Shown: in pieces, positions 1 through 64,000 of the stretch | Layout of the letters: the number at the start of each line of letters is the position of its first letter | Position numbering within the stretch: position 1 is the stretch's first letter | Assembly: GCF_902713615.1 (NCBI RefSeq) | Contig: NC_052171.1 | Coordinates: forward strand, 14,635,958-14,699,957 | Reading direction: 5' to 3' | Source of the DNA: Scyliorhinus canicula | Lineage: Eukaryota | Length of the DNA stretch: 64,000 nt | Program-made: the position numbers and the translations under genes | The notes under the pieces: generated by a model | What the model was told of the DNA's origin: nothing | The model's database searches: none | What the model saw: only the letters and a program-made list of their open reading frames with translations

Positions 1-192
1 CCCACCAAGTTTGTCCTATACTACCAGGACCTGTTTCCTCATTCGCACAAAACTCAGACCATAGGGCCCACCCCTCCCCTCTAGTTACTTCCTAATTTCC
101 TCATCCCATATGGTACACTGTTCTGCTCTATTGGTCGCTGCGACCTCGGGTTGCTGTGGCTGCATACGGCGCCCCATGGCCTTCATTGCCAT
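1..192 (-). pseudogene. gag: N-terminal gag remnant of LTR retroelement 1 (runs off the window start)
   Basis: Minus strand reads MAMKAMGRRMQPQQPEVAATNRAEQCTIWDEEIRK*, then after a frameshift GWALWSEFCANEETGPGSIGQTWW. This is clearly homologous to the Gag start of element 2 at ~16518-16683 (MSPQQTEVEVINMSEKCTIWQDVPRKYLKGK/EWPLCEKVCVNSESGPWKIGQTWW). Confidence 0.8.
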
Positions 193-519
193 CTCTGCGA
201 TTATCTCTGTATCTCTACCGGGAATTTGGGACAGGGGAGGTAAAGTAGTGGTGCAAACAGAGGGTACGTCTAAAGCTATTTTCGGTTTAAACAATTCGAG
301 GGAAAGTTTCACGCAACTAAATCTATCGAGGTCACCTTAAATTCCTTGTTAGTACGCATGCAAATTACACACTACCGCACCTTGGAGGTTTCAATGACAC
401 TGGTCTTACGCTTGTTGTTTCCTTTACTTTTCCAATTTGGATTTCTAATTCAAACGCTTTGTGTGTTCACTCGGAGTGACACAGTCATTTCTGACTCGAG
501 TTCCGTCAGATGCGACAAT

Positions 520-1405
520 AATCTTGTCGTTTTTATCTGCTATAAATATGGCAATCAATAAGGTTGCCCTTTTTTCATTAGATATCGATATTATATTGTT
601 TTCATAGTCGCCAGCTATCAAATGATACCACCCCAACTTTCAAGCGGGAATTGATCAAAGAGCCAGACAGCAGTTGTTAGTTCAGGATCAATGGTACTTT
701 ATTTCCACACAAGATTCACATGCAACATAAACACTACTAGTTAAACTATACCTAACAACTATGACAATCTGTACTTAACTTCAGGCACCCGGCTTCTGTC
801 AGGGAACCAGTGGCCCTTGTTCGAATCTGGATCTACTGTGCCTGGAGAAGTAACTGCTGCTCAGCTGGGCTCATCAGTCTGGTAGCGGGCCTAAATTTGA
901 TCATGCTTCTGGCGGTGCTGCAATTGGAAATGGACGTTTCAGGAGCGCCACGTCCAAAAGAGGTCGAACACATGGCAGTGTTTCTCTTTATCCTTGGGGA
1001 GCTTCGCGTTCTTTTGGACGGTTTTTCGTTTGGTACCCCATTAATTGGGCAGTCGTCGATCACTGTCTTCGATCTGAACCAATAAGTGGGCGCGTACCTT
1101 GATGGCTAGGCATGTCCTCAGCAGTCATTGCCCCTACCGTTTATGCTTCCTGCAGAAACGGAGTGGCGCCAAAATATCTGGACTTGTAGCGGTTGCCTGG
1201 GTATCAATCCTTTGTCTTCGGAAGATGGGCCATCAAAATGCTAAGCGGTTGGGGGTTTCGATGCTGTCTGGACTCTTTGCTCAGAAATATACATTCTGTC
1301 TCTGTGCCTGCCTGAATCTTACAATATCCACATTTTCCTTTAAACTTTGCGAACGTCCATGTTTCTTGTCGCAAGTGGCCATCCCAGATGGCTGCAGCCC
1401 TCACA
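520..1405 (-). mobile_element. 5' LTR of LTR retroelement 1
   Basis: Starts TGTGAGGG on the minus strand at 1405, has a minus-strand AATAAA at ~698-703, is followed by a PBS-like tract (~494-517) and then the gag leader. Patchy similarity to the LTR at ~15733-16206. Confidence 0.65.
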
Positions 1406-1529
1406 CTGCAGACAAGCAGCAGTCACAGTGCAGACAAGCATCACTGAGTGGCTTACCTATTACATTCCTCTCACAACGAACAATAAATTCCATTAGGATT
1501 ACTGATTCCTTGTTGTACCTGTATGGTGG

Positions 1530-2735
1530 CCTTTGTGATTATATCTCAAGTTTTGTGAATGTTAAGAATAAATTTGAGAAATTGAATCCGATGACAATGA
1601 AGGCTGAAGTGCCCGACTGATCATAGATGGACAAGACACTTACTTTGTCTAAAATTATGCGAGCTCTTAACTATATTTGGAAACTGAGAAGATTGTCCTT
1701 ACTGCACATCAGAAAAAACAGTTTAATATTGGGCCCATTCTGAATATCTGGAAACAGTCAATAAATGCCTGGAATGTAGAAGTCTGCATGCGCGTTATTG
1801 ACATGATTATGAATGTTCATGCAGTCTTCGAGCGTTGACATCCATGCTTCAAACATAAGCTCTGTTCTTTCTCCACAGGTATCCTATTTCCCACTGTGAA
1901 TTGAAAGATCCATGTAAGAACCAGATACGAGAAGGAATAATACCGGGAAAGGGTGAATTGTCTTATTTGTAAAAGCGGGAATGTTAGGTTTGTTTCCGCT
2001 GGAGGTCAGAAGAGTAAGAGTCATCTTGATCCTATGGGACATTGACTGATTGGATGTGAAGAGACAGTTTACGCTTGTCGGAGAATCTGTAACTGAAGAT
2101 CACTGTTCAAAAATAAATGGTCGCTCAGTTGAGACAGAAAGTCTATTTTCCTCGTGGGGCCCTAAGTCGCTGGAACTCTATTTCTTCGAAGGCAGTATTT
2201 CTTCGCTGCAGTACCAGCAAAGTGCTTGAATATTTTTAAAGCAGAGCTGGATGGATTCTTAAATAAAAAGGGGGTGAAAGTTTATCGGTGGTGGGCAGGT
2301 ACGTGTCGCAATGTTGCAATCCGATTACCCATGATCTCATTGAGTGTCCAAGCAAGCTTGATGGGCCGAGGGGCATACTGCTGCCCCTAATTAATATTTT
2401 CTTGTTCGTGTTGGGAATTCTAATTGTTGGGACATCTAATGGTGCTGCATTAATTGAATTGTCGTCATCGATATAGTATCACTAGCAATAAAATCGAAAA
2501 TGCTGGAAACATACAACAAATCATGGTGCATCTGTATCGGGAGAGAGAGAAAGAGAAAACAGAGTCACGAAATGTTTCACGCCCGTTTGGTCTTTGTATT
2601 TCAGATTTTCAGATTCCACAGAGCTTTGCTTCAATTCTAAAATCAACTGGTTTCTTTAGGCCCACTGTTGGATATCTGGACATTACACTTGACATTCATA
2701 TTGACGAGCTAACTGGGTGTCGACTGACTTGAATC
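1530..2735. repeat. Locally duplicated tRNA-array spacer unit, copy 1 (includes an old CR1 3' fragment and PLE-like remnants)
   Basis: Colinear with 4470-5680; e.g. aactatatttggaaactgagaagattgtcctt is identical at 1669-1700 and 4613-4644. A third, interrupted copy lies at ~9385-10720 plus 13572-13900, and an inverted partial copy at ~3120-3290. Confidence 0.8.
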
Positions 2736-2763
2736 GATGCGACATTGGGAGAGGGGGGGTGGT

Positions 2764-2791
2764 GCGCGCTGAACGATTGCGCCACAGATAC
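2764..2791 (-). pseudogene. tRNA-Asn 5' fragment
   Basis: Minus strand GTATCTGTGGCGCAATCGTTCAGCGCG versus the vertebrate tRNA-Asn start GTCTCTGTGGCGCAATCGGTTAGCGCG. The upstream flank matches that of the Asn copy at 5758-5831. Confidence 0.7.
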
Positions 2792-3527
2792 GCCTGTTGC
2801 TGCCGCTTCTCAAATGTACATTTACAAATTATGATGGAAACTGTCTCATGTTGTCCATGTCAGAATAGGAAATGATTGCGGATGCTGGAATCTTGAACAA
2901 AAACGGAAATGTCTGTGTAGTTTCAGCAACTCCAACAGCATCTTTGGAGAGAGATTTCAAGCCTCGATCACTCTGTCAAAACACGAACACTGAACGAACA
3001 TCCATATCCCTGTCAATAACCCGCTTCCTGCCAACTATGTTCCAGACATTTATTGTATTTCCTGTTTCCAGATATTCGGAATGAAACCGATATTAAACTG
3101 TATTTTGTGATGTGCCGTCAGGACAATCTTCTCAGTTTCTAAATATCAGTTAATATCCCGAATCGTTTTAAACAAGTAGAAGGCGCCTTGACTGTTTCTG
3201 ATCAGTTGGTCTGTTCACCCTTCATTCTCCTCTGATTCAGTTTCTCAAAGAATTTCTCAGCATTCACAAAACTTGAGATTGACTTTCGTGCGTCCCTTCC
3301 TTTTCATTCTCTCCACGACCAACTGGATATAATCTCCAAAACTTTGCGCACCTCCTGAGTTATATACTTGTTGCGGCAATATCATTATGGATTTAATGTT
3401 ACGGCATCCAAAACGTATATCTGTTGAAGCTGTAATTAGCGAGTTACAAAGTGTGAGGTCAAGATTCATTCTAACTACGTATTTGTCTCAGGTACATTGG
3501 GCTGCGAATCTGATTCTGATGTGTGGC

Positions 3528-3599
3528 GCCGTGGCTGTATAGTGGATAGTACTCTGTTCTGTGGCCGCAGCTACCTCGCTGCGAATCCGAGTCACGGTA
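3528..3599 (+). tRNA. tRNA-His(GTG), probable pseudogene
   Basis: 72-nt colinear match to vertebrate tRNA-His with the GTG anticodon retained. The B box GGTTCGAATCC is mutated to GCTGCGAATCC and several stem pairs are lost. Confidence 0.85.
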
Positions 3600-3807
3600 G
3601 TGATGATCGTGTTGTGTTTTCTCCAAAATCAACCCATTGATAAATCAAATATTAATGTGTGTGAAGGCTCTTTTTTTCATGGCAAAATCGGTTTCATAAC
3701 TCAGCGCATGCTTCTGCCCTTGTTTCATGCTCCAGCATTCAAAGTTCTGTAACAGCAGAATCTCTTCAGCTCACTTGCCATGCTCCTGTTCATATTGTGG
3801 TTATTAT

Positions 3808-4162
3808 ATAGAACATAGAACATAGAACAGTACAGCACAGAACAGGCCCTTCGGCCCTCAATGTTGTGCCGAGCCATGATCACCCTACTCAAACCCACGT
3901 ATCCACCCTATACCCGTAACCCAACAACCCCCCCCCCCCCCCAACCTTACTTTTATTAGGACACTACGGGCAATTTAGCATGGCCAATCCACCTAACCCG
4001 CACATCTTTGGACTGTGGGAGGAAACCGGAGCACCCGGAGGAAACCCACGCACACAGGGGGAGGACGTGCAGACTCCACACAGACAGTGACCCAGCCGGG
4101 AATCGAACCTGCGGCCCTGGAGCTGTGAAGCATTTATGCTAACCACCATGCTACCCTGCTCC
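3808..4162 (-). mobile_element. HE1-like V-SINE, subfamily A
   Basis: tRNA-like head with A/B boxes (GGTTCGATTCCC), V-domain core GGGTTTCCTCCGGGTGCTCCGGTTTCCTCCCACAGTCCAAAGA, and a CR1-type tail ending (TTCTATG)n. Confidence 0.9.
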
Positions 4163-4469
4163 GGTTTTAATATTTAACTTAAATATCTTAAATAGTCCTC
4201 CTCCAGTTCCTTGCCTTTATGGAAATGAAAACAGTCACAAAGTTTTCTCTCTCAGCTTCTTCGGTGACTCACCCGAAAATGTTTAAGCGCCTCAGTCAAA
4301 GTTCCATTTTACCTTCTTAATCCCCAAAAGAATAATTCCAGTCTCGTTCGTGTCTCCACATAAACGAATTTCCTGACAATTTCATGGCACCTGGTCATGG
4401 GGAAGTGAGGACTAGAGTGCAAAGTTATGGAAAATACAGCCAGTTGGAATGGAGAAAATGGAAATGATG

Positions 4470-5680
4470 CGACAGACGAACCTCAATCTCCAGTTTAGTG
4501 AATGTTGAGAAACATATGAGAAACTGAATCAGAGAGGAATGAAGGGTGAACAGCCCGACTGATCAGAGACAGCCAACGCACCTTTCCCTTGTCCAAATGT
4601 TTTCCATAGCCTAACTATATTTGGAAACTGAGAAGATTGTCCTTCATGCACGTCAGAAAATACAGTTTAATATCGGTTTCATTCCGAATATTTGGAAGCA
4701 GAAAATAGAATAAATGCCTCGAATGTAGAAGGCTGGAGGCGCATTATTGACAGACATATGCGTGTCGCTGCAGTCTTCGTGCTTTGCCAAAGAGTCATCC
4801 GGGCTTGAAACGGAGCCACTTTTCTCTCTCCGCAGATCTCCTGTGACACACTGTGAATTGAAGGAAATAGTTAAGAAGCAGATATGAGGAGGAATAAATC
4901 CGGAAATGGGTGAATTGTATTTGGAAGGTTGGAAATGTTAGGCTTGTACCCACTAGAGCTTAGAAGGGTAACAGGCGACTTGATGGAACCGTTTAAGATC
5001 ATGTGAGACCTTCAACGTGTGGATGTGAAGAGGCTGCTTCCACTCGTGGGAGGAACTGTATTTCGCCGTCACTTTCTAAATGTAAATATTCGCTCATTTC
5101 GGACAGAAATGACAAGCATTCCGTAATTTCCTTTCCAGGATCCCAGGTCGCTGGCGCTCTATTTCTGACAAGGCAGTGGAAGCAAAGTGTTTGAATATTT
5201 TGAGAGCAGAGCTGAATGGAATCTTTAATAAAACGGGGTTGAAAGGTCTTCGGTGGTGGGCTGGTACATGTGGTCATGTCAAAATCCGATCACCCGTTAT
5301 CTCATTGAGTGTCGAAGCAGGCTTTTTGGCCGAGTGGCCGACTGCTACTCAAAATTAATATTTTCAGGTTCGTGTTTGGAATTTCGGCAGACATCTAATG
5401 GTGGCGCTTTATTTGAATTGTCTCCATCGATATAGTATCAACTAGCAATACAAATAGAAAATGCGAGAAAAACCGAGCAAATAATGCAGCATCTACATAT
5501 CGAGAGAGATAAAAAAAATAGAACGGAGCCCGGATTAATCTTTTCATTTCAGATTTACAGATTCGGCAGAACTTTTCTTCAATCCTAACATCGATTAGTT
5601 TATTCCGGCTCATGGGGTGGAAATCTGTATATTATATTAGAAAGTAATATCGATAAGCTAAATCGGCGTGAACTGACTGG
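4470..5680. repeat. Locally duplicated tRNA-array spacer unit, copy 2
   Basis: Colinear with 1530-2735 and, like it, ends shortly before a minus-strand tRNA-Asn sequence. Confidence 0.8.
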
Positions 5681-5757
5681 TTAACATCAGAATGTGATCA
5701 ATATCGAAATCGAAAGAAGTATCTCAAACGATGTGACATTAAGTGTAAAATCCATTT

Positions 5758-5831
5758 CGTCCCTGGATGCCATCGAACCATAAGCCTTTCGCTTAACCGT
5801 CGAACGCGCTGGCCACTTACTTCACGGAGAC
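5758..5831 (-). tRNA. tRNA-Asn(GTT), probable pseudogene
   Basis: Minus strand GTCTCCGTGAAGTAAGTGGCCAGCGCGTTCGACGGTTAAGCGAAAGGCTTATGGTTCGATGGCATCCAGGGACG is a 74-nt colinear match to vertebrate tRNA-Asn with many stem-breaking substitutions. Confidence 0.8.
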
Positions 5832-6049
5832 GAGTTTTGTCACCGCTCCTAAACAAACATTAACCAATTATGATGGAAACAGTCTCAATTTGTCCACGAC
5901 ATAATAGGAATTTTTTTGAGGATGCCTGAATCATCAGACCTACATTATATACTTGTTGCAGTGATTATTTTATGGAACAAGGTTGAAGTATCTCCTGAAG
6001 TTGTAATCGGGAGTCAAAAGAGTGTGGTCATGATTTCTTGCAACTACTG

Positions 6050-8520
6050 TGAGATGTCGATGTGGGGGAAGGGATCATGGGTGGCAGAGAGGTCGGATGA
6101 GAAAAAGGGGGGAACGCAAATGGAGAAAAGGTAAGGAAACGTGGGATAACATAGTGGGAAGAGTGGTACGAAAATATACATAGAGAAAGAAAGGAATCAA
6201 TAAATAGTAAAATACAGTTAAAATGATATAAATTGAAAATAATGGGTTGAAATGGGGTAGAGCAAAGCATCTGAAGTTTTTGAATTCGATGTTGAGACCG
6301 GAAGGCTGTAGCGTTCCTAACTTGAAGATGAGATGCTGGTTTTCCAAGTTATGTTGAGCTTCACTGGAACATTGCAACATGCCAAAAACAAACATGTGGG
6401 AACGGTAGCAGGGTCTTGCATTAAAATGGAATGCAACGGGAAGGTCAGAGTCCTGAATGCGCATAGGCCGAATGTGCTAAGGAAATAGATGCCCCAGTCC
6501 ACGTTTGGTCTCTCTGATATAGACGAGACAACCTTGGGAGTAGTGACTGCAATAGACGAAATTGAAAGAGGTGCAAGTGAACCGCTGCTTTTCCTGGAAT
6601 GAATGTTTTGGGCCGTGATGTAAACATGGAAGAGGTAAACATTGCAAGGGAAGGTGCCGTGGATGATGTGAGTGGTTTTGGGTATGATGGAGTGGACTAG
6701 ATTAACCTGGAGGGAACGGTCTATGTGGAATGCTGACAGACGGAATGAAGGAAAGATGTGTTTGGTGGTGGCATCACGCTGAAGATCGCGAAAACGGCGG
6801 AGGATTATGTTTTGTATTCGGAGGCTGATGGGGTGAAATATCACAACGAGGAGGACTCTATTCGTGTTATGTGAGGTAGTGGAGGGGGCGCGGGTAGTGG
6901 CAGTGGAGATGGGATGCACACTTTTGAGGGCCCTGTCAAAAACTGAAGATGGGAAATCACGGTTTTCGGAAATCACATTTCCGAAGCACCATCTAGGAAA
7001 GTGGCATCATCAGAACAAAAGCGACGGAGATGAAGGCACTGAGAGAAAGGGATGGAGACCTTACACAGTGTTAGGTGCGAAGAATGTAGTCCAGATAGCT
7101 GTCAGTCGGCTACCAATGGATATTAGTAGATTGTTTATTGCCGGAAATGGAGACCGAAAGCTTAAGGAAGGTACGTAAAGTGTCTGAGATGCACCAGGTG
7201 AAAGTGATTGCAGGGTGGAAACTGGAAGCGAAGTTGATAACTTTTTACTGCTCCGGACGTGATCATTAAGCAGCACGAAAATAGTTATCAATGCATTGGT
7301 AAAGGATTGTAGGCGTGGACAAGAAATGTCCCAGATATCCCACAGAAAGGAAAGCGTCGCTGGGAAACATGCGGGTAACCATTGCTACGCATTTGATTTG
7401 GAGAAAGTGGAATGAGCTAAAGGAGAAGTTGTTGAGAGATAGAACAAGTTCCGCCAGATGGAGCAGGGTGGTGGTGCATGTGAATTGTTCAGCCTGGTGT
7501 GGGATGGAGATGTAGAGAGATTACACTTCCATGGTGAATATGAGGGGGTTAGGGCTTGTGCGCTGGAATCTGTCCGTCTGACGCAGGGCATCAGAGGAAT
7601 CTCGGGTGTAGGTCGGGAGGAAATGCACCAGAGGAGTGAGGATTAGTTAAGGTAAGAGGAAATAAGTTCGGTGGTGCAGGAATATGTTGCACAATGGGCC
7701 TAAAGTCCTTTTTGTGGATTTGGGATGTACGTTAAAGCGGGCTGGCCGGTGTTGAGAGACTATGAGGTTGGAAGCTTGTGGGGAAGGGCACAGGGGAAAT
7801 TAGGTCGCTAACAGTGTTGGAGATAATGGATTGATGTTCAGTGGTCTGTTGGGAGGTGGGGGAATGTATCTGAGAGGTGGCGCTCAGCCTCTGCGAGGCA
7901 GCGTTCATAGACATTTCATAGAATTTACAGTGCAGAAGGAGGCCATTCAGCCCATCGAGTCTGCACCGGCTCTTGGAAAGAGCACCCGACCCTATCCGCA
8001 TAACCCAGTAACCCCACACAACACTAAGGGCAATTTTGGACACTAAGGACAATTTATCATGGCCAATCCACCTAACCTGCACATCTTTGGACTATGGGAG
8101 GAAACCGGAGCACCCGGAGGAAACCCACGCACACACGGGGAGGATGTGCAGACTCCTCACAGACAGTGACCCAAGCCGGAATTGAACCTGGAACCCTGGA
8201 GCTGTGAAGCGATTGTGCTATCCACAATGCTACCGTGCTGTTCAGTACACCAGTCGACATGAATGCCCCGTCTGTCGGCATGTTTAATGACAAAGTCGGT
8301 GTTGGATCTGACGGTCTGAAGAGAGGAAAGTTCGGAAGGAGACGGTTGGAATAGGTGAGGGGGCTGAAAATTTAAGACGGCAGATGTCCCGTCGACAGTT
8401 GCCAATTAAATGAACGAGGCCAAGTAATTGAATGTAAGATTGAGCAGTCATTTGATTGAGGTTGTTCCCAAATTTCGGCAGAGTCACCGAAGAAGCTGAC
8501 AGAGGAAATTGTGGAGACAG
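6050..8520 (-). mobile_element. Penelope-like element (RT + GIY-YIG), decayed, interrupted by a SINE at 7908-8240
   Basis: ORF fragments RVLLVVIFHPISLRIQNIILRRFRDLQRDATTKHIFPS and the C-terminus HFNARP...QHLIFKLGTLQPSGLNIEF are typical of the PLE GIY-YIG region; RT remnant near 7300-7430; multiple frameshifts. Confidence 0.8.
7908..8240 (-). mobile_element. HE1-like V-SINE, subfamily B
   Basis: Head CAGCACGGTAGCATTGTGGATAGC, V core, tail TGCACTGTAAATTCTATG; flanked by a short GTTCA direct repeat. Confidence 0.9.
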
Positions 8521-8536
8521 TATTCACTTCCTAAAA

Positions 8537-8887
8537 GGGCACCACGTGAGCATAGTGGATCGCAGAATTGATTCACAGCTGCAAGTTCGCAGGTTCGATT
8601 GCCGACTTTGGTCACTGTGCGTAGTCTGCAGGTTCGCACTGTGTGCGCGTTGGTTTCTTCCGGCTGCTCTAATTTGCTCCCAAAATCCAAATATATGCAG
8701 CTTCGGTGGATTGGCCATGATAAAGTCCCCTCAGTGTCCAAAATTGCCCTTCGTGTTGGGTGGGGTTACTAGGTTATGGGGATAGGATTGAGATATGGGC
8801 TTGGGTAGTGTGCTCTTTCAGTGAGCCGGTGCAGACTCGGTGGGCCAAAAGGCTTCATTCTGCACTGGAAGTTTTATGATTCCATGA
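8537..8887 (+). mobile_element. HE1-like V-SINE, subfamily B, diverged
   Basis: Colinear diverged match to the other subfamily B copies. Confidence 0.8.
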
Positions 8888-9066
8888 CAATAACTGGAGA
8901 ACGATTTGAAATAACACTTAACAAATAAAACCGGAGCACCACAGGTGAGCTGACAAAATTAATAACAGTTTCGGTTCTGGACAATGAAACAGCCAGAAGC
9001 AATGAGTTATGGTACCGATTTTGTCCCAATGAGTTGAACTTGGAGGCAACACAGCAAGATAAACGC

Positions 9067-9138
9067 TGCTATGACTCTGATTCGAACCGAGGTTGCTGCG
9101 GCCACAACGTAGAGGAGTAACCATTATCTCATCACTGC
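9067..9138 (-). tRNA. tRNA-His(GTG), probable pseudogene
   Basis: Minus strand GCAGTGATGAGATAATGGTTACTCCTCTACGTTGTGGCCGCAGCAACCTCGGTTCGAATCAGAGTCATAGCA. Anticodon loop and T loop are intact; D arm and acceptor stem are damaged. Confidence 0.85.
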
Positions 9139-9534
9139 ACCACACATCAACCGCACATCGACGTGCAACGTGCAACTATCAATGTACTTGGCAAACAAGC
9201 AAGTAGTTGGAATAAATCTTGACCTCACATTTTATGACTCCCTAATTGCAGCTTGAGCAGATACAAGTTTTGGAAACCTTAATCTTGGTTCCGTAATATT
9301 ATTACGGAATAATACGGATCTAATTTGGGCGGAGGCGCAAATGTTTGTAAAATATAAAGTTTCAGTGAAGAAAATGGAAACGAAGCGTCACACAAAACTC
9401 AATCTCCAGTTTTGAGAATTTTGAGAAACTTTCAGAATCTGAATCAGAGAAGAATGAAGGGTGAACTGGCCGACTGATCATTTCCTTTGTCAAAAATGAA
9501 ACGAGATATTAACTGATACTTGGAAACTGAGACG

Positions 9535-9820
9535 AATTGATTTGACTTTGTTATTGTCACATGTATTAGTGTACAGTGAAAAGTATAGTTTCTTGCATGC
9601 TACACAAACAATGCGTGCCGCACATAGGGAATGAATGAGGGACTGAAGAACACAATATAACAGTCATAAGTGCAGAGAAACGATCAAATTAATACGAGGT
9701 AAAAGGGTTAGAATGATTTTTTCAAAGCATAGAACGAGAGCAAAAGACGGAATATATATGATGGGCACAGCTTGCAAAAAGTCGCCTCGCTCTGGAGACA
9801 TCTTGAAGTCTTTGCTGAAC
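9535..9820 (-). mobile_element. 3' end of a Rex1/Babar-like LINE
   Basis: Minus strand CTTTTCACTGTACACTAATACATGTGACAATAACAAAGTCAAATCAA resembles the 3' end of the Rex1 element at ~44300-44345. Confidence 0.6.
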
Positions 9821-9862
9821 ATCAGAAAATACAGTTTAACATATCCTTAAAATGTAAAATTT

Positions 9863-10237
9863 CAGCACGGTTGCATAGTGGACGCAGCTCGGTAGCATAG
9901 TGGGGGCAACATGGTAGCATAGTGGGGGCAACACGGTAGCATAGTGGTTAGCACTGAGGATTCTCAGCGCCAGGATCCGACGTTCGATTCCCTGCTGGGT
10001 CACTGAACTTTGCGGAGTCTGCACGTTCTCCGTGTGCGTTTGCTCTGAGTGCGCCTGTTTACCGCCACAGTCCAAACGGTTGCAGCTTAGGTCGATTTGC
10101 TATGCCAAATTGTCCATAGTGTCCAAAACGTTTCGGAGGGGTTTTTGGGTTCGGGGACAGGGTGGAAGTGAGGGCTTACATGGGTCGGTGCAGACTCGAT
10201 GGGCTAAATCACCTCCTTCTGCACTGTAAGTTCTATG
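9863..10237 (+). mobile_element. V-SINE with tandemly reiterated 5' head
   Basis: Four ~21-nt copies of (GGGCA)RCAYGGTAGCATAGTG precede a diverged SINE body and a TTCTATG tail. Confidence 0.8.
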
Positions 10238-10727
10238 TTCATTCCGAATACCTGGAAACAGGAAATGCAATAAAAATTGAATGCTGGAGGCGCGTTAGAG
10301 ACAGGGAGGTGGACAGTGATCCGGGCATGCCACAGATATCCTATATCCCACTGTGAATTGTCGAAAATGTGTAACAAGCAGCTCAGAGAAGGAATAATAC
10401 CACGAATAGGTGAATTGTCTTCTTTGCAATGTCGGGAATATTAGGCATTGTACGAACTATAGCTCAGAAATGTGAGAGACGACTTGATTGAATTCTTTAA
10501 GATCATGTGGGACAATGGCAGTGTTAATGTGAAGAGGCTGTTTCCACCTATCGGGGAATCTGTAACTCGGGTTCACTGTTTAAACATAAACGGTCGCTCA
10601 TTTAAGATATAAATTAGAATTGCCTTACTTGTCTTTTCGGGCCCTCAGTCGCTCGAGCTCTCATTCTTTGCAAGTGGAAGCAAAGCGTTTGAATAATTTT
10701 TAAAGCAGAGCTCAATTGAATCTTCGG

Positions 10728-13570
10728 GAGAACATAGAACATAGAACGACACAGCGCAGTACAGGCCCTTCGGCCCACGATGTTGCACCGACATGGGAAG
10801 TCAAAAACGAAAGGCCATCTAACCTACACTATGCCATTATCATCCATATGCTTATCCAATAAACTTTTAAATGCCCTCAATGTTGGCGAGTGCACGACTG
10901 TTGCAGGTAGGGCATTCCACGGCCTCACCACACTTTACGTAAAAAACCTACCTTTGACCTCTGTCCTATATCTATTACCCCTCAATTTATGTCCCCTCGT
11001 GCTAGCCACCTCCATCCGCGGGAGAAGGCTCTCACTGTCCACCCTATCTAACCCTCTCTTTAGATCCTTCCTCGCTTCCTTGTATCTATCAAGCGCCCCA
11101 ACTGAAACTTCACGCCTCATCTTCACATAGGCCTCCTTCTTCCTCTTAACAAGAGATTCCACTTCTTTGGTAAACCACGGTTCCCTTCCTCTACCCCTTC
11201 CTCCCTGCCTGACTGGTACGTACTTATCAAGAACACGCAATAGCTGTTCCTTGAACAAGCTCCACATATCCAGTGTGCCCAACCCTTGCAGCCTACTTCT
11301 CCAACCTACACATCGTAAGTCATGTCTAATGGCATCATAATTGCCCTTCACCCAGCTATAACTCTTGTCCTGCGGGGTATACTTATCCCTTTCCATCACT
11401 AACGTAAAGGTCACCGAATTGTGGTCACTGTCTCCAAAGTGCTCACCTACCTCCAGATCTAACACCTGGCCTGGTTAATTACCCAAAACCAAATCCAATG
11501 TGGCCTCGCCTCTTGTTGGCCTGTCAACATATTGTGTCAGGAAACCCTCCTGCACACATTGTACAAAGAACGACCCATCTAATGTACTCGAACTATACAT
11601 TTTCCAGTCAATATTTGGAAAGTTAAAGTCTCCCATTTCAACTACCCTGTTACTTACACTCTTTTCCAGAATCATCTTCGCCATCCTTTCCTCGACATCC
11701 CTGGAACTATTAGGTGGCCTATAGAAAACTCCCAACAGGGTGACCTCTCCTTTCCTGTTTCTAACCTCAGCCCATACAACCTCGGAAGAAGAGTCCCCAT
11801 CTAGCATCCTTTCCGCCACCGTAATACTGTCCTTGACTAGCAGCGCCACACCTCCCCTCTTTTTCCCCCTTCTCTGAGCTTTATAAAACACCTAAACCCC
11901 GGAACCTGCAACAACCATTCCTGTCCCTGCTCTATCCATGTCTCTGAAATGGCCACAACATCGAAGACCCAGGTACCAACCCATGCTGCCAGTTCCCCTA
12001 CCTTATTTCGTGTACTCCTGGCATTGAAGTAGACACACTTCAAACCACCTACCTGAAAACTGGCACCCTCCTGCGAAGTCAAATCTGTGCTCCTGACCTC
12101 TATACTCTCAATCTCCCGTACCCCAAAACTACAATCCAGGTTCCCATGCCCCTGCTGAATTAGTTTAAAACCCCAAAGAGCACTAACAAATCTCCCCCCC
12201 AGGATATTGGTGCCCCTAAGGTTCAGATGTAGACCATCCTGTCTATAGAGGTCCCACCGTCCCCAGAAAGAGCCCCAGTTATCCAGAAATCTGAATCCCT
12301 CCCGTCTGCACCATCCCTGTAGCCACGTGTTTAATTGCTCTCTCTCCATATTCCTCGTCTCACTATCACGTGGCACGGGCAACATCCCAGAGATAACAAC
12401 TCTGTTTGTTCTCGTTCTGAGCTTCCATCCTAACTCCCTAAAGGCCTGCCTGACATCCTTGTCCCCTTTCCTACCTATGTCGTTAGTGCCAATGTGGACT
12501 ACGACTTGGGGCTGCTCCCTTGGGGGGGGGGGGGCCCTTAAGGACCCGGGAAACACGATCCGAGACATCACGTACCCTTGCACCTGGGAGGCAACATACC
12601 AAGCGTGAGTCTCTCTCGCTCCCACAAAATCACCTATCTGTGCCCCTGACTATTGAGTCCCCAATTACTAATGTTCTACTCCTTTCCCCCTTCCCTTCTG
12701 AGCAACAGGGACAGACTCCGTGCCAGAGGCCCGTACCCCATGGATTACCCCGGTAAGTCTTCCCCCCACAAGTATCCAAAACGGTATACTTGTTACTAAG
12801 GGGAATGACCACACGGGATCCCTGTACCCCAGCCCCTCTGATCGTCACCCCCTCTCACCGTCACCCATCTATCTTTATTCTTTGGCGTAACTACCTCCCT
12901 GAAGCTTGAATCTATGACCCCCCCCCCCCCCCTCTGCCTCCCGAATGATCCGAAGTTCATCCAGCTCAAGCACCAGGTCCCTAACACGGTTTCTGAGGAG
13001 CTGGAGTTGGGTGCACTTCCCACAGATGAAATCAGCAGGGACACTGACGGCGTCCCTCACATCAAACATTCTGCAGGAGGAGCATTGTACTGCCTTCCCT
13101 GGCATCACCTCTAGATTTAAAAAAAAAACCAAGAAAAAGAAAGGAAGAGCTTACCTGATATTCCCTCAAACCCTGCTCCCGCTGAAAGGTAAGCAAATTT
13201 AAAGGCACTCACTCACCTTCACGACAGGCCCCTGCTCCCGCTTCCCAACGACCGTGGTTTCTTTTTTGGTTAGAGGAAGAGGTAGGGTGAGAAACACTGA
13301 CGAAGTGTTTCGGGTTCAACTGTCACTTGACAACAGCCCCTCCACAAACCACCTTCAAATTAGGCTGACCGCACTGCACGTATGTAAATTTCCCCAGAAC
13401 AGCTGATCAGTAGCTCTGCTCTGCTGCCCTCTGCTGGATGCTTGCCTTCACTCAAACTCCTCGGGTTCATTTGCAGGTACACCTTCAAATTAGGCTGACC
13501 GCACTGCACATATGTAAATATCGCCAGAAAAGCTGATCAGTAGCTCTGTTCTGCTGCCCTCTGCTGGATG
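10728..13570 (-). mobile_element. CR1 LINE with 5' UTR, ORF1 and endonuclease; RT internally deleted
   Basis: ORF1 zinc finger CSSCRMF...CGKC and SGNH esterase motifs (IGDSIVRG, VVVHIGTND, DGLHLN). ORF2 APE motifs (YFNARS, ISETW, YRPPN, GDFNFP, SDH) run directly into the ORF2 C-terminus (GLDRVDSE). (TTCTATG)n tail; frameshifts present. Confidence 0.92.
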
Positions 13571-14063
13571 ATTATTGGTGGTAGGCAGGGACGTGTGATA
13601 CGGTTACAATCCGATCACCCATGATCTCATTGAGTGTCGAGGCAAATTCGATAGGCCGAGTGTCCGACTGCTGCCCCTAATTCATATTTTCAGGTTCGTG
13701 CTGGGAATTTCGGCAGATATCTAATGGTGGCGCTTTATTTGAATTGTCTCCGTCGATATATTATCAACTAGCAATGAAAATGGAAAATGCTGGGAAAACT
13801 TAACAAATCGTGCAGCATCTGGCTAGCGAGAGAGAGAAAAACAGACAGTCAATAAATGTTTCCAGCTCGGATTCATTTTTCGTTTCAGATTTCCAGAGTC
13901 CTTCCAGACAGAACAATGAATTGAGCAACTTCCCATGATTTGCTCGACCCGAACTCGACCCGTTTGTTTTCATTCCATTTTATTTTAACTGTATTTTACG
14001 AGTTATTTGTTTCTTGTCTTTCTTTGTATATATTTACCATCATTATTTCCCCTATCTTCTAGA

Positions 14064-14411
14064 CACGGTAGCACGGTAGCATTGTGGACAGCACAATCGC
14101 TTCACAGCTCCACGGTCCCAAGTTCGATTCCGGCTTGGGTCACTGTCTTTGCAGAGTCTGCACATCCTCCCCGTGTGTGCGTGGGTTTCCTCTGGGTGCT
14201 CCGGTTTCCTCCCACAGTCCAAAAATGTGCAGATTAGGTGGATTGGCTATGATAAATTGCCCTTAGTGTCCAAAATTGTCCTTAGTGTTGTGTGGGGTTA
14301 CTGGGTTATGGGGACAAGGTGGAGGTGTTAACTTCGGGTAGGGTGCTCTTTCCAGGAGCCTGTGCAGACTCGATGGGCCGAATGGCCTCCTTCTGTACTG
14401 TAAATTCTGTG
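14064..14411 (+). mobile_element. HE1-like V-SINE, subfamily B
   Basis: Head, V core and tail all present. Confidence 0.9.
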
Positions 14412-14696
14412 AAACACTTTCCATACCTCCCCCCCCCTTTTTCTCACTTTACTCCTCTCCCAGCAATCCTCCCTCCCCGCTCACATCTACATCTGTCAAA
14501 GTAGTTGGAACCAATCATGACCTCACACTTTGTAACTCCCTAATTACAACTTCATGCGATACACGGTTTGGATACCTTAATCTTGGTTCTATAACAAAAT
14601 TTCCGCAACAAGTACATAATGCAGTAGTGATGATTCAAGTATTGTCAAAAACATCCGATTATGACAGGGACAAGATGAGACTGTTTCAATCATAAT

Positions 14697-15052
14697 GGAC
14701 ATCACGGTAGCATTGTGGATAGTTCAATTGCTTCACAGCTCCGGGGTCCCAGGTTCGAGTCCGGCTTGGGTCAATGTCTGTGCGGAGTCTGCACATCCTT
14801 CCCGTGCGTGCGTGGGTTTTCTCCGGGTGCTCCGGTGTCCTCCCACAGTCTAAAGATGTGCAGGTTAGGTGGATTGATCATGCTAAATTATCCTTAATGT
14901 CCAAAATTGTCCTCAGTGTTGGGTGGGGTTACTGGGTTATGGGGATAGGGTGGAGGTGTTGAGCTCGGGTCGTGTGCTCTTTTCAAGACCCGGTGCAAAT
15001 TCAATGGGCCGAATGGCCTCCTTCTGCACTGTATATTCTATGATAATCTATG
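14697..15052 (+). mobile_element. HE1-like V-SINE, subfamily B
   Basis: Head, V core and tail all present. Confidence 0.9.
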
Positions 15053-15091
15053 AATTTGTCAATGCTTATTTGATGAACGGGCACATAAGGC

Positions 15092-15138
15092 ATCTCTGGG
15101 CAATCGGTCAGCGCCTTCGGCTGTTAACCACAAGGTTG
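15092..15138 (+). pseudogene. tRNA-Asn(GTT) truncated pseudogene
   Basis: ATCTCTGGGCAATCGGTCAGCGCCTTCGGCTGTTAACCACAAGGTTG matches the 5' two-thirds of tRNA-Asn including the anticodon loop CTGTTAA; the T arm is missing. Confidence 0.8.
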
Positions 15139-15732
15139 TCCTTCCTATGATTAGTTTGGCAAATCGCCCTTCATTCTCCCCTGATTCAGTTTCTAAATGT
15201 GTTTCTCAACATTCTCCATATTGTCCTTTTAAAAATCGTTATCATCCCTTGATGCATTGTTTTAATTAATCAATTAGATTGAATATTTCCAGCATGATTT
15301 TGACTCTTGTGCGAGGAACTTGTGTGGAGCCTCTGCATTGCCTGTCCGGTATATCCATGCCACGGATGGAAAACACATTTCAATGGTCAGTCCATTCATG
15401 AAAACAAATGGAACGTGGACGACAAATTAATGAGCGAACATAAGCAAAAGCATTGAAATGGGGAAATTAATGGGACTTAAGGATAACAGATCAGCAGACC
15501 AGAGCAACCCCATCCCAGGGTTTGAAAAATATTGGAGGGAAATTGTAGGACACCTAAGGTACCAATCTCTAAGATTCTATTCCTTTGGGGAGCTTTCATT
15601 CACTTACGAAAATTATCTATGGCACACCATTGTATAGAAATGGCGACAAAGAGAAATTTCACAATGAAACACAACTTACACGAGCACGGCGTGTCGGATG
15701 TTGATGTAATGCAGCGCAGATTAACCAGAAAT

Positions 15733-16206
15733 TGTATCAGGATATACACGCTCCTCATTATCCAGAATCCATTAGGGTGATTGACATCCTATCGATCTTT
15801 TGGGCCCCGACCTGGGACCGCCCAAAGGAGTGCGAAAGACTGAGGTTCGAGGAATTGAGTGAGCAACGCTCTGTCTCTTGAACTGGCCTCTGTCCAACAA
15901 CTGCATCAAATCAACTAGCCAAGTTCAAGGAATCGCAATCGCTCCCCGAAGGACGAACCTCAACCTAGATGTATCAGACAACATCCAGCCGCCACACCTG
16001 GGGAAGCAGATTAAAGCTTTATCCAGGTATATTAAACTGGCAGGTATAGTCTAATGTGTAGTAGCATGTAAGTTATTAAGTATAGAATGAATCCTACATT
16101 GTGTAATAAAGTATCATTATACTAATATACTGGTTGTGTGGTAATTTGTCCAATACGCGGAAAACACTAGCATATTGTGGTTTTGAATAAAGGTAGAAGT
16201 CCACCA
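15733..16206 (+). mobile_element. 5' LTR of retrovirus-like element 2 (left boundary uncertain)
   Basis: AATAAA at ~16105-16110 in a context similar to LTR 1; followed by PBS-like TGGTTCTGTTGGGACTCGA (~16210-16228) and then gag. Confidence 0.55.
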
Positions 16207-16517
16207 TATTGGTTCTGTTGGGACTCGACTAAAAGTGACTTTGTTACTCCGAAAGATCTCACAACTTTTATTAAATTGATAAAATGATAAACGAACCACA
16301 AGCGCGAGTTTCATATTGGCCAAATAACCGAATTTCGGAAGTGTCTTCTAAACGCATGCGGAACGAACAGGGAAGGATAGGGTAAACTCTGCAAACATGC
16401 ACGCAAATCCAAGGGATTGTGAACAGCGACATAGCCATGAGACGTACCCGTTGTTCGATCGACTGCCTCTGTTCCAAAATAAATAGTGAGCAAATTGCAG
16501 CGCAACTGATAAAGAAG

Positions 16518-18328
16518 ATGAGTCCACAGCAAACCGAGGTAGAAGTAATCAACATGTCAGAAAAGTGTACGATATGGCAGGATGTACCAAGGAAATACTT
16601 AAAGGGGAAGAATGGCCGCTATGTGAAAAGGTTTGTGTAAACAGCGAGTCAGGTCCATGGAAGATAGGACAAACTTGGTGGGTGGATTTATGCCAAATAC
16701 ATAAGAAGAATGCAACAAAGCTAAAGAAGCTAATGGCCATGCTGCGCTGCTTGGCCCAGCTAAGAGGAACGGCGAAGGTTTTGGAGATCTCAGCGGTCAG
16801 TTAATGCAGAAGGAGAAGGAGAGTAAGAAAATAGAAGAGGAACTCCAGGAGAAGTTCGCCGCGAAGGGCAGGGAATTTGTCGATGTTGAACGTGCCCACC
16901 AGTCCACCTTAATCCATCTTTGAAGCTTCCAAACCCACAACGACAAGGTCTACCAGGACACACAGCGTGAAATCTTGGTAAGAGAGGAAGGCGAACAGAA
17001 GGTCACCCACTTAGAGAGTAAATGTGCCAATGTACAGGCAGTTTTAAGAGCGCTCCCCCAATCCACTGAGGAGCAAACTACCGCTGACCACATCAAGTGC
17101 AAGCAATAAATAGATTGCAATCATTGTTATCAGTTCAAAACGGATTTATGTGTACGTTCGGGACAGGAGGGACAGAGGAAGAAGAAATGGCTGATCGGGA
17201 GGAGTTACAGGGACGCGCACAGATGTATGTAATAAGAACTGAAAGTCGAAACAACCGCCACCATCCACAGTAATAAATGGACATTCGCAACAGCAGGCCC
17301 GGTTGCACAGGCCACACCATCCCCAGTGAGTAGTGAAACTGCCACGGAAACCATAAATCCGGTCACAAAGGAAAGAAGGATAGGGAATACCCCAGGTCCT
17401 GCTATTACCTACGCCACCCTACTCACGGTAACCCAGTTAAAGGACGCATGTAACAAAATTACAACATTTGAGCCCAGTGCGGACCCACATTGCTTGTTTG
17501 AAGAGGTTCGCCAACGTAAAATTATGTATGGTTTCGATGAAAGGGAAGAGCTGAAATTAATAGTTATAATCGTTGGCCAATCCATACAACCAGTTTCATC
17601 TGAGCCCCAAAATGTAGGAGGGGGAGCACCAGACGAAAGGAAGGACGCCATATTAACTTCCATCGGTTCTCATAGAGGGGATCCTGCAGACGTTTAAATA
17701 AATGCAGACAGATGATCGGGGATCATCCGACTGCCTTTGCAGGTCGCCTCTAGATACGCTTTGAATTGTGCTAACTTAGATGATGAAGACTGTCCCAAAT
17801 TGGCCCGCACATTAGTTTCACATGCCACAGAAGCAGGTAGAAAGGCTTACACAAACTTTGACCCAGCAGAGCAGGCACGCAATGAACCATGGGTACTCGG
17901 ATGCTTATCTAGATCACGGGAACAAATACAACAAGACGGCATGGAAGGTGCCATGCACCCAGTTACGACTTATCAGGGACACGCATGGATAAAGGACGGT
18001 AGAGGAGATGAATAATATCCAAGGGAACAATAACCAAGCGAACACTACCCAGTAGAGCAAACCCCAGAGCACAGGTTCCACCTTACGCGCCCCGAGGGTC
18101 AAGTTACAACTGTGGGCAATCGGGAAAATTTGCCCGCAAATGCCGAGACAATCCGACACGTTGTCACCAATAGCGAAGACAACAGGACAGTTCACCCCCC
18201 CCCCCGACCCCGCGCGGAGACAATAGGCCTAATCACGCTCTCCGCCGCACCAGCGAAAAGGAAACGCTCGCCGCATGCATACCGCAAACGTCCGCGTTAA
18301 TGGTCTCGCATATAACTCCCTCGATTGA
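16518..18328 (+). pseudogene. gag: gag (frameshifted) with coiled-coil region and degenerate zinc knuckle
   Basis: Charged heptad stretch LMQKEKESKKIEEELQEKFAAK...LESKCANVQAVLRAL (16801-17055), capsid-like region ~17400-17930, knuckle remnant SYNCGQSGKFARKC (18102-18143), TGA at 18326-18328. Confidence 0.75.
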
Positions 18329-20130
18329 CGGTGTCCGGCCTCTCCATCGTGTGTCTGTGATACAAGATGGGATAATGTGGAGAAGCCGATATTCATAGAC
18401 AAAGTCCCGGGTTATTCTGTCGATTTTCTCTGCGAAGATTTTCCCTGGTCACGCAAAATTCATCTACCCTTCTACCTCGAATCCCCATGGCCAATTACTG
18501 ACACCATCACACCAAGCTGATTTACTGCAAAAATTCAGGAAGGATACATTACAGCCCCTATAGCTGTGCATGTTGGAAATATAGCCACTAATCATCGTGT
18601 GGTTTTGGTCGAAATAACCCCCCCCCCCCCCTCCCCACTGCACAACCCATTTTAGGAATGTATTTCATGAACTCCACTTACCTCTCATTCGACCCAGTAA
18701 ATATGCGTGTATGGCAGAAGTCGAGGATAACAAGGGTCCTTTAACACTACCAGTGGGTGATGATATAAATAGGATCTGTTCAGTGGGAGAATACTGGTTT
18801 TATCCTTCAACGATTAGCTCACTCAGCCATCAGGGAGGTGCTCACCCAGCACAAAACGGTATTTTCTTGGCATAAACACGATTGTTGGCAGATAGCACAA
18901 AAAGTGATGATTGCAGGTCTTGACCCAAAAGCAAAGAAAATATACGCTCTCCCCAACAGGCTGAGAGCGAAACTGCAAGAGTTATCTACAGTTTGCAAGA
19001 ATTTTCTGACTGCGAACGACACCTGCTTGCAATCTTCTGGTCAGTTAAATATTTCGCATAAATTACGGGCCTCAAGCCGGTCATAATCCTCGTCGAGCAC
19101 ACCCCGTTTCAACTCATTTTAGATTGGAGACTTAAGGACAACCAGGAGAGGGCAGCGCGCTGGAGATTAGCACTGCAAGGCCGGGATATATCTGCAAACC
19201 GGATCCAGGTCCCCACATTTTAGAAGGCAGTTTACAAGACGGAGGTATCCCAACTGAGTGCCATACCATTACAGGCAAACAGCAGACAGGACCCTTTATT
19301 CCCAGGCGACTAAAACCACGAGGAGGCAGCAAGAAACCAGCTAACCAACAACAAAAGGATACATTTAAAATCGATGTAGATGGCCCCTCCACCATTTAGG
19401 ATGGTATTATGATAACTGAACGCCGTATATAAATATATGGAGGATTCACAAGGACGTTCACTGGAAGAACTAGCTTTAAAATTGCCACGACATCACATAG
19501 CCCAAGCAGCAGAATTTGCAGCCATAGGGTATAAAGTCGCCCAACAGGAGACTTTCCCAATGCCTGCGGACATACACTCAGGCAGTATCTATGTCTGCAA
19601 TAGTTTGACCGAATTCTTCCCCCCGTGTTTTTCTGTCCGCCGCCGGGAAACCCTCAGCCCTTTTATTGAAATACGTCCTTACAGAAGCCCCCGGCGGCAG
19701 ATACTTTAAGTTAAAAGCCATCACCGCACGCCCCTATGCAGTAACTGCAAGGCAGACGCCTTAGCTCAAGCTGGAGGCCGCAATGGTCACTTCTGGAAGC
19801 CATGCGAAGGTCGGGAAATACATGCAATTCAGATGCCCCAAGCCAAAAATGATGACGAGTCCCTCAAATAAGTTTTAAACAGCAACGAACCTGCAAGAAC
19901 CAAATCACTAGAGAAGATGGCACAGTTTTTAAGTCATGAATCTATGTTGTCCCCACCCAGGACAGAAACGAACTGATATTCGACTTCCATGACGGGCACG
20001 GACACCCGTGGGATATACACTACCATTGCCCATTTAAAAACGTTGTGCTGTTGGCCTGAATTGAAACGCGACGTCATCCATTATGTTGAGAACAGCCTGG
20101 TTTCTTCTCAAATCAATCACGATCGTCATA

Positions 20131-21277
20131 CAAACAACAATGAACAAAGAACAAAGAAAATTACAGCACAGCAACAGGCCATTCGGCCCTCCCAGCCTAC
20201 GCCGATACAGATCCTTTATCTAAACCTGCCTTCTATTTTCCAAGGTCTACTTCCCTCTGTTCCCGCCCTTCATATACCTGTCTAGATGCTTCTTAAATGA
20301 TGCTATCGTGCCCGCCTCTACCACCTCCGCTGGTAAAGCGTTCCAGGCACCCACCACCATCTGCGTAAAAAACTTTCCACGCACATCTCCCTTAAACTTT
20401 CCCCCTCTCACCTTGAAATCATGACCCCTTGTAACTGACACCCCCACTCTTGGGAAAAGCTTATTGCTGTCCAGCCTGTCCATACCTCTCATAATTTTGT
20501 AGACCTCAATCAGGTCCCCCCTCAACCTCCGTCTTCCAACGAAAACAATCCTAATCTACTCAACCTTTCTTCATAGCTAGCACCCTCCATACCAGGCAAC
20601 ATCCTGGTGAACCTCCTCTGCACCCTCTCCAAGGCATCCACATCCTTCTGGTAATGTGGCGACCAGAACTGCACGCAGTATTCCAAATGTGGCCGAACCA
20701 AAGTCCTATACAACTGTAACATGACCTGCCAACTCCTGTACTCAATACCCCGTCCGATGAAGGCAAGCATGCTGTTTGCCTTCTTGACCACTCTATCAAC
20801 CTGCGTTGCCACCTTCAGGGCACAATGGACCTGAACTCCCAGATCTCTCTGCACATCAATTTTCCCCAAGGCCCTTCCATTGGCCATATAGTCCGCTCTT
20901 GAATTTGATCTTCCAAAATGCACCACCTCGCATTTGCCTGGATTGGACTGCATCTGCCATTTCTCTGCCCAACTCTCCAACCTATCTATATTTTGTTGTA
21001 TTCTCTGACAGTCCTCCTCGCTATCTGCAACTGTACCAATCTTAGTATAATCTGCAAACTTGCTAATCAGACCACCTATTCATTCCTCCAGGCCATTTAT
21101 GTAGATCACAAACAACAGTGGTCCGAGCACGGATCCCTGTGGAACACCGCTAGTCACCCTTCTCCATTTTGAGACACTCCCTTCCACCACTACTCTCTGT
21201 CTTCTGTTGCCCAGCCAGGTCTTTATCCATCTAGCTCGTACACCCTGAACCCCATACGACTTCACTTTTTCCATCAA
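20131..21277 (-). mobile_element. 5'-truncated CR1 LINE inserted in the integrase region
   Basis: [14 protein letters not shown] and LVRPHLEYCVQFWSP motifs; (TTCTTTG)n tail. Confidence 0.92.
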
Positions 21278-21984
21278 GGATTAAGGCGCAACCTTCCTGC
21301 AGAAAGCCCCTTGACAGATCTTCAAATCGATTACAACTGTCCCCTCCAACACTGCACAAATGGTTTCGAAAACGTTCTCGTCGTTATTGATACGTTTACT
21401 GCATTGGTAAAAGTCTTCTCCAGCCGCAGGAACGCAGAATAGCTACAGCTAAAATCCTGACCCATCAAATATTCATGCGCTAGAGTCTTTCCCGCAACAC
21501 TGAATCAGATCAAGGGGCACATTTCACCGGCAGGGTAATGCAAAATGTAATGGCACTGTCTGGGATAAAGCAGAATTTCCATATAGCATACCACCCAGTC
21601 CAGTGGAATAGGCGAGCGCATGGACTGCACTTTAAAATCGATTATCAGGAAGACAGTGCAGCAAAACAACACCACATTGGACACAATAATTCCCTTCGCC
21701 CTCATGATCATTAGGAACACGCTTTCCAGCTCCACAGTCTGTACCCCTCACATACTTGTGAGAAGCAGGCCCATGAAAGGATTTGAGTATTTGTCAGCGC
21801 CGGATATGGCCAACACCACAATGACAGCCCTCACCCATGAAAAAGCAGTACAGCTGTTCACTGAAAACATTAAAGCAGCACAACCGACTGCTGCTGTCCG
21901 ACGAAGCACCAGGAAAAGGCAAAGATAAGTCTACTTCGATAAAAATGTGCGCTCCATAGAATATACAGATGACCAGCAAGTTAC

Positions 21985-22190
21985 CAGTCCAAAAATGTGC
22001 ACGTTATGTGGATTGGACATGATTAATTGCCCTTAGTGTCCAAAATTGCCCTTAGTGTTGGGTGGGGTTACTGGGTTATGGGAATAGGGTGGAGGTGTTA
22101 ACCTTGGGTAGGGTGCTCTTTCCAGGAGCCGGTACAGACTAGATGGGCCGAATGGCCTCCTTCTGCACTGTAAATTCTATGATCTATGAT
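21985..22190 (+). mobile_element. 5'-truncated V-SINE, subfamily B
   Basis: 3' half of the SINE body and the TTCTATG tail. Confidence 0.85.
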
Positions 22191-23903
22191 CATCTCGCTG
22201 GAAAACCCAAGCTCCTTCCTATCCCCTAAATTCGCCGGCACCTTCACCATCTCTGACAAAGTGAGCCCCTCCGTTTACATACCCTAACGGCAAGACTGTT
22301 TGGTTCAACACCAATCAGCTCAAAGCCTACGGACCCCAATGTAACCACGCCCATCACGTCACCTTGGCAATGGGAGACGGCGACGCCCGGCCCACCGACC
22401 AACCACTTCCACCTCATGATGGCTTACTTCTCTTTGCCCAACCCACTCCTGCTGACACCACGCTTCACCTTGATTCAGAGAAGGTGCCTAATCTTGACAG
22501 CGAACAGAGCGACTTGATTTATCTTTCTGATAATAGTGAATCTGGAGGCCCCATTGAAACAGCATGCCCTTTCCCAAGACACTGACTTTATTTACTTAGG
22601 TCGAATGACTGACTGGCGCACCCTCACTCCCCTAGTCGCATTGCTTCCACATTCCTGAAACCAGACCATTAACGCCCTACAATCCGCCTATCCTTCAACA
22701 CCCCAGTATGATACCGTAATCCTACTCGCAGAACGGTAAGAACAGAAGAGTCGTAGAACCACACAGCGAACAGCCCGATTAATGTCGTGAATCCTAAGAC
22801 GCCCGTCTAGTGGCCATGAGAGGCGAATGATACAGTGGATGAGCCTCTTCTGGGGATATTAGCATAACTGTTTCGGCATGCATTGTTCTAAGGTGTGTGC
22901 AACGCTACTATGTGAGGTGTCCATATGATGAACAGTGGACGCCTACTATGAATTAACGTTTCCAATTTCTGATGCAGCCTGTCACATCTTCGTTTTTCTC
23001 TAATGTTACAACATGGTTTAAATTCATGCCTTCCCGACATTGCATCGTCTCACAGAACGCATGATTCTCATGCATCCCTACCAGTCGCCGGAACACTTCG
23101 GTAACATATCCGTCAGGACACAGAGCCAGACTCCTTCTGTATAACTACCCGGTTTCGGCCCCTGTGCAGCTCCAGTTTGGGAACTTCGTGCTTCACTGTG
23201 AACTGGAATCCCCAGAGAAATGAATCCATATGCAGACACATTCTTCCTGTTCTTATACGGTCACGCGGGTCTGGAAACATGGCACTAAACCGCGCCCTGC
23301 CTGAGGACTCCAAACCGGTTAAGCAATACTCGGGTAGTAGAGACACGGCATTTCCCTCGCCCCCCCCTGGGATCCCACACATTCATCACCCGCGGCCCAA
23401 ACGCACCTCAGTACACCCCATACTATCTGGAATATCTTTCTACGTTCTATACAGACCTGGGAAGGTCTTAATCTTGTCTTCAAGTCTGATCTAAACTTAC
23501 TGATTGGTTGTGGGAAGACGAATGTATTCACTGAACGGACTAACCGATCTAAATCCTTGCCTATTTCACCCGTCTTTCCAGACCCCCTTGGGTCGCTCCC
23601 ACATGCTATTTATACTTTGGAAGCACCAGTTGTTGATTACTGATGCTCCGAAAACACGGGCTCTCCTAAAAATTCAGCCCCTGTCAAATTGCAACTTCTG
23701 TGCCAAAATAAATTCCTCTCCGCTCCCGGTACGAAACTCTATAAAACTCGCCGCCATAAGATTCAGCTAGTAACTAACAACCACAACCACACATGGTTTT
23801 GCTCAAGGTGGAGATAGGTGGAAGAAAGTGTTCGACCAGTCCCACCCTCGGTCAGACAGGCTTGAGAAACACGTATAATTATTCGTTTTTACTCCTGCAC
23901 TTT

Positions 23904-24556
23904 ACATAAGAACATAAGAACTAGGAGCAGGAGTAGGCCCTCGAGCCTGTTCCGCCATTCAATTAGATCATGGCTAATCTTTTGTGGACTCAGCTCCACT
24001 TTCCGCCCCGAACACCATAACCCTTAATCCCTTTATTCTTCAAAAAACTATCTATCTTTACCTTAAAAACATGTAATGAAGGAGCCTCAACTGCTTCACT
24101 GGGCAAGGAATTCCATAGATTCACAACCCTTTGGGTGAAGAAGTTCCTCCTAAACTCAGTCCTAAATCTACTTCCCCTTATTTTGAGGCTATGTCCCCTA
24201 GTTCTGCTGTCACCCGCCAGTGGAAACAACCTGCCCGCATCTATCCTATCTATTCCCTTCATAATTTTAAATGTTTCTATAAGATCCACCCTCATCCTTC
24301 TAAATTCCAATGAGTACAGTCCCAGTCTACTCAACCTCTCCTTATAATCCAACCCCTTCACCTCTGGGATTAACCTAGTGAATCTCCTCTGCATACCCTC
24401 CAGCGCCAGTACGTCCTTTCTCAAGTAAGGAGACCAAAACTGAACACAATACTCCAGGTGTGGCCGCACTAACACCTTGTACAATTGCAACATAACCTCC
24501 CTAGTCTTAAACTCCATCCCTCTAGCAATGAATGACAAAATTCCATTTGCCTTCTT
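23904..24556 (-). mobile_element. Young CR1 LINE 3' fragment
   Basis: 182-aa ORF2 C-terminus nearly identical to those in 27255-29832 and 34102-34942; (TTCTTATG)n tail. Confidence 0.95.
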
Positions 24557-24559
24557 TAG

Positions 24560-25725
24560 TTTGCACTTCTTGTCACTCTCCTAAATATAATGAAAACAAA
24601 ATCTGCGATTCACGCATATTGACAACCAACATAATTATAAAAGGGAATTCAATCCAGGAGAGGAAGATTCATAAAATACAATTGTTAAACACAAGAATAT
24701 CACGATACGATGCTTATTCACTCGAACAACCACGGACGACAGACAAAACCAGAGGATGAATCGAGGTACAATCATCATCATGAATATTATTATAGCGACG
24801 GCAATCAAATCACAGGACAAGGTGTTCTCTGTATTCAGGCTATCTCTGGTTTGTCCCAACAAGTGCAGGAGAATGTGAGGGCGGTACATTAAGCGTCAAC
24901 GGTAGCATTGTGGATAGCACAATTGCTTCAGAGCTCCAGGGTTCCAGGTTCGATTCCCGGATTGGGTCACTGTCTGTGCGGAGTCTGCACGTTCTCCCCG
25001 TGGCTGTGTGGGTTTCCTCCGGGTGCTTCGGTTACCTCCCACAATCCAAAGATGTGCATATTATGTGGATTGGTCATGATAAATTGCCCTTAGTGTCCAA
25101 AACTGCCCTTCGTGTTGGTTGGGGTTACTGGGTTATGGGGATAATAGGGTGGAGGTGTTGACCTTTGGTAGGGTCGTCTTTCCAACAGCCATTGCAGACT
25201 CGATGGGCCAAATGGCCTCCTTCTACACTTTAAATTATGTGGAAAAACCAAAGCAGAAGCATCTTTTACGGGTGTTACACTCAAAGGGCAATGCACAAAA
25301 GGCCCAATGGAACCTCATTAGAATGCTATATTAGCACCTCCGAAAAAAGAGATAGGTGGAAATTTCCAAATGAAGGGTGTCCTGAAATTGGATGTTCAGC
25401 ACAAAGCCCAGAAAGAGGATTAGGAATTGGATCACGGGACATTCACAGAGGGTAACTTGACTCTTTGCAAAATCAGGACAAGACCTAAGCCAGCCCCAAA
25501 CACCAGAGAACAGAACCAAAATATCATCCGACAATTGTTAGAAACCGAGACCAGCACCTGGTGGGACGACATTGGAATTTGGTGCCCCAATCCTCGAAAC
25601 CACCCAGTAACATGCCTCATCTCCGAACATAGCCAAAGTTCTCATCCTGATTGCGCTAATAAATACTTGAAATGTGGTCACTTTATTAATACACGGAGAA
25701 CTCTCACGCACGGTGGTTATTAAGA
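24560..25725 (+). pseudogene. Possible env-like remnant of element 2 (split by a SINE)
   Basis: Lies downstream of integrase; heptad-like IQAISGLSQQVQENVRAV and NQNIIRQLLETETSTWWDDIGIW...HP followed by hydrophobic residues; heavily decayed. Confidence 0.4.
24897..25240 (+). mobile_element. HE1-like V-SINE, subfamily B
   Basis: Head, V core and tail all present. Confidence 0.88.
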
Positions 25726-25800
25726 GTAATAAAGATAAAAGTCAACAACAGTTAGTGAAGAGAAAAAGATGAATAAAAACTCATGTCGGCGATTTACGGT

Positions 25801-27005
25801 TAGAACATAGAACAGAGAACATTACAGCGCAGTACAGGCCCTTCGGCCCTCGATGTTGCGCCGTCCTGTGAAACCCATCTAAGGTCCTTCTACACTATTC
25901 CCTTATCGTCCATATGCCTATCCAATGACCATTTGAATGCGTTTCGTGTTGGCGAGTCCACAACTGTTGGAGGCAGGGCATTCCACGCCCTTACTACTTT
26001 CTGAGTAAAGAACCTACCTCTGTCATCTCTCCTATATCTATCTCCCCTCAATTTAAAGGTATTTCCCGTCGTGCTGGACATCACCATCCGAGGAAAAAGG
26101 CTCTCAATGTCCACTCTATCTAATCCTCGGATCATCTTGTATGCCTCAATAAAGTCACCTCTTAACCTTCTTTTCTCTAATGAAAACAGCCTCAAGTCCT
26201 TCAGCCTTTCCTCACGTGATCTTCCCTCCGTACCAGGCAACATCCTTGTAAATCTCCTCTGTACCCTTTCCAATGCTTCCACATCCTTCCTATAATGTGG
26301 CGACCAGAACTGCACGCAATACTCCAAATGCGGCCACACCTGAGTTTTGTACAACTGCAACATGACCTCATGGCTCCGACACTCAATTCCTCTACCAATA
26401 AAAGCTAACACACCGTACGCCTTCTTAACAACTCTCTCAACCTGGGTGGCAACTTTCAGGGATCTATAAACATGGACACCGAGATCTCTCTGCTCCTCCA
26501 CACTACCAAGAATCTTACAACTAGCCCAGAACTCTGTCTTCCTATTATTCCTTCCAAAATGAATCACCTCAGACTTTTCTGCAGTAAACTCCATTTGTCA
26601 CCTGTCAGCCCAGCTCTGCAGCTTATCTATGTCCCTCTGTAATTTGTAACATCCTTCTGCACTGTCCACAACTCCACCAACTTTAGTGTAATCTGCAAAT
26701 TTACTCACCCATCCTTCTGCGCGCTCCTCCAGGTCATTTATAAAAATGACAAACAGCAGCAGCCCCAAAACAGATACTTATGGTACACCACTAGTAACTG
26801 GACACCAGTCAGAACATTTCCCATCAACCACCACCCTTTGTCTTCTATCAACTAGCCAATTTCTGATCCAAACTGCTAAATCACCCTGAATGCCTCTGTA
26901 TTTTCAGCAGTAGCCAACCGTGGGGAAACTTATCAAACGCTTTACTGAAATCCATATTCACCATATGCTTTACCCTCATCCACCTGTTTGGTCACCTTCT
27001 CGAAA
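25801..27005 (-). mobile_element. 5'-truncated CR1 LINE
   Basis: 234-aa ORF2 C-terminal frame (25890-26594) with decayed RT upstream; (TTCTATG)n tail. Confidence 0.92.
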
Positions 27006-27254
27006 AAGGGAGAATTCATAACAGGGAACAAAGAAATTATTGAGGATCAAAATGTATACTATGTTTCTGTCTTCATAAAGGAAGATATAGGTAATATACC
27101 GGAAGTTCAAGAAGCACATGGTTTATGAGGAGCTGAAGGAAATTAGTCTCAGTAAAGACATAGTTCTGGGTAAATTGACAGCACTGAAGGCCTAGAAATC
27201 TCCATGGTCTGATAATCTTCATGACAGAGTACTTAAGGGAGTGACCCTAGATAT

Positions 27255-29832
27255 CATAAGAACATGAACACAAGAACTAGGAGCAGGAGTAGGCCATCTG
27301 GCCCCTCGAGCCTGCTCCGCCATTCAATTCGATCATGGCTGATCTTTTGTGGACTCAGCTCCACTTTCCAGCCCGAACACCATAACCCTTAATCCCTTTA
27401 TTCTTCAAAAAACTATCTATCTTTACCTTAAAAACATGTAATGAAGGAGCCTCAACTGCTTCACTGGGCAAGGAATTCCATAGATTCACAACCCTTTGGG
27501 TGAAGAAGTTCCTCCTAAACTCAGTCCTAAATCTACTTCCCCTTATTTTGAGGCTATGCCCCCTAGTTCTGCTGTCACCCGCCAGTGGAAACAACCTGCC
27601 CGCATCTATCCTATCTATTCCCTTCATAATTTTAAATGTTTCTATAAGATCCCCCCTCATCCTTCTAAATTCCAACGAGTACAGTCCCAGTCTACTCAAC
27701 CTCTCCTCATAATCCAACCCCTTCAGCTCTGGGATTAACCTAGTGAATCTCCTCTGCACACCCTCCAGCGCCAGTACGTCCTTTCTCAAGTAAGGAGACC
27801 AAAACTGAACACAATACACCAGGTGTGGCCGCACTAACACCTTATACAATTGCAACATAACCTCCCTAGTCTTAAACTCCATCCCTCTAGCAATGAAGGA
27901 CAACATTCCATTTGCCTTCTTAATCACCTGTTGCACTTGTAAACCAACCTTCTGTGACTCATGCACTAGCACACCCAAGTCTCTCTGAACAGCGGCATGC
28001 TTTAATATTTTATCGTTTAAATAATAATCCCGTTTGCTGTTATTCCTACCAAAATGGATAACCTCACATTTGTCAACATTGTATTCCATCTGCCAGACCC
28101 GAGCCCATTCACTTAACCTATCCAAATCCCTCTGCAGACTTCCAGTATCCTCTGCACTTTCCGCTTTACCACTCATCTTAGTGTCATCTGCAAACTTGGA
28201 CACATTGCCCTTGGTCCCCAACTCCAAATCATCAATGTAAATTGTGAACAATTGTGGGCCCAACACGGATCCCTGAGGGACACCACTAGCTACTGATTGC
28301 CAACCAGAGAAACACCCATTTATCCCAACTCTTTGCTTTCTATTAATTAACCAATCCTCTATCCATGCTACTACTTTACCCTTAATGCCATGCATCTTTA
28401 TCTTATGCAGCAACCTTTTGTGTGGCAGCTTGTCAAAGGCTTTCTGGAAATCCAGATATACCACATCCATCGGCTCCCCGTTATCTACTGCACTGGTAAT
28501 GTCCTCAAAAAATTCCACTAAATTAGTTAGGCATGACCTGCCTTTAACGAACCCATGCTGCGTCTGCCCAATGGGACAATTTCTATCCAGATGCCTCGCA
28601 ATTTCTTCCTTGATGATAGATTCCAGCATCTTCCCTATTACCGAAGTTAAACTCACTGGCCTATAATTTCCTGCTTTCTGCCTACCTCCTTTTTTAAACA
28701 GTGGCGTCACGTTTGCTAATTTCCAATCCACCGGGACCACCCCAGAGTCTAGTGAATTTCGGTAAATTATCACTAGTGCATCTGCAATTTCCCTAGCCAT
28801 CTCTTTTAGCACTCTGGGATGCATTCCATCAGGGCCAGGAGACTTGTCTACCTTTAGCCCCATTAGCTTGCCCATCACTCCCTCCTTCGTGATAACAGTC
28901 CTCTCAAGGTCCTCACCTGTCATAGCCTCATTTCTATCAATCGCTGGCATGTTATTTGTGTCTTCCACTGTGAAGACCGACCCAAAAAACCTGTTCAGTT
29001 CCTCAGCCATTTCCTCATTTCCCATTATTAAAACTCCCTTCTCATCCTCTAAAGGACCAATATTTACCTTAGCCACTCTTTTTTGTCTTATAGATTTGTA
29101 AAAACTTTTACTGTCTGTTTTTATATTCTGAGCAAGTTTACTCTCATACTCTATCTTACTCTTCTTTATAGCTTTTTTAGTAGCTTTCTGTTGCCCCCTA
29201 AAGATTTCCCAGTCCTCTAATCTCCCAGCAATCTTTGCCACTTTATATGCTTTTTCCTTCAATTTGATACTCTCCCTTATTTCCTTAGATATCCACGGTC
29301 GATTTTCCCTCTTTCTTCCGTCCTTCCTTTTTGTTGGTATAAACCTTTGCTGAGCACTGTGAAAAATCGCTTGGAAGGTTCTCCACTGTTCCTTAACTAT
29401 TCCACCATAAAGTCTTAACTCCCAGTCTACCTTAGCTAGTTCTTCTCTCATCCCCTTGTAATCTCCTTTGTTTAAACACAAAACACTAGTATTTGATTTT
29501 ACTTTCTCACCCTCCATCTGTATTTTAAATTCCACTATATTGTGATCGCTCCTTCCGAGAGGATCCCTAACTATGAGATCATGAATCAATCCTGTCTCAT
29601 TACACAGGACAAGATCTAGGACCGCTTGTTCCCTCGTAGGTTCCATTACATACTGTTCTAGGAAACTATCGCGGATACATTCTATAAACTCCTCCTCACG
29701 GTTGCCTTGACCGACCTGGTTAAACCAATCGACATGTAGATTAAAATCCCCCATGATAACTGCTGCACCATTTCTACATGCATCAGTTATTTCTTTGTTT
29801 ATTGCCTGCCCCACCATCTCGTTACTATTTGG
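27255..29832 (-). mobile_element. Young 5'-truncated CR1 LINE
   Basis: Uninterrupted ORF2 from mid-endonuclease to the stop codon, plus 3' UTR and tail. Confidence 0.97.
27355..29832 (-). CDS. CR1 ORF2 (partial endonuclease + complete reverse transcriptase), no native start
   Basis: 830-aa open frame with [42 protein letters not shown] and KFADD motifs. Confidence 0.85.
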   Translation of the reverse strand, partial: PNSNEMVGQAINKEITDACRNGAAVIMGDFNLHVDWFNQVGQGNREEEFIECIRDSFLEQYVMEPTREQAVLDLVLCNETGLIHDLIVRDPLGRSDHNIVEFKIQMEGEKVKSNTSVLCLNKGDYKGMREELAKVDWELRLYGGIVKEQWRTFQAIFHSAQQRFIPTKRKDGRKRENRPWISKEIRESIKLKEKAYKVAKIAGRLEDWEIFRGQQKATKKAIKKSKIEYESKLAQNIKTDSKSFYKSIRQKRVAKVNIGPLEDEKGVLIMGNEEMAEELNRFFGSVFTVEDTNNMPAIDRNEAMTGEDLERTVITKEGVMGKLMGLKVDKSPGPDGMHPRVLKEMAREIADALVIIYRNSLDSGVVPVDWKLANVTPLFKKGGRQKAGNYRPVSLTSVIGKMLESIIKEEIARHLDRNCPIGQTQHGFVKGRSCLTNLVEFFEDITSAVDNGEPMDVVYLDFQKAFDKLPHKRLLHKIKMHGIKGKVVAWIEDWLINRKQRVGINGCFSGWQSVASGVPQGSVLGPQLFTIYIDDLELGTKGNVSKFADDTKMSGKAESAEDTGSLQRDLDRLSEWARVWQMEYNVDKCEVIHFGRNNSKRDYYLNDKILKHAAVQRDLGVLVHESQKVGLQVQQVIKKANGMLSFIARGMEFKTREVMLQLYKVLVRPHLVYCVQFWSPYLRKDVLALEGVQRRFTRLIPELKGLDYEERLSRLGLYSLEFRRMRGDLIETFKIMKGIDRIDAGRLFPLAGDSRTRGHSLKIRGSRFRTEFRRNFFTQRVVNLWNSLPSEAVEAPSLHVFKVKIDSFLKNKGIKGYGVRAGKWS

Positions 29833-30580
29833 TGTCCTCTCCAACAATATGGCCCCTCTCGTTTGTAAATAATGAAGAAAAATACTTTTTCAAGACCTCT
29901 CCTATCTCTTCAGACTCAATACACAATCTCCCGCTACTGTCCTTGATCGGACCTACCCTCGCTCTAGTCATTCTCATATTTCTCACATATGTGTAAAAGG
30001 CCTTGGGGTTTTCCTTGATCCTACCCGCCAAAGATTTTTTAATGCCCTCTCTTAGCTCTCCTAATCCCGTTCTTCAATTCACTCCTGGCTATCTTTTATC
30101 CCTCCAGCGCCCTGTCTGAACCTTGTTTCTTCAGCCTTACATAAGTCTCCTTCTTCCTCTTTACAAGACATTCAACCTCTCTTGTCAACCATGGTTCCCT
30201 CACTCGACCATCTCTTCCCTGCCTGACAGGGACATACATATCAAAACCATGCAGTTCCTTGAACAAGTTCGACATTTCACTTGTGTACATCCCTGACAGC
30301 GTATGTTCCCAACTTCTGCACTTCAATTCTTGTCTGACAGCATTGTATTTACCCTTCCCCCAATTGTAAACCTTGCCCTGTTGCGCACACCTATTCCTCT
30401 CCATTACCAAAGTGAAAGTCACAGAATTGTGGACACTACCTCCAAAATGCACCCCCACTAACAAATCTATCACCTGCCCTGGTTCATTACCAAGTACTAA
30501 ATCCAATATGGCCTCTCCTCTGGTCGGACAACCTATATACTGTGTTACAAAAGCTTCCTGGACACACTGCACAAACACTT
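29833..30580 (-). mobile_element. CR1 ORF2 internal fragment (different subfamily)
   Basis: PTRGEAILDLVLGNEPGQV and IKENPKAFYTYVRN; similar to the CR1 at 10.7-13.6 kb. Confidence 0.85.
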
Positions 30581-31039
30581 TTGTCTACTAGGTACGTACT
30601 GTGTAAGTTCCCTTGGTTACAGAAAATACTTTTCACTGTACTTCGGTACATGAGACAATAAATGAACATAAATTCCTATCTCTGTAAACCCCTCCAGCCC
30701 CGACATCGCATCGTACCTCTGAAAAAATTCCCCAGCTCCTGGAAACCCTCCGTATCTCCGAGATGGCTGCGCTTCTCCAAATCCTATTGTCATCAGGAAT
30801 ATGTCGGGAAGAAGGCATTGAAGAGGATAACGAGCCATGATCATACTGCATAGCACAGCCTGTCGTCAGGCTGAATAGCCTTCTATTCATATTTATTTGT
30901 GCAAGGATGATTTTATGGAGGGCACTGAAGATTGAGATTTACTTTGTATAAAATCCTCTCCTGGAGTGTTTAATGCAACAGTGGTGTGAGGTTCATTCTG
31001 TATCTTACTCCATTATGAGAGCGTCTTGAAATCCATCAT

Positions 31040-32257
31040 GGTAGATACGTCCCCAAGTCTGATGCAATCTACCCCAGAATACTGAGGGAGGCAAGAGAGG
31101 AATTTGCTGGGGCCTTCACAGAAATCGCTGTACCGTCACTGGCGACAGGTGAGGTCTCAGAGAACTGGAGAAGAGCAAACGTTGTTCCGTTGTTGAAGAG
31201 GATAGCAAGGATAATCCAGGTAATTTCGGCAGGTGAGTCTTTCCTCAGTGGTCGGGAAATTATTGCTGAGGATTCTTCGCGACAGCATTTATTACCATTT
31301 GAAAGCAAATGGATGGATTAGCGACAGGCAACATGGTTTTGTGAGGGAAAGGACGTGTCTGACTGAATTGATCGACGTTTTCGAGAAAATGACGAAATTA
31401 TGATGGTTGGACGGTGGATGTTGTCTGCATGAACTTCAGTTGGTCTTTGAAAAGGATATGATGGCAGACTGGATCAGAGGTGAGCTGGCACGATAGACAC
31501 AGAACTTGCTCCGTCATAGAAGAAAGACTAGCAGTGGAAGAGTTCTTTTCTGAATGGAGGGCTGTGACTAGTGGTGTTCCGTAGTGATCAGTTCTGGTAC
31601 CTTTGCTGTTTTTAACACATACATAAATTATTAGGCGGAAAATGGAACTGGTCTGATTATGACTGTCGCGGACGACACAAAGGTTGGTGGTATTGCGAAG
31701 AGTAATAAGGACCAGCAGAGGAAACAGAAGGAAATAGATCGGTTGGATACATGAATACAGAGTTGGCAGATGGGATTTAATTCGGACAAATGTGAGGTGA
31801 TGCATTTTAGAAGGTCTAAACTGGTCGAAAAAATGCAATCAATGCAAGAACCCTTAAGAGTAATGATGGGCGGCAGGGTGGCGTGGTGTTTAGCACTGCT
31901 GTCTCACGGGTTTGATCCTGGCTCTGGCTCGTTGTTCGTGTGGCGTTTGCTTATTTTCGCCATATTTGTGTGGGTTGGGCAACCCTCCAAACCAATGATG
32001 TGCAGGCTACTTGCATTGGACATGCTAAATTGCCTCTTAATTGAGAAGAAATATAATTGAGCACTCGCAATTTATTTTTTTAAAAGAGTATTTTCAGTCA
32101 GAGGGAGCTGGGTTGACAGGCCCACAAGTCACTGAAAGTGGCAACGCAGCTGGGGAAGGGAGTCAAGAATTTCTTCATCGGCCAGGGCATTGAGTATAAA
32201 AATTAGTAAGTCATGCAGCAGCTTTATAGAATCTCACTTAGGCCACACTTGGAATAT
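31040..32257 (+). mobile_element. Old decayed CR1 RT fragment with a diverged SINE at ~31868-32080
   Basis: Degenerate WRRANVVPL, TSGVP, ADDTKVGG and FNSDKCEVMHF. Confidence 0.75.
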
Positions 32258-34101
32258 AGAAAGATAGAGAAATACAGCACAGAACAGGCCCTTCGACCCA
32301 CGATGTTGTGCCGAACTTTTGCCCTAGGTTAATCATAGAATTTTGGACACTAAGGGCAATTTATCATGGCCAATCCACCCAACCTGCACATCTTTGGACT
32401 GTGGGAGGAAACCGGAGTACCCGGAGGAAACCCACGCATACACGGGGAGGATGTGCAGACTCCACACAGACAGTGACCCAAGTCGAAATCGAACCTGAGA
32501 CCTTGGAGCTGTGAAGCAATTGAGCTATGCACAATGCTACCGTGCTGCCCTTAAGAAGCAATTAATCTACACTCCATTATTCTACCCTAATCCATGTACC
32601 TATCCAATAGCCGCTTGAAGGTCCCTAACGTTTCCGACTCAACAACGACCACAGGCAATGCATTCCATGTCCCCACTACTCTCTGGGTAAAGAACCTACC
32701 TCTGACGTCCCTTCTATATCTTCCACCATTTACCTTAAATTTATGTCCCCTTCTAACGGTTTGTTCCACCCGGGGGAAAAGTATCTGACTGTCTACTCTA
32801 TCTATTCCCCTGATCATCTTATAAACCTCTATCAAGTCGCCCCTCATCCTTCTCCGTTCTAATGAGAAAAGGCCTAGTACCCTCAACCTTTCCTCGTAAG
32901 ACCTACTCTCCATTCCAGGCAACATCCTGGTAAATCTCCTTTGCACCTTTTCCAAAGCGTCCACATCCTTCCTAAAATGAGGCGACCAGAACTGCACACA
33001 GTACTCTAAATGTGGCCCGACCAAGGTTGTGTACAACTGCATCATCACCTCACGGCTCTTATATTCAATCCTTCTGCTAATGAACGCTAGCACACCATAG
33101 GCCTTCTTCACAGCTCTATCCACCTAAGTGGCAACTTTCAAAGATCTATGAACATAGACCCCAAGATCTCTCTGCTCCTCCACATTGCCAAGAACCCGAC
33201 CGTTAACCCTGTATTCCGCATTCATATTTGTCCTTCCAAAATGGACAACCTCACACTTGTCAGGGTTAAACTCCATCTGCCACTTCTCAGCCCAGCTCTG
33301 CATCCTATCGATGTCTCTTTGAAGCCGACAACAGCCCTCCTCACTATCCACAACTCCACCAATCTTCGTATCATCTGCAAATTTACTGACCCACCCTTCA
33401 ACTCCCTCATCCAAGTCGTTAATGAAAATCACAAACAGCAGAGGGCCCAGAACTGATCCCTGCGGTACGCCACTAGTAACTGGGCTCCAGGCTGAATATT
33501 TGCCATCCACCACCACTCTCTGTCTTCTATCGGTTAGCCAGCTTGTTATCCAACTGGCCAAATTTCCCCCGATCCCATGCCTCCTTACTTTCTGCACAAG
33601 CCTACAATGGGGAACCTTATCAAATGCCTTACTAAAATCCATGTACACTACATTCACAGCTTTACCTTCATCCACATGCTTGGTCACCTCCTCGAAGAAG
33701 TCAATAAGGCAAGACCTACCCCTCACAAATCCGTGCTGACTATCCCTAATCAAGCAGTGTCTTTCCAGATGCTCAGAAATCCTTTCCCTCAGTACCCTTT
33801 CCATTACTTTGCCTACCACCGAAGTAAGACTAACTGGCCTGTAATTCCCTAGGTTATCCCTATTCTCTTTTTTGAACAGGGGCACGACATTCGCCACTCC
33901 CCAATCCTCTGGTACCACCCATATTGACATCGAGGACGAAAAGATAATTGCCAACGGCTCTGCAATTTCATTTCTTGCTTCCCAAAGAATCCTTGGATAT
34001 ATCCCGTCAGGCCCGGGGGACTTGTCTATCCTCAGGTTTTTCAAAACGTCCCACACATCTTCCTTCCTAATAAGTATCTCCTCGAGCTTATCAGTCTGTT
34101 T
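32258..34101 (-). mobile_element. 5'-truncated CR1 LINE with a V-SINE segment (32334-32550) inside its 3' UTR
   Basis: 326-aa and 178-aa RT frames separated by one in-frame TAG (33124-33126); the SINE head and core lie between the ORF2 stop and the LINE tail. Confidence 0.93.
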
Positions 34102-34942
34102 CATAAGAACATAAGAACATAAGAACTAGGAGCAGGAGTAGGCCATCTGGCACCTCGACCCTGCTCCGCCATTCAATTAGATCATGGCTGATCTTTTGTG
34201 GACTCAGCTCCACTTTCCAGCCCGAACACCATAACCCTTAATCCCTTTATTCTTCAAAAAACTATCTTTACCTTAAAAACATGTAATGAAGGAGCCTCAA
34301 CTGCTTCACTGGGCAAGGAATTCCATAGATTCACAACCCTTTGGGTGAAGAAGTTCCTCCTAAACTCAGTCCTAAATCTACTTCCCCTTATTTTGAGGCT
34401 ATGCCCCCTAGTTCTGCTGTCACCCGCCAGTGGAAACAACCTGCCCGCATCTATCCTATCTATTCCCTTCATAATTTTAAATGTTTCTATAAGATCCCCC
34501 CTCATCCTTCTAAATTCCAACGAGTACAGTCCCAGTCTACTCAACCTCTCCTCATAATCCAACCCCTTCAGCTCTGGGATTAACCTAGTGAATCTCCTCT
34601 GCACACCCTCCAGCGCCAGTACGTCCTTTCTCAAGTAAGGAGACCAAAACTGAACACAATACTCCAGGTGTGGCCGCACTAACACCTTATACAATTGCAA
34701 CATAACCTCCCTAGTCTTAAACTCCATCCCTCTAGCAATGAAGGACAACATTCCATTTGCCTTCTTAATCACCTGTTGCACTTGTAAACCAACCTTCTGT
34801 GACTCATGCACTAGCACACCCAAGTCTCTCTGAACAGCGGCATGCTTTAATATTTTATCGTTTAAATAATAATCTCGTTTGCTGTTATTCTTACCAAAAT
34901 GGATAACCTCACATTTGCCAACATTGTATTCCATCTGCCAGA
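34102..34942 (-). mobile_element. Young CR1 LINE 3' fragment
   Basis: Nearly identical to ~27260-28100. Confidence 0.95.
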
Positions 34943-35052
34943 TTAAATAAAGATATCCAGGAGTTTGAAAAGAAATGAAACGTTTCTGATGTTTTTACTG
35001 TAATCAACTAGGCTATGTAAAGTCACAGTATTGGGGGCTGAAGAAAACCGCA

Positions 35053-35943
35053 GTGAAGGCTGAAACTACCGGCTCTCCTCTCGCTATCTTAAACGCTGCA
35101 ACGCCCGGCTCTCCTCTTACTGTTTTCAGTTGTGAAACTCCCGGCTCTCCTGTCGCTGTTTTAAACACTGAAACTCCCGGCTCTCCTCTCACTGTTTTAA
35201 ACACTGGAACTCCCGGCTCTCCTCTCGCTGTTTTAAACACTGAAATTCCCGGCTCTCCTCTCACTGTTTTAAACACTGAAACTCCCGACTCTCCTCTCGC
35301 TGTTTTAAAAACTGAAACTCCCGGCTCCCCACTCGCTGTTTTAAACACCCGGCTCTCTTCTCACTGTTTTGAACACTGAAACTCCCAGTTCTCCTCTCGC
35401 TGTTTTAAACACTGAAATTGCCGGCACTCCTGTCGCTGTTTTAAACACTCGGCTCTCCTCTCACTGTTTTGAACACTGAAATTCCCACCTGTCCTCTCAC
35501 TGTTTTAAACACTGAAACTGCCGGCTCTCCTGTCGCTGTTTTAAGCACTGAAACTCCCGGCTCTCCTCTCGCAGTTTTTAAAAATAAAACACCCGTCTCT
35601 CCTCTCAATCTTTTAAACACTGAAACATCCGGTACTCACCTCATTGTTTTAAACTGTGAAACTCCCGGCTCTCCTCTCGCTCTTTTAAACACAGAAACTC
35701 CCGGCTCTCCTCTCGCTGTTTTAATCACCCGGCTCTCCACTCGCTGTTTCAAACACTGAAACTCCCGGCACTCCTCTCCCTGTTTTCAACACTGAAACTC
35801 CCAGCTCTCCTCTCGCTGCTTTCAACTGCGAAACTCCCGCCTCTCCTCTCGCTGTTTTAATCTGTGAAACTGCAGGCTGTCCTCTCACTGTTTTCAGCTG
35901 TGAAACTCCCGACCCTCCTCTCGCTGTTTTAATCACTGAAACT
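35053..35943. repeat. 36-bp minisatellite, about 25 copies
   Basis: Unit TTTTAAACACTGAAACTCCCGGCTCTCCTCTCGCTG, with shorter variants lacking TGAAACTC at ~35341, ~35441 and ~35721. Confidence 0.95.
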
Positions 35944-35949
35944 TATTGT

Positions 35950-38900
35950 GAAAATATGTTTTTAATTGGGTTGTTGTCGAGTTCCAAAGCCATGAGTTAT
36001 AGGGCCATTGACAGTGTGAAAGTGGTATTGGCTCAGAAACAGAAAGCAGAGAAAAGTCGTGAACGATAGTTATTCAGTCAGGAGGGGGATAGACGCTCAC
36101 TCGGTGTCGACATTAGAACAATTGCTCTTCAAGATACACTTCACCAAAAGGGATTCAATTGGCAATTGAGACCATAAGACCATGAGCAGAATTAGTTTTG
36201 TCGGTCCATCAATCACGCCATTCAATCATGGCTGATATTTTATTCATCCCCATTCTCCTGCCTTCTCCGCATAAGCCCTGATACCGTGATTGATCTAGAA
36301 CCTATCTATCTCTGTCTTAAAGATACTCAGTGATTTGGTCTCCACCGCCTGCTGCGGCAAACAGTTCCACAGATTCACCACACTTTGGCTTAACAAATTC
36401 CCCCTCATCTCTGCTTGAACGAATGTTCCTTCACTCTGAGAATATTTCGGCTTGTCATCCTTCTAAACTCGAACCAGAACAGAACCAGTTCCCACAACAG
36501 ATTCTCATAGGACAAGGTCTTCATTCCAGGGATCATTCTCGTGAACCTCCTCTGAACCCTTTCCAAGTCCAACACATGTTTGCGTATATTTGGGGCCCAC
36601 AACTGCTCACAATACACCAAATGGCGTCGTAACGGAGACTTATACAGCCTCAGAATTGCATATTCTTGCATTCCATTCCTATCGACATGAACACTAACGT
36701 TGCATTTACCTTCCTAAGTGCTGACTGAACTTGCGTTTATCTGAAGAGAATAATGACCAAGAACTCCAAATTCCGTCATGCTTCTGATTCCCGAAACATT
36801 TCCCTATATAGCAAACAGTCTATGCCTCAATTCCTCCTTCCTAAGTGCATACCCATACACTTTTCAAGATTGCATTCCATGCCCTTATATGTCGACTTGT
36901 GTAGCCTTTCCCAGTTCTTCTTGAGCCCACTGTTTCCTCAATACTTCCTATCCCTCTGAAGATATTTGCATCATCTGTAATTTTAGCAACAGTGCCTTCA
37001 GTGTCTCCTTCCTGATCATTAGTGTATATTGCGAAATTCCTCCTCATCTCTTTTTAAACGATCGTTCCTTCACCCTCAGATTATTTCCTGTGGTTCTAGA
37101 TTTTACTACAATTGGAAACATCCTCGCAGTATCCTGTAAGTCTCAATATGATCCCCCCTCATCCTTCTAAACTCCAGCCAGAACAGAACCAGTGTCCTAA
37201 ACAGTTACTCAAAGTACAAACTCTTCTTTCCAGGGATCATTCATAACAGGCCCCTGAGGCACCACATTAGTATGATGCTGCCATCCTGAAAAATATCGCT
37301 TTTTCCCACTCTCTGCCTTCTGCCAGTCAGCCAATCCTCAATCCATGCCAGGGTATTACCCTTAAAAACATTGTCTCTTAACTAATTTATCAGTCTCCGT
37401 CCTCTACGGCACTTTGCCAAGGCCCTCATGGAAATCTAAATTAATCAAGTCCACAAGTTCTCTTTTGTCTGTCTTCCTTGTAACATCCTCAAAGAAATCT
37501 AACAGTTCCAACATTGGCAAATGACAGAAAATCAGGAATGAACCAGTGAGCAGGTGAGCAGTAATCTTCAGCAGGATATTTACAGTTCTGTGAATGGGAG
37601 AGTCAAGGGGTATTTTAATTTAAATGACTGTGGTATGAGCGATGCATCCGGGACAAAGGCTGAGGACAGGCAATATAAACTTAACGAGACAATTTTAGAA
37701 AGCGTACAGGAGGAGAGAGGGTACATGTGCGCTCTTTCACTGACTGGAAAGGAACGTTGATACGATTAGAAACAACTCAGAAAATTTGAAACTTTATAAA
37801 TAGACGCAGAGATTCCTAAAACAGGGACGTTAGAGTCATCGAGTAATCAAGGTCTGGAGCATCAAAATGCAATCTGGCCCTTTTAACTGCGCAGGTCAAA
37901 AGCAACCACCGAACTTTTTAATGTCACTTGCCAGCATTTGACCAGGAGCATATATATGAGAGTCAGAAGTACGTTTATTGATCGGGCCACAACTGAGGAT
38001 TTTTTTCTTCTCTACCACTGCACATACGAAAGGATGTGAGGATCTTCGAGAGAAGATAAAGGACATTTCATGGCAAGGTCTCAGGAATGGAGGATGTCAG
38101 TTGAATTATGGGATTAGAGAACTGGAATTGCAACCCATAGATCAGTTTAAGGTAAAGAGTAGTTTCACAAGGGTCTCCAAATTAGGAAGGAGTTTAATGA
38201 GAGTGAGCAGAAAGTGTTCCACTGGAACGAGCACGAGGAACAAGATTTACAATAATTGATCAAAGACGCCCTGTCCATGTTGATAGGTCATTTAAAGTAG
38301 AGTTGTTATAATCTGGAATAAACTGTCTGCAGACACGATGGGATCAGATTCAATAGTGTGTTTCACGATGGAACTGGATAAATACTGACAGGGGATTATT
38401 ATGATCTAGAACACACAGTCTAAAGACACGATGGGAACAGATTCACGACCTACTTTCAGAATGGAACTGAATAAATATTATTTTATGCTATCGAAGACGG
38501 CCCACATGGAGTCGTTTCAAATAATCTTCGGTTTATTTACAAATCTATTTTACACCGCTCTCTGTACTTCCCAAGGCATTGACCGGTCGGTGCCGAACAT
38601 GCCGAACCTGATGTACAACATAGATTTAGCTTCCCTTCAGCGAGGTAGCTGGGAGACAGCATTGGATATGGGGAAGAAATCATTCGCACCAGTAATTCCC
38701 TTGAGGGTTATGACATTACTGATAGAGGATTGTCACAACCTGCGGCACATAGAATCATGGATAATAGGCGCAGGAGGAGGCAATTCGTTCATTTGAGCCT
38801 CCTTCACATGCATTATGTACATGGCTGATCATCCAACTCAGTAACCTGATCCTGCCTTCCCCCAAATCGTTTGATCTCTTTAACCCAAGTGTTCTATTTA

Positions 38901-40090
38901 ACTGTGTGTTGCGAATGTATAATGTTTTACTCTCAAGTAACGAATGTGGTAGAAAATTCCACAGGCTCAGAACTCTTTATGTGAGTTACTTTCTCCAAAT
39001 GGTCCAACCCGTATCCTCAGACTGGGCCCAGGTTCTGGTCTCCTGCCCATCGGAAACATTTTTCCAGCATTCAGCTGTAATTTTTTTTTATCGATTTCTA
39101 TAATACTGCGTCTTTCATTCTTCTGATCACTGGTGAATTTTGTTACGTCATCCTGTGTGTGTGTTTGGTCAGTTCTAGCTCCACAGACCTCGGAGTCCAA
39201 CAAAGGTGAATTAAACAATAATTCAGATGTTTCCCAAAGGTATTTAACACTTGAATTGAAATGAAAAAAGAATGAAATGAAAATCGTTTATTGTCACAAG
39301 TAGGCTTCAAGTGAAGTTACTGCGAAAAGCCCCAGTCGACACATTCCGGCGCCTGTTCGGGGAGGCTGGTTCGGGAATTGAACCGTGTTGCTGGCCTGCC
39401 TTGGTATGCTTCAAAAGCCAGCTATTTAGCACTGTGCTAAACCAGCCCCTTAACTACTCCAATCAGTTACAGGCAACAGACTTTTGTCATGATTTTAAAA
39501 CTGGTTATTAATAATAGGGTCAGAGATGTTTAAATGGAGACATGTATGGAGACAGAACCTTCAGCCCAGCTTGCTGATGCCGCCTATTTTCTATCACTAA
39601 CCTAGTCCCACTTGCACACATTTAGCCCATACCCCTCCACACCCATCCTGCCCATGTAACTATCCAACTGCATTTTAAAGAAAAATATTGTATCCGCCTC
39701 TACCATTGCCTCTGGCAGCCAGTTTCATATGCTCACCACCCTCTGCGTGAATGAATTTCACCTCTGGTCTCTTTTGTATCTCCCCTCTCACCTGAAAACG
39801 ATGCCGTCTATTTCCAGACGCCTCTACCTTTGGGAAATATGTGCTTCTCATTATTTTACAGACCTTGATAAGGCCACGCGTAAGCCTCCTATGCACCAGG
39901 GGAAATTGTCCCCGCCTCCCTGTATAACTCAGACTGTATAACTATGTCCCGGTACCATGCTCGCAAATCTCTTCTTTGCTCATTCTAGTTTAACAATCAC
40001 CTTCCTGTATTAGGGTGATCAGAACTGAACACAGTTTTCCTTGTGTGCTCTAATCAATGTTTCGTACAACTTCAAAAGGACGTCCCAACA
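35950..40090. mobile_element. Nest of old CR1 fragments in both orientations
   Basis: Minus-strand LERVQRRFTRMIPGM (~36500-36600), AKITDDANI (~36970) and a 3' end at 39520-40090; plus-strand decayed ORF2 C-terminus at ~37500-38400. Confidence 0.7.
39252..39450 (-). mobile_element. Short (~190 bp) tRNA-derived SINE
   Basis: Minus strand GGGGCTGGTTTAGCACAG...CGGTTCAATTCCCGAACCAGCC...TGTGACAATAAACGATTTTCATTTCATT; second copy at 55101-55280. Confidence 0.75.
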
Positions 40091-40160
40091 GGATGACGCC
40101 GGAGCGAGGCTACTTCTTGTAAGCTTTGTCCAGCATACCCTCTAATTCTATCTTTTTTTT

Positions 40161-40498
40161 TAGAATTAGAACAGTACAGCACAGAACAGGCCCTTCGGCC
40201 CTCGATGTTGTGCCGAGCAATGATCACCCTATTCAAGCCCACGTATACCTATCCCAGTAACCCAACAACCCCCATTAACCTTATTTTTTTTCGGACACTA
40301 AGGGCAATTTAACCTGGCCAATCCACCTAACCCGCACATCTTTGGACTGTGGGAGGAAACCGGAGCACCCGGAGGAACCCCACGCAAACACGGGGAGGAT
40401 GTGCAGACTATGCACAGACAGTGACCCAGCCGGGAATCGAACCTGGGACCCTGGAGCTGTGAAGCATTTATGCTAACCACCATGCTACCGTGCTGCCC
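40161..40498 (-). mobile_element. HE1-like V-SINE, subfamily A
   Basis: Near-identical to 3808-4162. Confidence 0.92.
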
Positions 40499-42322
40499 CC
40501 GTGCTTTACTCGTTCGGTGCTGCTAACTCTTAATTCCAAATCTTTTCAACTGTCGAAGAATGATGTTATTCAATCACTTTAAAGATGGAGATTTTTAGGA
40601 CCCTGCAGACACCTGAAAGTGCCGACCTGAAATCGACCTGGACCAGCTGACCACGTGGAACCAGCCGCCGGATCTGCAGTCCCAATCCCCGCCTGGGAGC
40701 AGCTTCCAGAGACCAGAAAAATTCCCTAGAAGCCGAGTCCCTCTTCTGGTCTGCCACGACCATAGAAGCACCCCAGTGGCTGGAGTACTCTCCACATCCC
40801 CACCCCCAGCTTCATACCCCTCTGACACGAGCGATATCCTCATCGGCAACCGCGACTCCAGAGGCTTCAACCACTTATCGACCTTCGACCCATGCGGGCC
40901 GGAGCGTGGTCTGGATATCAACTGACCTGTAAAGCCACACCGCAGCCGACATCGACCCGGGAACCATAGACCCATCTCCCGACGCAGGAACCGCAAGCGA
41001 AGCAAAAAATCCTCCATCCACACAGCGACCAGAGTGAAGAGACTCATTGGACACGACTATACCCTTAACACCGCATACTCTCACCGTCTCCTATGCTCGA
41101 AATGAAGCAGTCACTGCAGGAAGGGTGGAAAACGTGCAGTCCTCCAGGTGAGAGTGAAACAACGAGGCCCCAAAGACTCTCTGCCTAGCTAATGCCCAAT
41201 CTCTGTTATTCAGGCTGAAAGCCAAACTCACTTTTCAAAGAGAAATGAGGGACTGCTGTGTGTTTTTTTTTCCAAGGAGACATGGCTCACTCCTGCTTCA
41301 CCGGACTCTTCAATCCATGAAATGATCCGTACAGTGGTCTCAGCTAAGGCTCTGGGAGCTAGAGTCTGCCTCCTAATCAACTCCTTAGGCCTAGATGCAG
41401 AAACACTGGCGAGTTTCTACTCTCCCGGCCTTGCACATCTGACGCTAAAATGTCCCCTATTACCTTCCACGCGAGTTCAGCTCCGTTTTCTTGACTGCAG
41501 TTTACATCCCACCCCATGCAGACGTAACAATTGCGCTGGACGAAATATACACCACCACCATCCGAGGCCTTGTCCATCGTGGCCGGGGGTTACAATGAGG
41601 CCAAGCTTAAGGGCGGACTACCAAGCTACCACCAACACTTCACCTGTTCCACCACTGACCCAAACATCCTGTACCACTGCTAGACAAATATCAAACATAC
41701 CGCTCTATCGCCCTCCAACAGTTTGGCAAATCTGACCACAAAGCTGTGCTCCTGCTCCCGGATTATAAGCAAAAACTGAAGCGGGAAAATCCTTCAAAGA
41801 AAGTCGTGCAATATTGGTCTGAGGTCTCGTATGATCTCCTACAGGACTGCTTAGAGTCAGTGCACTGATTAGGATTTATAAACTCTAGGACCAGCCTGAA
41901 CGTGTATGCCTCTATAGTAACTAACTTCATTAGTAAGTGTAGAAGACTGTGTGCTAAAGATGCAAATCCGCATGTTTCCCAAGCGCAAACCATGGATGAA
42001 CAGGGATATCCATTGCTTGCTCAAGTCAAGGTCTGAGGCATTTTCGCCAGGCAAACAGGGGTCAGGGGTGATGGGCAGAAGGCAGGGGAATTGGGATGAG
42101 ATATTATCAGCCATGATTGAATGACGTAGCAGACTCGATGGGCCGAGTGGCCTACTTCTGCTCCTATGTCTTCTTGCCTCATGGCCTGATCACGTGACCT
42201 ATACAGGAAAGCCAGATTTTATCTAAGGAGATCCATGAAAGATGCCCAGAGACAGCACCGGGCACGTTCAAGCCTCATGCCAGCCAGGTGCACCCCCGCC
42301 GACAATGGCAATGTCTGTAAGA

Positions 42323-42678
42323 CATAGAACATAGAACAGTACAGCACAGAACAGGCCCTTCGGCCCTCAATGTTGTGCAGAGCCATGATCACCCTACTCA
42401 AACCCACGTATCCACCTTATACCCGTAACCCAACAACCCCCCCCCCCCCCCCCCTTAACCTTACTTTTTTTAGGACACTACGGGCAATTTAGCATGGCCA
42501 ATCCACCTACCCCGCACATCTTTGGACTGTGGGAGGAAACCGGAGCACCCGGAGGAAACCCACGCACACAGGGGGAGGACGTGCAGACTCCACACAGACA
42601 GTGACCCAGCCGGGAATCGAACCTGGGACCCTGGAGCTGTGAAGCATTTATGCTAACCACCATGCTACCCTGCTGCCC
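42323..42678 (-). mobile_element. HE1-like V-SINE, subfamily A
   Basis: Near-identical to 3808-4162; inserted in the Rex1 ORF. Confidence 0.92.
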
Positions 42679-45600
42679 ATAATGGGCTACAAGATGAAGG
42701 CATGTCAAATTGCAGGCTCAAACGCACCCCTCCATGATGTGCTCAACGAATTCTATGCCCGCTTTGCGCAAGAGGTCAGCGACAAAACGCCCTCCACCTG
42801 GAAGCCTCGGATCAATTTGCATCTGAGGTCACCAGAGCAGCATTCTCGAAGGTCACCCCTGGGATATTCACTGGCCCGGATATGATACCCGGACGAGAAC
42901 TCAGGTCTTGCACGGATCACCTGCCGGGTGTATTGGCAGACATCTTCAAACTCTATTTACAACAATACGAGGAATCTATCTGCTTCAAGTAGACAATCAT
43001 CATCCCTGTACCAAAGAAAATCCACGCAGATCGCCTTATGACTCTTGTCCGGTGGCTCGGACATCCATCATTATGAAGTGCTTTGAAAGGTTAGCTGTTG
43101 CAAGAATCAACTCCAGCCTCCCGGATTGCCTTGATCCACGACAGTTCACCTACCGCTGCAATAGGTCCACAACAGGGGCCATCTCCATGGCCCTGCACTC
43201 AACTCTGTAACACCAAAATAACAAAGACAACTATGTGAGACTCCTATTTATCGACTACAACTCAGCCTTCAACACCATTATTCCTACGAAACTCATCTAG
43301 AAACTCTGTGGCCTGGACCTCGGCTCCTTCCTCTGCGACTAGATCCTGAACTTTCTAATCCGCAGGCCAGAATTAGTAAAGATAGGCAACAACATCTCCT
43401 GAACAAACATCAAACCACCGGTGCGCCACAAAGCTGAGTCCTCAGCTCCTTACTATACTCTTCGTCCACCTATGACTGTGTGGCCAAATTCGCCTCCAAC
43501 TCGATTTTGAAATTTGTTGATGACACCACAGCAGTGGGTCGGATTTGAAGCAATGACGAGACAGTACAGCAAAGAGATAGAGAATCTGGTGAACTGGTGC
43601 GACGACAATAATCTCTCCCTTAATGTCAACAAAACGAAGGAGATTGTCATCGACTTCACGAAGCGTAGTGGAGAACATGCCCTGTCTACATCAATAGGAA
43701 CGCAGTGGGAAGGGTCGACAGCTTTATTTTTTTAGGTCACCAGTTCACCAACAAACTGACCTGGTGCCTCCTTGCCGACAGTAGAGTTACGAAAGCCCAC
43801 CAACGACTCTAATTTCTCTTAACACGAAGGAAATAAATTCAGCATGTCCGCAACCACTCTCACCAATCTTTACAGATGCATTCTTTCTGGTTGTATCACA
43901 CCTTGGTGTTGAACCTGCTCTGCCCAAGACCACAGTAAACTACAGACGGTCGTGAATGTAGCCCAATTCATCACGCAAACCAACCCCCCATCCATTGACT
44001 CTGTCAACTATTGTCGCTGCCCTTGAAAGGCAACCAGCATAAATAAGGATGGCAAGCACCCCGGACACACTGTCTTCCACCTTCTTCTGTCACGAAAAGA
44101 TACACAAGTTTGAGGTCACGTCCCAATCGACTCAAGAGCAACATCTTCCCTACTGCCATCAGACTTTTGACTGGACCTACGTCGTACTAAGTTGATCTTT
44201 TCTCTCGCCGAGCTATGACTGTAACATTAAATTTTGTAGTCTCTCCTTCATTCCCAATGTACGGTATGCATTGTCTATATAGCATGCAAGGAACAATACC
44301 TTTCACTGTATACTCATACATGTGACAATAATAAATCAAATGAAATAAATTGAAAATTAACCACTTAAGGGAGGTTCCGACCCCGTTACGTGACAGTGAC
44401 ACACACAGCACATTTTGAAGACTGTGTGCCCTGAACGTTGCAATCTCCAAATCAGCTAAATAACAAAACATACAGGTCCAAAATAAAATGACTTAATGAC
44501 TGTTTGAATACTCCCAGTGTAGGATAGTAGCTATTCATTGAATCACTTTCAACTCTGACCCATTATGAATGTCCCAAGACAGGTGCACACACGTTAGAAA
44601 CTGATAATGTACCTCGATATTGTGTCCCAGCAGACGCTTCTAGCCAGATGCAACCCAGTGCTGTATACCAAGCAAAGGTACCAGTAGAGTATACCAATCA
44701 AATAGTTCCTTCCCATTTTCAAACTGGGGGCGAGTGATCTCGGTGCATTAGCAGAAGGGGATAGCCAGCAGTTGTGAATTTCAAGTGTCCTGCTTTAACA
44801 ATGAAAATATGCGGGTCGCCTGGAGACTGGCATGGCCGCTTATGAAGGGATCAGCAGGAGATTGTGACACGGTTATTTCCTTGTTGGGCGGGGGTCGAGT
44901 TGCTTCTGTTCTCTCTCTTCCGTTATGGCCCATTTCAGAAAGGAATTTCAGTCTTCTGGACGTTATGTTGTTTCGAAAAGTCAAAAGTACTGATTGTAAC
45001 CTGCTCCCGTAATTCCTCTCTCTCATTGACATTGCATACACTTGGTGCAAGAAGAATCCGTTTTGAACATGTGCTTCCAAGCGTTCTCGACGGAGTGTGT
45101 CAACGCACTGCCACAAATCAGTGATTGCCTTCGGGGTCATTGACTGTCACCGTTTCGACTTCGACTGCGAAACACTCTACTTATGAAGGGTGGTGTTAGC
45201 GTTTCCAGGAAAGCCCAATTCTAATCGTTAACAAGAGTTAGCCACAGTTTTCTAGCCCAGGCATTCAGACTAGCCACGGCCCCAGTTCCCCACCACTTTT
45301 CATCCCACACCACGTTCCCCAACCAATCACCAGTTAGTGCGCTCTGTGTGAAACGACAGTTGACGCGGGGTATTTGGTCCAAGTGAGGGTGGGATTGGGC
45401 CACTTTGTGTTTTTATGCACCAACGTGTGGACTGAGAGGAACACCCGAGGCCGTTTCTCTACCGTTCACTGTGCAGCGCTCTATCGACGATAATGCATGC
45501 ACAGAGATTATCTGGGTCAGCTGTGAACAGTTTCAAACTCTGCACAAGAGAAAGGAAATTAATCACTTGGACATAATGCAACATAAAGTAATGCTGATTG

Positions 45601-45959
45601 CATGCATGAGGTTCCTTTCCGATAAAGAGCGATTGAGAATAATGGGTCAATACCCCCGCTGGATTAAACTTGTGGGAGGCGATTTCATTAAAATTACCAA
45701 AAATTAATTGTCGGTTTTATCAGAGGAGATAGCGCTCGTCTTTACCAACCTTCGGCTTTCAAATCTCGATAATGTGCTATGGAAGCGTAAATGCTTGGTA
45801 AGGTATTTCAGGATTGGATTGAGGAGAAAGGTCTTCACTCAGATTGTTGCAGGTCTTTGAGATTCTGTACTAGAGAGAGCTGCGAATGACCCATCATTGA
45901 AGAATTCAAGGTTCGAAACTTTTTTTTTTAATATTGGGACTCTGAGGGTATCAGAGATT

Positions 45960-46274
45960 CATAAAATCACATAATTCACAGTGCAGAAGAAGGGCATTCG
46001 GCCCATCGAGTCTGCACCGGTCCTTGGAAAGAACACCCCAGTCCTATTACCGTAACACTACCAAACCATTTTATGAACACTAAGAGCAATTTAGCGTAGC
46101 CAATCCTCCTAACATGCACATCTTTGGACTGTGGGAGGAAATCCGGAGCACTCGCAGAAAAAACTAAGCAGACACAGGGACAACGTGCAGACTCCACACA
46201 TGACCCAAGCCGGGAATATAACAGCTCAATAGCTGTAAAGTAACAGTGCTAACCACTGTGCTACCGTGCTGCCC
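45960..46274 (-). mobile_element. V-SINE, diverged
   Basis: Head GGGCAGCACGGTAGCACAGTGGTTAGC, V core, subfamily B-type tail. Confidence 0.85.
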
Positions 46275-46566
46275 CAAATGGGACACAAGGAAAAGGCTGA
46301 AATGTGGATAACATTTGAAGATCCATCCGGAACTTTGTAAAGGGCGGGAGGCACTGCCTGTGTCTCAAGTGGCATATTCCTGAAACCAAATCTTGCGAAG
46401 TGAAAAAGAGAGAAGCTAGCTAAAACTCATTTCCAGGTAGAAAATCCCAGAATTGGCCTGCTGACTTTCAAACTTCTTATCGTTGCTGGCGGCCAATTCG
46501 AATTGTTCTATTATTATTATTATACATATACATGTCTACATAAACATTTCTGGAACAAGCCTTTCC

Positions 46567-46610
46567 ATTCACCTGAAGAAGGAGCCGTGCTCCGAAAGCT
46601 CGTGTTTGAA
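46567..46610 (+). ncRNA. Minimal type I hammerhead ribozyme motif
   Basis: ttcac-CTGAAGA-a-GGAGC cgt GCTCC-GAAA-GC-TC-gtg: conserved core, 5-bp stem II and palindromic AGCT helix III. Confidence 0.75.
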
Positions 46611-46872
46611 ACAAACCTGTTGGACTTTAACCTGGTGTTGTAAGACTTCTTACTGTGCTCACCCCAGTACAACGCCGGCATCTCCACATCATGGCTACCA
46701 TTGACACCGCAAACTGCCGGCTCAAAGTGGAGAGGATCTCCAGGAAGATCGCGCATATAGACACTGACATTCAGTTTCTACAAAGCTTTGATGATTTGAT
46801 TGCCTGCAGGTGCTCGCATTCCGGGGCATCTCTGACTGTGTCTATATAAACATTTCTGGAACAAGCCTTTCC

Positions 46873-46916
46873 ATTCACCTGAAGAAGGAGCCGTGCTCCG
46901 AAAGCTCGTGTTTGAA
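46873..46916 (+). ncRNA. Minimal type I hammerhead ribozyme motif (second copy)
   Basis: Identical to 46567-46610, 306 nt downstream. Confidence 0.75.
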
Positions 46917-47394
46917 ACAAACCTGTTGGACTTTAACCTGGTGTTGTAAGACTTCTTACTATTATTATTATATACTGCATAGATTCCAGGTCACTACTGA
47001 GAATACTTCTTGCTCCCTGTCATGTATTTCTTGGACTTGTTTTCCAATTTTGATCAGCTATTTCACTCAGAAACAGATAAGCTTGCTCATCTCTGTCCCT
47101 TAGACCCAATGCTTCTGGAGGATGTTACTAATTATTGCAAGGGACTATTTAATATTTAATGTCTTAATTCGTTGGCGAGCCTCTGTTGGTTACAGTCAGT
47201 ACCGGTTACAAGGCCCATTTCCGTTGCAAGATCTGTATCAGTTGGTGGGACTACAACATTTCGGGTACTTCTCTATTTCGGGCTGTCGGTTTCGTTATTG
47301 AATCTGCATGTAATAGATGGTCTGTATCAGCAGGACTTTATGCTTCAAGAAAGCAACTATTTTCATTACTTTTGCTCAGTTTGCATGTGATACA

Positions 47395-48455
47395 CAGATC
47401 TGTAAAGCGGCAGTTAGTATTGGGGAAGCACTGGGGCTGCAGAAGAACTTGGACAGGCTAGGAGATTGGGCAAATACGTGGCAGATAGAATATAATGTGG
47501 AAAACAATGAGGTTATGCACTTTTGAAGGAGGAGTTGTGGCGTGGACTATGTTCTAAATGGGAAAAGCATCGGAAATCAGAAGCACTAGTGGGATTCGGA
47601 GCCCTTGTTCAATATTCACTTAAGGTTAACATGCATGTTCAGTCGGCAGTTAGGAAGGCCAATTCAATGATAGCATTCATGTTGAGAGGGCTAGAAAAGA
47701 AGACCATAATGTACTTCTGAGGCTATATAAGGCTCTGTTCAGACTACATTTGGAGTAGTCTGAGCAGTTTTTGGGCCTTGTATCTAAGGAAGCATGTGCT
47801 GGCCTTGGAAAGTGTCCAGAGGAGGTTCACAAGAATGACTCCTGGAATGAAGAGCTTGTCGTATGAGGAACTGCTGAGGACTCTGGTGCAGTAATCGTTG
47901 CAGTTTAGAAAGATGAGGGAGGATCTTATTGAAGCTTACAGGATACTGAGAGATACTTTAGGTGAATTCACCTAGGATGGAGCTGTGCTCCGAAACCTAG
48001 TGATTCGAAAAAAATCTGTTGGACTTCAACCTTATGTTGTGAGGCTTCTTACTGAAATTCTTACTGTGCTGACCCCAATCCAACGCCGCGATCTCCACAT
48101 CAAGGATATTGAGAGGCCTGGATAGAGTGGAAGTGGAGATAATGTCTCCACTTGAACAAAAAACTAATACCAACAATACAATCTCAGATCCTTCCAAACA
48201 CAGATGAGGCGGAATTTCTTAAGCCAGCGATTGGTGAATATGTGGAACGTTTTTGCCGTAGCAGGCTGTGGAGGCCTACTCACTGAGTGCCATGAAGACA
48301 GAGATAGATAGGTTCTTGATTAATAAGGGGTCATGGGTTATGAGGAGAAGACACGAGAATGCGGATGAGAAAAATATCAGCGATGATTGAAATGCGGAGC
48401 AGACACGATGGGCTGAGTGGCCTAATTCTACTCCTATGTCTTATGGTCTTGTGGC
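47395..48455 (+). mobile_element. Old CR1 3' fragment carrying a PLE-derived insertion
   Basis: LQKNLDRLGDWANTWQIEYNV and LESVQRRFTRM; tail TCTTATGGTCTT. Confidence 0.85.
47953..48102 (+). mobile_element. Solo Penelope pLTR with degenerate hammerhead
   Basis: Homologous to 46567-46690; flanked by the 13-bp duplication AGGATAC/TTGAGAG (47940-47952 and 48103-48115). Confidence 0.75.
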
Positions 48456-49059
48456 ACTATTACAAAGATGAAGGTTGAACTGTGAGTTGGTATAATTCTA
48501 TAAGATTAAGTGGGGCATGGATTATGTGGATGTGACAATCCTGATTTTTTTTGCTGTCAGTCTGGTCTCAAGAACATTTGAGACGGATTTGCAGGTATCA
48601 ATTATTGTTTATTTTAACTAGCTAGCTGGGGTGACTTACTCTATTAAAATCACAGGACACAACCACTGTCTCCTGAATATTCAACAGCTAGTGAATGAAA
48701 AGCACAAAACATTTCTGCACAGATACATTCAAGTTGCATCAATCTTCACATATATTCGGCCAAATAAGGCAACAGTAATGAATGCAAGGTTCCCATAGGC
48801 TATCCTTATGCACTTCTTGACCTGTCCATACACCCTGATTAGCTCACTTCACATTCGTAAGCCCTTGGGGGGGGGGCCCTTTCACTCAGCATTCTCGCCG
48901 TGGCAACTGCCCCTCCCCCCTTCCTGGCCATGCATTACTCAGTTCCTTTGTTCATTCCCTGATAAACTCATTACCCTACTCTCCGGCTCCTATACCCGAG
49001 TCTATCCTCTACATTATCCTAACTCATTATCCCATTTTGTATCAATTCGTTTTTGTTCA

Positions 49060-49390
49060 ATTCCTCAGATGGGCAGGCACTCTTTCGCAGGGTGGAGGGG
49101 CCATTCACCAGAAGCATAGGTTTATGCTCCGTGGAGCAAAGATTAGAGGAGGTGGGAGAGGCAGATTTTGTACTCTGAGGGTGGTGATTGCACGGAACGC
49201 GTTGCCAGGGGGAGGTTGTGGAAGCAGATACGGCGTTCGAAAAGGCAGCTTGACAAATACATGGATTGGATGGGTTTAGAGGGATATGGCACCAGGAAGT
49301 GCTGAGGATAGCGACTAAGGCCAGTATCCAGACCGGTGCAGGGTTGGAGGGTCAAAGGACCTGTTCTTGTGCTGTATTGTTCTTTATATC
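49060..49390 (+). mobile_element. CR1 3' end fragment
   Basis: FCTLRVVIARNALP-like C-terminus and tail GGACCTGTTCTTGTGCTGTATTGTTCTTT. Confidence 0.7.
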
Positions 49391-49974
49391 TCTTTGAGAG
49401 TCTGCTTCGGTAGGATAGGCTGCATCAGTTTTCGTGACTGTATTGGTTGTTGGGTCTGTCTACTTTGGAGTATCTGTAGCTGTTTGAGCCTCTACATCGG
49501 ATGGCGAATCAGCAAATCATGATGTCATGATCGGTTACACTGACCTTTCTGGCTGGAGAATCTCTATGCATTACCGGGTCAATATGAGTTGGACGGTTCG
49601 TATCAGTGGTTGGACCTTAATCGATATGAGGTTCTAATACTTGAATTGGCTTGGAAGTATGATATTAAGTTACCCTTGTTAAGTATCGATTATAATGTCA
49701 ATTCACTTGCATCGCTCCATTTGTTTCAGACATCTTATTTATAAATGTTGAACATCCAGACATCAATAAGGATTGTAATGTCTCATCTTAATATCTATGT
49801 AAAAGAGAACAACGAAGTCCAAGCATGGAGCATTATAGCCCTGCGCTCTAATATCTAACAATTGTCATTTTTCACTGAAAATGGTGGTCGAGTGAAGGAC
49901 ATCACAAAAAGAATATTAGATCTAGAGGTGGGGATAACTCTTTGGGTATGGATAGAATATGCAATATGCAATGT

Positions 49975-50820
49975 TCAGCACCATTCGCGACAAGTGCAGC
50001 AAGAACTGGATAACATCCAGGCTTGGGGTGACAAATGGCAAGTTTTGTCGCGCCACAAAAGTGCCAGCCACAGATCAGCTCCAATGAAAGAGAATGAAAC
50101 CATTTCCTGTTGGCATTCAATGGCATTGCAATTGCTGAGTTGCTCCTCAGGGATACAATTGACCATACATTGAATTGGCCCAGCCATAGAAATACCATGG
50201 CTACAAGAAGTAGTTATGGGTATGATTACTTCGCGAAGTGGCCCACCTCCTGCCAGTATCCCCCTCCCCCACAAACCCCGTCTACAAAGTACAATTTAGA
50301 AATCTGATGGCATCAGCCACATCGGACTGCATGTGAACAGTTCCATCAACACTCAAGAACCTCGATACCATCCAAGGCAAAGCATCCCGCCTGATTGACC
50401 CCCCTCCCCACCGATAATCAATCGCACCTTCCGCCCCCGACGCACAGTAGCAATAGTGTGTACCATCTTCAAGTCGCATATAACGACTTCACGAACGTGA
50501 ATTAAACAGCACCCTCCAAACCCATCAACAAATACAATCTAGAAGGATAAATACAGCAGATATCTGGTTACACCACCACCTGGAAGGTGCCCTCGAGTAT
50601 TCCACAAGTACGTTTTAGAAATATAATCACCGTTCCTTCACTATGGCAGTGGCAATTCCTCGAACTCACTTTGAATAGCTGAATGGGTGTGCTTTTACTA
50701 CGGGGACTGCAGTGGATCAAGAAAGCAGCGCACAACAACCTTTTCAAGGGCAATTAGGGATGCGCAACAAAAGCTGACCTCGCCAGTGAACCATCATCCC
50801 GTAAAAATTTGGAATAAACT
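49975..50820 (+). mobile_element. Decayed LINE 3' fragment (CR1/L2 group, distinct family)
   Basis: QQELDNIQAWGDKWQV and downstream decayed C-terminal ORF2 motifs. Confidence 0.6.
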
Positions 50821-51094
50821 GAAACCAAAACGACTTGGAACTTTCCATGGTTATTATCTTGTTCAGAACTGTCCCTTTATTTGATCTTCTCAAGTCAATG
50901 CGAGAAAAATCATATTTATTTCACAATTCAATGTCGTCATCCATTGTTCAGCTTCTTAAAATTCGAGGAACTTGAATGATGTCGCAAGTTCAATATCCCT
51001 ATGGAGATCACACAAGATATATATTGAATGATTGAGAATGTGTCAACAGAGTGACGACCTGCCACACGAAGTGACCGAGACCTTTGTATTGAAC

Positions 51095-51161
51095 ATGCTT
51101 TTAGAATTCAGCAGTGTAGATAAAGTCTTCTACACATTTATGGCAGCCATTGGTATTCCTG
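51095..51161 (+). CDS. GPR139-like: GPR139-like GPCR, coding exon 1
   Basis: MLLEFSSVDKVFYTFMAAIGIP followed by the phase-1 donor G|GTAAGT; phase matches exon 2. An in-frame upstream ATG also exists at 51038. Confidence 0.8.
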
Positions 51162-51879
51162 GTAAGTGGCAATCACAATTGAATTAGATGCAATATTTAT
51201 TGTGAACATTTTATGTGTTTGACATTGTAAATTACGATATTACTAGCATGACTATATGACACAATTATGCAGGTACCCAAATAGTGATATCACTTAATCC
51301 AATCAAATGGTTTTATTCATCGCTGTGATAATGTTTAATTGCCGCACTGATGGAAAAACATTGTTTGTAACTCACAGTTTTTTAGAGTTAACATGTTGTT
51401 GCATTTATAGGAATATGACGTTCTGTTGTATCACAGATCAGTAAAGGCAAACTATATTGGTGAGGTACAAATTGGAGACATGCGTGCGTCAAACTTGGCG
51501 GGAATGGTTAAGCATCGGGCTGTATTACTCTAGTGAGAATCAGCTCCTGGGAAAAGCTGCAAAAGTAGAATTGTGTTGAACGTGCGTGACGAACCAGAAT
51601 GGGTTCTTGTCATGCTTTACTGCAGTATGTCTCAGTGTAAAATTGCACTAACATTAGTTTACTAATCTTGCTGTACCTTACCTATCTGACCACATATCTG
51701 CGTCTGTCGAATTGCAATCACGAAAACGGGTAAAATAAATAAAATTTTGAATTATTTTTAATGGATTTCTCCATTGTCTGGGTGTGTCTGTATGTTCCAT
51801 GAATGCAATAGATTGACACTAGGAAATATGCTGATGTTAGGTGAAGACATTTTTGAATGTGTCCGACAATCATCTATTG

Positions 51880-52130
51880 AGTGATTAGCTCTGCTGCCTC
51901 ACCGTACCAGAGTCCCGGGTTCTATTCCGTCCTTGGGTAACTTCTTGTCTGGAGCTTGCACTTTCTCCCCACGTCTGCGCGGGTTTCCTTCTGGTGCTCC
52001 GGTTTGTTCCGACAATCCAAATACGCGCAGGTTCGTTGGATTGTACGTCCTAAGTGGCTAAAGATGTGCTGATTAGGTGGGGTTACTGGAATATGGCGGG
52101 GAGTGGGTCTTGGCAAGTTCCTTCGGAAGT
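51880..52130 (+). mobile_element. Diverged V-SINE (intronic)
   Basis: Degenerate head and V core. Confidence 0.7.
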
Positions 52131-52204
52131 TTTGTACAGACGCAACGTATTGTCATCTTATGTAGCATAGAGATTCTCCGCTATTTTATTACTTTCAATT
52201 TTCA

Positions 52205-53122
52205 AACAACAAAGAACAACGAAAAGTACGGCACAGGCCATTCAGCCCTCCAAGCCCGTGACGATCATGCTGCCCGTCAGAACTGAAACACTTCCTGGGT
52301 CCATATACCTCTATTCCCATCCTATTCATGTATTTGTCAAGATGCCCCTTGAATGTCACTATCGTCCGTGCTTCCACCACCTCCTCCGGCAGCGAGTTCC
52401 AGGTACTCACTACCCTCTGTGTAAAAAAGCTTGCCTCGTACATCTCCTCTAAACCTTTCCCCTTGCACCTTAAACCTATGCCCCCTAGTAATTGACCCCT
52501 CTACCCTGGGAATAAACCTCTGACTATCCACTCTGTCTATGCCGTCATAATTTTGTGGACCTCTATCAGGTCGCCCCTCAACCGCTGTTATTCCAGTGAG
52601 AACAAACCGAATTTATTCAACCGCTCCTCATAGCTTATGCCCTAATACCAGGCAACATTCTGGTAAATTTCTTTTGCACCCTCTCCCAAGTATCCACATC
52701 TTTCTGGTCGTGTGGCGACAAGAATTGAACACTGTACTCCAAGTGCGGTCGAACTAAGGTTCTATACAGCTGCAACATGACTTGCCAATTCTTAAACTCA
52801 ATGCCCCAGCAAATGAAGGCAAGCATGCCGTATGCCTTCTTGACTGCCTTCTCCACCTGTGTTGCCCCTTCCAGAGACCTGTTGACCAGTACACCTAGAT
52901 ATCTCTGACTTTCAATCTACCATTCACTGCATATTCCCAACCTGCTTTAGACCTTCCAAAATGCATTACCTCACATTTGTCCGGATTAATATCCATCTGC
53001 CATCTCTCCGCCCAAGTCTCGAAATGATTAAATGCTGTACAGCAGTCCTCAAAGTCCTCTGACAGTCCTCAAAGCTATCCGCAATTCCACCAACCTTTGT
53101 GTCGTCTGCAAAATAACTAATC
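52205..53122 (-). mobile_element. 5'-truncated CR1 LINE (intronic)
   Basis: LQLYRTLVRPHLEYSVQF and FFTQRVVSTWNSLP; (TTCTTTG)n-type tail. Confidence 0.9.
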
Positions 53123-55100
53123 AATTTCGTCAGCCAAAATAAAGGATACCCTACTTACTGGCAGTTTAATACATAGGAACTGTTTCCATAACCACATTCT
53201 TTTTACAATAACATATTCGAACTTTGATTGTCGTCACTGTAAAAAATCCATTTGTTTTAGCGTCAAAGACCCGACTCCCCGGGCAAACGTTCCTGAGGAC
53301 CTGTGGATCATAATTACTCAGAGGTCTTTTCTGACTGTTACTCTGGATAAATATTCGCATGGGAGCATTTCACCGTTCAGTTCGGTAACCAATTACTATT
53401 TTTTCCTAGAAATTATGATCAATGTTTAAAAGCATTTCAATGTTTTTCCGATACACATCCCTGTCAGCAACTCACTGAATTGTGTCCCAGTGAGAACGGG
53501 GAACTAAAACTGGAGGTAGCGCATAGATTGTCAGAACACAATGATTCGACTGAGGGAAGTTATTAAGATTTTTCTGATGAAAAATATAGTGCACAACGCT
53601 CAGTTCTGTAATAATTCTGATTAAACTAATGTGCAACCTCGATCGTGCACCACTTTTTTAAAAAATGGGTAATGCACTGAAACAGCAAATTTAGAGTTGT
53701 TGAAAGCAAATTGTAAATTGTTTCGCATCAGCTCCTTTTTTTAAACAATTCAATTTGTCCTGGATGGAATCCAAAATTCCTCTTAGATATTTCAAGTCTT
53801 GTTCGGGATTGATGCTGCCTCAAATTCTTTGTGAAACCCAGAAGTATTTTGCACGATATTGCTTCGACGCAAATGCAGCAGCTTGCGTTTACCTTTGTTG
53901 AAATGAAATTGTCATCAACATGTCAACTGTGCCCGTTCATTGATTATTATTCGTAAAGACTCGTGTGTTCCGTCCCATTTTTCCTCTGTTCTTATGGTGT
54001 TCTCGTTGTGGATATGCCCATAAAATTGGAAATCGAGATTCAGCTTCACGTTGATGGACAGAATTGATCCTAGCGCTCATTGTTGTGGAATTTCACTTTC
54101 CACGTCCCATGAAACTGAGAATATCGCTTCAACACCCTAACCCCTACGTTATATGAACATTAAAAGTAGCGTCAGAAGGAGACTATTCGGCCTTTCGAGC
54201 CAGCTTCGCAATTCATTATTAATACGCGTAATCATCCAACTCAATAGCGTGATCCCTCCTTCCCCCAAATCCTTTCATCCACTTCACAATATCTACATGT
54301 TTCTTTAAACATTTTTTGAGTTCAACATCTACCTGAGGTAGCGAGTTCCTCAGGTCGATCACTGTCTGGGTGTCAGTCTGCTGCAATCCTTTCTGCGACT
54401 TTCCACTATACACCAGTTACTCCAAGGGTCGTGCCAAGTCTGCTGAGCTGTTATCAATGGCTTTGTGAAATTTTCACCCATCCTACAAAGCTTTTGATCA
54501 TTTCATCATAATTATTCAAATAATCAAACAAATGTAACCCAATATGATTTCATTTTGCATTATTCGAAATCACATGCTGTGCTTCTACGGTGCACCGATA
54601 TTCTACTTTGATGCTATAATTGTTCTGATCACTGGGATTATGTTAGCTGGGCTAAACATATTATGGAAGGAGCTCAGCTGCCAGAGAGATGGCGTTACTC
54701 TGCCTGGTTCATCGAAACTGCTGTAAAATTATCTTGTGTGGATCTTTAGCAATTCATTGTATCCTATAACCGGGCAAGCACATGGATTTAATTTTTTGCA
54801 ATCGATTGACAACTGGGACACGCGTTAAGAGTGGTAGAGTTCCCTTTCTGCAGAAGAGAACGGTAAAATAAGGTAATAAAAAAAGTGATTATAAATGGCA
54901 AGACAGTCTACTTTGGTCGCCAATGTCGTTTTCAGGGCAAGTTAATTGAAGAGTGATTTTGTATTGGAATGCAAGTAATGGATCAATTGCAGTAAAGCCC
55001 TTTGATGACGTTCTGATTAATTTCACTGTACAGATCATATTGTCACCATTGCCTTTCCCTTTGTTTTTCAACATATTTCAATGCAATCTAACAGGAACAG

Positions 55101-55280
55101 GTGAAAAATGAAAAATCCTGATGTTGCTTATTCTCACAAGTAGGTTTCAAAGGAAGTTACTGTGAAAAGCCCCTAGTCGCCACAGTCCGGGGAGGTTGGG
55201 ACGGGAAATGAACCGGCGCTGCTTGCCTGCATTCGTCTGCGCTAAAAGCCAGCTATTTAGCCCTGTGCTAAACCAGCCCC
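55101..55280 (-). mobile_element. Short tRNA-derived SINE (second copy)
   Basis: Homologous to 39252-39450. Confidence 0.72.
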
Positions 55281-56282
55281 TGCTGGTTTATTATCTTAAT
55301 ATTGAAGGTGTTTTACTATTTCACGGACGAGGTTATCAAATGCCTGCCTTAAAGGTCTCGAGGTATTTGTTTGATTTTCATTACTATCACAGATTTCTCT
55401 CGCTTCCTGCTGGTTTCAATACTCATTCGTTGCTTCATTGTGCAGCAACTGTTCCAGGCACGATGGTCTTCCTTTCATTGAGCTCGGAGCATTGCTGCAG
55501 AATGCGGTTTCCGTTTTGCGATCAGCCTGCACAGGTATAACCCAGAGACTAGTAAACCGAAGCCGAACTGAACCAATGATCCTGGCCTGACAGGCATTGT
55601 GACTGCGTTTCTCAGCCTCGACTATCACGTGCTGAGGACTTCTTGTGCCTCATTTGTATTTGGTTACTATTGTTTATTTCATTATGCCGCTACAGACGAA
55701 CTAGGAATTAGTTTAATCTGAACACAGTACAGCTTGGTTCATTGAGTGCACACAATTTATTTAAAGCTGGTAGCATGGAGCGCTAACTCCGAGTTCCCTG
55801 CTCACATGTATACGCCTTCCATTTTAAGGCAGCACAACAAGTTTGGTCTGACCTACATGGTCAAAAAAGTGGCTTGCGGAAAGGGGTGACATCCTGAGGA
55901 TGCTCCGGAGATGGGACACATCCAATCGGGAGCAGGAACCCGAACGTGAGTTTCGTGCCAGATTAATCCTGTCGCCTATCCTGTGTCTGTTTGAGTGTAG
56001 AGTCTGATGGGAAGGAAATGCTGTCAGAGATAAGAGTATAAAAATATGAAATCAATTATCTCCAGTCTGCCAAGATCTCTCGGCGGAGTCTATGTCTTAC
56101 CCATCACTCGTCCATTAAACCTGTAAATCAGTTGGCTTGGATTGGGGTCATGGTAGACCTGTTTGATTATTACCGCTGATTGCTGTTGTCCCAAACATGT
56201 TTGGTGCTGGGATCCAGTCATTCGTGCCTGAGCCAATCTCAGAGAATGTTTCATCAGATTTTCCGTTCTCTCTCTTTTACAG

Positions 56283-57160
56283 TTGACTTGCTGGCCATTT
56301 TAATCCTGTCCCGGGGAAAGTGCGGTCTCTCCAGCTGTACAACTCGTTACCTGCTGGCCATGGCACTCTCAGATCTATTAGTCATTATCACTGAGGTAAT
56401 ATTGACGCAGTTCAGGTATTACTATTTTCCAATCAGTTTCCTCGATATCACCCCTATATGCAGCGTCAATGGTGTCCTGCGAGATGCAGCCATAGACTGT
56501 TCGGTGTGGTTCACCATCGCTTTTTCCTTTGATCGATTTGTGGCTATTTGTTGCCAGAAGCTTAAAGCTAAATATTGCACAGCTAAAACTGCGGCAGTGG
56601 TTCTAGCAACATTCTGCATTTTGCTGTGTTTCGCTAATATCCCCATCTACTTCACCTATGAACCCGGAAGCATTTCTGATAATGTACCGTGGTTCTGCAA
56701 TAAAAAGCCGGACTTCTATTCTGAGACAGGATGGGTGAGATACAATTGGTTTGATAGATTTCTAACTCCTTTGCTCCCATTTGCTTTAATTGTGTTGATC
56801 AACGCCCTGACGGTGAGACACATTTTAGTGGCCAGTCGTGTCCGAAAGGGACTGAAAGGTCAGAGCAAGGGAGACAATCACCGTGACTCAGAGATGGAGA
56901 GCAGAAAAAAATCTGTGATTTTACTCTTCTCCATATCCGGCACCTTCGTAATTCTGTGGTTGGTAAATGTTATAGAATTCTTATATTATAACCTTACGGG
57001 AATAGATCCCAACGATTACACTGACGCTGAATATATATTTGAACAAATTGGAATTATGTTGCGGAACTTAAGTTGCTGCACGAACACGTTTATTTATGCA
57101 GCGACTCAGTCCAAGTTCAGAGGAAAAATCAAAGCCGCTTTGAGCTTCCTCGTTACATAA
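56283..57160 (+). CDS. GPR139-like: GPR139-like class A GPCR, coding exon 2 (spliced product ~314 aa)
   Basis: Polypyrimidine acceptor TCTCTCTTTTACAG; LAILILSRGKCGLS, YLLAMALSDLL, FSFDRFVAICC, CCTNTFIY; seven hydrophobic segments including exon 1; AATAAA at 57176-57181. Confidence 0.9.
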
Positions 57161-57774
57161 GTTATTCAACTGGAGAATAAACCAAACACGTGAGAGCAGA
57201 GTTTCCAGTCCCATAATGGAGCATTGATCCCTGTACAATAGTAGTGCCGTATTGAGCTCGAAACGGCAATTCGCGGAACATAAATGGACAGGACATATAA
57301 CGTGGTCCCTACAGGACAGGAGTGTATACAGCTACCACATTCTTTCCTCCAGCTGTTCGATCCTCATCTCCTCAGATCTGCTCATGAAAAACGTGTAATG
57401 AAAATAACATACTGGACATGATGAAAATGCTTTTATGTGAAATCACTTCTCATCACAAATTTTTTTAATATGTTCATTTTGGAGTCGCTATCTCCTGGAA
57501 TTCCAACCTGCCATTACTTTCAAATCCATTAATTTTGTAACGCCCACACCCATCTCATGTATCGGCTCAAAACAAATGTGAAACTTCTTGAGTCATTTTT
57601 TGAATTCTCCCGCACGGTGGCGCTCCCCGCCAACCTGAACATGCAGTTGTCCCTCATCCCCTACCTCGATCGGATTCAAGAGCCATCTCTTCCCGTCCCT
57701 AACATCACTCCCAACTCCTTCGCTGATTGCATCCACCTTCTCTTTGAACCGTAGACAATCTCCTGCAATGACCG

Positions 57775-58090
57775 AACATCGAATCCCAAGAAAGTATTCG
57801 GCCCATCATGTCTACAGTCCACCTCGGCCCATCTTCAAGCTCTATGTGCGTCACCATGCGTTGGTCACGGTTAATCCAACTAACCTGCAGACGCCATGGA
57901 TCCATATAGCATGGTAATTCCACCTAATATCCACGGCTTTGGACTGTGCCAGTAAACCAGAGCATCAGGATGAAACCCACCCAAACACGGGGGTACGTGC
58001 AAACCCCACATATGCAGTCACAAATAGCTGAAGTTTAACCCGGCTCCATAGCGCTGTGAGGCATCAGTGTTCACGACTGTGCAACCATGT
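57775..58090 (-). mobile_element. Diverged V-SINE
   Basis: Degenerate V core TTTGGACTGTG...GAAACCCAC seen on the plus strand. Confidence 0.6.
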
Positions 58091-58250
58091 CTCCCACTGC
58101 ATCCCATTGTCCGATGCCGTTGTCCGTTATAGCTTACGCTCACAAACTATTGTGTTGGGAGCCACCCGTTCCTACTGCCATCACACCTATTCCATTTGCC
58201 TCTCGAACTGTCTATCATCTGACTATAGACCCGGCCCCTTTAGGTCAAGA

Positions 58251-58382
58251 CCTTAGTGTTCGGTGGGGTTGCTGGATTATGGGGATAGGGTGGAGGTGTT
58301 GACCTTGGGTAGGGTGCTCTTTCCAAGAGCCAGTGCTGACTCGATGGGCCGAATGGCCTCCTTCTGCACTGTAAATTCTATA
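58251..58382 (+). mobile_element. V-SINE subfamily B 3' fragment
   Basis: Matches the last ~130 nt of subfamily B. Confidence 0.8.
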
Positions 58383-58751
58383 TAAAGACCACCATATACT
58401 CTGGTCCACCAGCTATTCTGTGCCAATCAATGGTCAATTGAATCTAAACAACGGAGGACAGCATTTGGTACCCATCTCTAATTTTCATTGAGAGCGAGTT
58501 ATTGAGTCATCTAATTCAACCACTGCAAGGCATGCGATGGAGATATTTCAACACTACACATTGGAAGGGAATTCGCGCGAATTTCGAGTATACGACAGTG
58601 ATCTGACAGTGACATCTTTGCAGGTCAGGATAGTAGGCAACTTGCAGTGGAATCCATGGAGGGGTGGTTGCCTCACTAGACATCTGATTACATTGTCGTG
58701 ACAGATTGATTAGTTCTCCGATTTGTAATGCACTGTAGATGTAGGATAGGT

Positions 58752-58923
58752 CGTGTGTGCGTGTTGTGTGTGTGTGTGTGTGTGACAGATGTGTGCGTGT
58801 GTGTGCGTGTATGCGAGAGTGCATGTGTGAGGGAGAGTGTCTGTGTAATCTGTGTGTGTGAGATATGTGTGTGTGTATGTGTGTGTGAGAGAGTGCGTGT
58901 GATTTGTGAGAGATGTGTGTGTG
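58752..58923. repeat. Imperfect (TG)n microsatellite
   Basis: TG/GA-rich dinucleotide run. Confidence 0.9.
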
Positions 58924-59284
58924 GGGGACAACCCGTTGGGGCGGGGCGTGGGGGTTTAAGTGCAGAGCAGTCCATCAGACTGCTCATTCAAGCCTTGCCG
59001 AATGCAGACAGGATTTTTGAAGGCAGGAAACGAGATAGCGTAACAGGGTTCTCCGAATTGTGTCTGCTCTTGAACCGTAGCATTTCTGTAGATGACATGT
59101 TTGTGGTTCATGCTAACCTCAGACACCGGTATTTATGGATGCTAATTCAATTAGAGGGCAAGGAAAGTCTGTTGGAAATAATTAACTTGGAGTTGTTCAC
59201 ATTGAGACACTCCAGTGATGCGAGAATATCACCTGCCACTGACCAGCTCAAACGTGAATGATACCCAGGGCATATTGGCATACA

Positions 59285-59554
59285 CATAGAATCCCAACAA
59301 GGCAGAATGAGGGCACCCGGCCCATCCAGTCTGAAAGAGCACACTCCCTTGGCCCACTTCCTCGCCGCACCCCCGGAACCCTACCTAGCTGACAGGTCTC
59401 TGGAGACCAAGGGACAATTTAGGGCCAATCGACCTAACCTACACAGAGAACGTGCCAACACTACACAGGCAGTCAGTCACTCAAGGCCAAAATTGAACCC
59501 GGGTCTTTGGTGCTGAGAGGCAGGAAAGTTCACTGCTGTGCCAGTGTGCCGCCC
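59285..59554 (-). mobile_element. Diverged, internally deleted V-SINE
   Basis: Head GGGCGGCACACTGGCACAG with B box GGGTTCAATT; partial body and tail. Confidence 0.55.
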
Positions 59555-60385
59555 TGGATGTTGAATCTTGCATGTCTCCTCATCCTACGCAATAAATATG
59601 AAATATGTACTGCGCTCGCCATTGTGTTTAACGAAAATATGTAGATCAGGCTTTTTCAGGTTGAGTTCTTGAAATTTGGAAGCAATTTGATACCATGCAT
59701 ATATTTTGTCAAATACAGTATTATATTGTTTCACAGGACATTCGCTTAGTATTATTTGCCGTATGATATTTTCGTCCTTATTTTATTCTTTCTTTTCCGT
59801 GTGGTTGCGCCAATTGACATTCGATCCATAGATTAGACCGAATCTCGCAAAGGACTTACCGTAAAGAACATGATGTAATCTATTTGCTACACATCTAAAA
59901 CACCGAGCTTTCATCAGCCAAGTCTCTACTGGACTCAAATACAGAACATTACCATGCCTCGCAGATAATTACGCCAGGACATGTGCTGACCACACCAGCT
60001 GCAAACAATACAGTGATGGGAAAACCATGTAAAAAAATGTTTCCCTGAAATTAGGGCTACGTTTATTGTAGCCGTGCCAGATAAAACGCCTGAAGGTATT
60101 GTCAATTAATGTGTTTTGTATCTTAGTCATAAACAAGGCTTTTTTTAATTGAATCAAAGAAATTCGGAGCAGAAATAATTCCTTTTGCCTCAAATGCCTT
60201 CCCAACCATTCAACAAGAGCGTGTTCTACCGGTCTCTGGTCATAACTCAATTTTACTGCTTGTCATCCATAACACCTGACTGCGTCAGATATTAAGATCA
60301 TGCCGATCTCAGTCTTTAATGAATGCTGTGACACATCCTACACAGACCTGCTTCCGAAATCAAACATTTTGTCATCAACTACCCT

Positions 60386-60978
60386 CACATGAATACACAC
60401 ACATATACACTCACCCATATAAACACACACATACACGCACATACAGACAAAGACATACACAGATACTCACACCCATGAACGCATAACCATGCATCCACAC
60501 ACAAATACACACATAAACACTCAGATGCATACGCGCATACACACCGTCCTGCACACCCATTCACAGACACACATACACAGCCAACCAGACATACACACCG
60601 GCATATTCACACATACACACACATTATAAATGCCCGCACATGCACGTAAACAGATGCACACTACCATATGCACACAGACGCGCACACCCACAGGCACACA
60701 AACATGCAAAATCGTACACATGCTGACACACATAGATACACGCACATACACGCACGCATAAACACACACATACACGCGCCCCTGCCCATATCCACATGCA
60801 TACATGCACGCATAAATGCACACACCCATAAACATACATACAAAAACATGCTGTCACACGCACACATCCATATATCCACACATATATAGACAAAAGCACA
60901 CACGGAAACACGTAAACACATGCATGCACAGCACATACACAGACACGTATACAGACACAACCCACTAAGAACAGACAT
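60386..60978. repeat. Long degenerate (CA)n-rich tract
   Basis: About 590 bp of interrupted CA/TA/CG dinucleotides. Confidence 0.9.
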
Positions 60979-61905
60979 GCTGTTCTGCTAAAAATCTGGG
61001 ATCAAATTCTGATAGATAATTAACACCTTACAGCACTCAAAATTTAAGTGTTGATGCTGAGTCCAAGAGGACTGGATTTGCTTAGTTTCATAAGGTTTAA
61101 AGTGCCGTTGATTCAATTTTCTTTACGTTCGTTGCTTCACACTCTGCCATTCAGACACATTTTCGTGGCCATTTGAGTCTCGAGGCAACAGAGGAGCAAG
61201 AATGTGAGTGAGGATCTCAGTGACACAAAACTGGAAAGAAACAGGAAGTTTCTGATTATACTACTAACCTTGTCCAACATTTCCAAACTTATGCTGCAGT
61301 TAACGGTTCTAGAATTGTTATAATAGAGCATTGCAGGTAGGGATATCATTGGTCACAACGATTCTGAATGTACATTTGGAAATGTCGAATGGGTGCTCTG
61401 AATTGAAATTGTCCACGCACACATAGCCCAGGTCAGCACATATTTTGAGAAAACAGGGCAACAATGCAGTGAAATGTCCAATCACATCAAGTATTATCTT
61501 GATCACGACCGCAACAGGACTATTTATCCGTTGATTTCCAATTGACAGATGGATGTGAAGTAATCATCTGGAAATAAATGGCAGCTTCGGTCCGGGCGAA
61601 AAGGCAAAGCATGAGAACCAGAGCGATTCCCAAAGGGAAGGGTAGGTGATGAAGAGGGTGTTGGGGAGGGGGATGTCATAAAACTCTCTTCTACACTTCC
61701 GCTGTTCTATTCTCAAGTCCATAGATCAGAAAATGAAACGTGTTCCTACAAAATATGAATTTCTCCAGATACAGGAAATCTAATTGTGTGAACGTTTTTT
61801 CCGTTGATTTTTGGAGAACCATAATCGATTCCACGTCATTTTCATTTCCCATCCTTATTGCCACCGTCCGCCACAATCTGCCATTCATTGAATGATGAAG
61901 CAACA

Positions 61906-62264
61906 ATAGAACATAGAACATAGAACAGTTCAGCACAGAACAGGCCCTTCGGCCCTCAATGTTGTGCCGAGCCATGATCACCCTACTCAAACCCACGTAT
62001 CCACCCTATACCCGTAACCCAACAACCTCCCCCCCTCCTCCCCTCCTTAACCTTACTTTTATTAGGACACTACGGGCAATTTAGCATGGCCAATCCACCT
62101 AACATCTTTGGACTGTGGGAGGAAAGCGGAGCACCCGGAGGAAACCCACGCACACAGGGGGAGGACGTGCAGAATCCACACAGACAGTGACCCAGCCGGG
62201 AATCGAACTTGGGACCCTGGAGCTGTGAAGCATTTATGCTAACCACCATGCTACCCTGCTGCCC
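61906..62264 (-). mobile_element. HE1-like V-SINE, subfamily A
   Basis: Near-identical to 3808-4162. Confidence 0.92.
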
Positions 62265-64000
62265 CCGAATGGAGGCAGACCTTGTTATGGCATACCCGAA
62301 TGTTCGCATTTCCAGAGCTCCAGGTCAGCAACTCCGAATGAGTTATCCTTGGGGCAGGTTAGTGGAATCGTAGCTCATCCGCATCATGGTAACCTGCATT
62401 TAGCAGAGTCGCTTAATAGTGCACGCTCTGGATAATTTACTTTCAGTTTAGTCTCACTTTTGGTTATGTTCTCCAGCCCTTCAGTTTCTGAAACACTGAT
62501 CTCCCTTCCCAGCTTTGAGTATTTTTCATGGAACTCCATAATTTCCACACTCCAATCTCGCTTCTGCCCACTGCCACAAACACGACTACAATGTCAGCTA
62601 ATACTTCATGTATTGATGTAAATATTGCTAATTAGAGACGTACAATTGCACAGGAAACAACGTGAAAGTAAACGACTTAAAATCTCTCTCAAAATATCAA
62701 ACAGATTGAAGGAGATGGAAGAACAAGTCAGAATATTTCTTTATAAACCGCATGGGTTCGTAAAAGGGGAAATGTAGAACGACCTTCAGCAAACGTAATT
62801 TTGGCATAGAATAATAAATATGAATTGATACATCAATTTAACACAGTGTGAAAAATTGTGTAAGCAACAACATTGAAACAGCACCATCAATAGATATGTA
62901 TGAAAATGCATTGAGAATATTGTCAGATAATGTAATTCAGAATAATAAAAATAATAACGCTAATATCAGCTGCTGTTCCAGCTCCTCTGTTGCTTTCAAA
63001 TGTCTTTTGAACTTATACAACACTCTCCCACTGTTCTAATGAGCTGGAATGTTTTGGCACATGTGTCACATGGAATCAGACAGGTTTAGCATGGGTAAAT
63101 ATGTCTGGGATTCTCGCAGTAATTCTTGCAGTTGAGCTCACCTACACACAGACTTCGACAGATCTATCAGTTAGTGCGATATCCTTCGAATATTTAAATA
63201 TTTTGGCTGATTCCGTTGTTAAACAGGAGCAGCGGGAGACGATAAGTATGGACTGACATTTCAGATTTCCGAAAATGTCAATCGAGAATTTGAAATAATT
63301 CTCATCAGATGCAGTATATTCTAAATAGGTCTGGACCTGATCGATTAAAAAAATATGATGCAAGTAAATCCACCTATACACTGAATGAAGCAGCAGAAAA
63401 TTAAATACAGCATTTTCAATATTCACTTGATAGAGCCGAATGCTCGAAGTAGCAATTCAATGTCACTTTCCCACTTTCACTTGTTTGAGGCCATATTCCG
63501 ATACCAGCCAGGAAAATTGTTCTACCTCTAAACGATTTATTTCGAACAGCCCTAATAGGTTTTCGACACCAGTAAAGTCATCTGTATTAGACGATTAGTT
63601 GGACGGACAGTTTGAAGAGGATCTGATACGGATTCATCTGATCACGGCAATTTTCGGGGAAGGGGGATCCACCATAACCAGACTTTCCAGCTCTTGTAAG
63701 AAAGCTTTAATGAGCCGAGGGTTTATTCATCTACCGTCCATTTTTGGAAGTGAGTTCCTGTTCCCTCATTGCAAAATCGTGTCTGCCATAATTCCTTTAA
63801 ACGTGAAACAAAGATGTTCAAATTCAAGACATTTGCATTTACTTTCGATAGTACCTCAATATTCTCAGCAGTAAAGGTACGTATTAATCCGGTATGTAAC
63901 TTACAATCATAGAAAAACTACTGTGTTGAAGGAGGGCATTCGGCCCAGAACGTAACTAGCCACAAACTTCAGGAATTGTTCAGGAATTGGGCACGATGCT

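Follow-up and report, generated by a model that had tools for sequence, protein, structure and literature searches.

Organization of the element in the window

The window, a 64,000-nucleotide stretch of the Scyliorhinus canicula genome, harbors between positions 15733 and 25725 what is probably a defunct member, with most of its RT deleted, of a large catshark family of class III-type endogenous retroviruses (ERVs). The motifs that an earlier note had read from this DNA were all located on the plus strand where that note had placed them, with the reading frame shifting between them. Intact Gag (by tblastn) and Pol proteins encoded elsewhere in the genome align to the window copy, and the following features were assigned:

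15733..16205 (ends approximate), plus: decayed 5′ LTR, starting with TG; 15741-16182 aligns with the two terminal repeats of each of the sister copies L017, L023/24, L025/26 and L027/28
16210..16224, plus: decayed primer binding site, of tRNA-Arg type in intact copies; position and flanks as in L017, by eye
16490..18320 (ends approximate), plus: gag, with coiled coil, helical capsid-like region and one CCHC knuckle, carrying stops and frameshifts (tblastn of intact Gag, 16589-18143; Pfam; model)
18329..18994, plus: protease and beginning of RT (pol 1-216), disrupted; intact Pol matches 18329-18984
18994..18996, plus: deletion junction, approximately 950 nt gone (pol ~217-532, representing RT and half of the tether); the alignment jumps relative to L015, L019, L021 and L029, and pol 217-532 is absent
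18996..19200, plus: second half of the tether, a degenerate Ty3-type RNase H (profile and intact-Pol matches)
19375..19790 (ends approximate), plus: RNase HI-type domain, broken (profile and intact-Pol matches)
19895..20137, plus: integrase zinc-binding region (profile and intact-Pol matches)
20138..21277, minus: CR1-type LINE fragment within the integrase, missing there in a duplicated twin; the CR1 label is our reading of an ORF
21281..22366, plus: integrase core and SH3-like tail, with a SINE inside at ~21985-22183 (intact-Pol match)
22367..22830 (end approximate), plus: acidic, Pro-rich pol tail (ORFs, sister copies)
22950..23900, plus: post-pol region without a conserved long ORF, with a duplicated hairpin motif conserved between lineages (sister comparison)
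23904..24556, minus: CR1-type LINE fragment (ORF reading)
24756..25665, plus: long form of ORF3, a small predicted type I membrane protein, with a SINE at 24899-25244 and a frameshift at the membrane anchor (ORFs, sister copies)

Beyond the deletion, pol 533-967 of intact Pol maps to 18996-20255. The CCHC knuckle is degenerate in the window gag, a search for a 3′ LTR of the window copy found none, and Rfam returned no match in the post-pol region. The approximately 3 kb of additional sequence that the earlier note had placed after pol is present, but some 1 kb of it consists of CR1 and SINE insertions.

Intact relatives elsewhere in the genome

Collection of less-decayed copies, as the earlier note had proposed, showed related copies to be numerous in the genome; young ones with open pol frames of 1,400 amino acids (aa) are among them. 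Frames of at least 1,400 aa were open in 15 of the 143 best-scoring RT matches and, in a second search, in about 73 of the 150 best-scoring matches (hand count); these searches score top candidates only (143-150 per search), and the copies actually read number a few dozen out of a very large total. The layout of the intact relatives is LTR-gag-(TGA)-pol-ORF3-LTR, the in-frame gag-TGA-pol junction being present in all six young copies inspected for it. Young copies possess TG...CA LTR ends, a tRNA primer site, a polypurine tract and a short target duplication. Both LTRs were seen in five of eight young copies, with a pair identity of 98.8-99.8%, and the 4-bp target duplication was exact in four of the five. 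The primer site in the eight copies matched at 18/18 positions in one, at 17/18 in another and as a variant in five, and was not found in the remaining one; the 18/18 match, in copy L057, is to the end of a tRNA-Arg(TCT) gene plus CCA. Four sequencing runs whose RNA origin is a guess yielded contigs that span a young copy and have scarcely any overlap with the window copy, an observation that was not counted as evidence.

In collinear young copies, the distance from pol to the LTR is approximately 1.6 kb. No Env-sized frame was present between pol and the 3′ LTR in the copies read, which span old, intermediate and young lineages, nor was an F-type env (paramyxovirus F-like, with an RXKR site) found there. 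A genome search with PF00523 (Fusion_gly) gave no match, but neither did its controls, so that it carries no evidence. An RPKR “furin site” at ~23390, considered as a sign of env, is not kept in sister copies and was dismissed as a chance occurrence. Two motifs of fish env are absent from the lokiretrovirus supplement. Since this reading covered a few dozen copies out of very many, rare env-bearing members may exist. The env-less young copies nevertheless retain gag and pol that are intact and under purifying selection (dN 0.015, dS 0.157) and can, therefore, be autonomous for intracellular copying.

Gag and Pol domains

The two RNase H folds claimed in the earlier note are borne out by profile matches, both in the ORF of a sister copy (RT_RNaseH, E 2.8e-7, followed by RNase_H, E 6.1e-11) and in intact Pol (Pfam RT_RNaseH_2, 2.4e-22; RT_RNaseH, 6.4e-18; RNase_H, 6.8e-16). 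Further Pfam matches of intact Pol are to Integrase_H2C2, rve and SH3_Tf2-1. The altered catalytic positions reported for the Ty3-type RNase H were likewise recovered: the three positions of the tether are occupied by Ala, His and Glu, and on these residues the tether is firmly predicted to be catalytically dead, the downstream RNase H keeping its acidic residues.

The single zinc knuckle ascribed to Gag was detected in intact Gag (CCHC, E 1.1e-7), and the proposed coiled coil agrees with a low-confidence model in which residues 121-239 form a continuous helix. This model gave no Foldseek match at E≤0.001 and profile searches of Gag yielded zinc-knuckle and coiled-coil matches only, which leaves the capsid fold putative. 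Gag is 72-79% identical to annotated proteins of Scyliorhinus torazame, in keeping with the cartilaginous-fish host that had been suspected. Class III ERVs and ERVs resembling snakehead retrovirus (SnRV) have already been reported in cartilaginous fish (PMC4422223, PMC11089739), where class III ERVs are abundant and of low diversity (PMC11089739).

Phylogenetic placement of the RT and the integrase

In a tree of RT plus tether (43 rows), the shark family lies inside the canonical retroviruses with support of 98/93, within a 9-row clade containing frog and coelacanth proteins (96/97), while the lokiretroviruses (Loki) form a 100/100 clade outside. Retroviruses and Loki together constitute a 100/100 clade against eight Gypsy rows, with the element inside, which upholds the earlier view that it is no ordinary Gypsy element and belongs on the retrovirus side of the tree. 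The foamy and FLERV-like rows stand apart from the shark element, and the gamma/epsilon rows are united in a 100/100 clade of their own that excludes it, these labels being our own and class II not being represented. An 85-row quick tree agrees with this placement (canonical SH-aLRT 95) and joins old and young shark RTs as sisters at 100. Approximately unbiased (AU) tests reject a grouping of the shark element with Loki (p=5.5e-5) and of its whole clade with Loki (p 0.005). SnRV and the shark family form a polytomy in the RT+tether tree, and the AU test does not reject their grouping (p 0.32), so a tie to SnRV is neither demonstrated nor rejected by these sequences.

The careful tree and the AU tests employed LG+G4, without a mixture model; reference sequences were labelled visually from the supplement of a paper or on the basis of motifs, the Loki rows by motif match to that supplement, and the trees contain no Odin or elephant-shark references and, for the integrase, no CGIN1. 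The shark RT motif agrees with that of SnRV and the canonical retroviruses, unlike that of Loki, and among solved structures the RT scores best against foamy Pr125Pol (1e-41), then against MLV (1e-26) and Ty3 (1e-18). Judged by its RT, the family has its affinities with ordinary retroviruses, not with lokiretroviruses, and counts as a class III-type ERV. The assignment to the lokiretrovirus/Odin lineage in the earlier note is thus not upheld for the RT, for which the refuting outcome that the note had itself set out has occurred. The tether plus acquired RNase H, which had been taken as a hallmark of that lineage, does exclude an ordinary Gypsy element but is common to all retroviruses (PMC7947760) and is, therefore, no pointer to Loki or Odin. 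Given that the family nests among canonical retroviruses, its missing env is best read as a secondary loss.

A possible Loki link persists in the integrase, which appears Loki-like: it is 47% identical to that of Loki, as opposed to 33% to SnRV and 35% to foamy, and in the integrase tree Loki nests with the shark element in a 10-row group whose support (88/92, unstarred) is not strong.

ORF3

ORF3, a signal-peptide/transmembrane ORF, comprises 218 aa in older and approximately 114 aa in younger lineages. Its topology, as predicted from the protein sequence, consists of a signal peptide, a variable ectodomain, one transmembrane helix and a basic tail; the ectodomain is Pro/Thr-rich and, by eye, ranges from ~35-40 aa in the short form to ~150 aa in the long form. 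ORF3 DNA sits between pol and the LTR in 16 of 27 copies, and the ORF is kept in three lineages. Its dN/dS is 0.28-0.35 between distant old lineages versus 0.88 within one, the old copies having been picked for long open frames, and variants shared among 17 young copies, of which 16 had been chosen through their RT, comprise 30 synonymous and 16 replacement changes, on 83 and 259 sites, respectively. This count replaces a young-copy dN/dS of 0.12, which was set aside as biased because its 11 copies had been picked by protein score. These values indicate that ORF3 is under purifying selection.

A homologue search among proteins of 62-200 aa gave no match at E≤10, Pfam nothing above cut-off, and PDB sequences no match, while the long form had no usable match in the Atlas. 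The low-confidence structural model (pLDDT 42) is of no use beyond the membrane helix, and our impression of an Ig-like ectodomain received no support. The most plausible role of ORF3 is that of an accessory surface protein rather than of a fusogen; it may represent a trimmed env remnant.

Proposed mode of propagation and alternative explanations

The reading that we consider likely is that the window carries a dead copy of an env-less catshark ERV family which probably multiplies as an intracellular retrotransposon, with ORF3 as an accessory membrane protein. Gag-Pol would arise when ribosomes read through the in-frame TGA, tRNA-Arg would prime reverse transcription, and particles would integrate again within the germ line, with no extracellular phase. 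ORF3 was maintained by selection acting on the element.

An ordinary Ty3/Gypsy retrotransposon would account for the Ty3-type RNase H score of the tether and for the lack of env, but it is refuted by the position of the element within the retrovirus-Loki clade, the second RNase H also speaking against it, and its probability is negligible. A lokiretrovirus or Odin-like sister, which would be the first in cartilaginous fish, is also very improbable. Its dual RNase H, integrase grouping, Odin-like lack of env and coiled-coil Gag, the last also found in the Loki-related Bik-1, are outweighed by the RT+tether tree and AU tests, which largely refute it for the RT, by the canonical RT motif and by the lack of an F-type env. 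Moreover, a Loki RT query (150 matches scored) recovered only matches of 38-42%, apparently the shark family itself, and Wang and Han recorded no lokiretroviruses in six chondrichthyan genomes, including that of a catshark whose proteins include the Gag of the family.

That the family is a still-infectious retrovirus, of which env-bearing members went unsampled and env-less copies are defective passengers, is improbable. The scoring of top candidates only leaves room for such members, and the signal peptide, anchor and tail of ORF3 are what an env deletion product would be expected to retain; against this, no env-length frame occupies that position in any of the old, intermediate or young lineages, and the env-less young copies have selected, intact gag and pol. 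By analogy with sORF2 of the Drosophila MDG1 group, ORF3 could instead act in place of Env, as a small fusogen or adhesin through which capsids move from somatic into germ cells. The single membrane helix with a juxtamembrane basic tail, the size of 114-218 aa, the location downstream of pol, the conservation under purifying selection in three lineages and the precedent in env-less insect elements (PMC11952523) would all fit. The signal-peptide-like start, the Pro/Thr-rich ectodomain of variable length, the lack of a visible myristoylation-type start and the failure of searches to yield a sequence link make this unlikely, if conceivable. A broader scenario, in which a vertebrate retrovirus lineage lost Env long ago, ORF3 gives Env-independent passage between cells into the germ line that enabled the very large, recent catshark expansion, and this slowly evolving lineage is the source or closest living relative of the Loki/CGIN1 integrase, is speculative and would on present evidence be a doubtful proposition.

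Comparison with known systems

Searches of the open literature on Loki in sharks, catshark ERV expansion and class III elements in Chondrichthyes yielded no account of the family, and we did not find an ORF such as ORF3 or the Loki-like integrase described; Repbase/Dfam and subscription journals lay outside this scope, and PMC10435555 (invading ERVs), PMC8278194 (Xenopus class III ERV) and PMC2717909 may already include the family or give a name to its relatives in frogs. The analysis corrects a misfiling, in that neither dual RNase H nor a Gag with a coiled coil is a mark of lokiretroviruses, and provides a concrete anatomy for cartilaginous-fish class III ERVs in the form of a young, env-less family with many intact copies.

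With class III/clade Huo, which is related to SnRV and includes the elephant-shark CmiERV lineage I (PMC4422223, PMC6001957, PMC4977317), the family shares a canonical RT outside class I and a cartilaginous-fish host. It differs from clade Huo in its very large recent expansion and from the CmiERVs, which are defined by having env, in harboring a small membrane ORF there instead. The shark RT is 48% identical to that of SnRV with a shared motif, though the integrases are distant and the RT grouping is a polytomy. SnRV is said to have been described by Hart et al. in 1996 with an Arg primer and a large Gag coiled coil, and the tRNA-Arg(TCT) site of L057 would correspond to that primer. The nearest relatives are frog and coelacanth “NYNRIN-like” Pol proteins (P0007-P0010, P0015, P0017), known here from database annotations alone, with 50-58% RT identity and the same domain string. 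Foamy Gag is not known to carry a CCHC knuckle, whereas the shark Gag has one, and the shark RT falls outside the foamy/FLERV clade.

Lokiretroviruses resemble the family in the tether plus acquired RNase H, coiled-coil Gag and integrase but constitute a separate, AU-rejected RT clade with other RT motifs and encode an F-type Env of ~550 aa that the shark family lacks (PMC7947760). Odin retrotransposons similarly combine gag and pol, dual RNase H and no env, yet they are sisters of Loki from sea anemones (PMC9040795), whereas the shark family nests among canonical retroviruses, a position that speaks indirectly against an Odin affiliation. Its Loki-like integrase makes the lineage useful for the question of the origin of the lokiretrovirus and CGIN1/NYNRIN integrases.

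Both sORF2 of the Drosophila MDG1 group and the FAST proteins are comparable to ORF3 as small one-helix membrane proteins with a basic juxtamembrane tail, in the case of sORF2 encoded by an env-less LTR element; their ectodomain of ~30 residues is rather constant and often myristoylated (PMC11952523), whereas ORF3 has a predicted signal peptide and a longer, variable ectodomain. The sORF2 elements belong to the Metaviridae and the shark family to the vertebrate Retroviridae, with no homology detected. ORF3 represents an orphan membrane ORF, selected in three lineages and testable on its own, and if it were to act like sORF2/FAST, Env-independent spread would reach from insect retrotransposons to vertebrate Retroviridae.

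Anatomy and decay of the window copy

The retrovirus-like element at window 15733-25725 (+), hereafter the window copy, is a heavily decayed LTR element. The natural intact Gag and Pol frames of L047, another copy in the same genome, map onto it in order; these alignments, and the CR1-type fragment that breaks them, are as follows:

16589-18143 (+): gag, aligned with intact L047 Gag, order collinear
18329-18984 (+): pol 1-216, aligned with intact L047 Pol
18996-20255 (+): pol 533-967, aligned with intact L047 Pol
20138-21277: CR1-type fragment, interrupting the integrase
21281-22366 (+): integrase, aligned with intact L047 Pol

Pol 217-532, comprising the reverse transcriptase (RT) and half of the tether (the degenerate Ty3-type RNase H preceding a second, RNase HI-type domain), is missing, and a deletion gap at 18994/18996 is seen against four sister copies. 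The integrase is also split by a SINE, and a second CR1 fragment and SINE are located downstream of pol. Its 5′ end aligns with each of the terminal repeats in sister copies; a 3′ LTR of the window copy was sought and not found.

Window 273-29838 forms part of a segmental duplication of ~30 kb (92-94% identity) with L133, L011, L012, and L134, 280 kb distant. Because the twin of the window copy lies within this duplication, it does not represent an independent insertion; it shares the RT deletion and lacks the CR1 at the corresponding place in the integrase, so that, of the two, the window copy alone carries it there.

Another decayed member of this family, L131, lies on the minus strand at the left edge of the window (1-201 [-] and upstream), with gag and RT remnants followed by a jump to integrase. 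The window further contains a CR1-type LINE ORF2 fragment (27355-29889 [-], open frame of 844 aa), as well as two arrays, a 36-bp tandem one (34955-36058) and a CA-rich one (60373-60929).

A recently active family

The window region has many relatives in the genome. Open frames of at least 1,400 aa were present in 15 of the best 143 scored matches to an RT query from an older sister copy and, by hand count, in ~73 of the best 150 scored matches to a second query; the first-look candidate figures (48,116 and 51,899) do not represent numbers of copies. Eight young copies, selected for long pol frames, were sampled, five of which retain both LTRs (~960 nt, pairwise 98.8 to 99.8% identical). Young LTRs have TG...CA ends, a purine tract is present, and the 4-bp target duplication is exact in four of the five. 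Enzyme motifs in the young copies are intact, and their insertion was recent.

A single TGA separates gag and pol in the same frame in all six young copies compared, and TGA-CGG is a leaky context for read-through. The primer site is complementary to a tRNA-Arg(TCT) gene end plus CCA at 18/18 positions in one of the eight young copies and at 17/18 in another; five carry a variant form, which may use another tRNA isoform, and none was found in one. The variant sites (L043, L045, L049, L051, and L055) show a small insertion and changes relative to tRNA-Arg(TCT). We infer that Gag-Pol would be expressed through read-through of the TGA, with priming by an Arg tRNA, and that the element would retrotranspose within germ-line cells; among ERVs, env loss goes with high copy number.

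Three of four loci with a tRNA-Arg 3′ pattern (L076, L077, and L078) contain no tRNA gene by ARAGORN and may be primer-site or tRNA-derived fragments. Several LTR types, of 72 to 98% mutual identity, occur in young copies (L045, L047, L116, L123, L124, L128, and L129), the internal regions of which are much more alike, which suggests LTR exchange among subfamilies. One young copy (L057/L058) contains, at ~9867-18610 of the pair, an ERV distinct from this family, whose gag, pol, and env-like frames are long and whose 584-nt repeats are 99.7% identical, and another ERV contributes integrase and env-like frames downstream of an old copy (L030:3448-5684 [-]).

Phylogenetic placement

The earlier note had proposed that the element belongs to, or is sister to, the lokiretrovirus (Loki)/Odin lineage on account of its two RNase H domains and coiled-coil Gag. 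The domain content itself was upheld: in one sister copy and in the intact Pol, Pfam identified two successive folds, the first a Ty3-type RNase H and the second an RNase HI. The catalytic acids of the tether are altered, with Ala, His, and Glu at their positions, and those of the second domain are kept. Gag has a single CCHC knuckle, as claimed, and a low-confidence model predicts a 119-residue helix compatible with the proposed coiled coil; its four database homologues are all annotated in Scyliorhinus torazame (72-79% identity), in favor of a catshark-like host. Dual RNase H is, however, common to retroviruses in general (Wang and Han, PMC7947760), and coiled-coil Gag is not diagnostic, since it is found in Loki-related, foamy, and ERV-L-related elements (Chang et al., bioRxiv 2024.03.25.586437).

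Among proteins, the nearest relatives come from frog and coelacanth ("NYNRIN-like" Pols, 50-57%), and the next closest was matched by eye to the snakehead retrovirus (SnRV) entry of Wang and Han's supplement. As the window copy lacks the RT, it was represented in trees by an older sister copy, 72-80% identical to the window in DNA sequence, and by one young copy; these two are sister rows (SH-aLRT 100) in a quick tree of 85 of 196 proteins (bit score of at least 154 and at least 225 columns, plus 18 chosen Gypsy rows). From its rows, 43 were hand-picked for a careful RT-plus-tether tree; six proteins bearing the RT motifs that Wang and Han's supplement shows for Loki served as Loki rows, and all row labels except Loki and SnRV are our own assignments. 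Retroviruses plus Loki form a clade (100/100), within which Loki form their own clade (100/100) and the shark element falls inside the canonical retroviruses (98/93), in a nine-row clade (96/97) that also holds the frog and coelacanth proteins. SnRV falls in a polytomy. AU tests rejected the union of Loki with the shark element (P = 5.5e-5) or with the nine-row clade (P = 0.005), and did not reject that of the wider clade with SnRV (P = 0.32). When the genome was searched with a Loki RT, the best 150 scored matches reached only 38 to 42% identity.

The integrase counts against this placement: two Loki rows nest with the shark, frog, and coelacanth integrases in a 10-row group (88/92, unstarred; 29-row tree). 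In the RNase H tree (24 rows), Loki form a separate clade, the base of the tree not being resolved. On the RT and tether, the proposed lineage is not borne out: the window element is not a lokiretrovirus and probably not an Odin element, as judged from trees without Odin, CGIN1, CmiERV, or class II rows, and the family is a shark ERV of class III type.

A selected frame for a predicted membrane protein in place of env

The interval from pol to the 3′ LTR spans ~1.6 kb in collinear young copies. Among 27 copies (20 by RT rank and seven picked beforehand), no Env-sized frame was seen in this interval, and 16 harbor a small ORF, ORF3, the remainder being truncated, interrupted, or of an intermediate lineage. 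ORF3 is predicted to specify a signal peptide, an ectodomain, a single membrane helix, and a basic tail. Older lineages encode a long form (~218 aa, six cysteines), which is present but broken in the window copy, and intermediate and young lineages encode a short form (~114 aa) with anchor and tail in common.

ORF3 is under selection. Across six old copies, dN/dS falls from 0.88 in the three pairs within one lineage to 0.42-0.54 in the seven at middle distance and 0.28-0.35 in the five most distant, the pattern expected where source elements are under selection and their copies then decay neutrally. In 17 young copies, excluding 16 multi-change codons, shared variants comprise 30 synonymous and 16 replacement changes on 83 and 259 sites (ratio, ~0.17), and private variants comprise 15 and 12, respectively. 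Non-three-letter indels occur in ORF3 of 8/16 copies, several as compensating pairs.

Database searches found no ORF3 homologue. Most probably, the ORF3 product serves as an accessory surface protein or is what remains of a trimmed env. A bolder proposal is that it would act as a fusogen, a role for which sORF2 offers a precedent (Voichek et al., PMC11952523).

A duplicated hairpin motif between pol and ORF3 (L047:9500-9800 and homologues; window ~23240-23450) is kept across three lineages, with weak covariation and few compensatory changes, and has no match in Rfam. It is possibly an RNA export or packaging element, the export role being only a guess.

Comparison with known elements

No account of the family or of ORF3 was found in the literature searched, which lay outside repeat libraries and most subscription journals. 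Loki are defined by RT position and an F-type Env and number zero in six chondrichthyan genomes (Wang and Han, PMC7947760), and Odin is sister to Loki (PMC9040795). Clade Huo and SnRV-like elements have been defined (Xu et al., PMC6001957; Naville and Volff, PMC4977317), an SnRV-related lineage is described from elephant shark (Han 2015, PMC4422223), and cartilaginous fish carry high ERV copy numbers, mostly of clade III (Blanco-Melo et al., PMC11089739). The kind of ERV (class III-type) and the host group are already known; the variant traits of this family are the lack of an envelope, a recent and wide expansion, an orphan membrane ORF under selection, and a Loki-like integrase.

What the first reader, a model, noticed from the sequence alone, without database searches (positions are those of the whole stretch)
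46526..46960. Tandem-hammerhead, retrozyme-like mini element predicted to release a 306-nt RNA
Seen: two ~120-bp direct repeats each contain an identical minimal hammerhead (CUGAAGA, GGAGC/GCUCC stem II, GAAA, palindromic AGCU helix III, cleavage after C46601 and C46907). Between them is only a ~31-codon PLE-like ORF start plus ~50 nt. The unit is flanked by an AT-rich target-site-like duplication and is almost unmutated. Established: Penelope-like elements carry minimal hammerheads thought to cleave as dimers, and animal non-LTR retrozymes produce small circular RNAs from tandem hammerheads. Inference: a young non-autonomous PLE derivative whose two ribozymes could pair in cis and excise a 306-nt monomer able to circularise. 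Caveats: stem I is short and there is an extra A before stem II; a 5'-truncated PLE insertion could give a similar layout.
Basis: partly seen in the sequence, partly recalled or inferred. Interest (0 to 1): 0.78.

Follow-up and report, generated by a model that had tools for sequence, protein, structure and literature searches.

The report
Gene-less mini Penelope retrotransposon copy in shark
This is a young 0.43-kb copy of a shark Penelope-like jumping gene that has lost almost all of its protein-coding middle and kept the two end repeats, each with a small hammerhead ribozyme motif. This kind of element is already described, and no test available here could show that it cuts itself or forms an RNA circle.

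Summary
Two 122-nt direct repeats (46533-46654 and 46839-46960, one mismatch) lie 306 nt apart. Each carries the same minimal type-I hammerhead motif, with predicted cuts after C46601 and C46907. A 13-bp AT-rich duplication flanks the insert. A motif scan found only these two hits in 64 kb and none in 200 simulated windows.

The first 31 codons of the internal ORF match the N-termini of shark Penelope-like element (PLE) proteins from whale shark and Mustelus. The match stops at 46783, so about 2.7 kb of ORF is missing.

The layout is the standard PLE partial tandem (pseudo-LTRs). The extra A before stem II is a published, conserved trait of PLE hammerheads, not a defect. An old copy at 47953-48102 ends 37 nt further on, which fits the known PLE "tail".

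The retrozyme reading (self-cleavage, 306-nt circle) stays untested. The monomer is not unusually structured (z = -1.3), and published PLE hammerheads cut poorly.

Animal retrozymes as PLE derivatives, including in a cartilaginous fish, are already published. This scan also noted a sister mini copy on other DNA of this genome (s1-249181). Verdict: a new member of a known kind, of low interest.

The parts
46512..46524 (.). Left copy of the 13-bp target-site duplication (tattattattata), inside an (ATT)n microsatellite
   Evidence: Direct reading. It is identical to 46960-46972.
46525..46532 (+). Eight filler bases at the 5' junction. They are not templated by the unit (they differ from 46831-46838).
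   Evidence: Alignment of the two repeat starts.
46533..46653 (+). Left pseudo-LTR: the 3' part of a 5'-truncated upstream unit. It contains a TATA-like box (TACATAAA at 46543-46550).
   Evidence: the repeat finder family D1; blastn.
46566..46608 (+). Left minimal type-I hammerhead motif. Helix I: 46566-67 and 46570-72 with 46602-04 and 46607-08. Core CUGAAGA: 46573-79. Unpaired A: 46580. Helix II: 46581-93. GAAA: 46594-97. G15.2/C16.2/U16.1: 46598-600. C17: 46601.
   Evidence: The features match the published PLE min-HHR consensus (PMC4209133).
46654..46690 (+). AC-rich 5' leader, equivalent to the PLE 'tail'. It lies between two 3'-end (reverse-transcription start) positions used by this family.
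   Evidence: The young copy ends at 46959/60 (equivalent to 46653/4). The old copy at 47953-48102 ends at the equivalent of 46691. A+C is 25 of 37 bases. The tail concept comes from PMC11167929 and PMC8557442.
46691..46783 (+). First 31 codons of the PLE ORF (N-terminal helix). The reading frame then runs on through unrelated sequence to a stop at 46847-49.
   Evidence: phmmer hits P0001-P0005 cover query residues 1-31/33. Supported by tblastn and the alignment A2.
46784..46838 (+). Deletion junction (46784-46786) followed by about 52 nt. This stretch is presumably the element's 3' region just upstream of the repeated part. Its origin is not shown.
   Evidence: Protein homology ends at 46783. 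A Mustelus mini copy (P0004) aligns from 46836 onward.
46839..46959 (+). Right pseudo-LTR with a TATA-like box (TATATAAA at 46849-56). It ends at the family's upstream 3' terminus (…cttac).
46872..46914 (+). Right minimal hammerhead motif, identical to the left one. C17 is at 46907.
46960..46972 (.). Right copy of the target-site duplication
47953..48102 (+). Old, degenerate 150-bp copy of the same family: a 5'-truncated pLTR plus tail. Its hammerhead core is mutated. It has its own 13-bp TSD at 47940-52 and 48103-15.
   Evidence: blastn at 76-83% identity; alignment A1; TSD read.

Best explanation
This is a recent insertion of an internally deleted, gene-less copy of an active shark Penelope-like element (PLE).

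Shown: a 306-nt unit is represented 1.4 times. The unit consists of the pLTR with a minimal hammerhead, a 37-nt AC-rich leader, ORF codons 1-31 and about 52 nt of 3' region. The 1.4-fold representation produces two 122-nt pseudo-LTRs.

Inferred mechanism: a PLE reverse transcriptase/GIY-YIG endonuclease, supplied in trans, nicked an (ATT)n tract. It began cDNA synthesis at the family's upstream internal start site (…cttac). It copied a template that spanned two hammerhead sites and ended 8 filler bases short of the left target copy, leaving a 13-bp TSD.

The roughly 2.7-kb ORF deletion was either already in the template RNA (a propagating non-autonomous lineage) or was made by a template jump during that one reverse transcription. 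I rate these two options about equal.

The hammerheads are the family's standard pLTR motif. If they act at all, they would cut as a weak, probably protein-assisted double hammerhead formed between the two copies. This is inferred, not shown.
For: - The repeats, their spacing and the TSD are as described.
- The hammerhead motif is non-random: 2 sites observed against 0 in 200 simulations.
- The motif carries all four non-descriptor traits listed for PLE min-HHRs: a nucleotide between 9 and 10.1, the G10.1-C11.1 pair, palindromic 15.2-16.2 and a short helix I (PMC4209133).
- ORF residues 1-31 match N-termini of shark proteins. Those proteins continue into the PLE-diagnostic DKG motif and an RT domain, PF00078 (DKG in PMC8557442).
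- The second family copy in the window ends 37 nt further downstream, matching the 30-40-bp PLE tail between two RT start sites (PMC11167929).
- Insertion into AT-rich or microsatellite DNA is typical of PLEs (PMC11167929, PMC8557442).
- A Mustelus asterias protein (P0004) reads from the same ORF start, after 44 codons, straight into the pLTR hammerhead region. ORF-less mini copies therefore recur with different junctions.
- Earlier scan notes report a 2984-nt full-length unit and a 310-nt-unit mini copy in this genome. I did not check these.
Against: - No full-length copy of this family could be fetched.
- No other copy with this exact junction was seen in the window, in the protein searches with the junction-spanning ORF or in metagenome contigs. 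Lineage and one-off origin remain unresolved.
- GIY-YIG was not demonstrated for the relatives, because the length limits of the search excluded full-length ORFs.
Confidence: 0.82

Rival explanations
1. A true non-LTR retrozyme. The 306-nt unit belongs to a multicopy lineage whose transcripts are cut by the paired hammerheads and ligated into a 306-nt circle. PLE RT then copies the circle by rolling-circle reverse transcription, and the 1.4-unit insert is the footprint of that process.
For: - The unit length of 306 nt lies within the published 170-400 nt range, and the element has tandem type-I hammerheads and a long TSD (PMC7229834).
- A more-than-unit insert is what a circular template predicts (PMC4209133).
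- It keeps exactly the parts needed in cis in the anole PLE: the pLTR, the RT start region and the ORF 5' end (PMC11167929).
- Retrozymes are reported as PLE derivatives, including in one Chondrichthyes species with a mean consensus length of 363 bp (bioRxiv 10.64898/2026.07.22.740005).
- A sister mini copy with a 310-nt unit is noted elsewhere in this genome.
Against: - There is no RNA evidence.
- The hammerhead is the minimal PLE type, not the canonical retrozyme type. Such motifs cut poorly in vitro (PMC4209133), and no reads began or ended at the cleavage site in anole (PMC11167929).
- The monomer fold has z = -1.3, so it is not highly self-paired.
- A linear read-through transcript of a tandem gives the same 1.4-unit insert.
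- Only 95 nt of ORF are kept, whereas the anole protein-binding region needs the first 172 nt.
- The Mustelus mini copy has a different junction.
Confidence: 0.12
2. A full-length PLE (pLTR-ORF-pLTR) inserted here and later lost about 2.7 kb through a genomic deletion.
For: The end structure and the TSD are identical to what a full-length insertion would leave.
Against: - The insert is very young: 1 mismatch in 122 nt between the repeats and a perfect TSD. This leaves little time for a second event.
- Mini copies with a similar unit size are noted elsewhere in the genome and in Mustelus. That favours deletion at the RNA or reverse-transcription stage.
Confidence: 0.05
3. Assembly artefact: reads from several PLE copies collapsed to give a chimeric short element.
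For: PLE tandems are known to trouble assemblies (PMC8557442).
Against: The 13-bp TSD is clean, the flanks are unique and there are no N runs in the window.
Confidence: 0.01

Closest known systems
Penelope-like elements of the canonical EN+ type (Penelope/Poseidon/Neptune) with pLTR min-HHRs (Cervera & De la Pena 2014; Frangieh et al. 2024)
   Same: - Partial-tandem pseudo-LTRs.
- A minimal type-I hammerhead with an unpaired base before helix II and a palindromic 15.2-16.2.
- An AT-rich or microsatellite target with a long TSD.
- Two alternative 3' ends about 37 nt apart (the tail).
- The ORF N-terminus is homologous to RT-encoding shark ORFs that carry the DKG motif.
   Different: - This copy has lost everything after codon 31, so it has no RT or endonuclease.
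- Here the two 3'-end sites lie just upstream of the ATG, not 111-118 nt inside the ORF as in the anole element.
Animal non-LTR retrozymes (Cervera & de la Pena 2020; Li, Clavereau & Pollet 2026 preprint)
   Same: - A short (306-nt), non-coding unit repeated head to tail.
- A type-I hammerhead in each unit.
- A long TSD.
- Descent from PLE terminal sequences, and presence in cartilaginous fish.
   Different: - Only 1.4 units are present, not an array.
- The hammerhead is the minimal PLE variant, not the canonical or salamander-type motif.
- No linear or circular RNA evidence is available.
- The monomer is not highly self-paired.
- It still carries a recognisable piece of the PLE ORF.
Non-autonomous PLE derivatives such as MRC1/Chlamys in Chlamydomonas (Craig et al. 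2021)
   Same: ORF-less elements that form pLTRs and head-to-tail inserts and resemble the ends of the autonomous family.
   Different: - They belong to a different PLE clade that has no canonical hammerhead.
- Multicopy status is shown there but not here.

Membership tests
Penelope-like element (PLE) | Direct pseudo-LTRs produced by partial-tandem insertion | tested here: met
   Two 122-nt repeats, 99% identical and 306 nt apart.
Penelope-like element (PLE) | A single ORF with a telomerase-like RT (DKG motif) and a GIY-YIG endonuclease | tested here: not met
   This copy keeps only codons 1-31. Relatives that share the N-terminus carry DKG and PF00078 RT. GIY-YIG was not examined. The copy is therefore a derivative, not an autonomous member.
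Penelope-like element (PLE) | A minimal hammerhead motif in the pLTR | tested here: met
   The descriptor scan gave 2 hits against 0 expected. The traits match PMC4209133.
Penelope-like element (PLE) | An optional 30-40-bp tail, i.e. two 3'-end positions | tested here: met
   The young copy ends at …cttac. The old copy at 47953-48102 ends 37 nt further on. The concept is from PMC11167929 and PMC8557442.
Penelope-like element (PLE) | An AT-rich or microsatellite target with a TSD | tested here: met
   A 13-bp TSD in (ATT)n.
Animal non-LTR retrozyme | A short non-coding unit (about 170-400 nt) in head-to-tail copies, each with a type-I HHR | tested here: met
   A 306-nt unit, 1.4 copies and two HHR motifs. 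This is the minimum possible number of copies.
Animal non-LTR retrozyme | Expression as linear and circular monomer RNA | not testable with these tools
Animal non-LTR retrozyme | Self-cleavage of the HHR (alone or as a dimer) | not testable with these tools
   Only a secondary-structure check was possible. The literature reports low activity for this motif class (PMC4209133).
Animal non-LTR retrozyme | A multicopy family sharing the same unit | tested here: inconclusive
No second copy with this junction was found in the window, in the protein searches with the junction-spanning ORF or in metagenome contigs.
Animal non-LTR retrozyme | A highly self-paired monomer RNA | tested here: not met
   MFE -85.6 kcal/mol, z = -1.30, and 10 of 100 shuffles fold as well.
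Rfam hammerhead families (types I, II, III, HH9, HH10) | A covariance-model match | tested here: not met
   No hammerhead hit at the gathering threshold or at E<=10. The minimal variant has no closed helix III.

The most novel reading that the evidence does not exclude
The 306-nt unit is a living shark retrozyme lineage. It would be trans-mobilised by the 3-kb PLE, processed by a cis double hammerhead into a circular RNA, and reinserted by rolling-circle reverse transcription. On this reading the 1.4-unit insert is a direct footprint of the circle, and the retained 95 nt of ORF defines the minimal RT-recruitment signal.
Probability: 0.12. Interest if true: 0.45.

Novelty: new member of a known kind. 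Interest (0 to 1): 0.2.

Why it matters
The copy is a tidy natural 'minimal construct' of a PLE. It keeps only the pLTR with its hammerhead, the AC-rich start region for reverse transcription and 95 nt of ORF. If such copies are mobile, they mark the cis-requirements for PLE mobilisation in a vertebrate. They would also be convenient substrates for testing whether PLE min-HHRs cut as dimers and whether circles form. As a discovery it adds little. Hammerheads in pLTRs were published in 2014, animal retrozymes in 2020, and their derivation from PLEs, including in a cartilaginous fish, in a 2026 preprint.

Tried and rejected
- Rfam gave no hammerhead hit at the gathering threshold or at E<=10.
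- Pfam on the 52- and 64-aa ORFs gave only sub-threshold noise.
- The word search with the 52-aa junction-spanning ORF found no candidates. The search with P0004 residues 80-175 gave only 3 proteins.
- Exact scans of metagenome contigs for the junction 24-mer and for the hammerhead 24-mer found 0 matches. This is uninformative, because shark DNA is not expected there.
- The PDB sequence search with P0008 found nothing.
- The atlas search gave only DUF8422/RVT_1 clusters, which are no more than a lead.
- CpG observed/expected is 0.61 in the element, the same as the window average, so it cannot be used as an age marker.
- A chance motif was considered and rejected.
- Simple 5' truncation was considered and rejected, because it cannot join the ORF start to the 3' end.
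- A spliced-template origin of the deletion was considered. It could not be tested without the full-length sequence.

Full report
**What is there.** The window holds two direct repeats of 122 nt, at 46533-46654 and 46839-46960. They are 306 nt apart and differ at one base, C46546 against T46852. Each repeat contains CUGAAGA, one unpaired A, a 5-bp helix II (GGAGC/GCUCC with a 3-nt loop), GAAA and GCUC.

The monomer minimum-free-energy fold forms helix II and a short helix I of 3 bp, a 2x2 internal loop and 2 bp. I wrote a descriptor for the published minimal hammerhead. It requires the core boxes, an optional base before helix II, a helix II of 4-8 bp, a pairable 15.2/16.2, U-H, and a helix I of at least 3 bp. 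It hit only these two sites on both strands of the 64-kb window and none in 200 first-order Markov simulations.

Rfam's hammerhead models do not match at the gathering score or at E<=10. That is expected, because the motif has no closed helix III.

**Borders.** The insert sits in an (ATT)n tract. A 13-bp duplication (tattattattata) is present at 46512-46524 and 46960-46972. Eight bases at 46525-46532 are filler.

**What the inside is.** An ATG at 46691 opens a 52-codon frame.
- A full HMMER scan of 1.84 billion representative proteins returned five proteins matching residues 1-31/33 at 74-82% identity, with nothing matching beyond that point.
- Three come from whale shark (Rhincodon typus) and one from Mustelus asterias. 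The fifth has only an ENA source with no organism given.
- A further whale-shark relative, P0008, found, continues from the same N-terminus into an ...IKPADKGG... (DKG) motif and the start of an RT.
- Eighty-nine relatives of that protein, from Chiloscyllium, Mustelus, Scyliorhinus, Heptranchias, whale shark, amphioxus and molluscs, carry precomputed PF28514 (DUF8422) and PF00078 (RVT_1).
- The DKG motif is a diagnostic PLE motif (PMC8557442).
- The alignment shows the window ORF following the family up to ...DIQFLQ and then diverging, where the relatives read RCKKAEKIPKGLQ.

Earlier notes of this scan give 2984 nt for the full-length unit in this genome (not verified by me). That would make the deletion about 2.7 kb. 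I could not fetch a full-length copy, so the origin of 46784-46838 is inferred, not shown. I take it to be the element's 3' region upstream of the repeated part.

**The layout is the ordinary PLE layout.** PLE insertions are typically partial tandems: a 5'-truncated upstream copy followed by a unit, which creates pseudo-LTRs. Minimal hammerheads lie in those pLTRs (PMC4209133, PMC8557442, PMC11167929). Here a 306-nt unit is represented 1.4 times.

[quoted passage not shown] The others are G10.1-C11.1 and palindromic 15.2-16.2. All of these are present here.

**A second family copy supports the PLE reading.** At 47953-48102 lies an old copy, 76-83% identical, with a mutated hammerhead core and its own 13-bp TSD (aggataYtgagag).
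- It is a 5'-truncated pLTR that runs on past the …cttac terminus, through the 37-nt leader, to the A of the ATG.
- The family therefore uses two 3' ends 37 nt apart.
- This fits the 30-40-bp 'tail' of PLEs, which Frangieh et al. showed lies between two internal reverse-transcription start sites in an AC-rich stem-loop.
- The leader here has 25 of 37 bases as A or C.

**How it most likely arose and works.** The structure is shown; the mechanism is inferred. A PLE RT/endonuclease made elsewhere nicked the AT-rich tract and started cDNA synthesis at the upstream start site. It copied 428 nt of a template containing two uncut hammerhead sites, or a circle, and stopped.

The ORF deletion was either already in the template or arose by a template jump in this one event. 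One Mustelus protein (P0004) reads 44 ORF codons and then passes straight into the translated hammerhead region (HSPDEGAMLQKL against HSPEEGAVLRKL here). Mini copies therefore recur with different junctions. This shows that deletions arise repeatedly, but it does not exclude lineages. I rate lineage and one-off origin about equal.

**The retrozyme claim.** The geometry allows a double hammerhead between the two copies, with a 4-bp AGCU/AGCU helix III and swapped 3-bp helices I. The arguments against giving it weight are these:
- The 306-nt monomer folds no better than shuffles (z = -1.30).
- Min-HHRs showed low activity even as dimers or trimers.
- The anole PLE hammerhead cut only with the element's protein, was dispensable for insertion in vitro, and left no read ends in RNA-seq.
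- A linear read-through of a tandem gives the same 1.4-unit product as a circle.

**Novelty.** The relevant ideas are already published:
- hammerheads in pLTRs, and the circle or rolling-circle idea, in 2014 (PMC4209133);
- animal non-LTR retrozymes of 170-400 nt, with PLEs as the suspected mobilisers, in 2020 (PMC7229834);
- retrozymes as non-autonomous PLE sequences, including one Chondrichthyes species with a mean consensus of 363 bp, in a 2026 preprint (10.64898/2026.07.22.740005);
- non-autonomous PLE derivatives that form pLTRs, in Chlamydomonas.

This scan has also noted a sister element on other DNA of the same genome (s1-249181). This copy is a new member of a known kind. I score its interest as low.

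Noticed in passing
window 47953-48102 (TSD 47940-47952 and 48103-48115): An old 150-bp copy of the same PLE family, consisting of pLTR plus tail, with a decayed hammerhead core. It is inserted in another repeat that looks like the 3' part of a LINE; that identification is from memory and was not tested. It carries a 12-nt duplication (…cttactgaaattcttactg…) exactly at the upstream 3'-end site.
   Followed up: partly
window 46755-46769 and 46833-46847: A 15-nt inverted repeat (13 of 15 bases complementary) brackets the deletion junction, 16 nt and 47 nt away from it. In a full-length RNA this pairing would bring the two breakpoints close together, which could favour a template jump. About 0.04 such pairs are expected by chance within a 306-nt unit. 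This is unexplained.
   Followed up: partly
window 46543-46550 vs 46849-46856: The only difference between the two pLTRs lies in a TATA-like box: TACATAAA on the left and TATATAAA on the right. A start about 30 nt downstream of the left box would fall at the 5' strand of helix I. Transcripts from the element's own promoter might therefore lack a complete left hammerhead.
   Followed up: no
window ~7000-7800, minus strand: A degenerate RT remnant of another PLE-like family. Weak tblastn matches to P0005 and P0001 include an …FTMEV*SLYISIPH… stretch.
   Followed up: no
window 46691-46849: The deletion leaves an open 52-codon frame: 31 PLE N-terminal residues plus 21 others, ending in a stop inside the right pLTR. 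I could not test whether the last 21 codons are the natural C-terminus, which would make the deletion in-frame.
   Followed up: no
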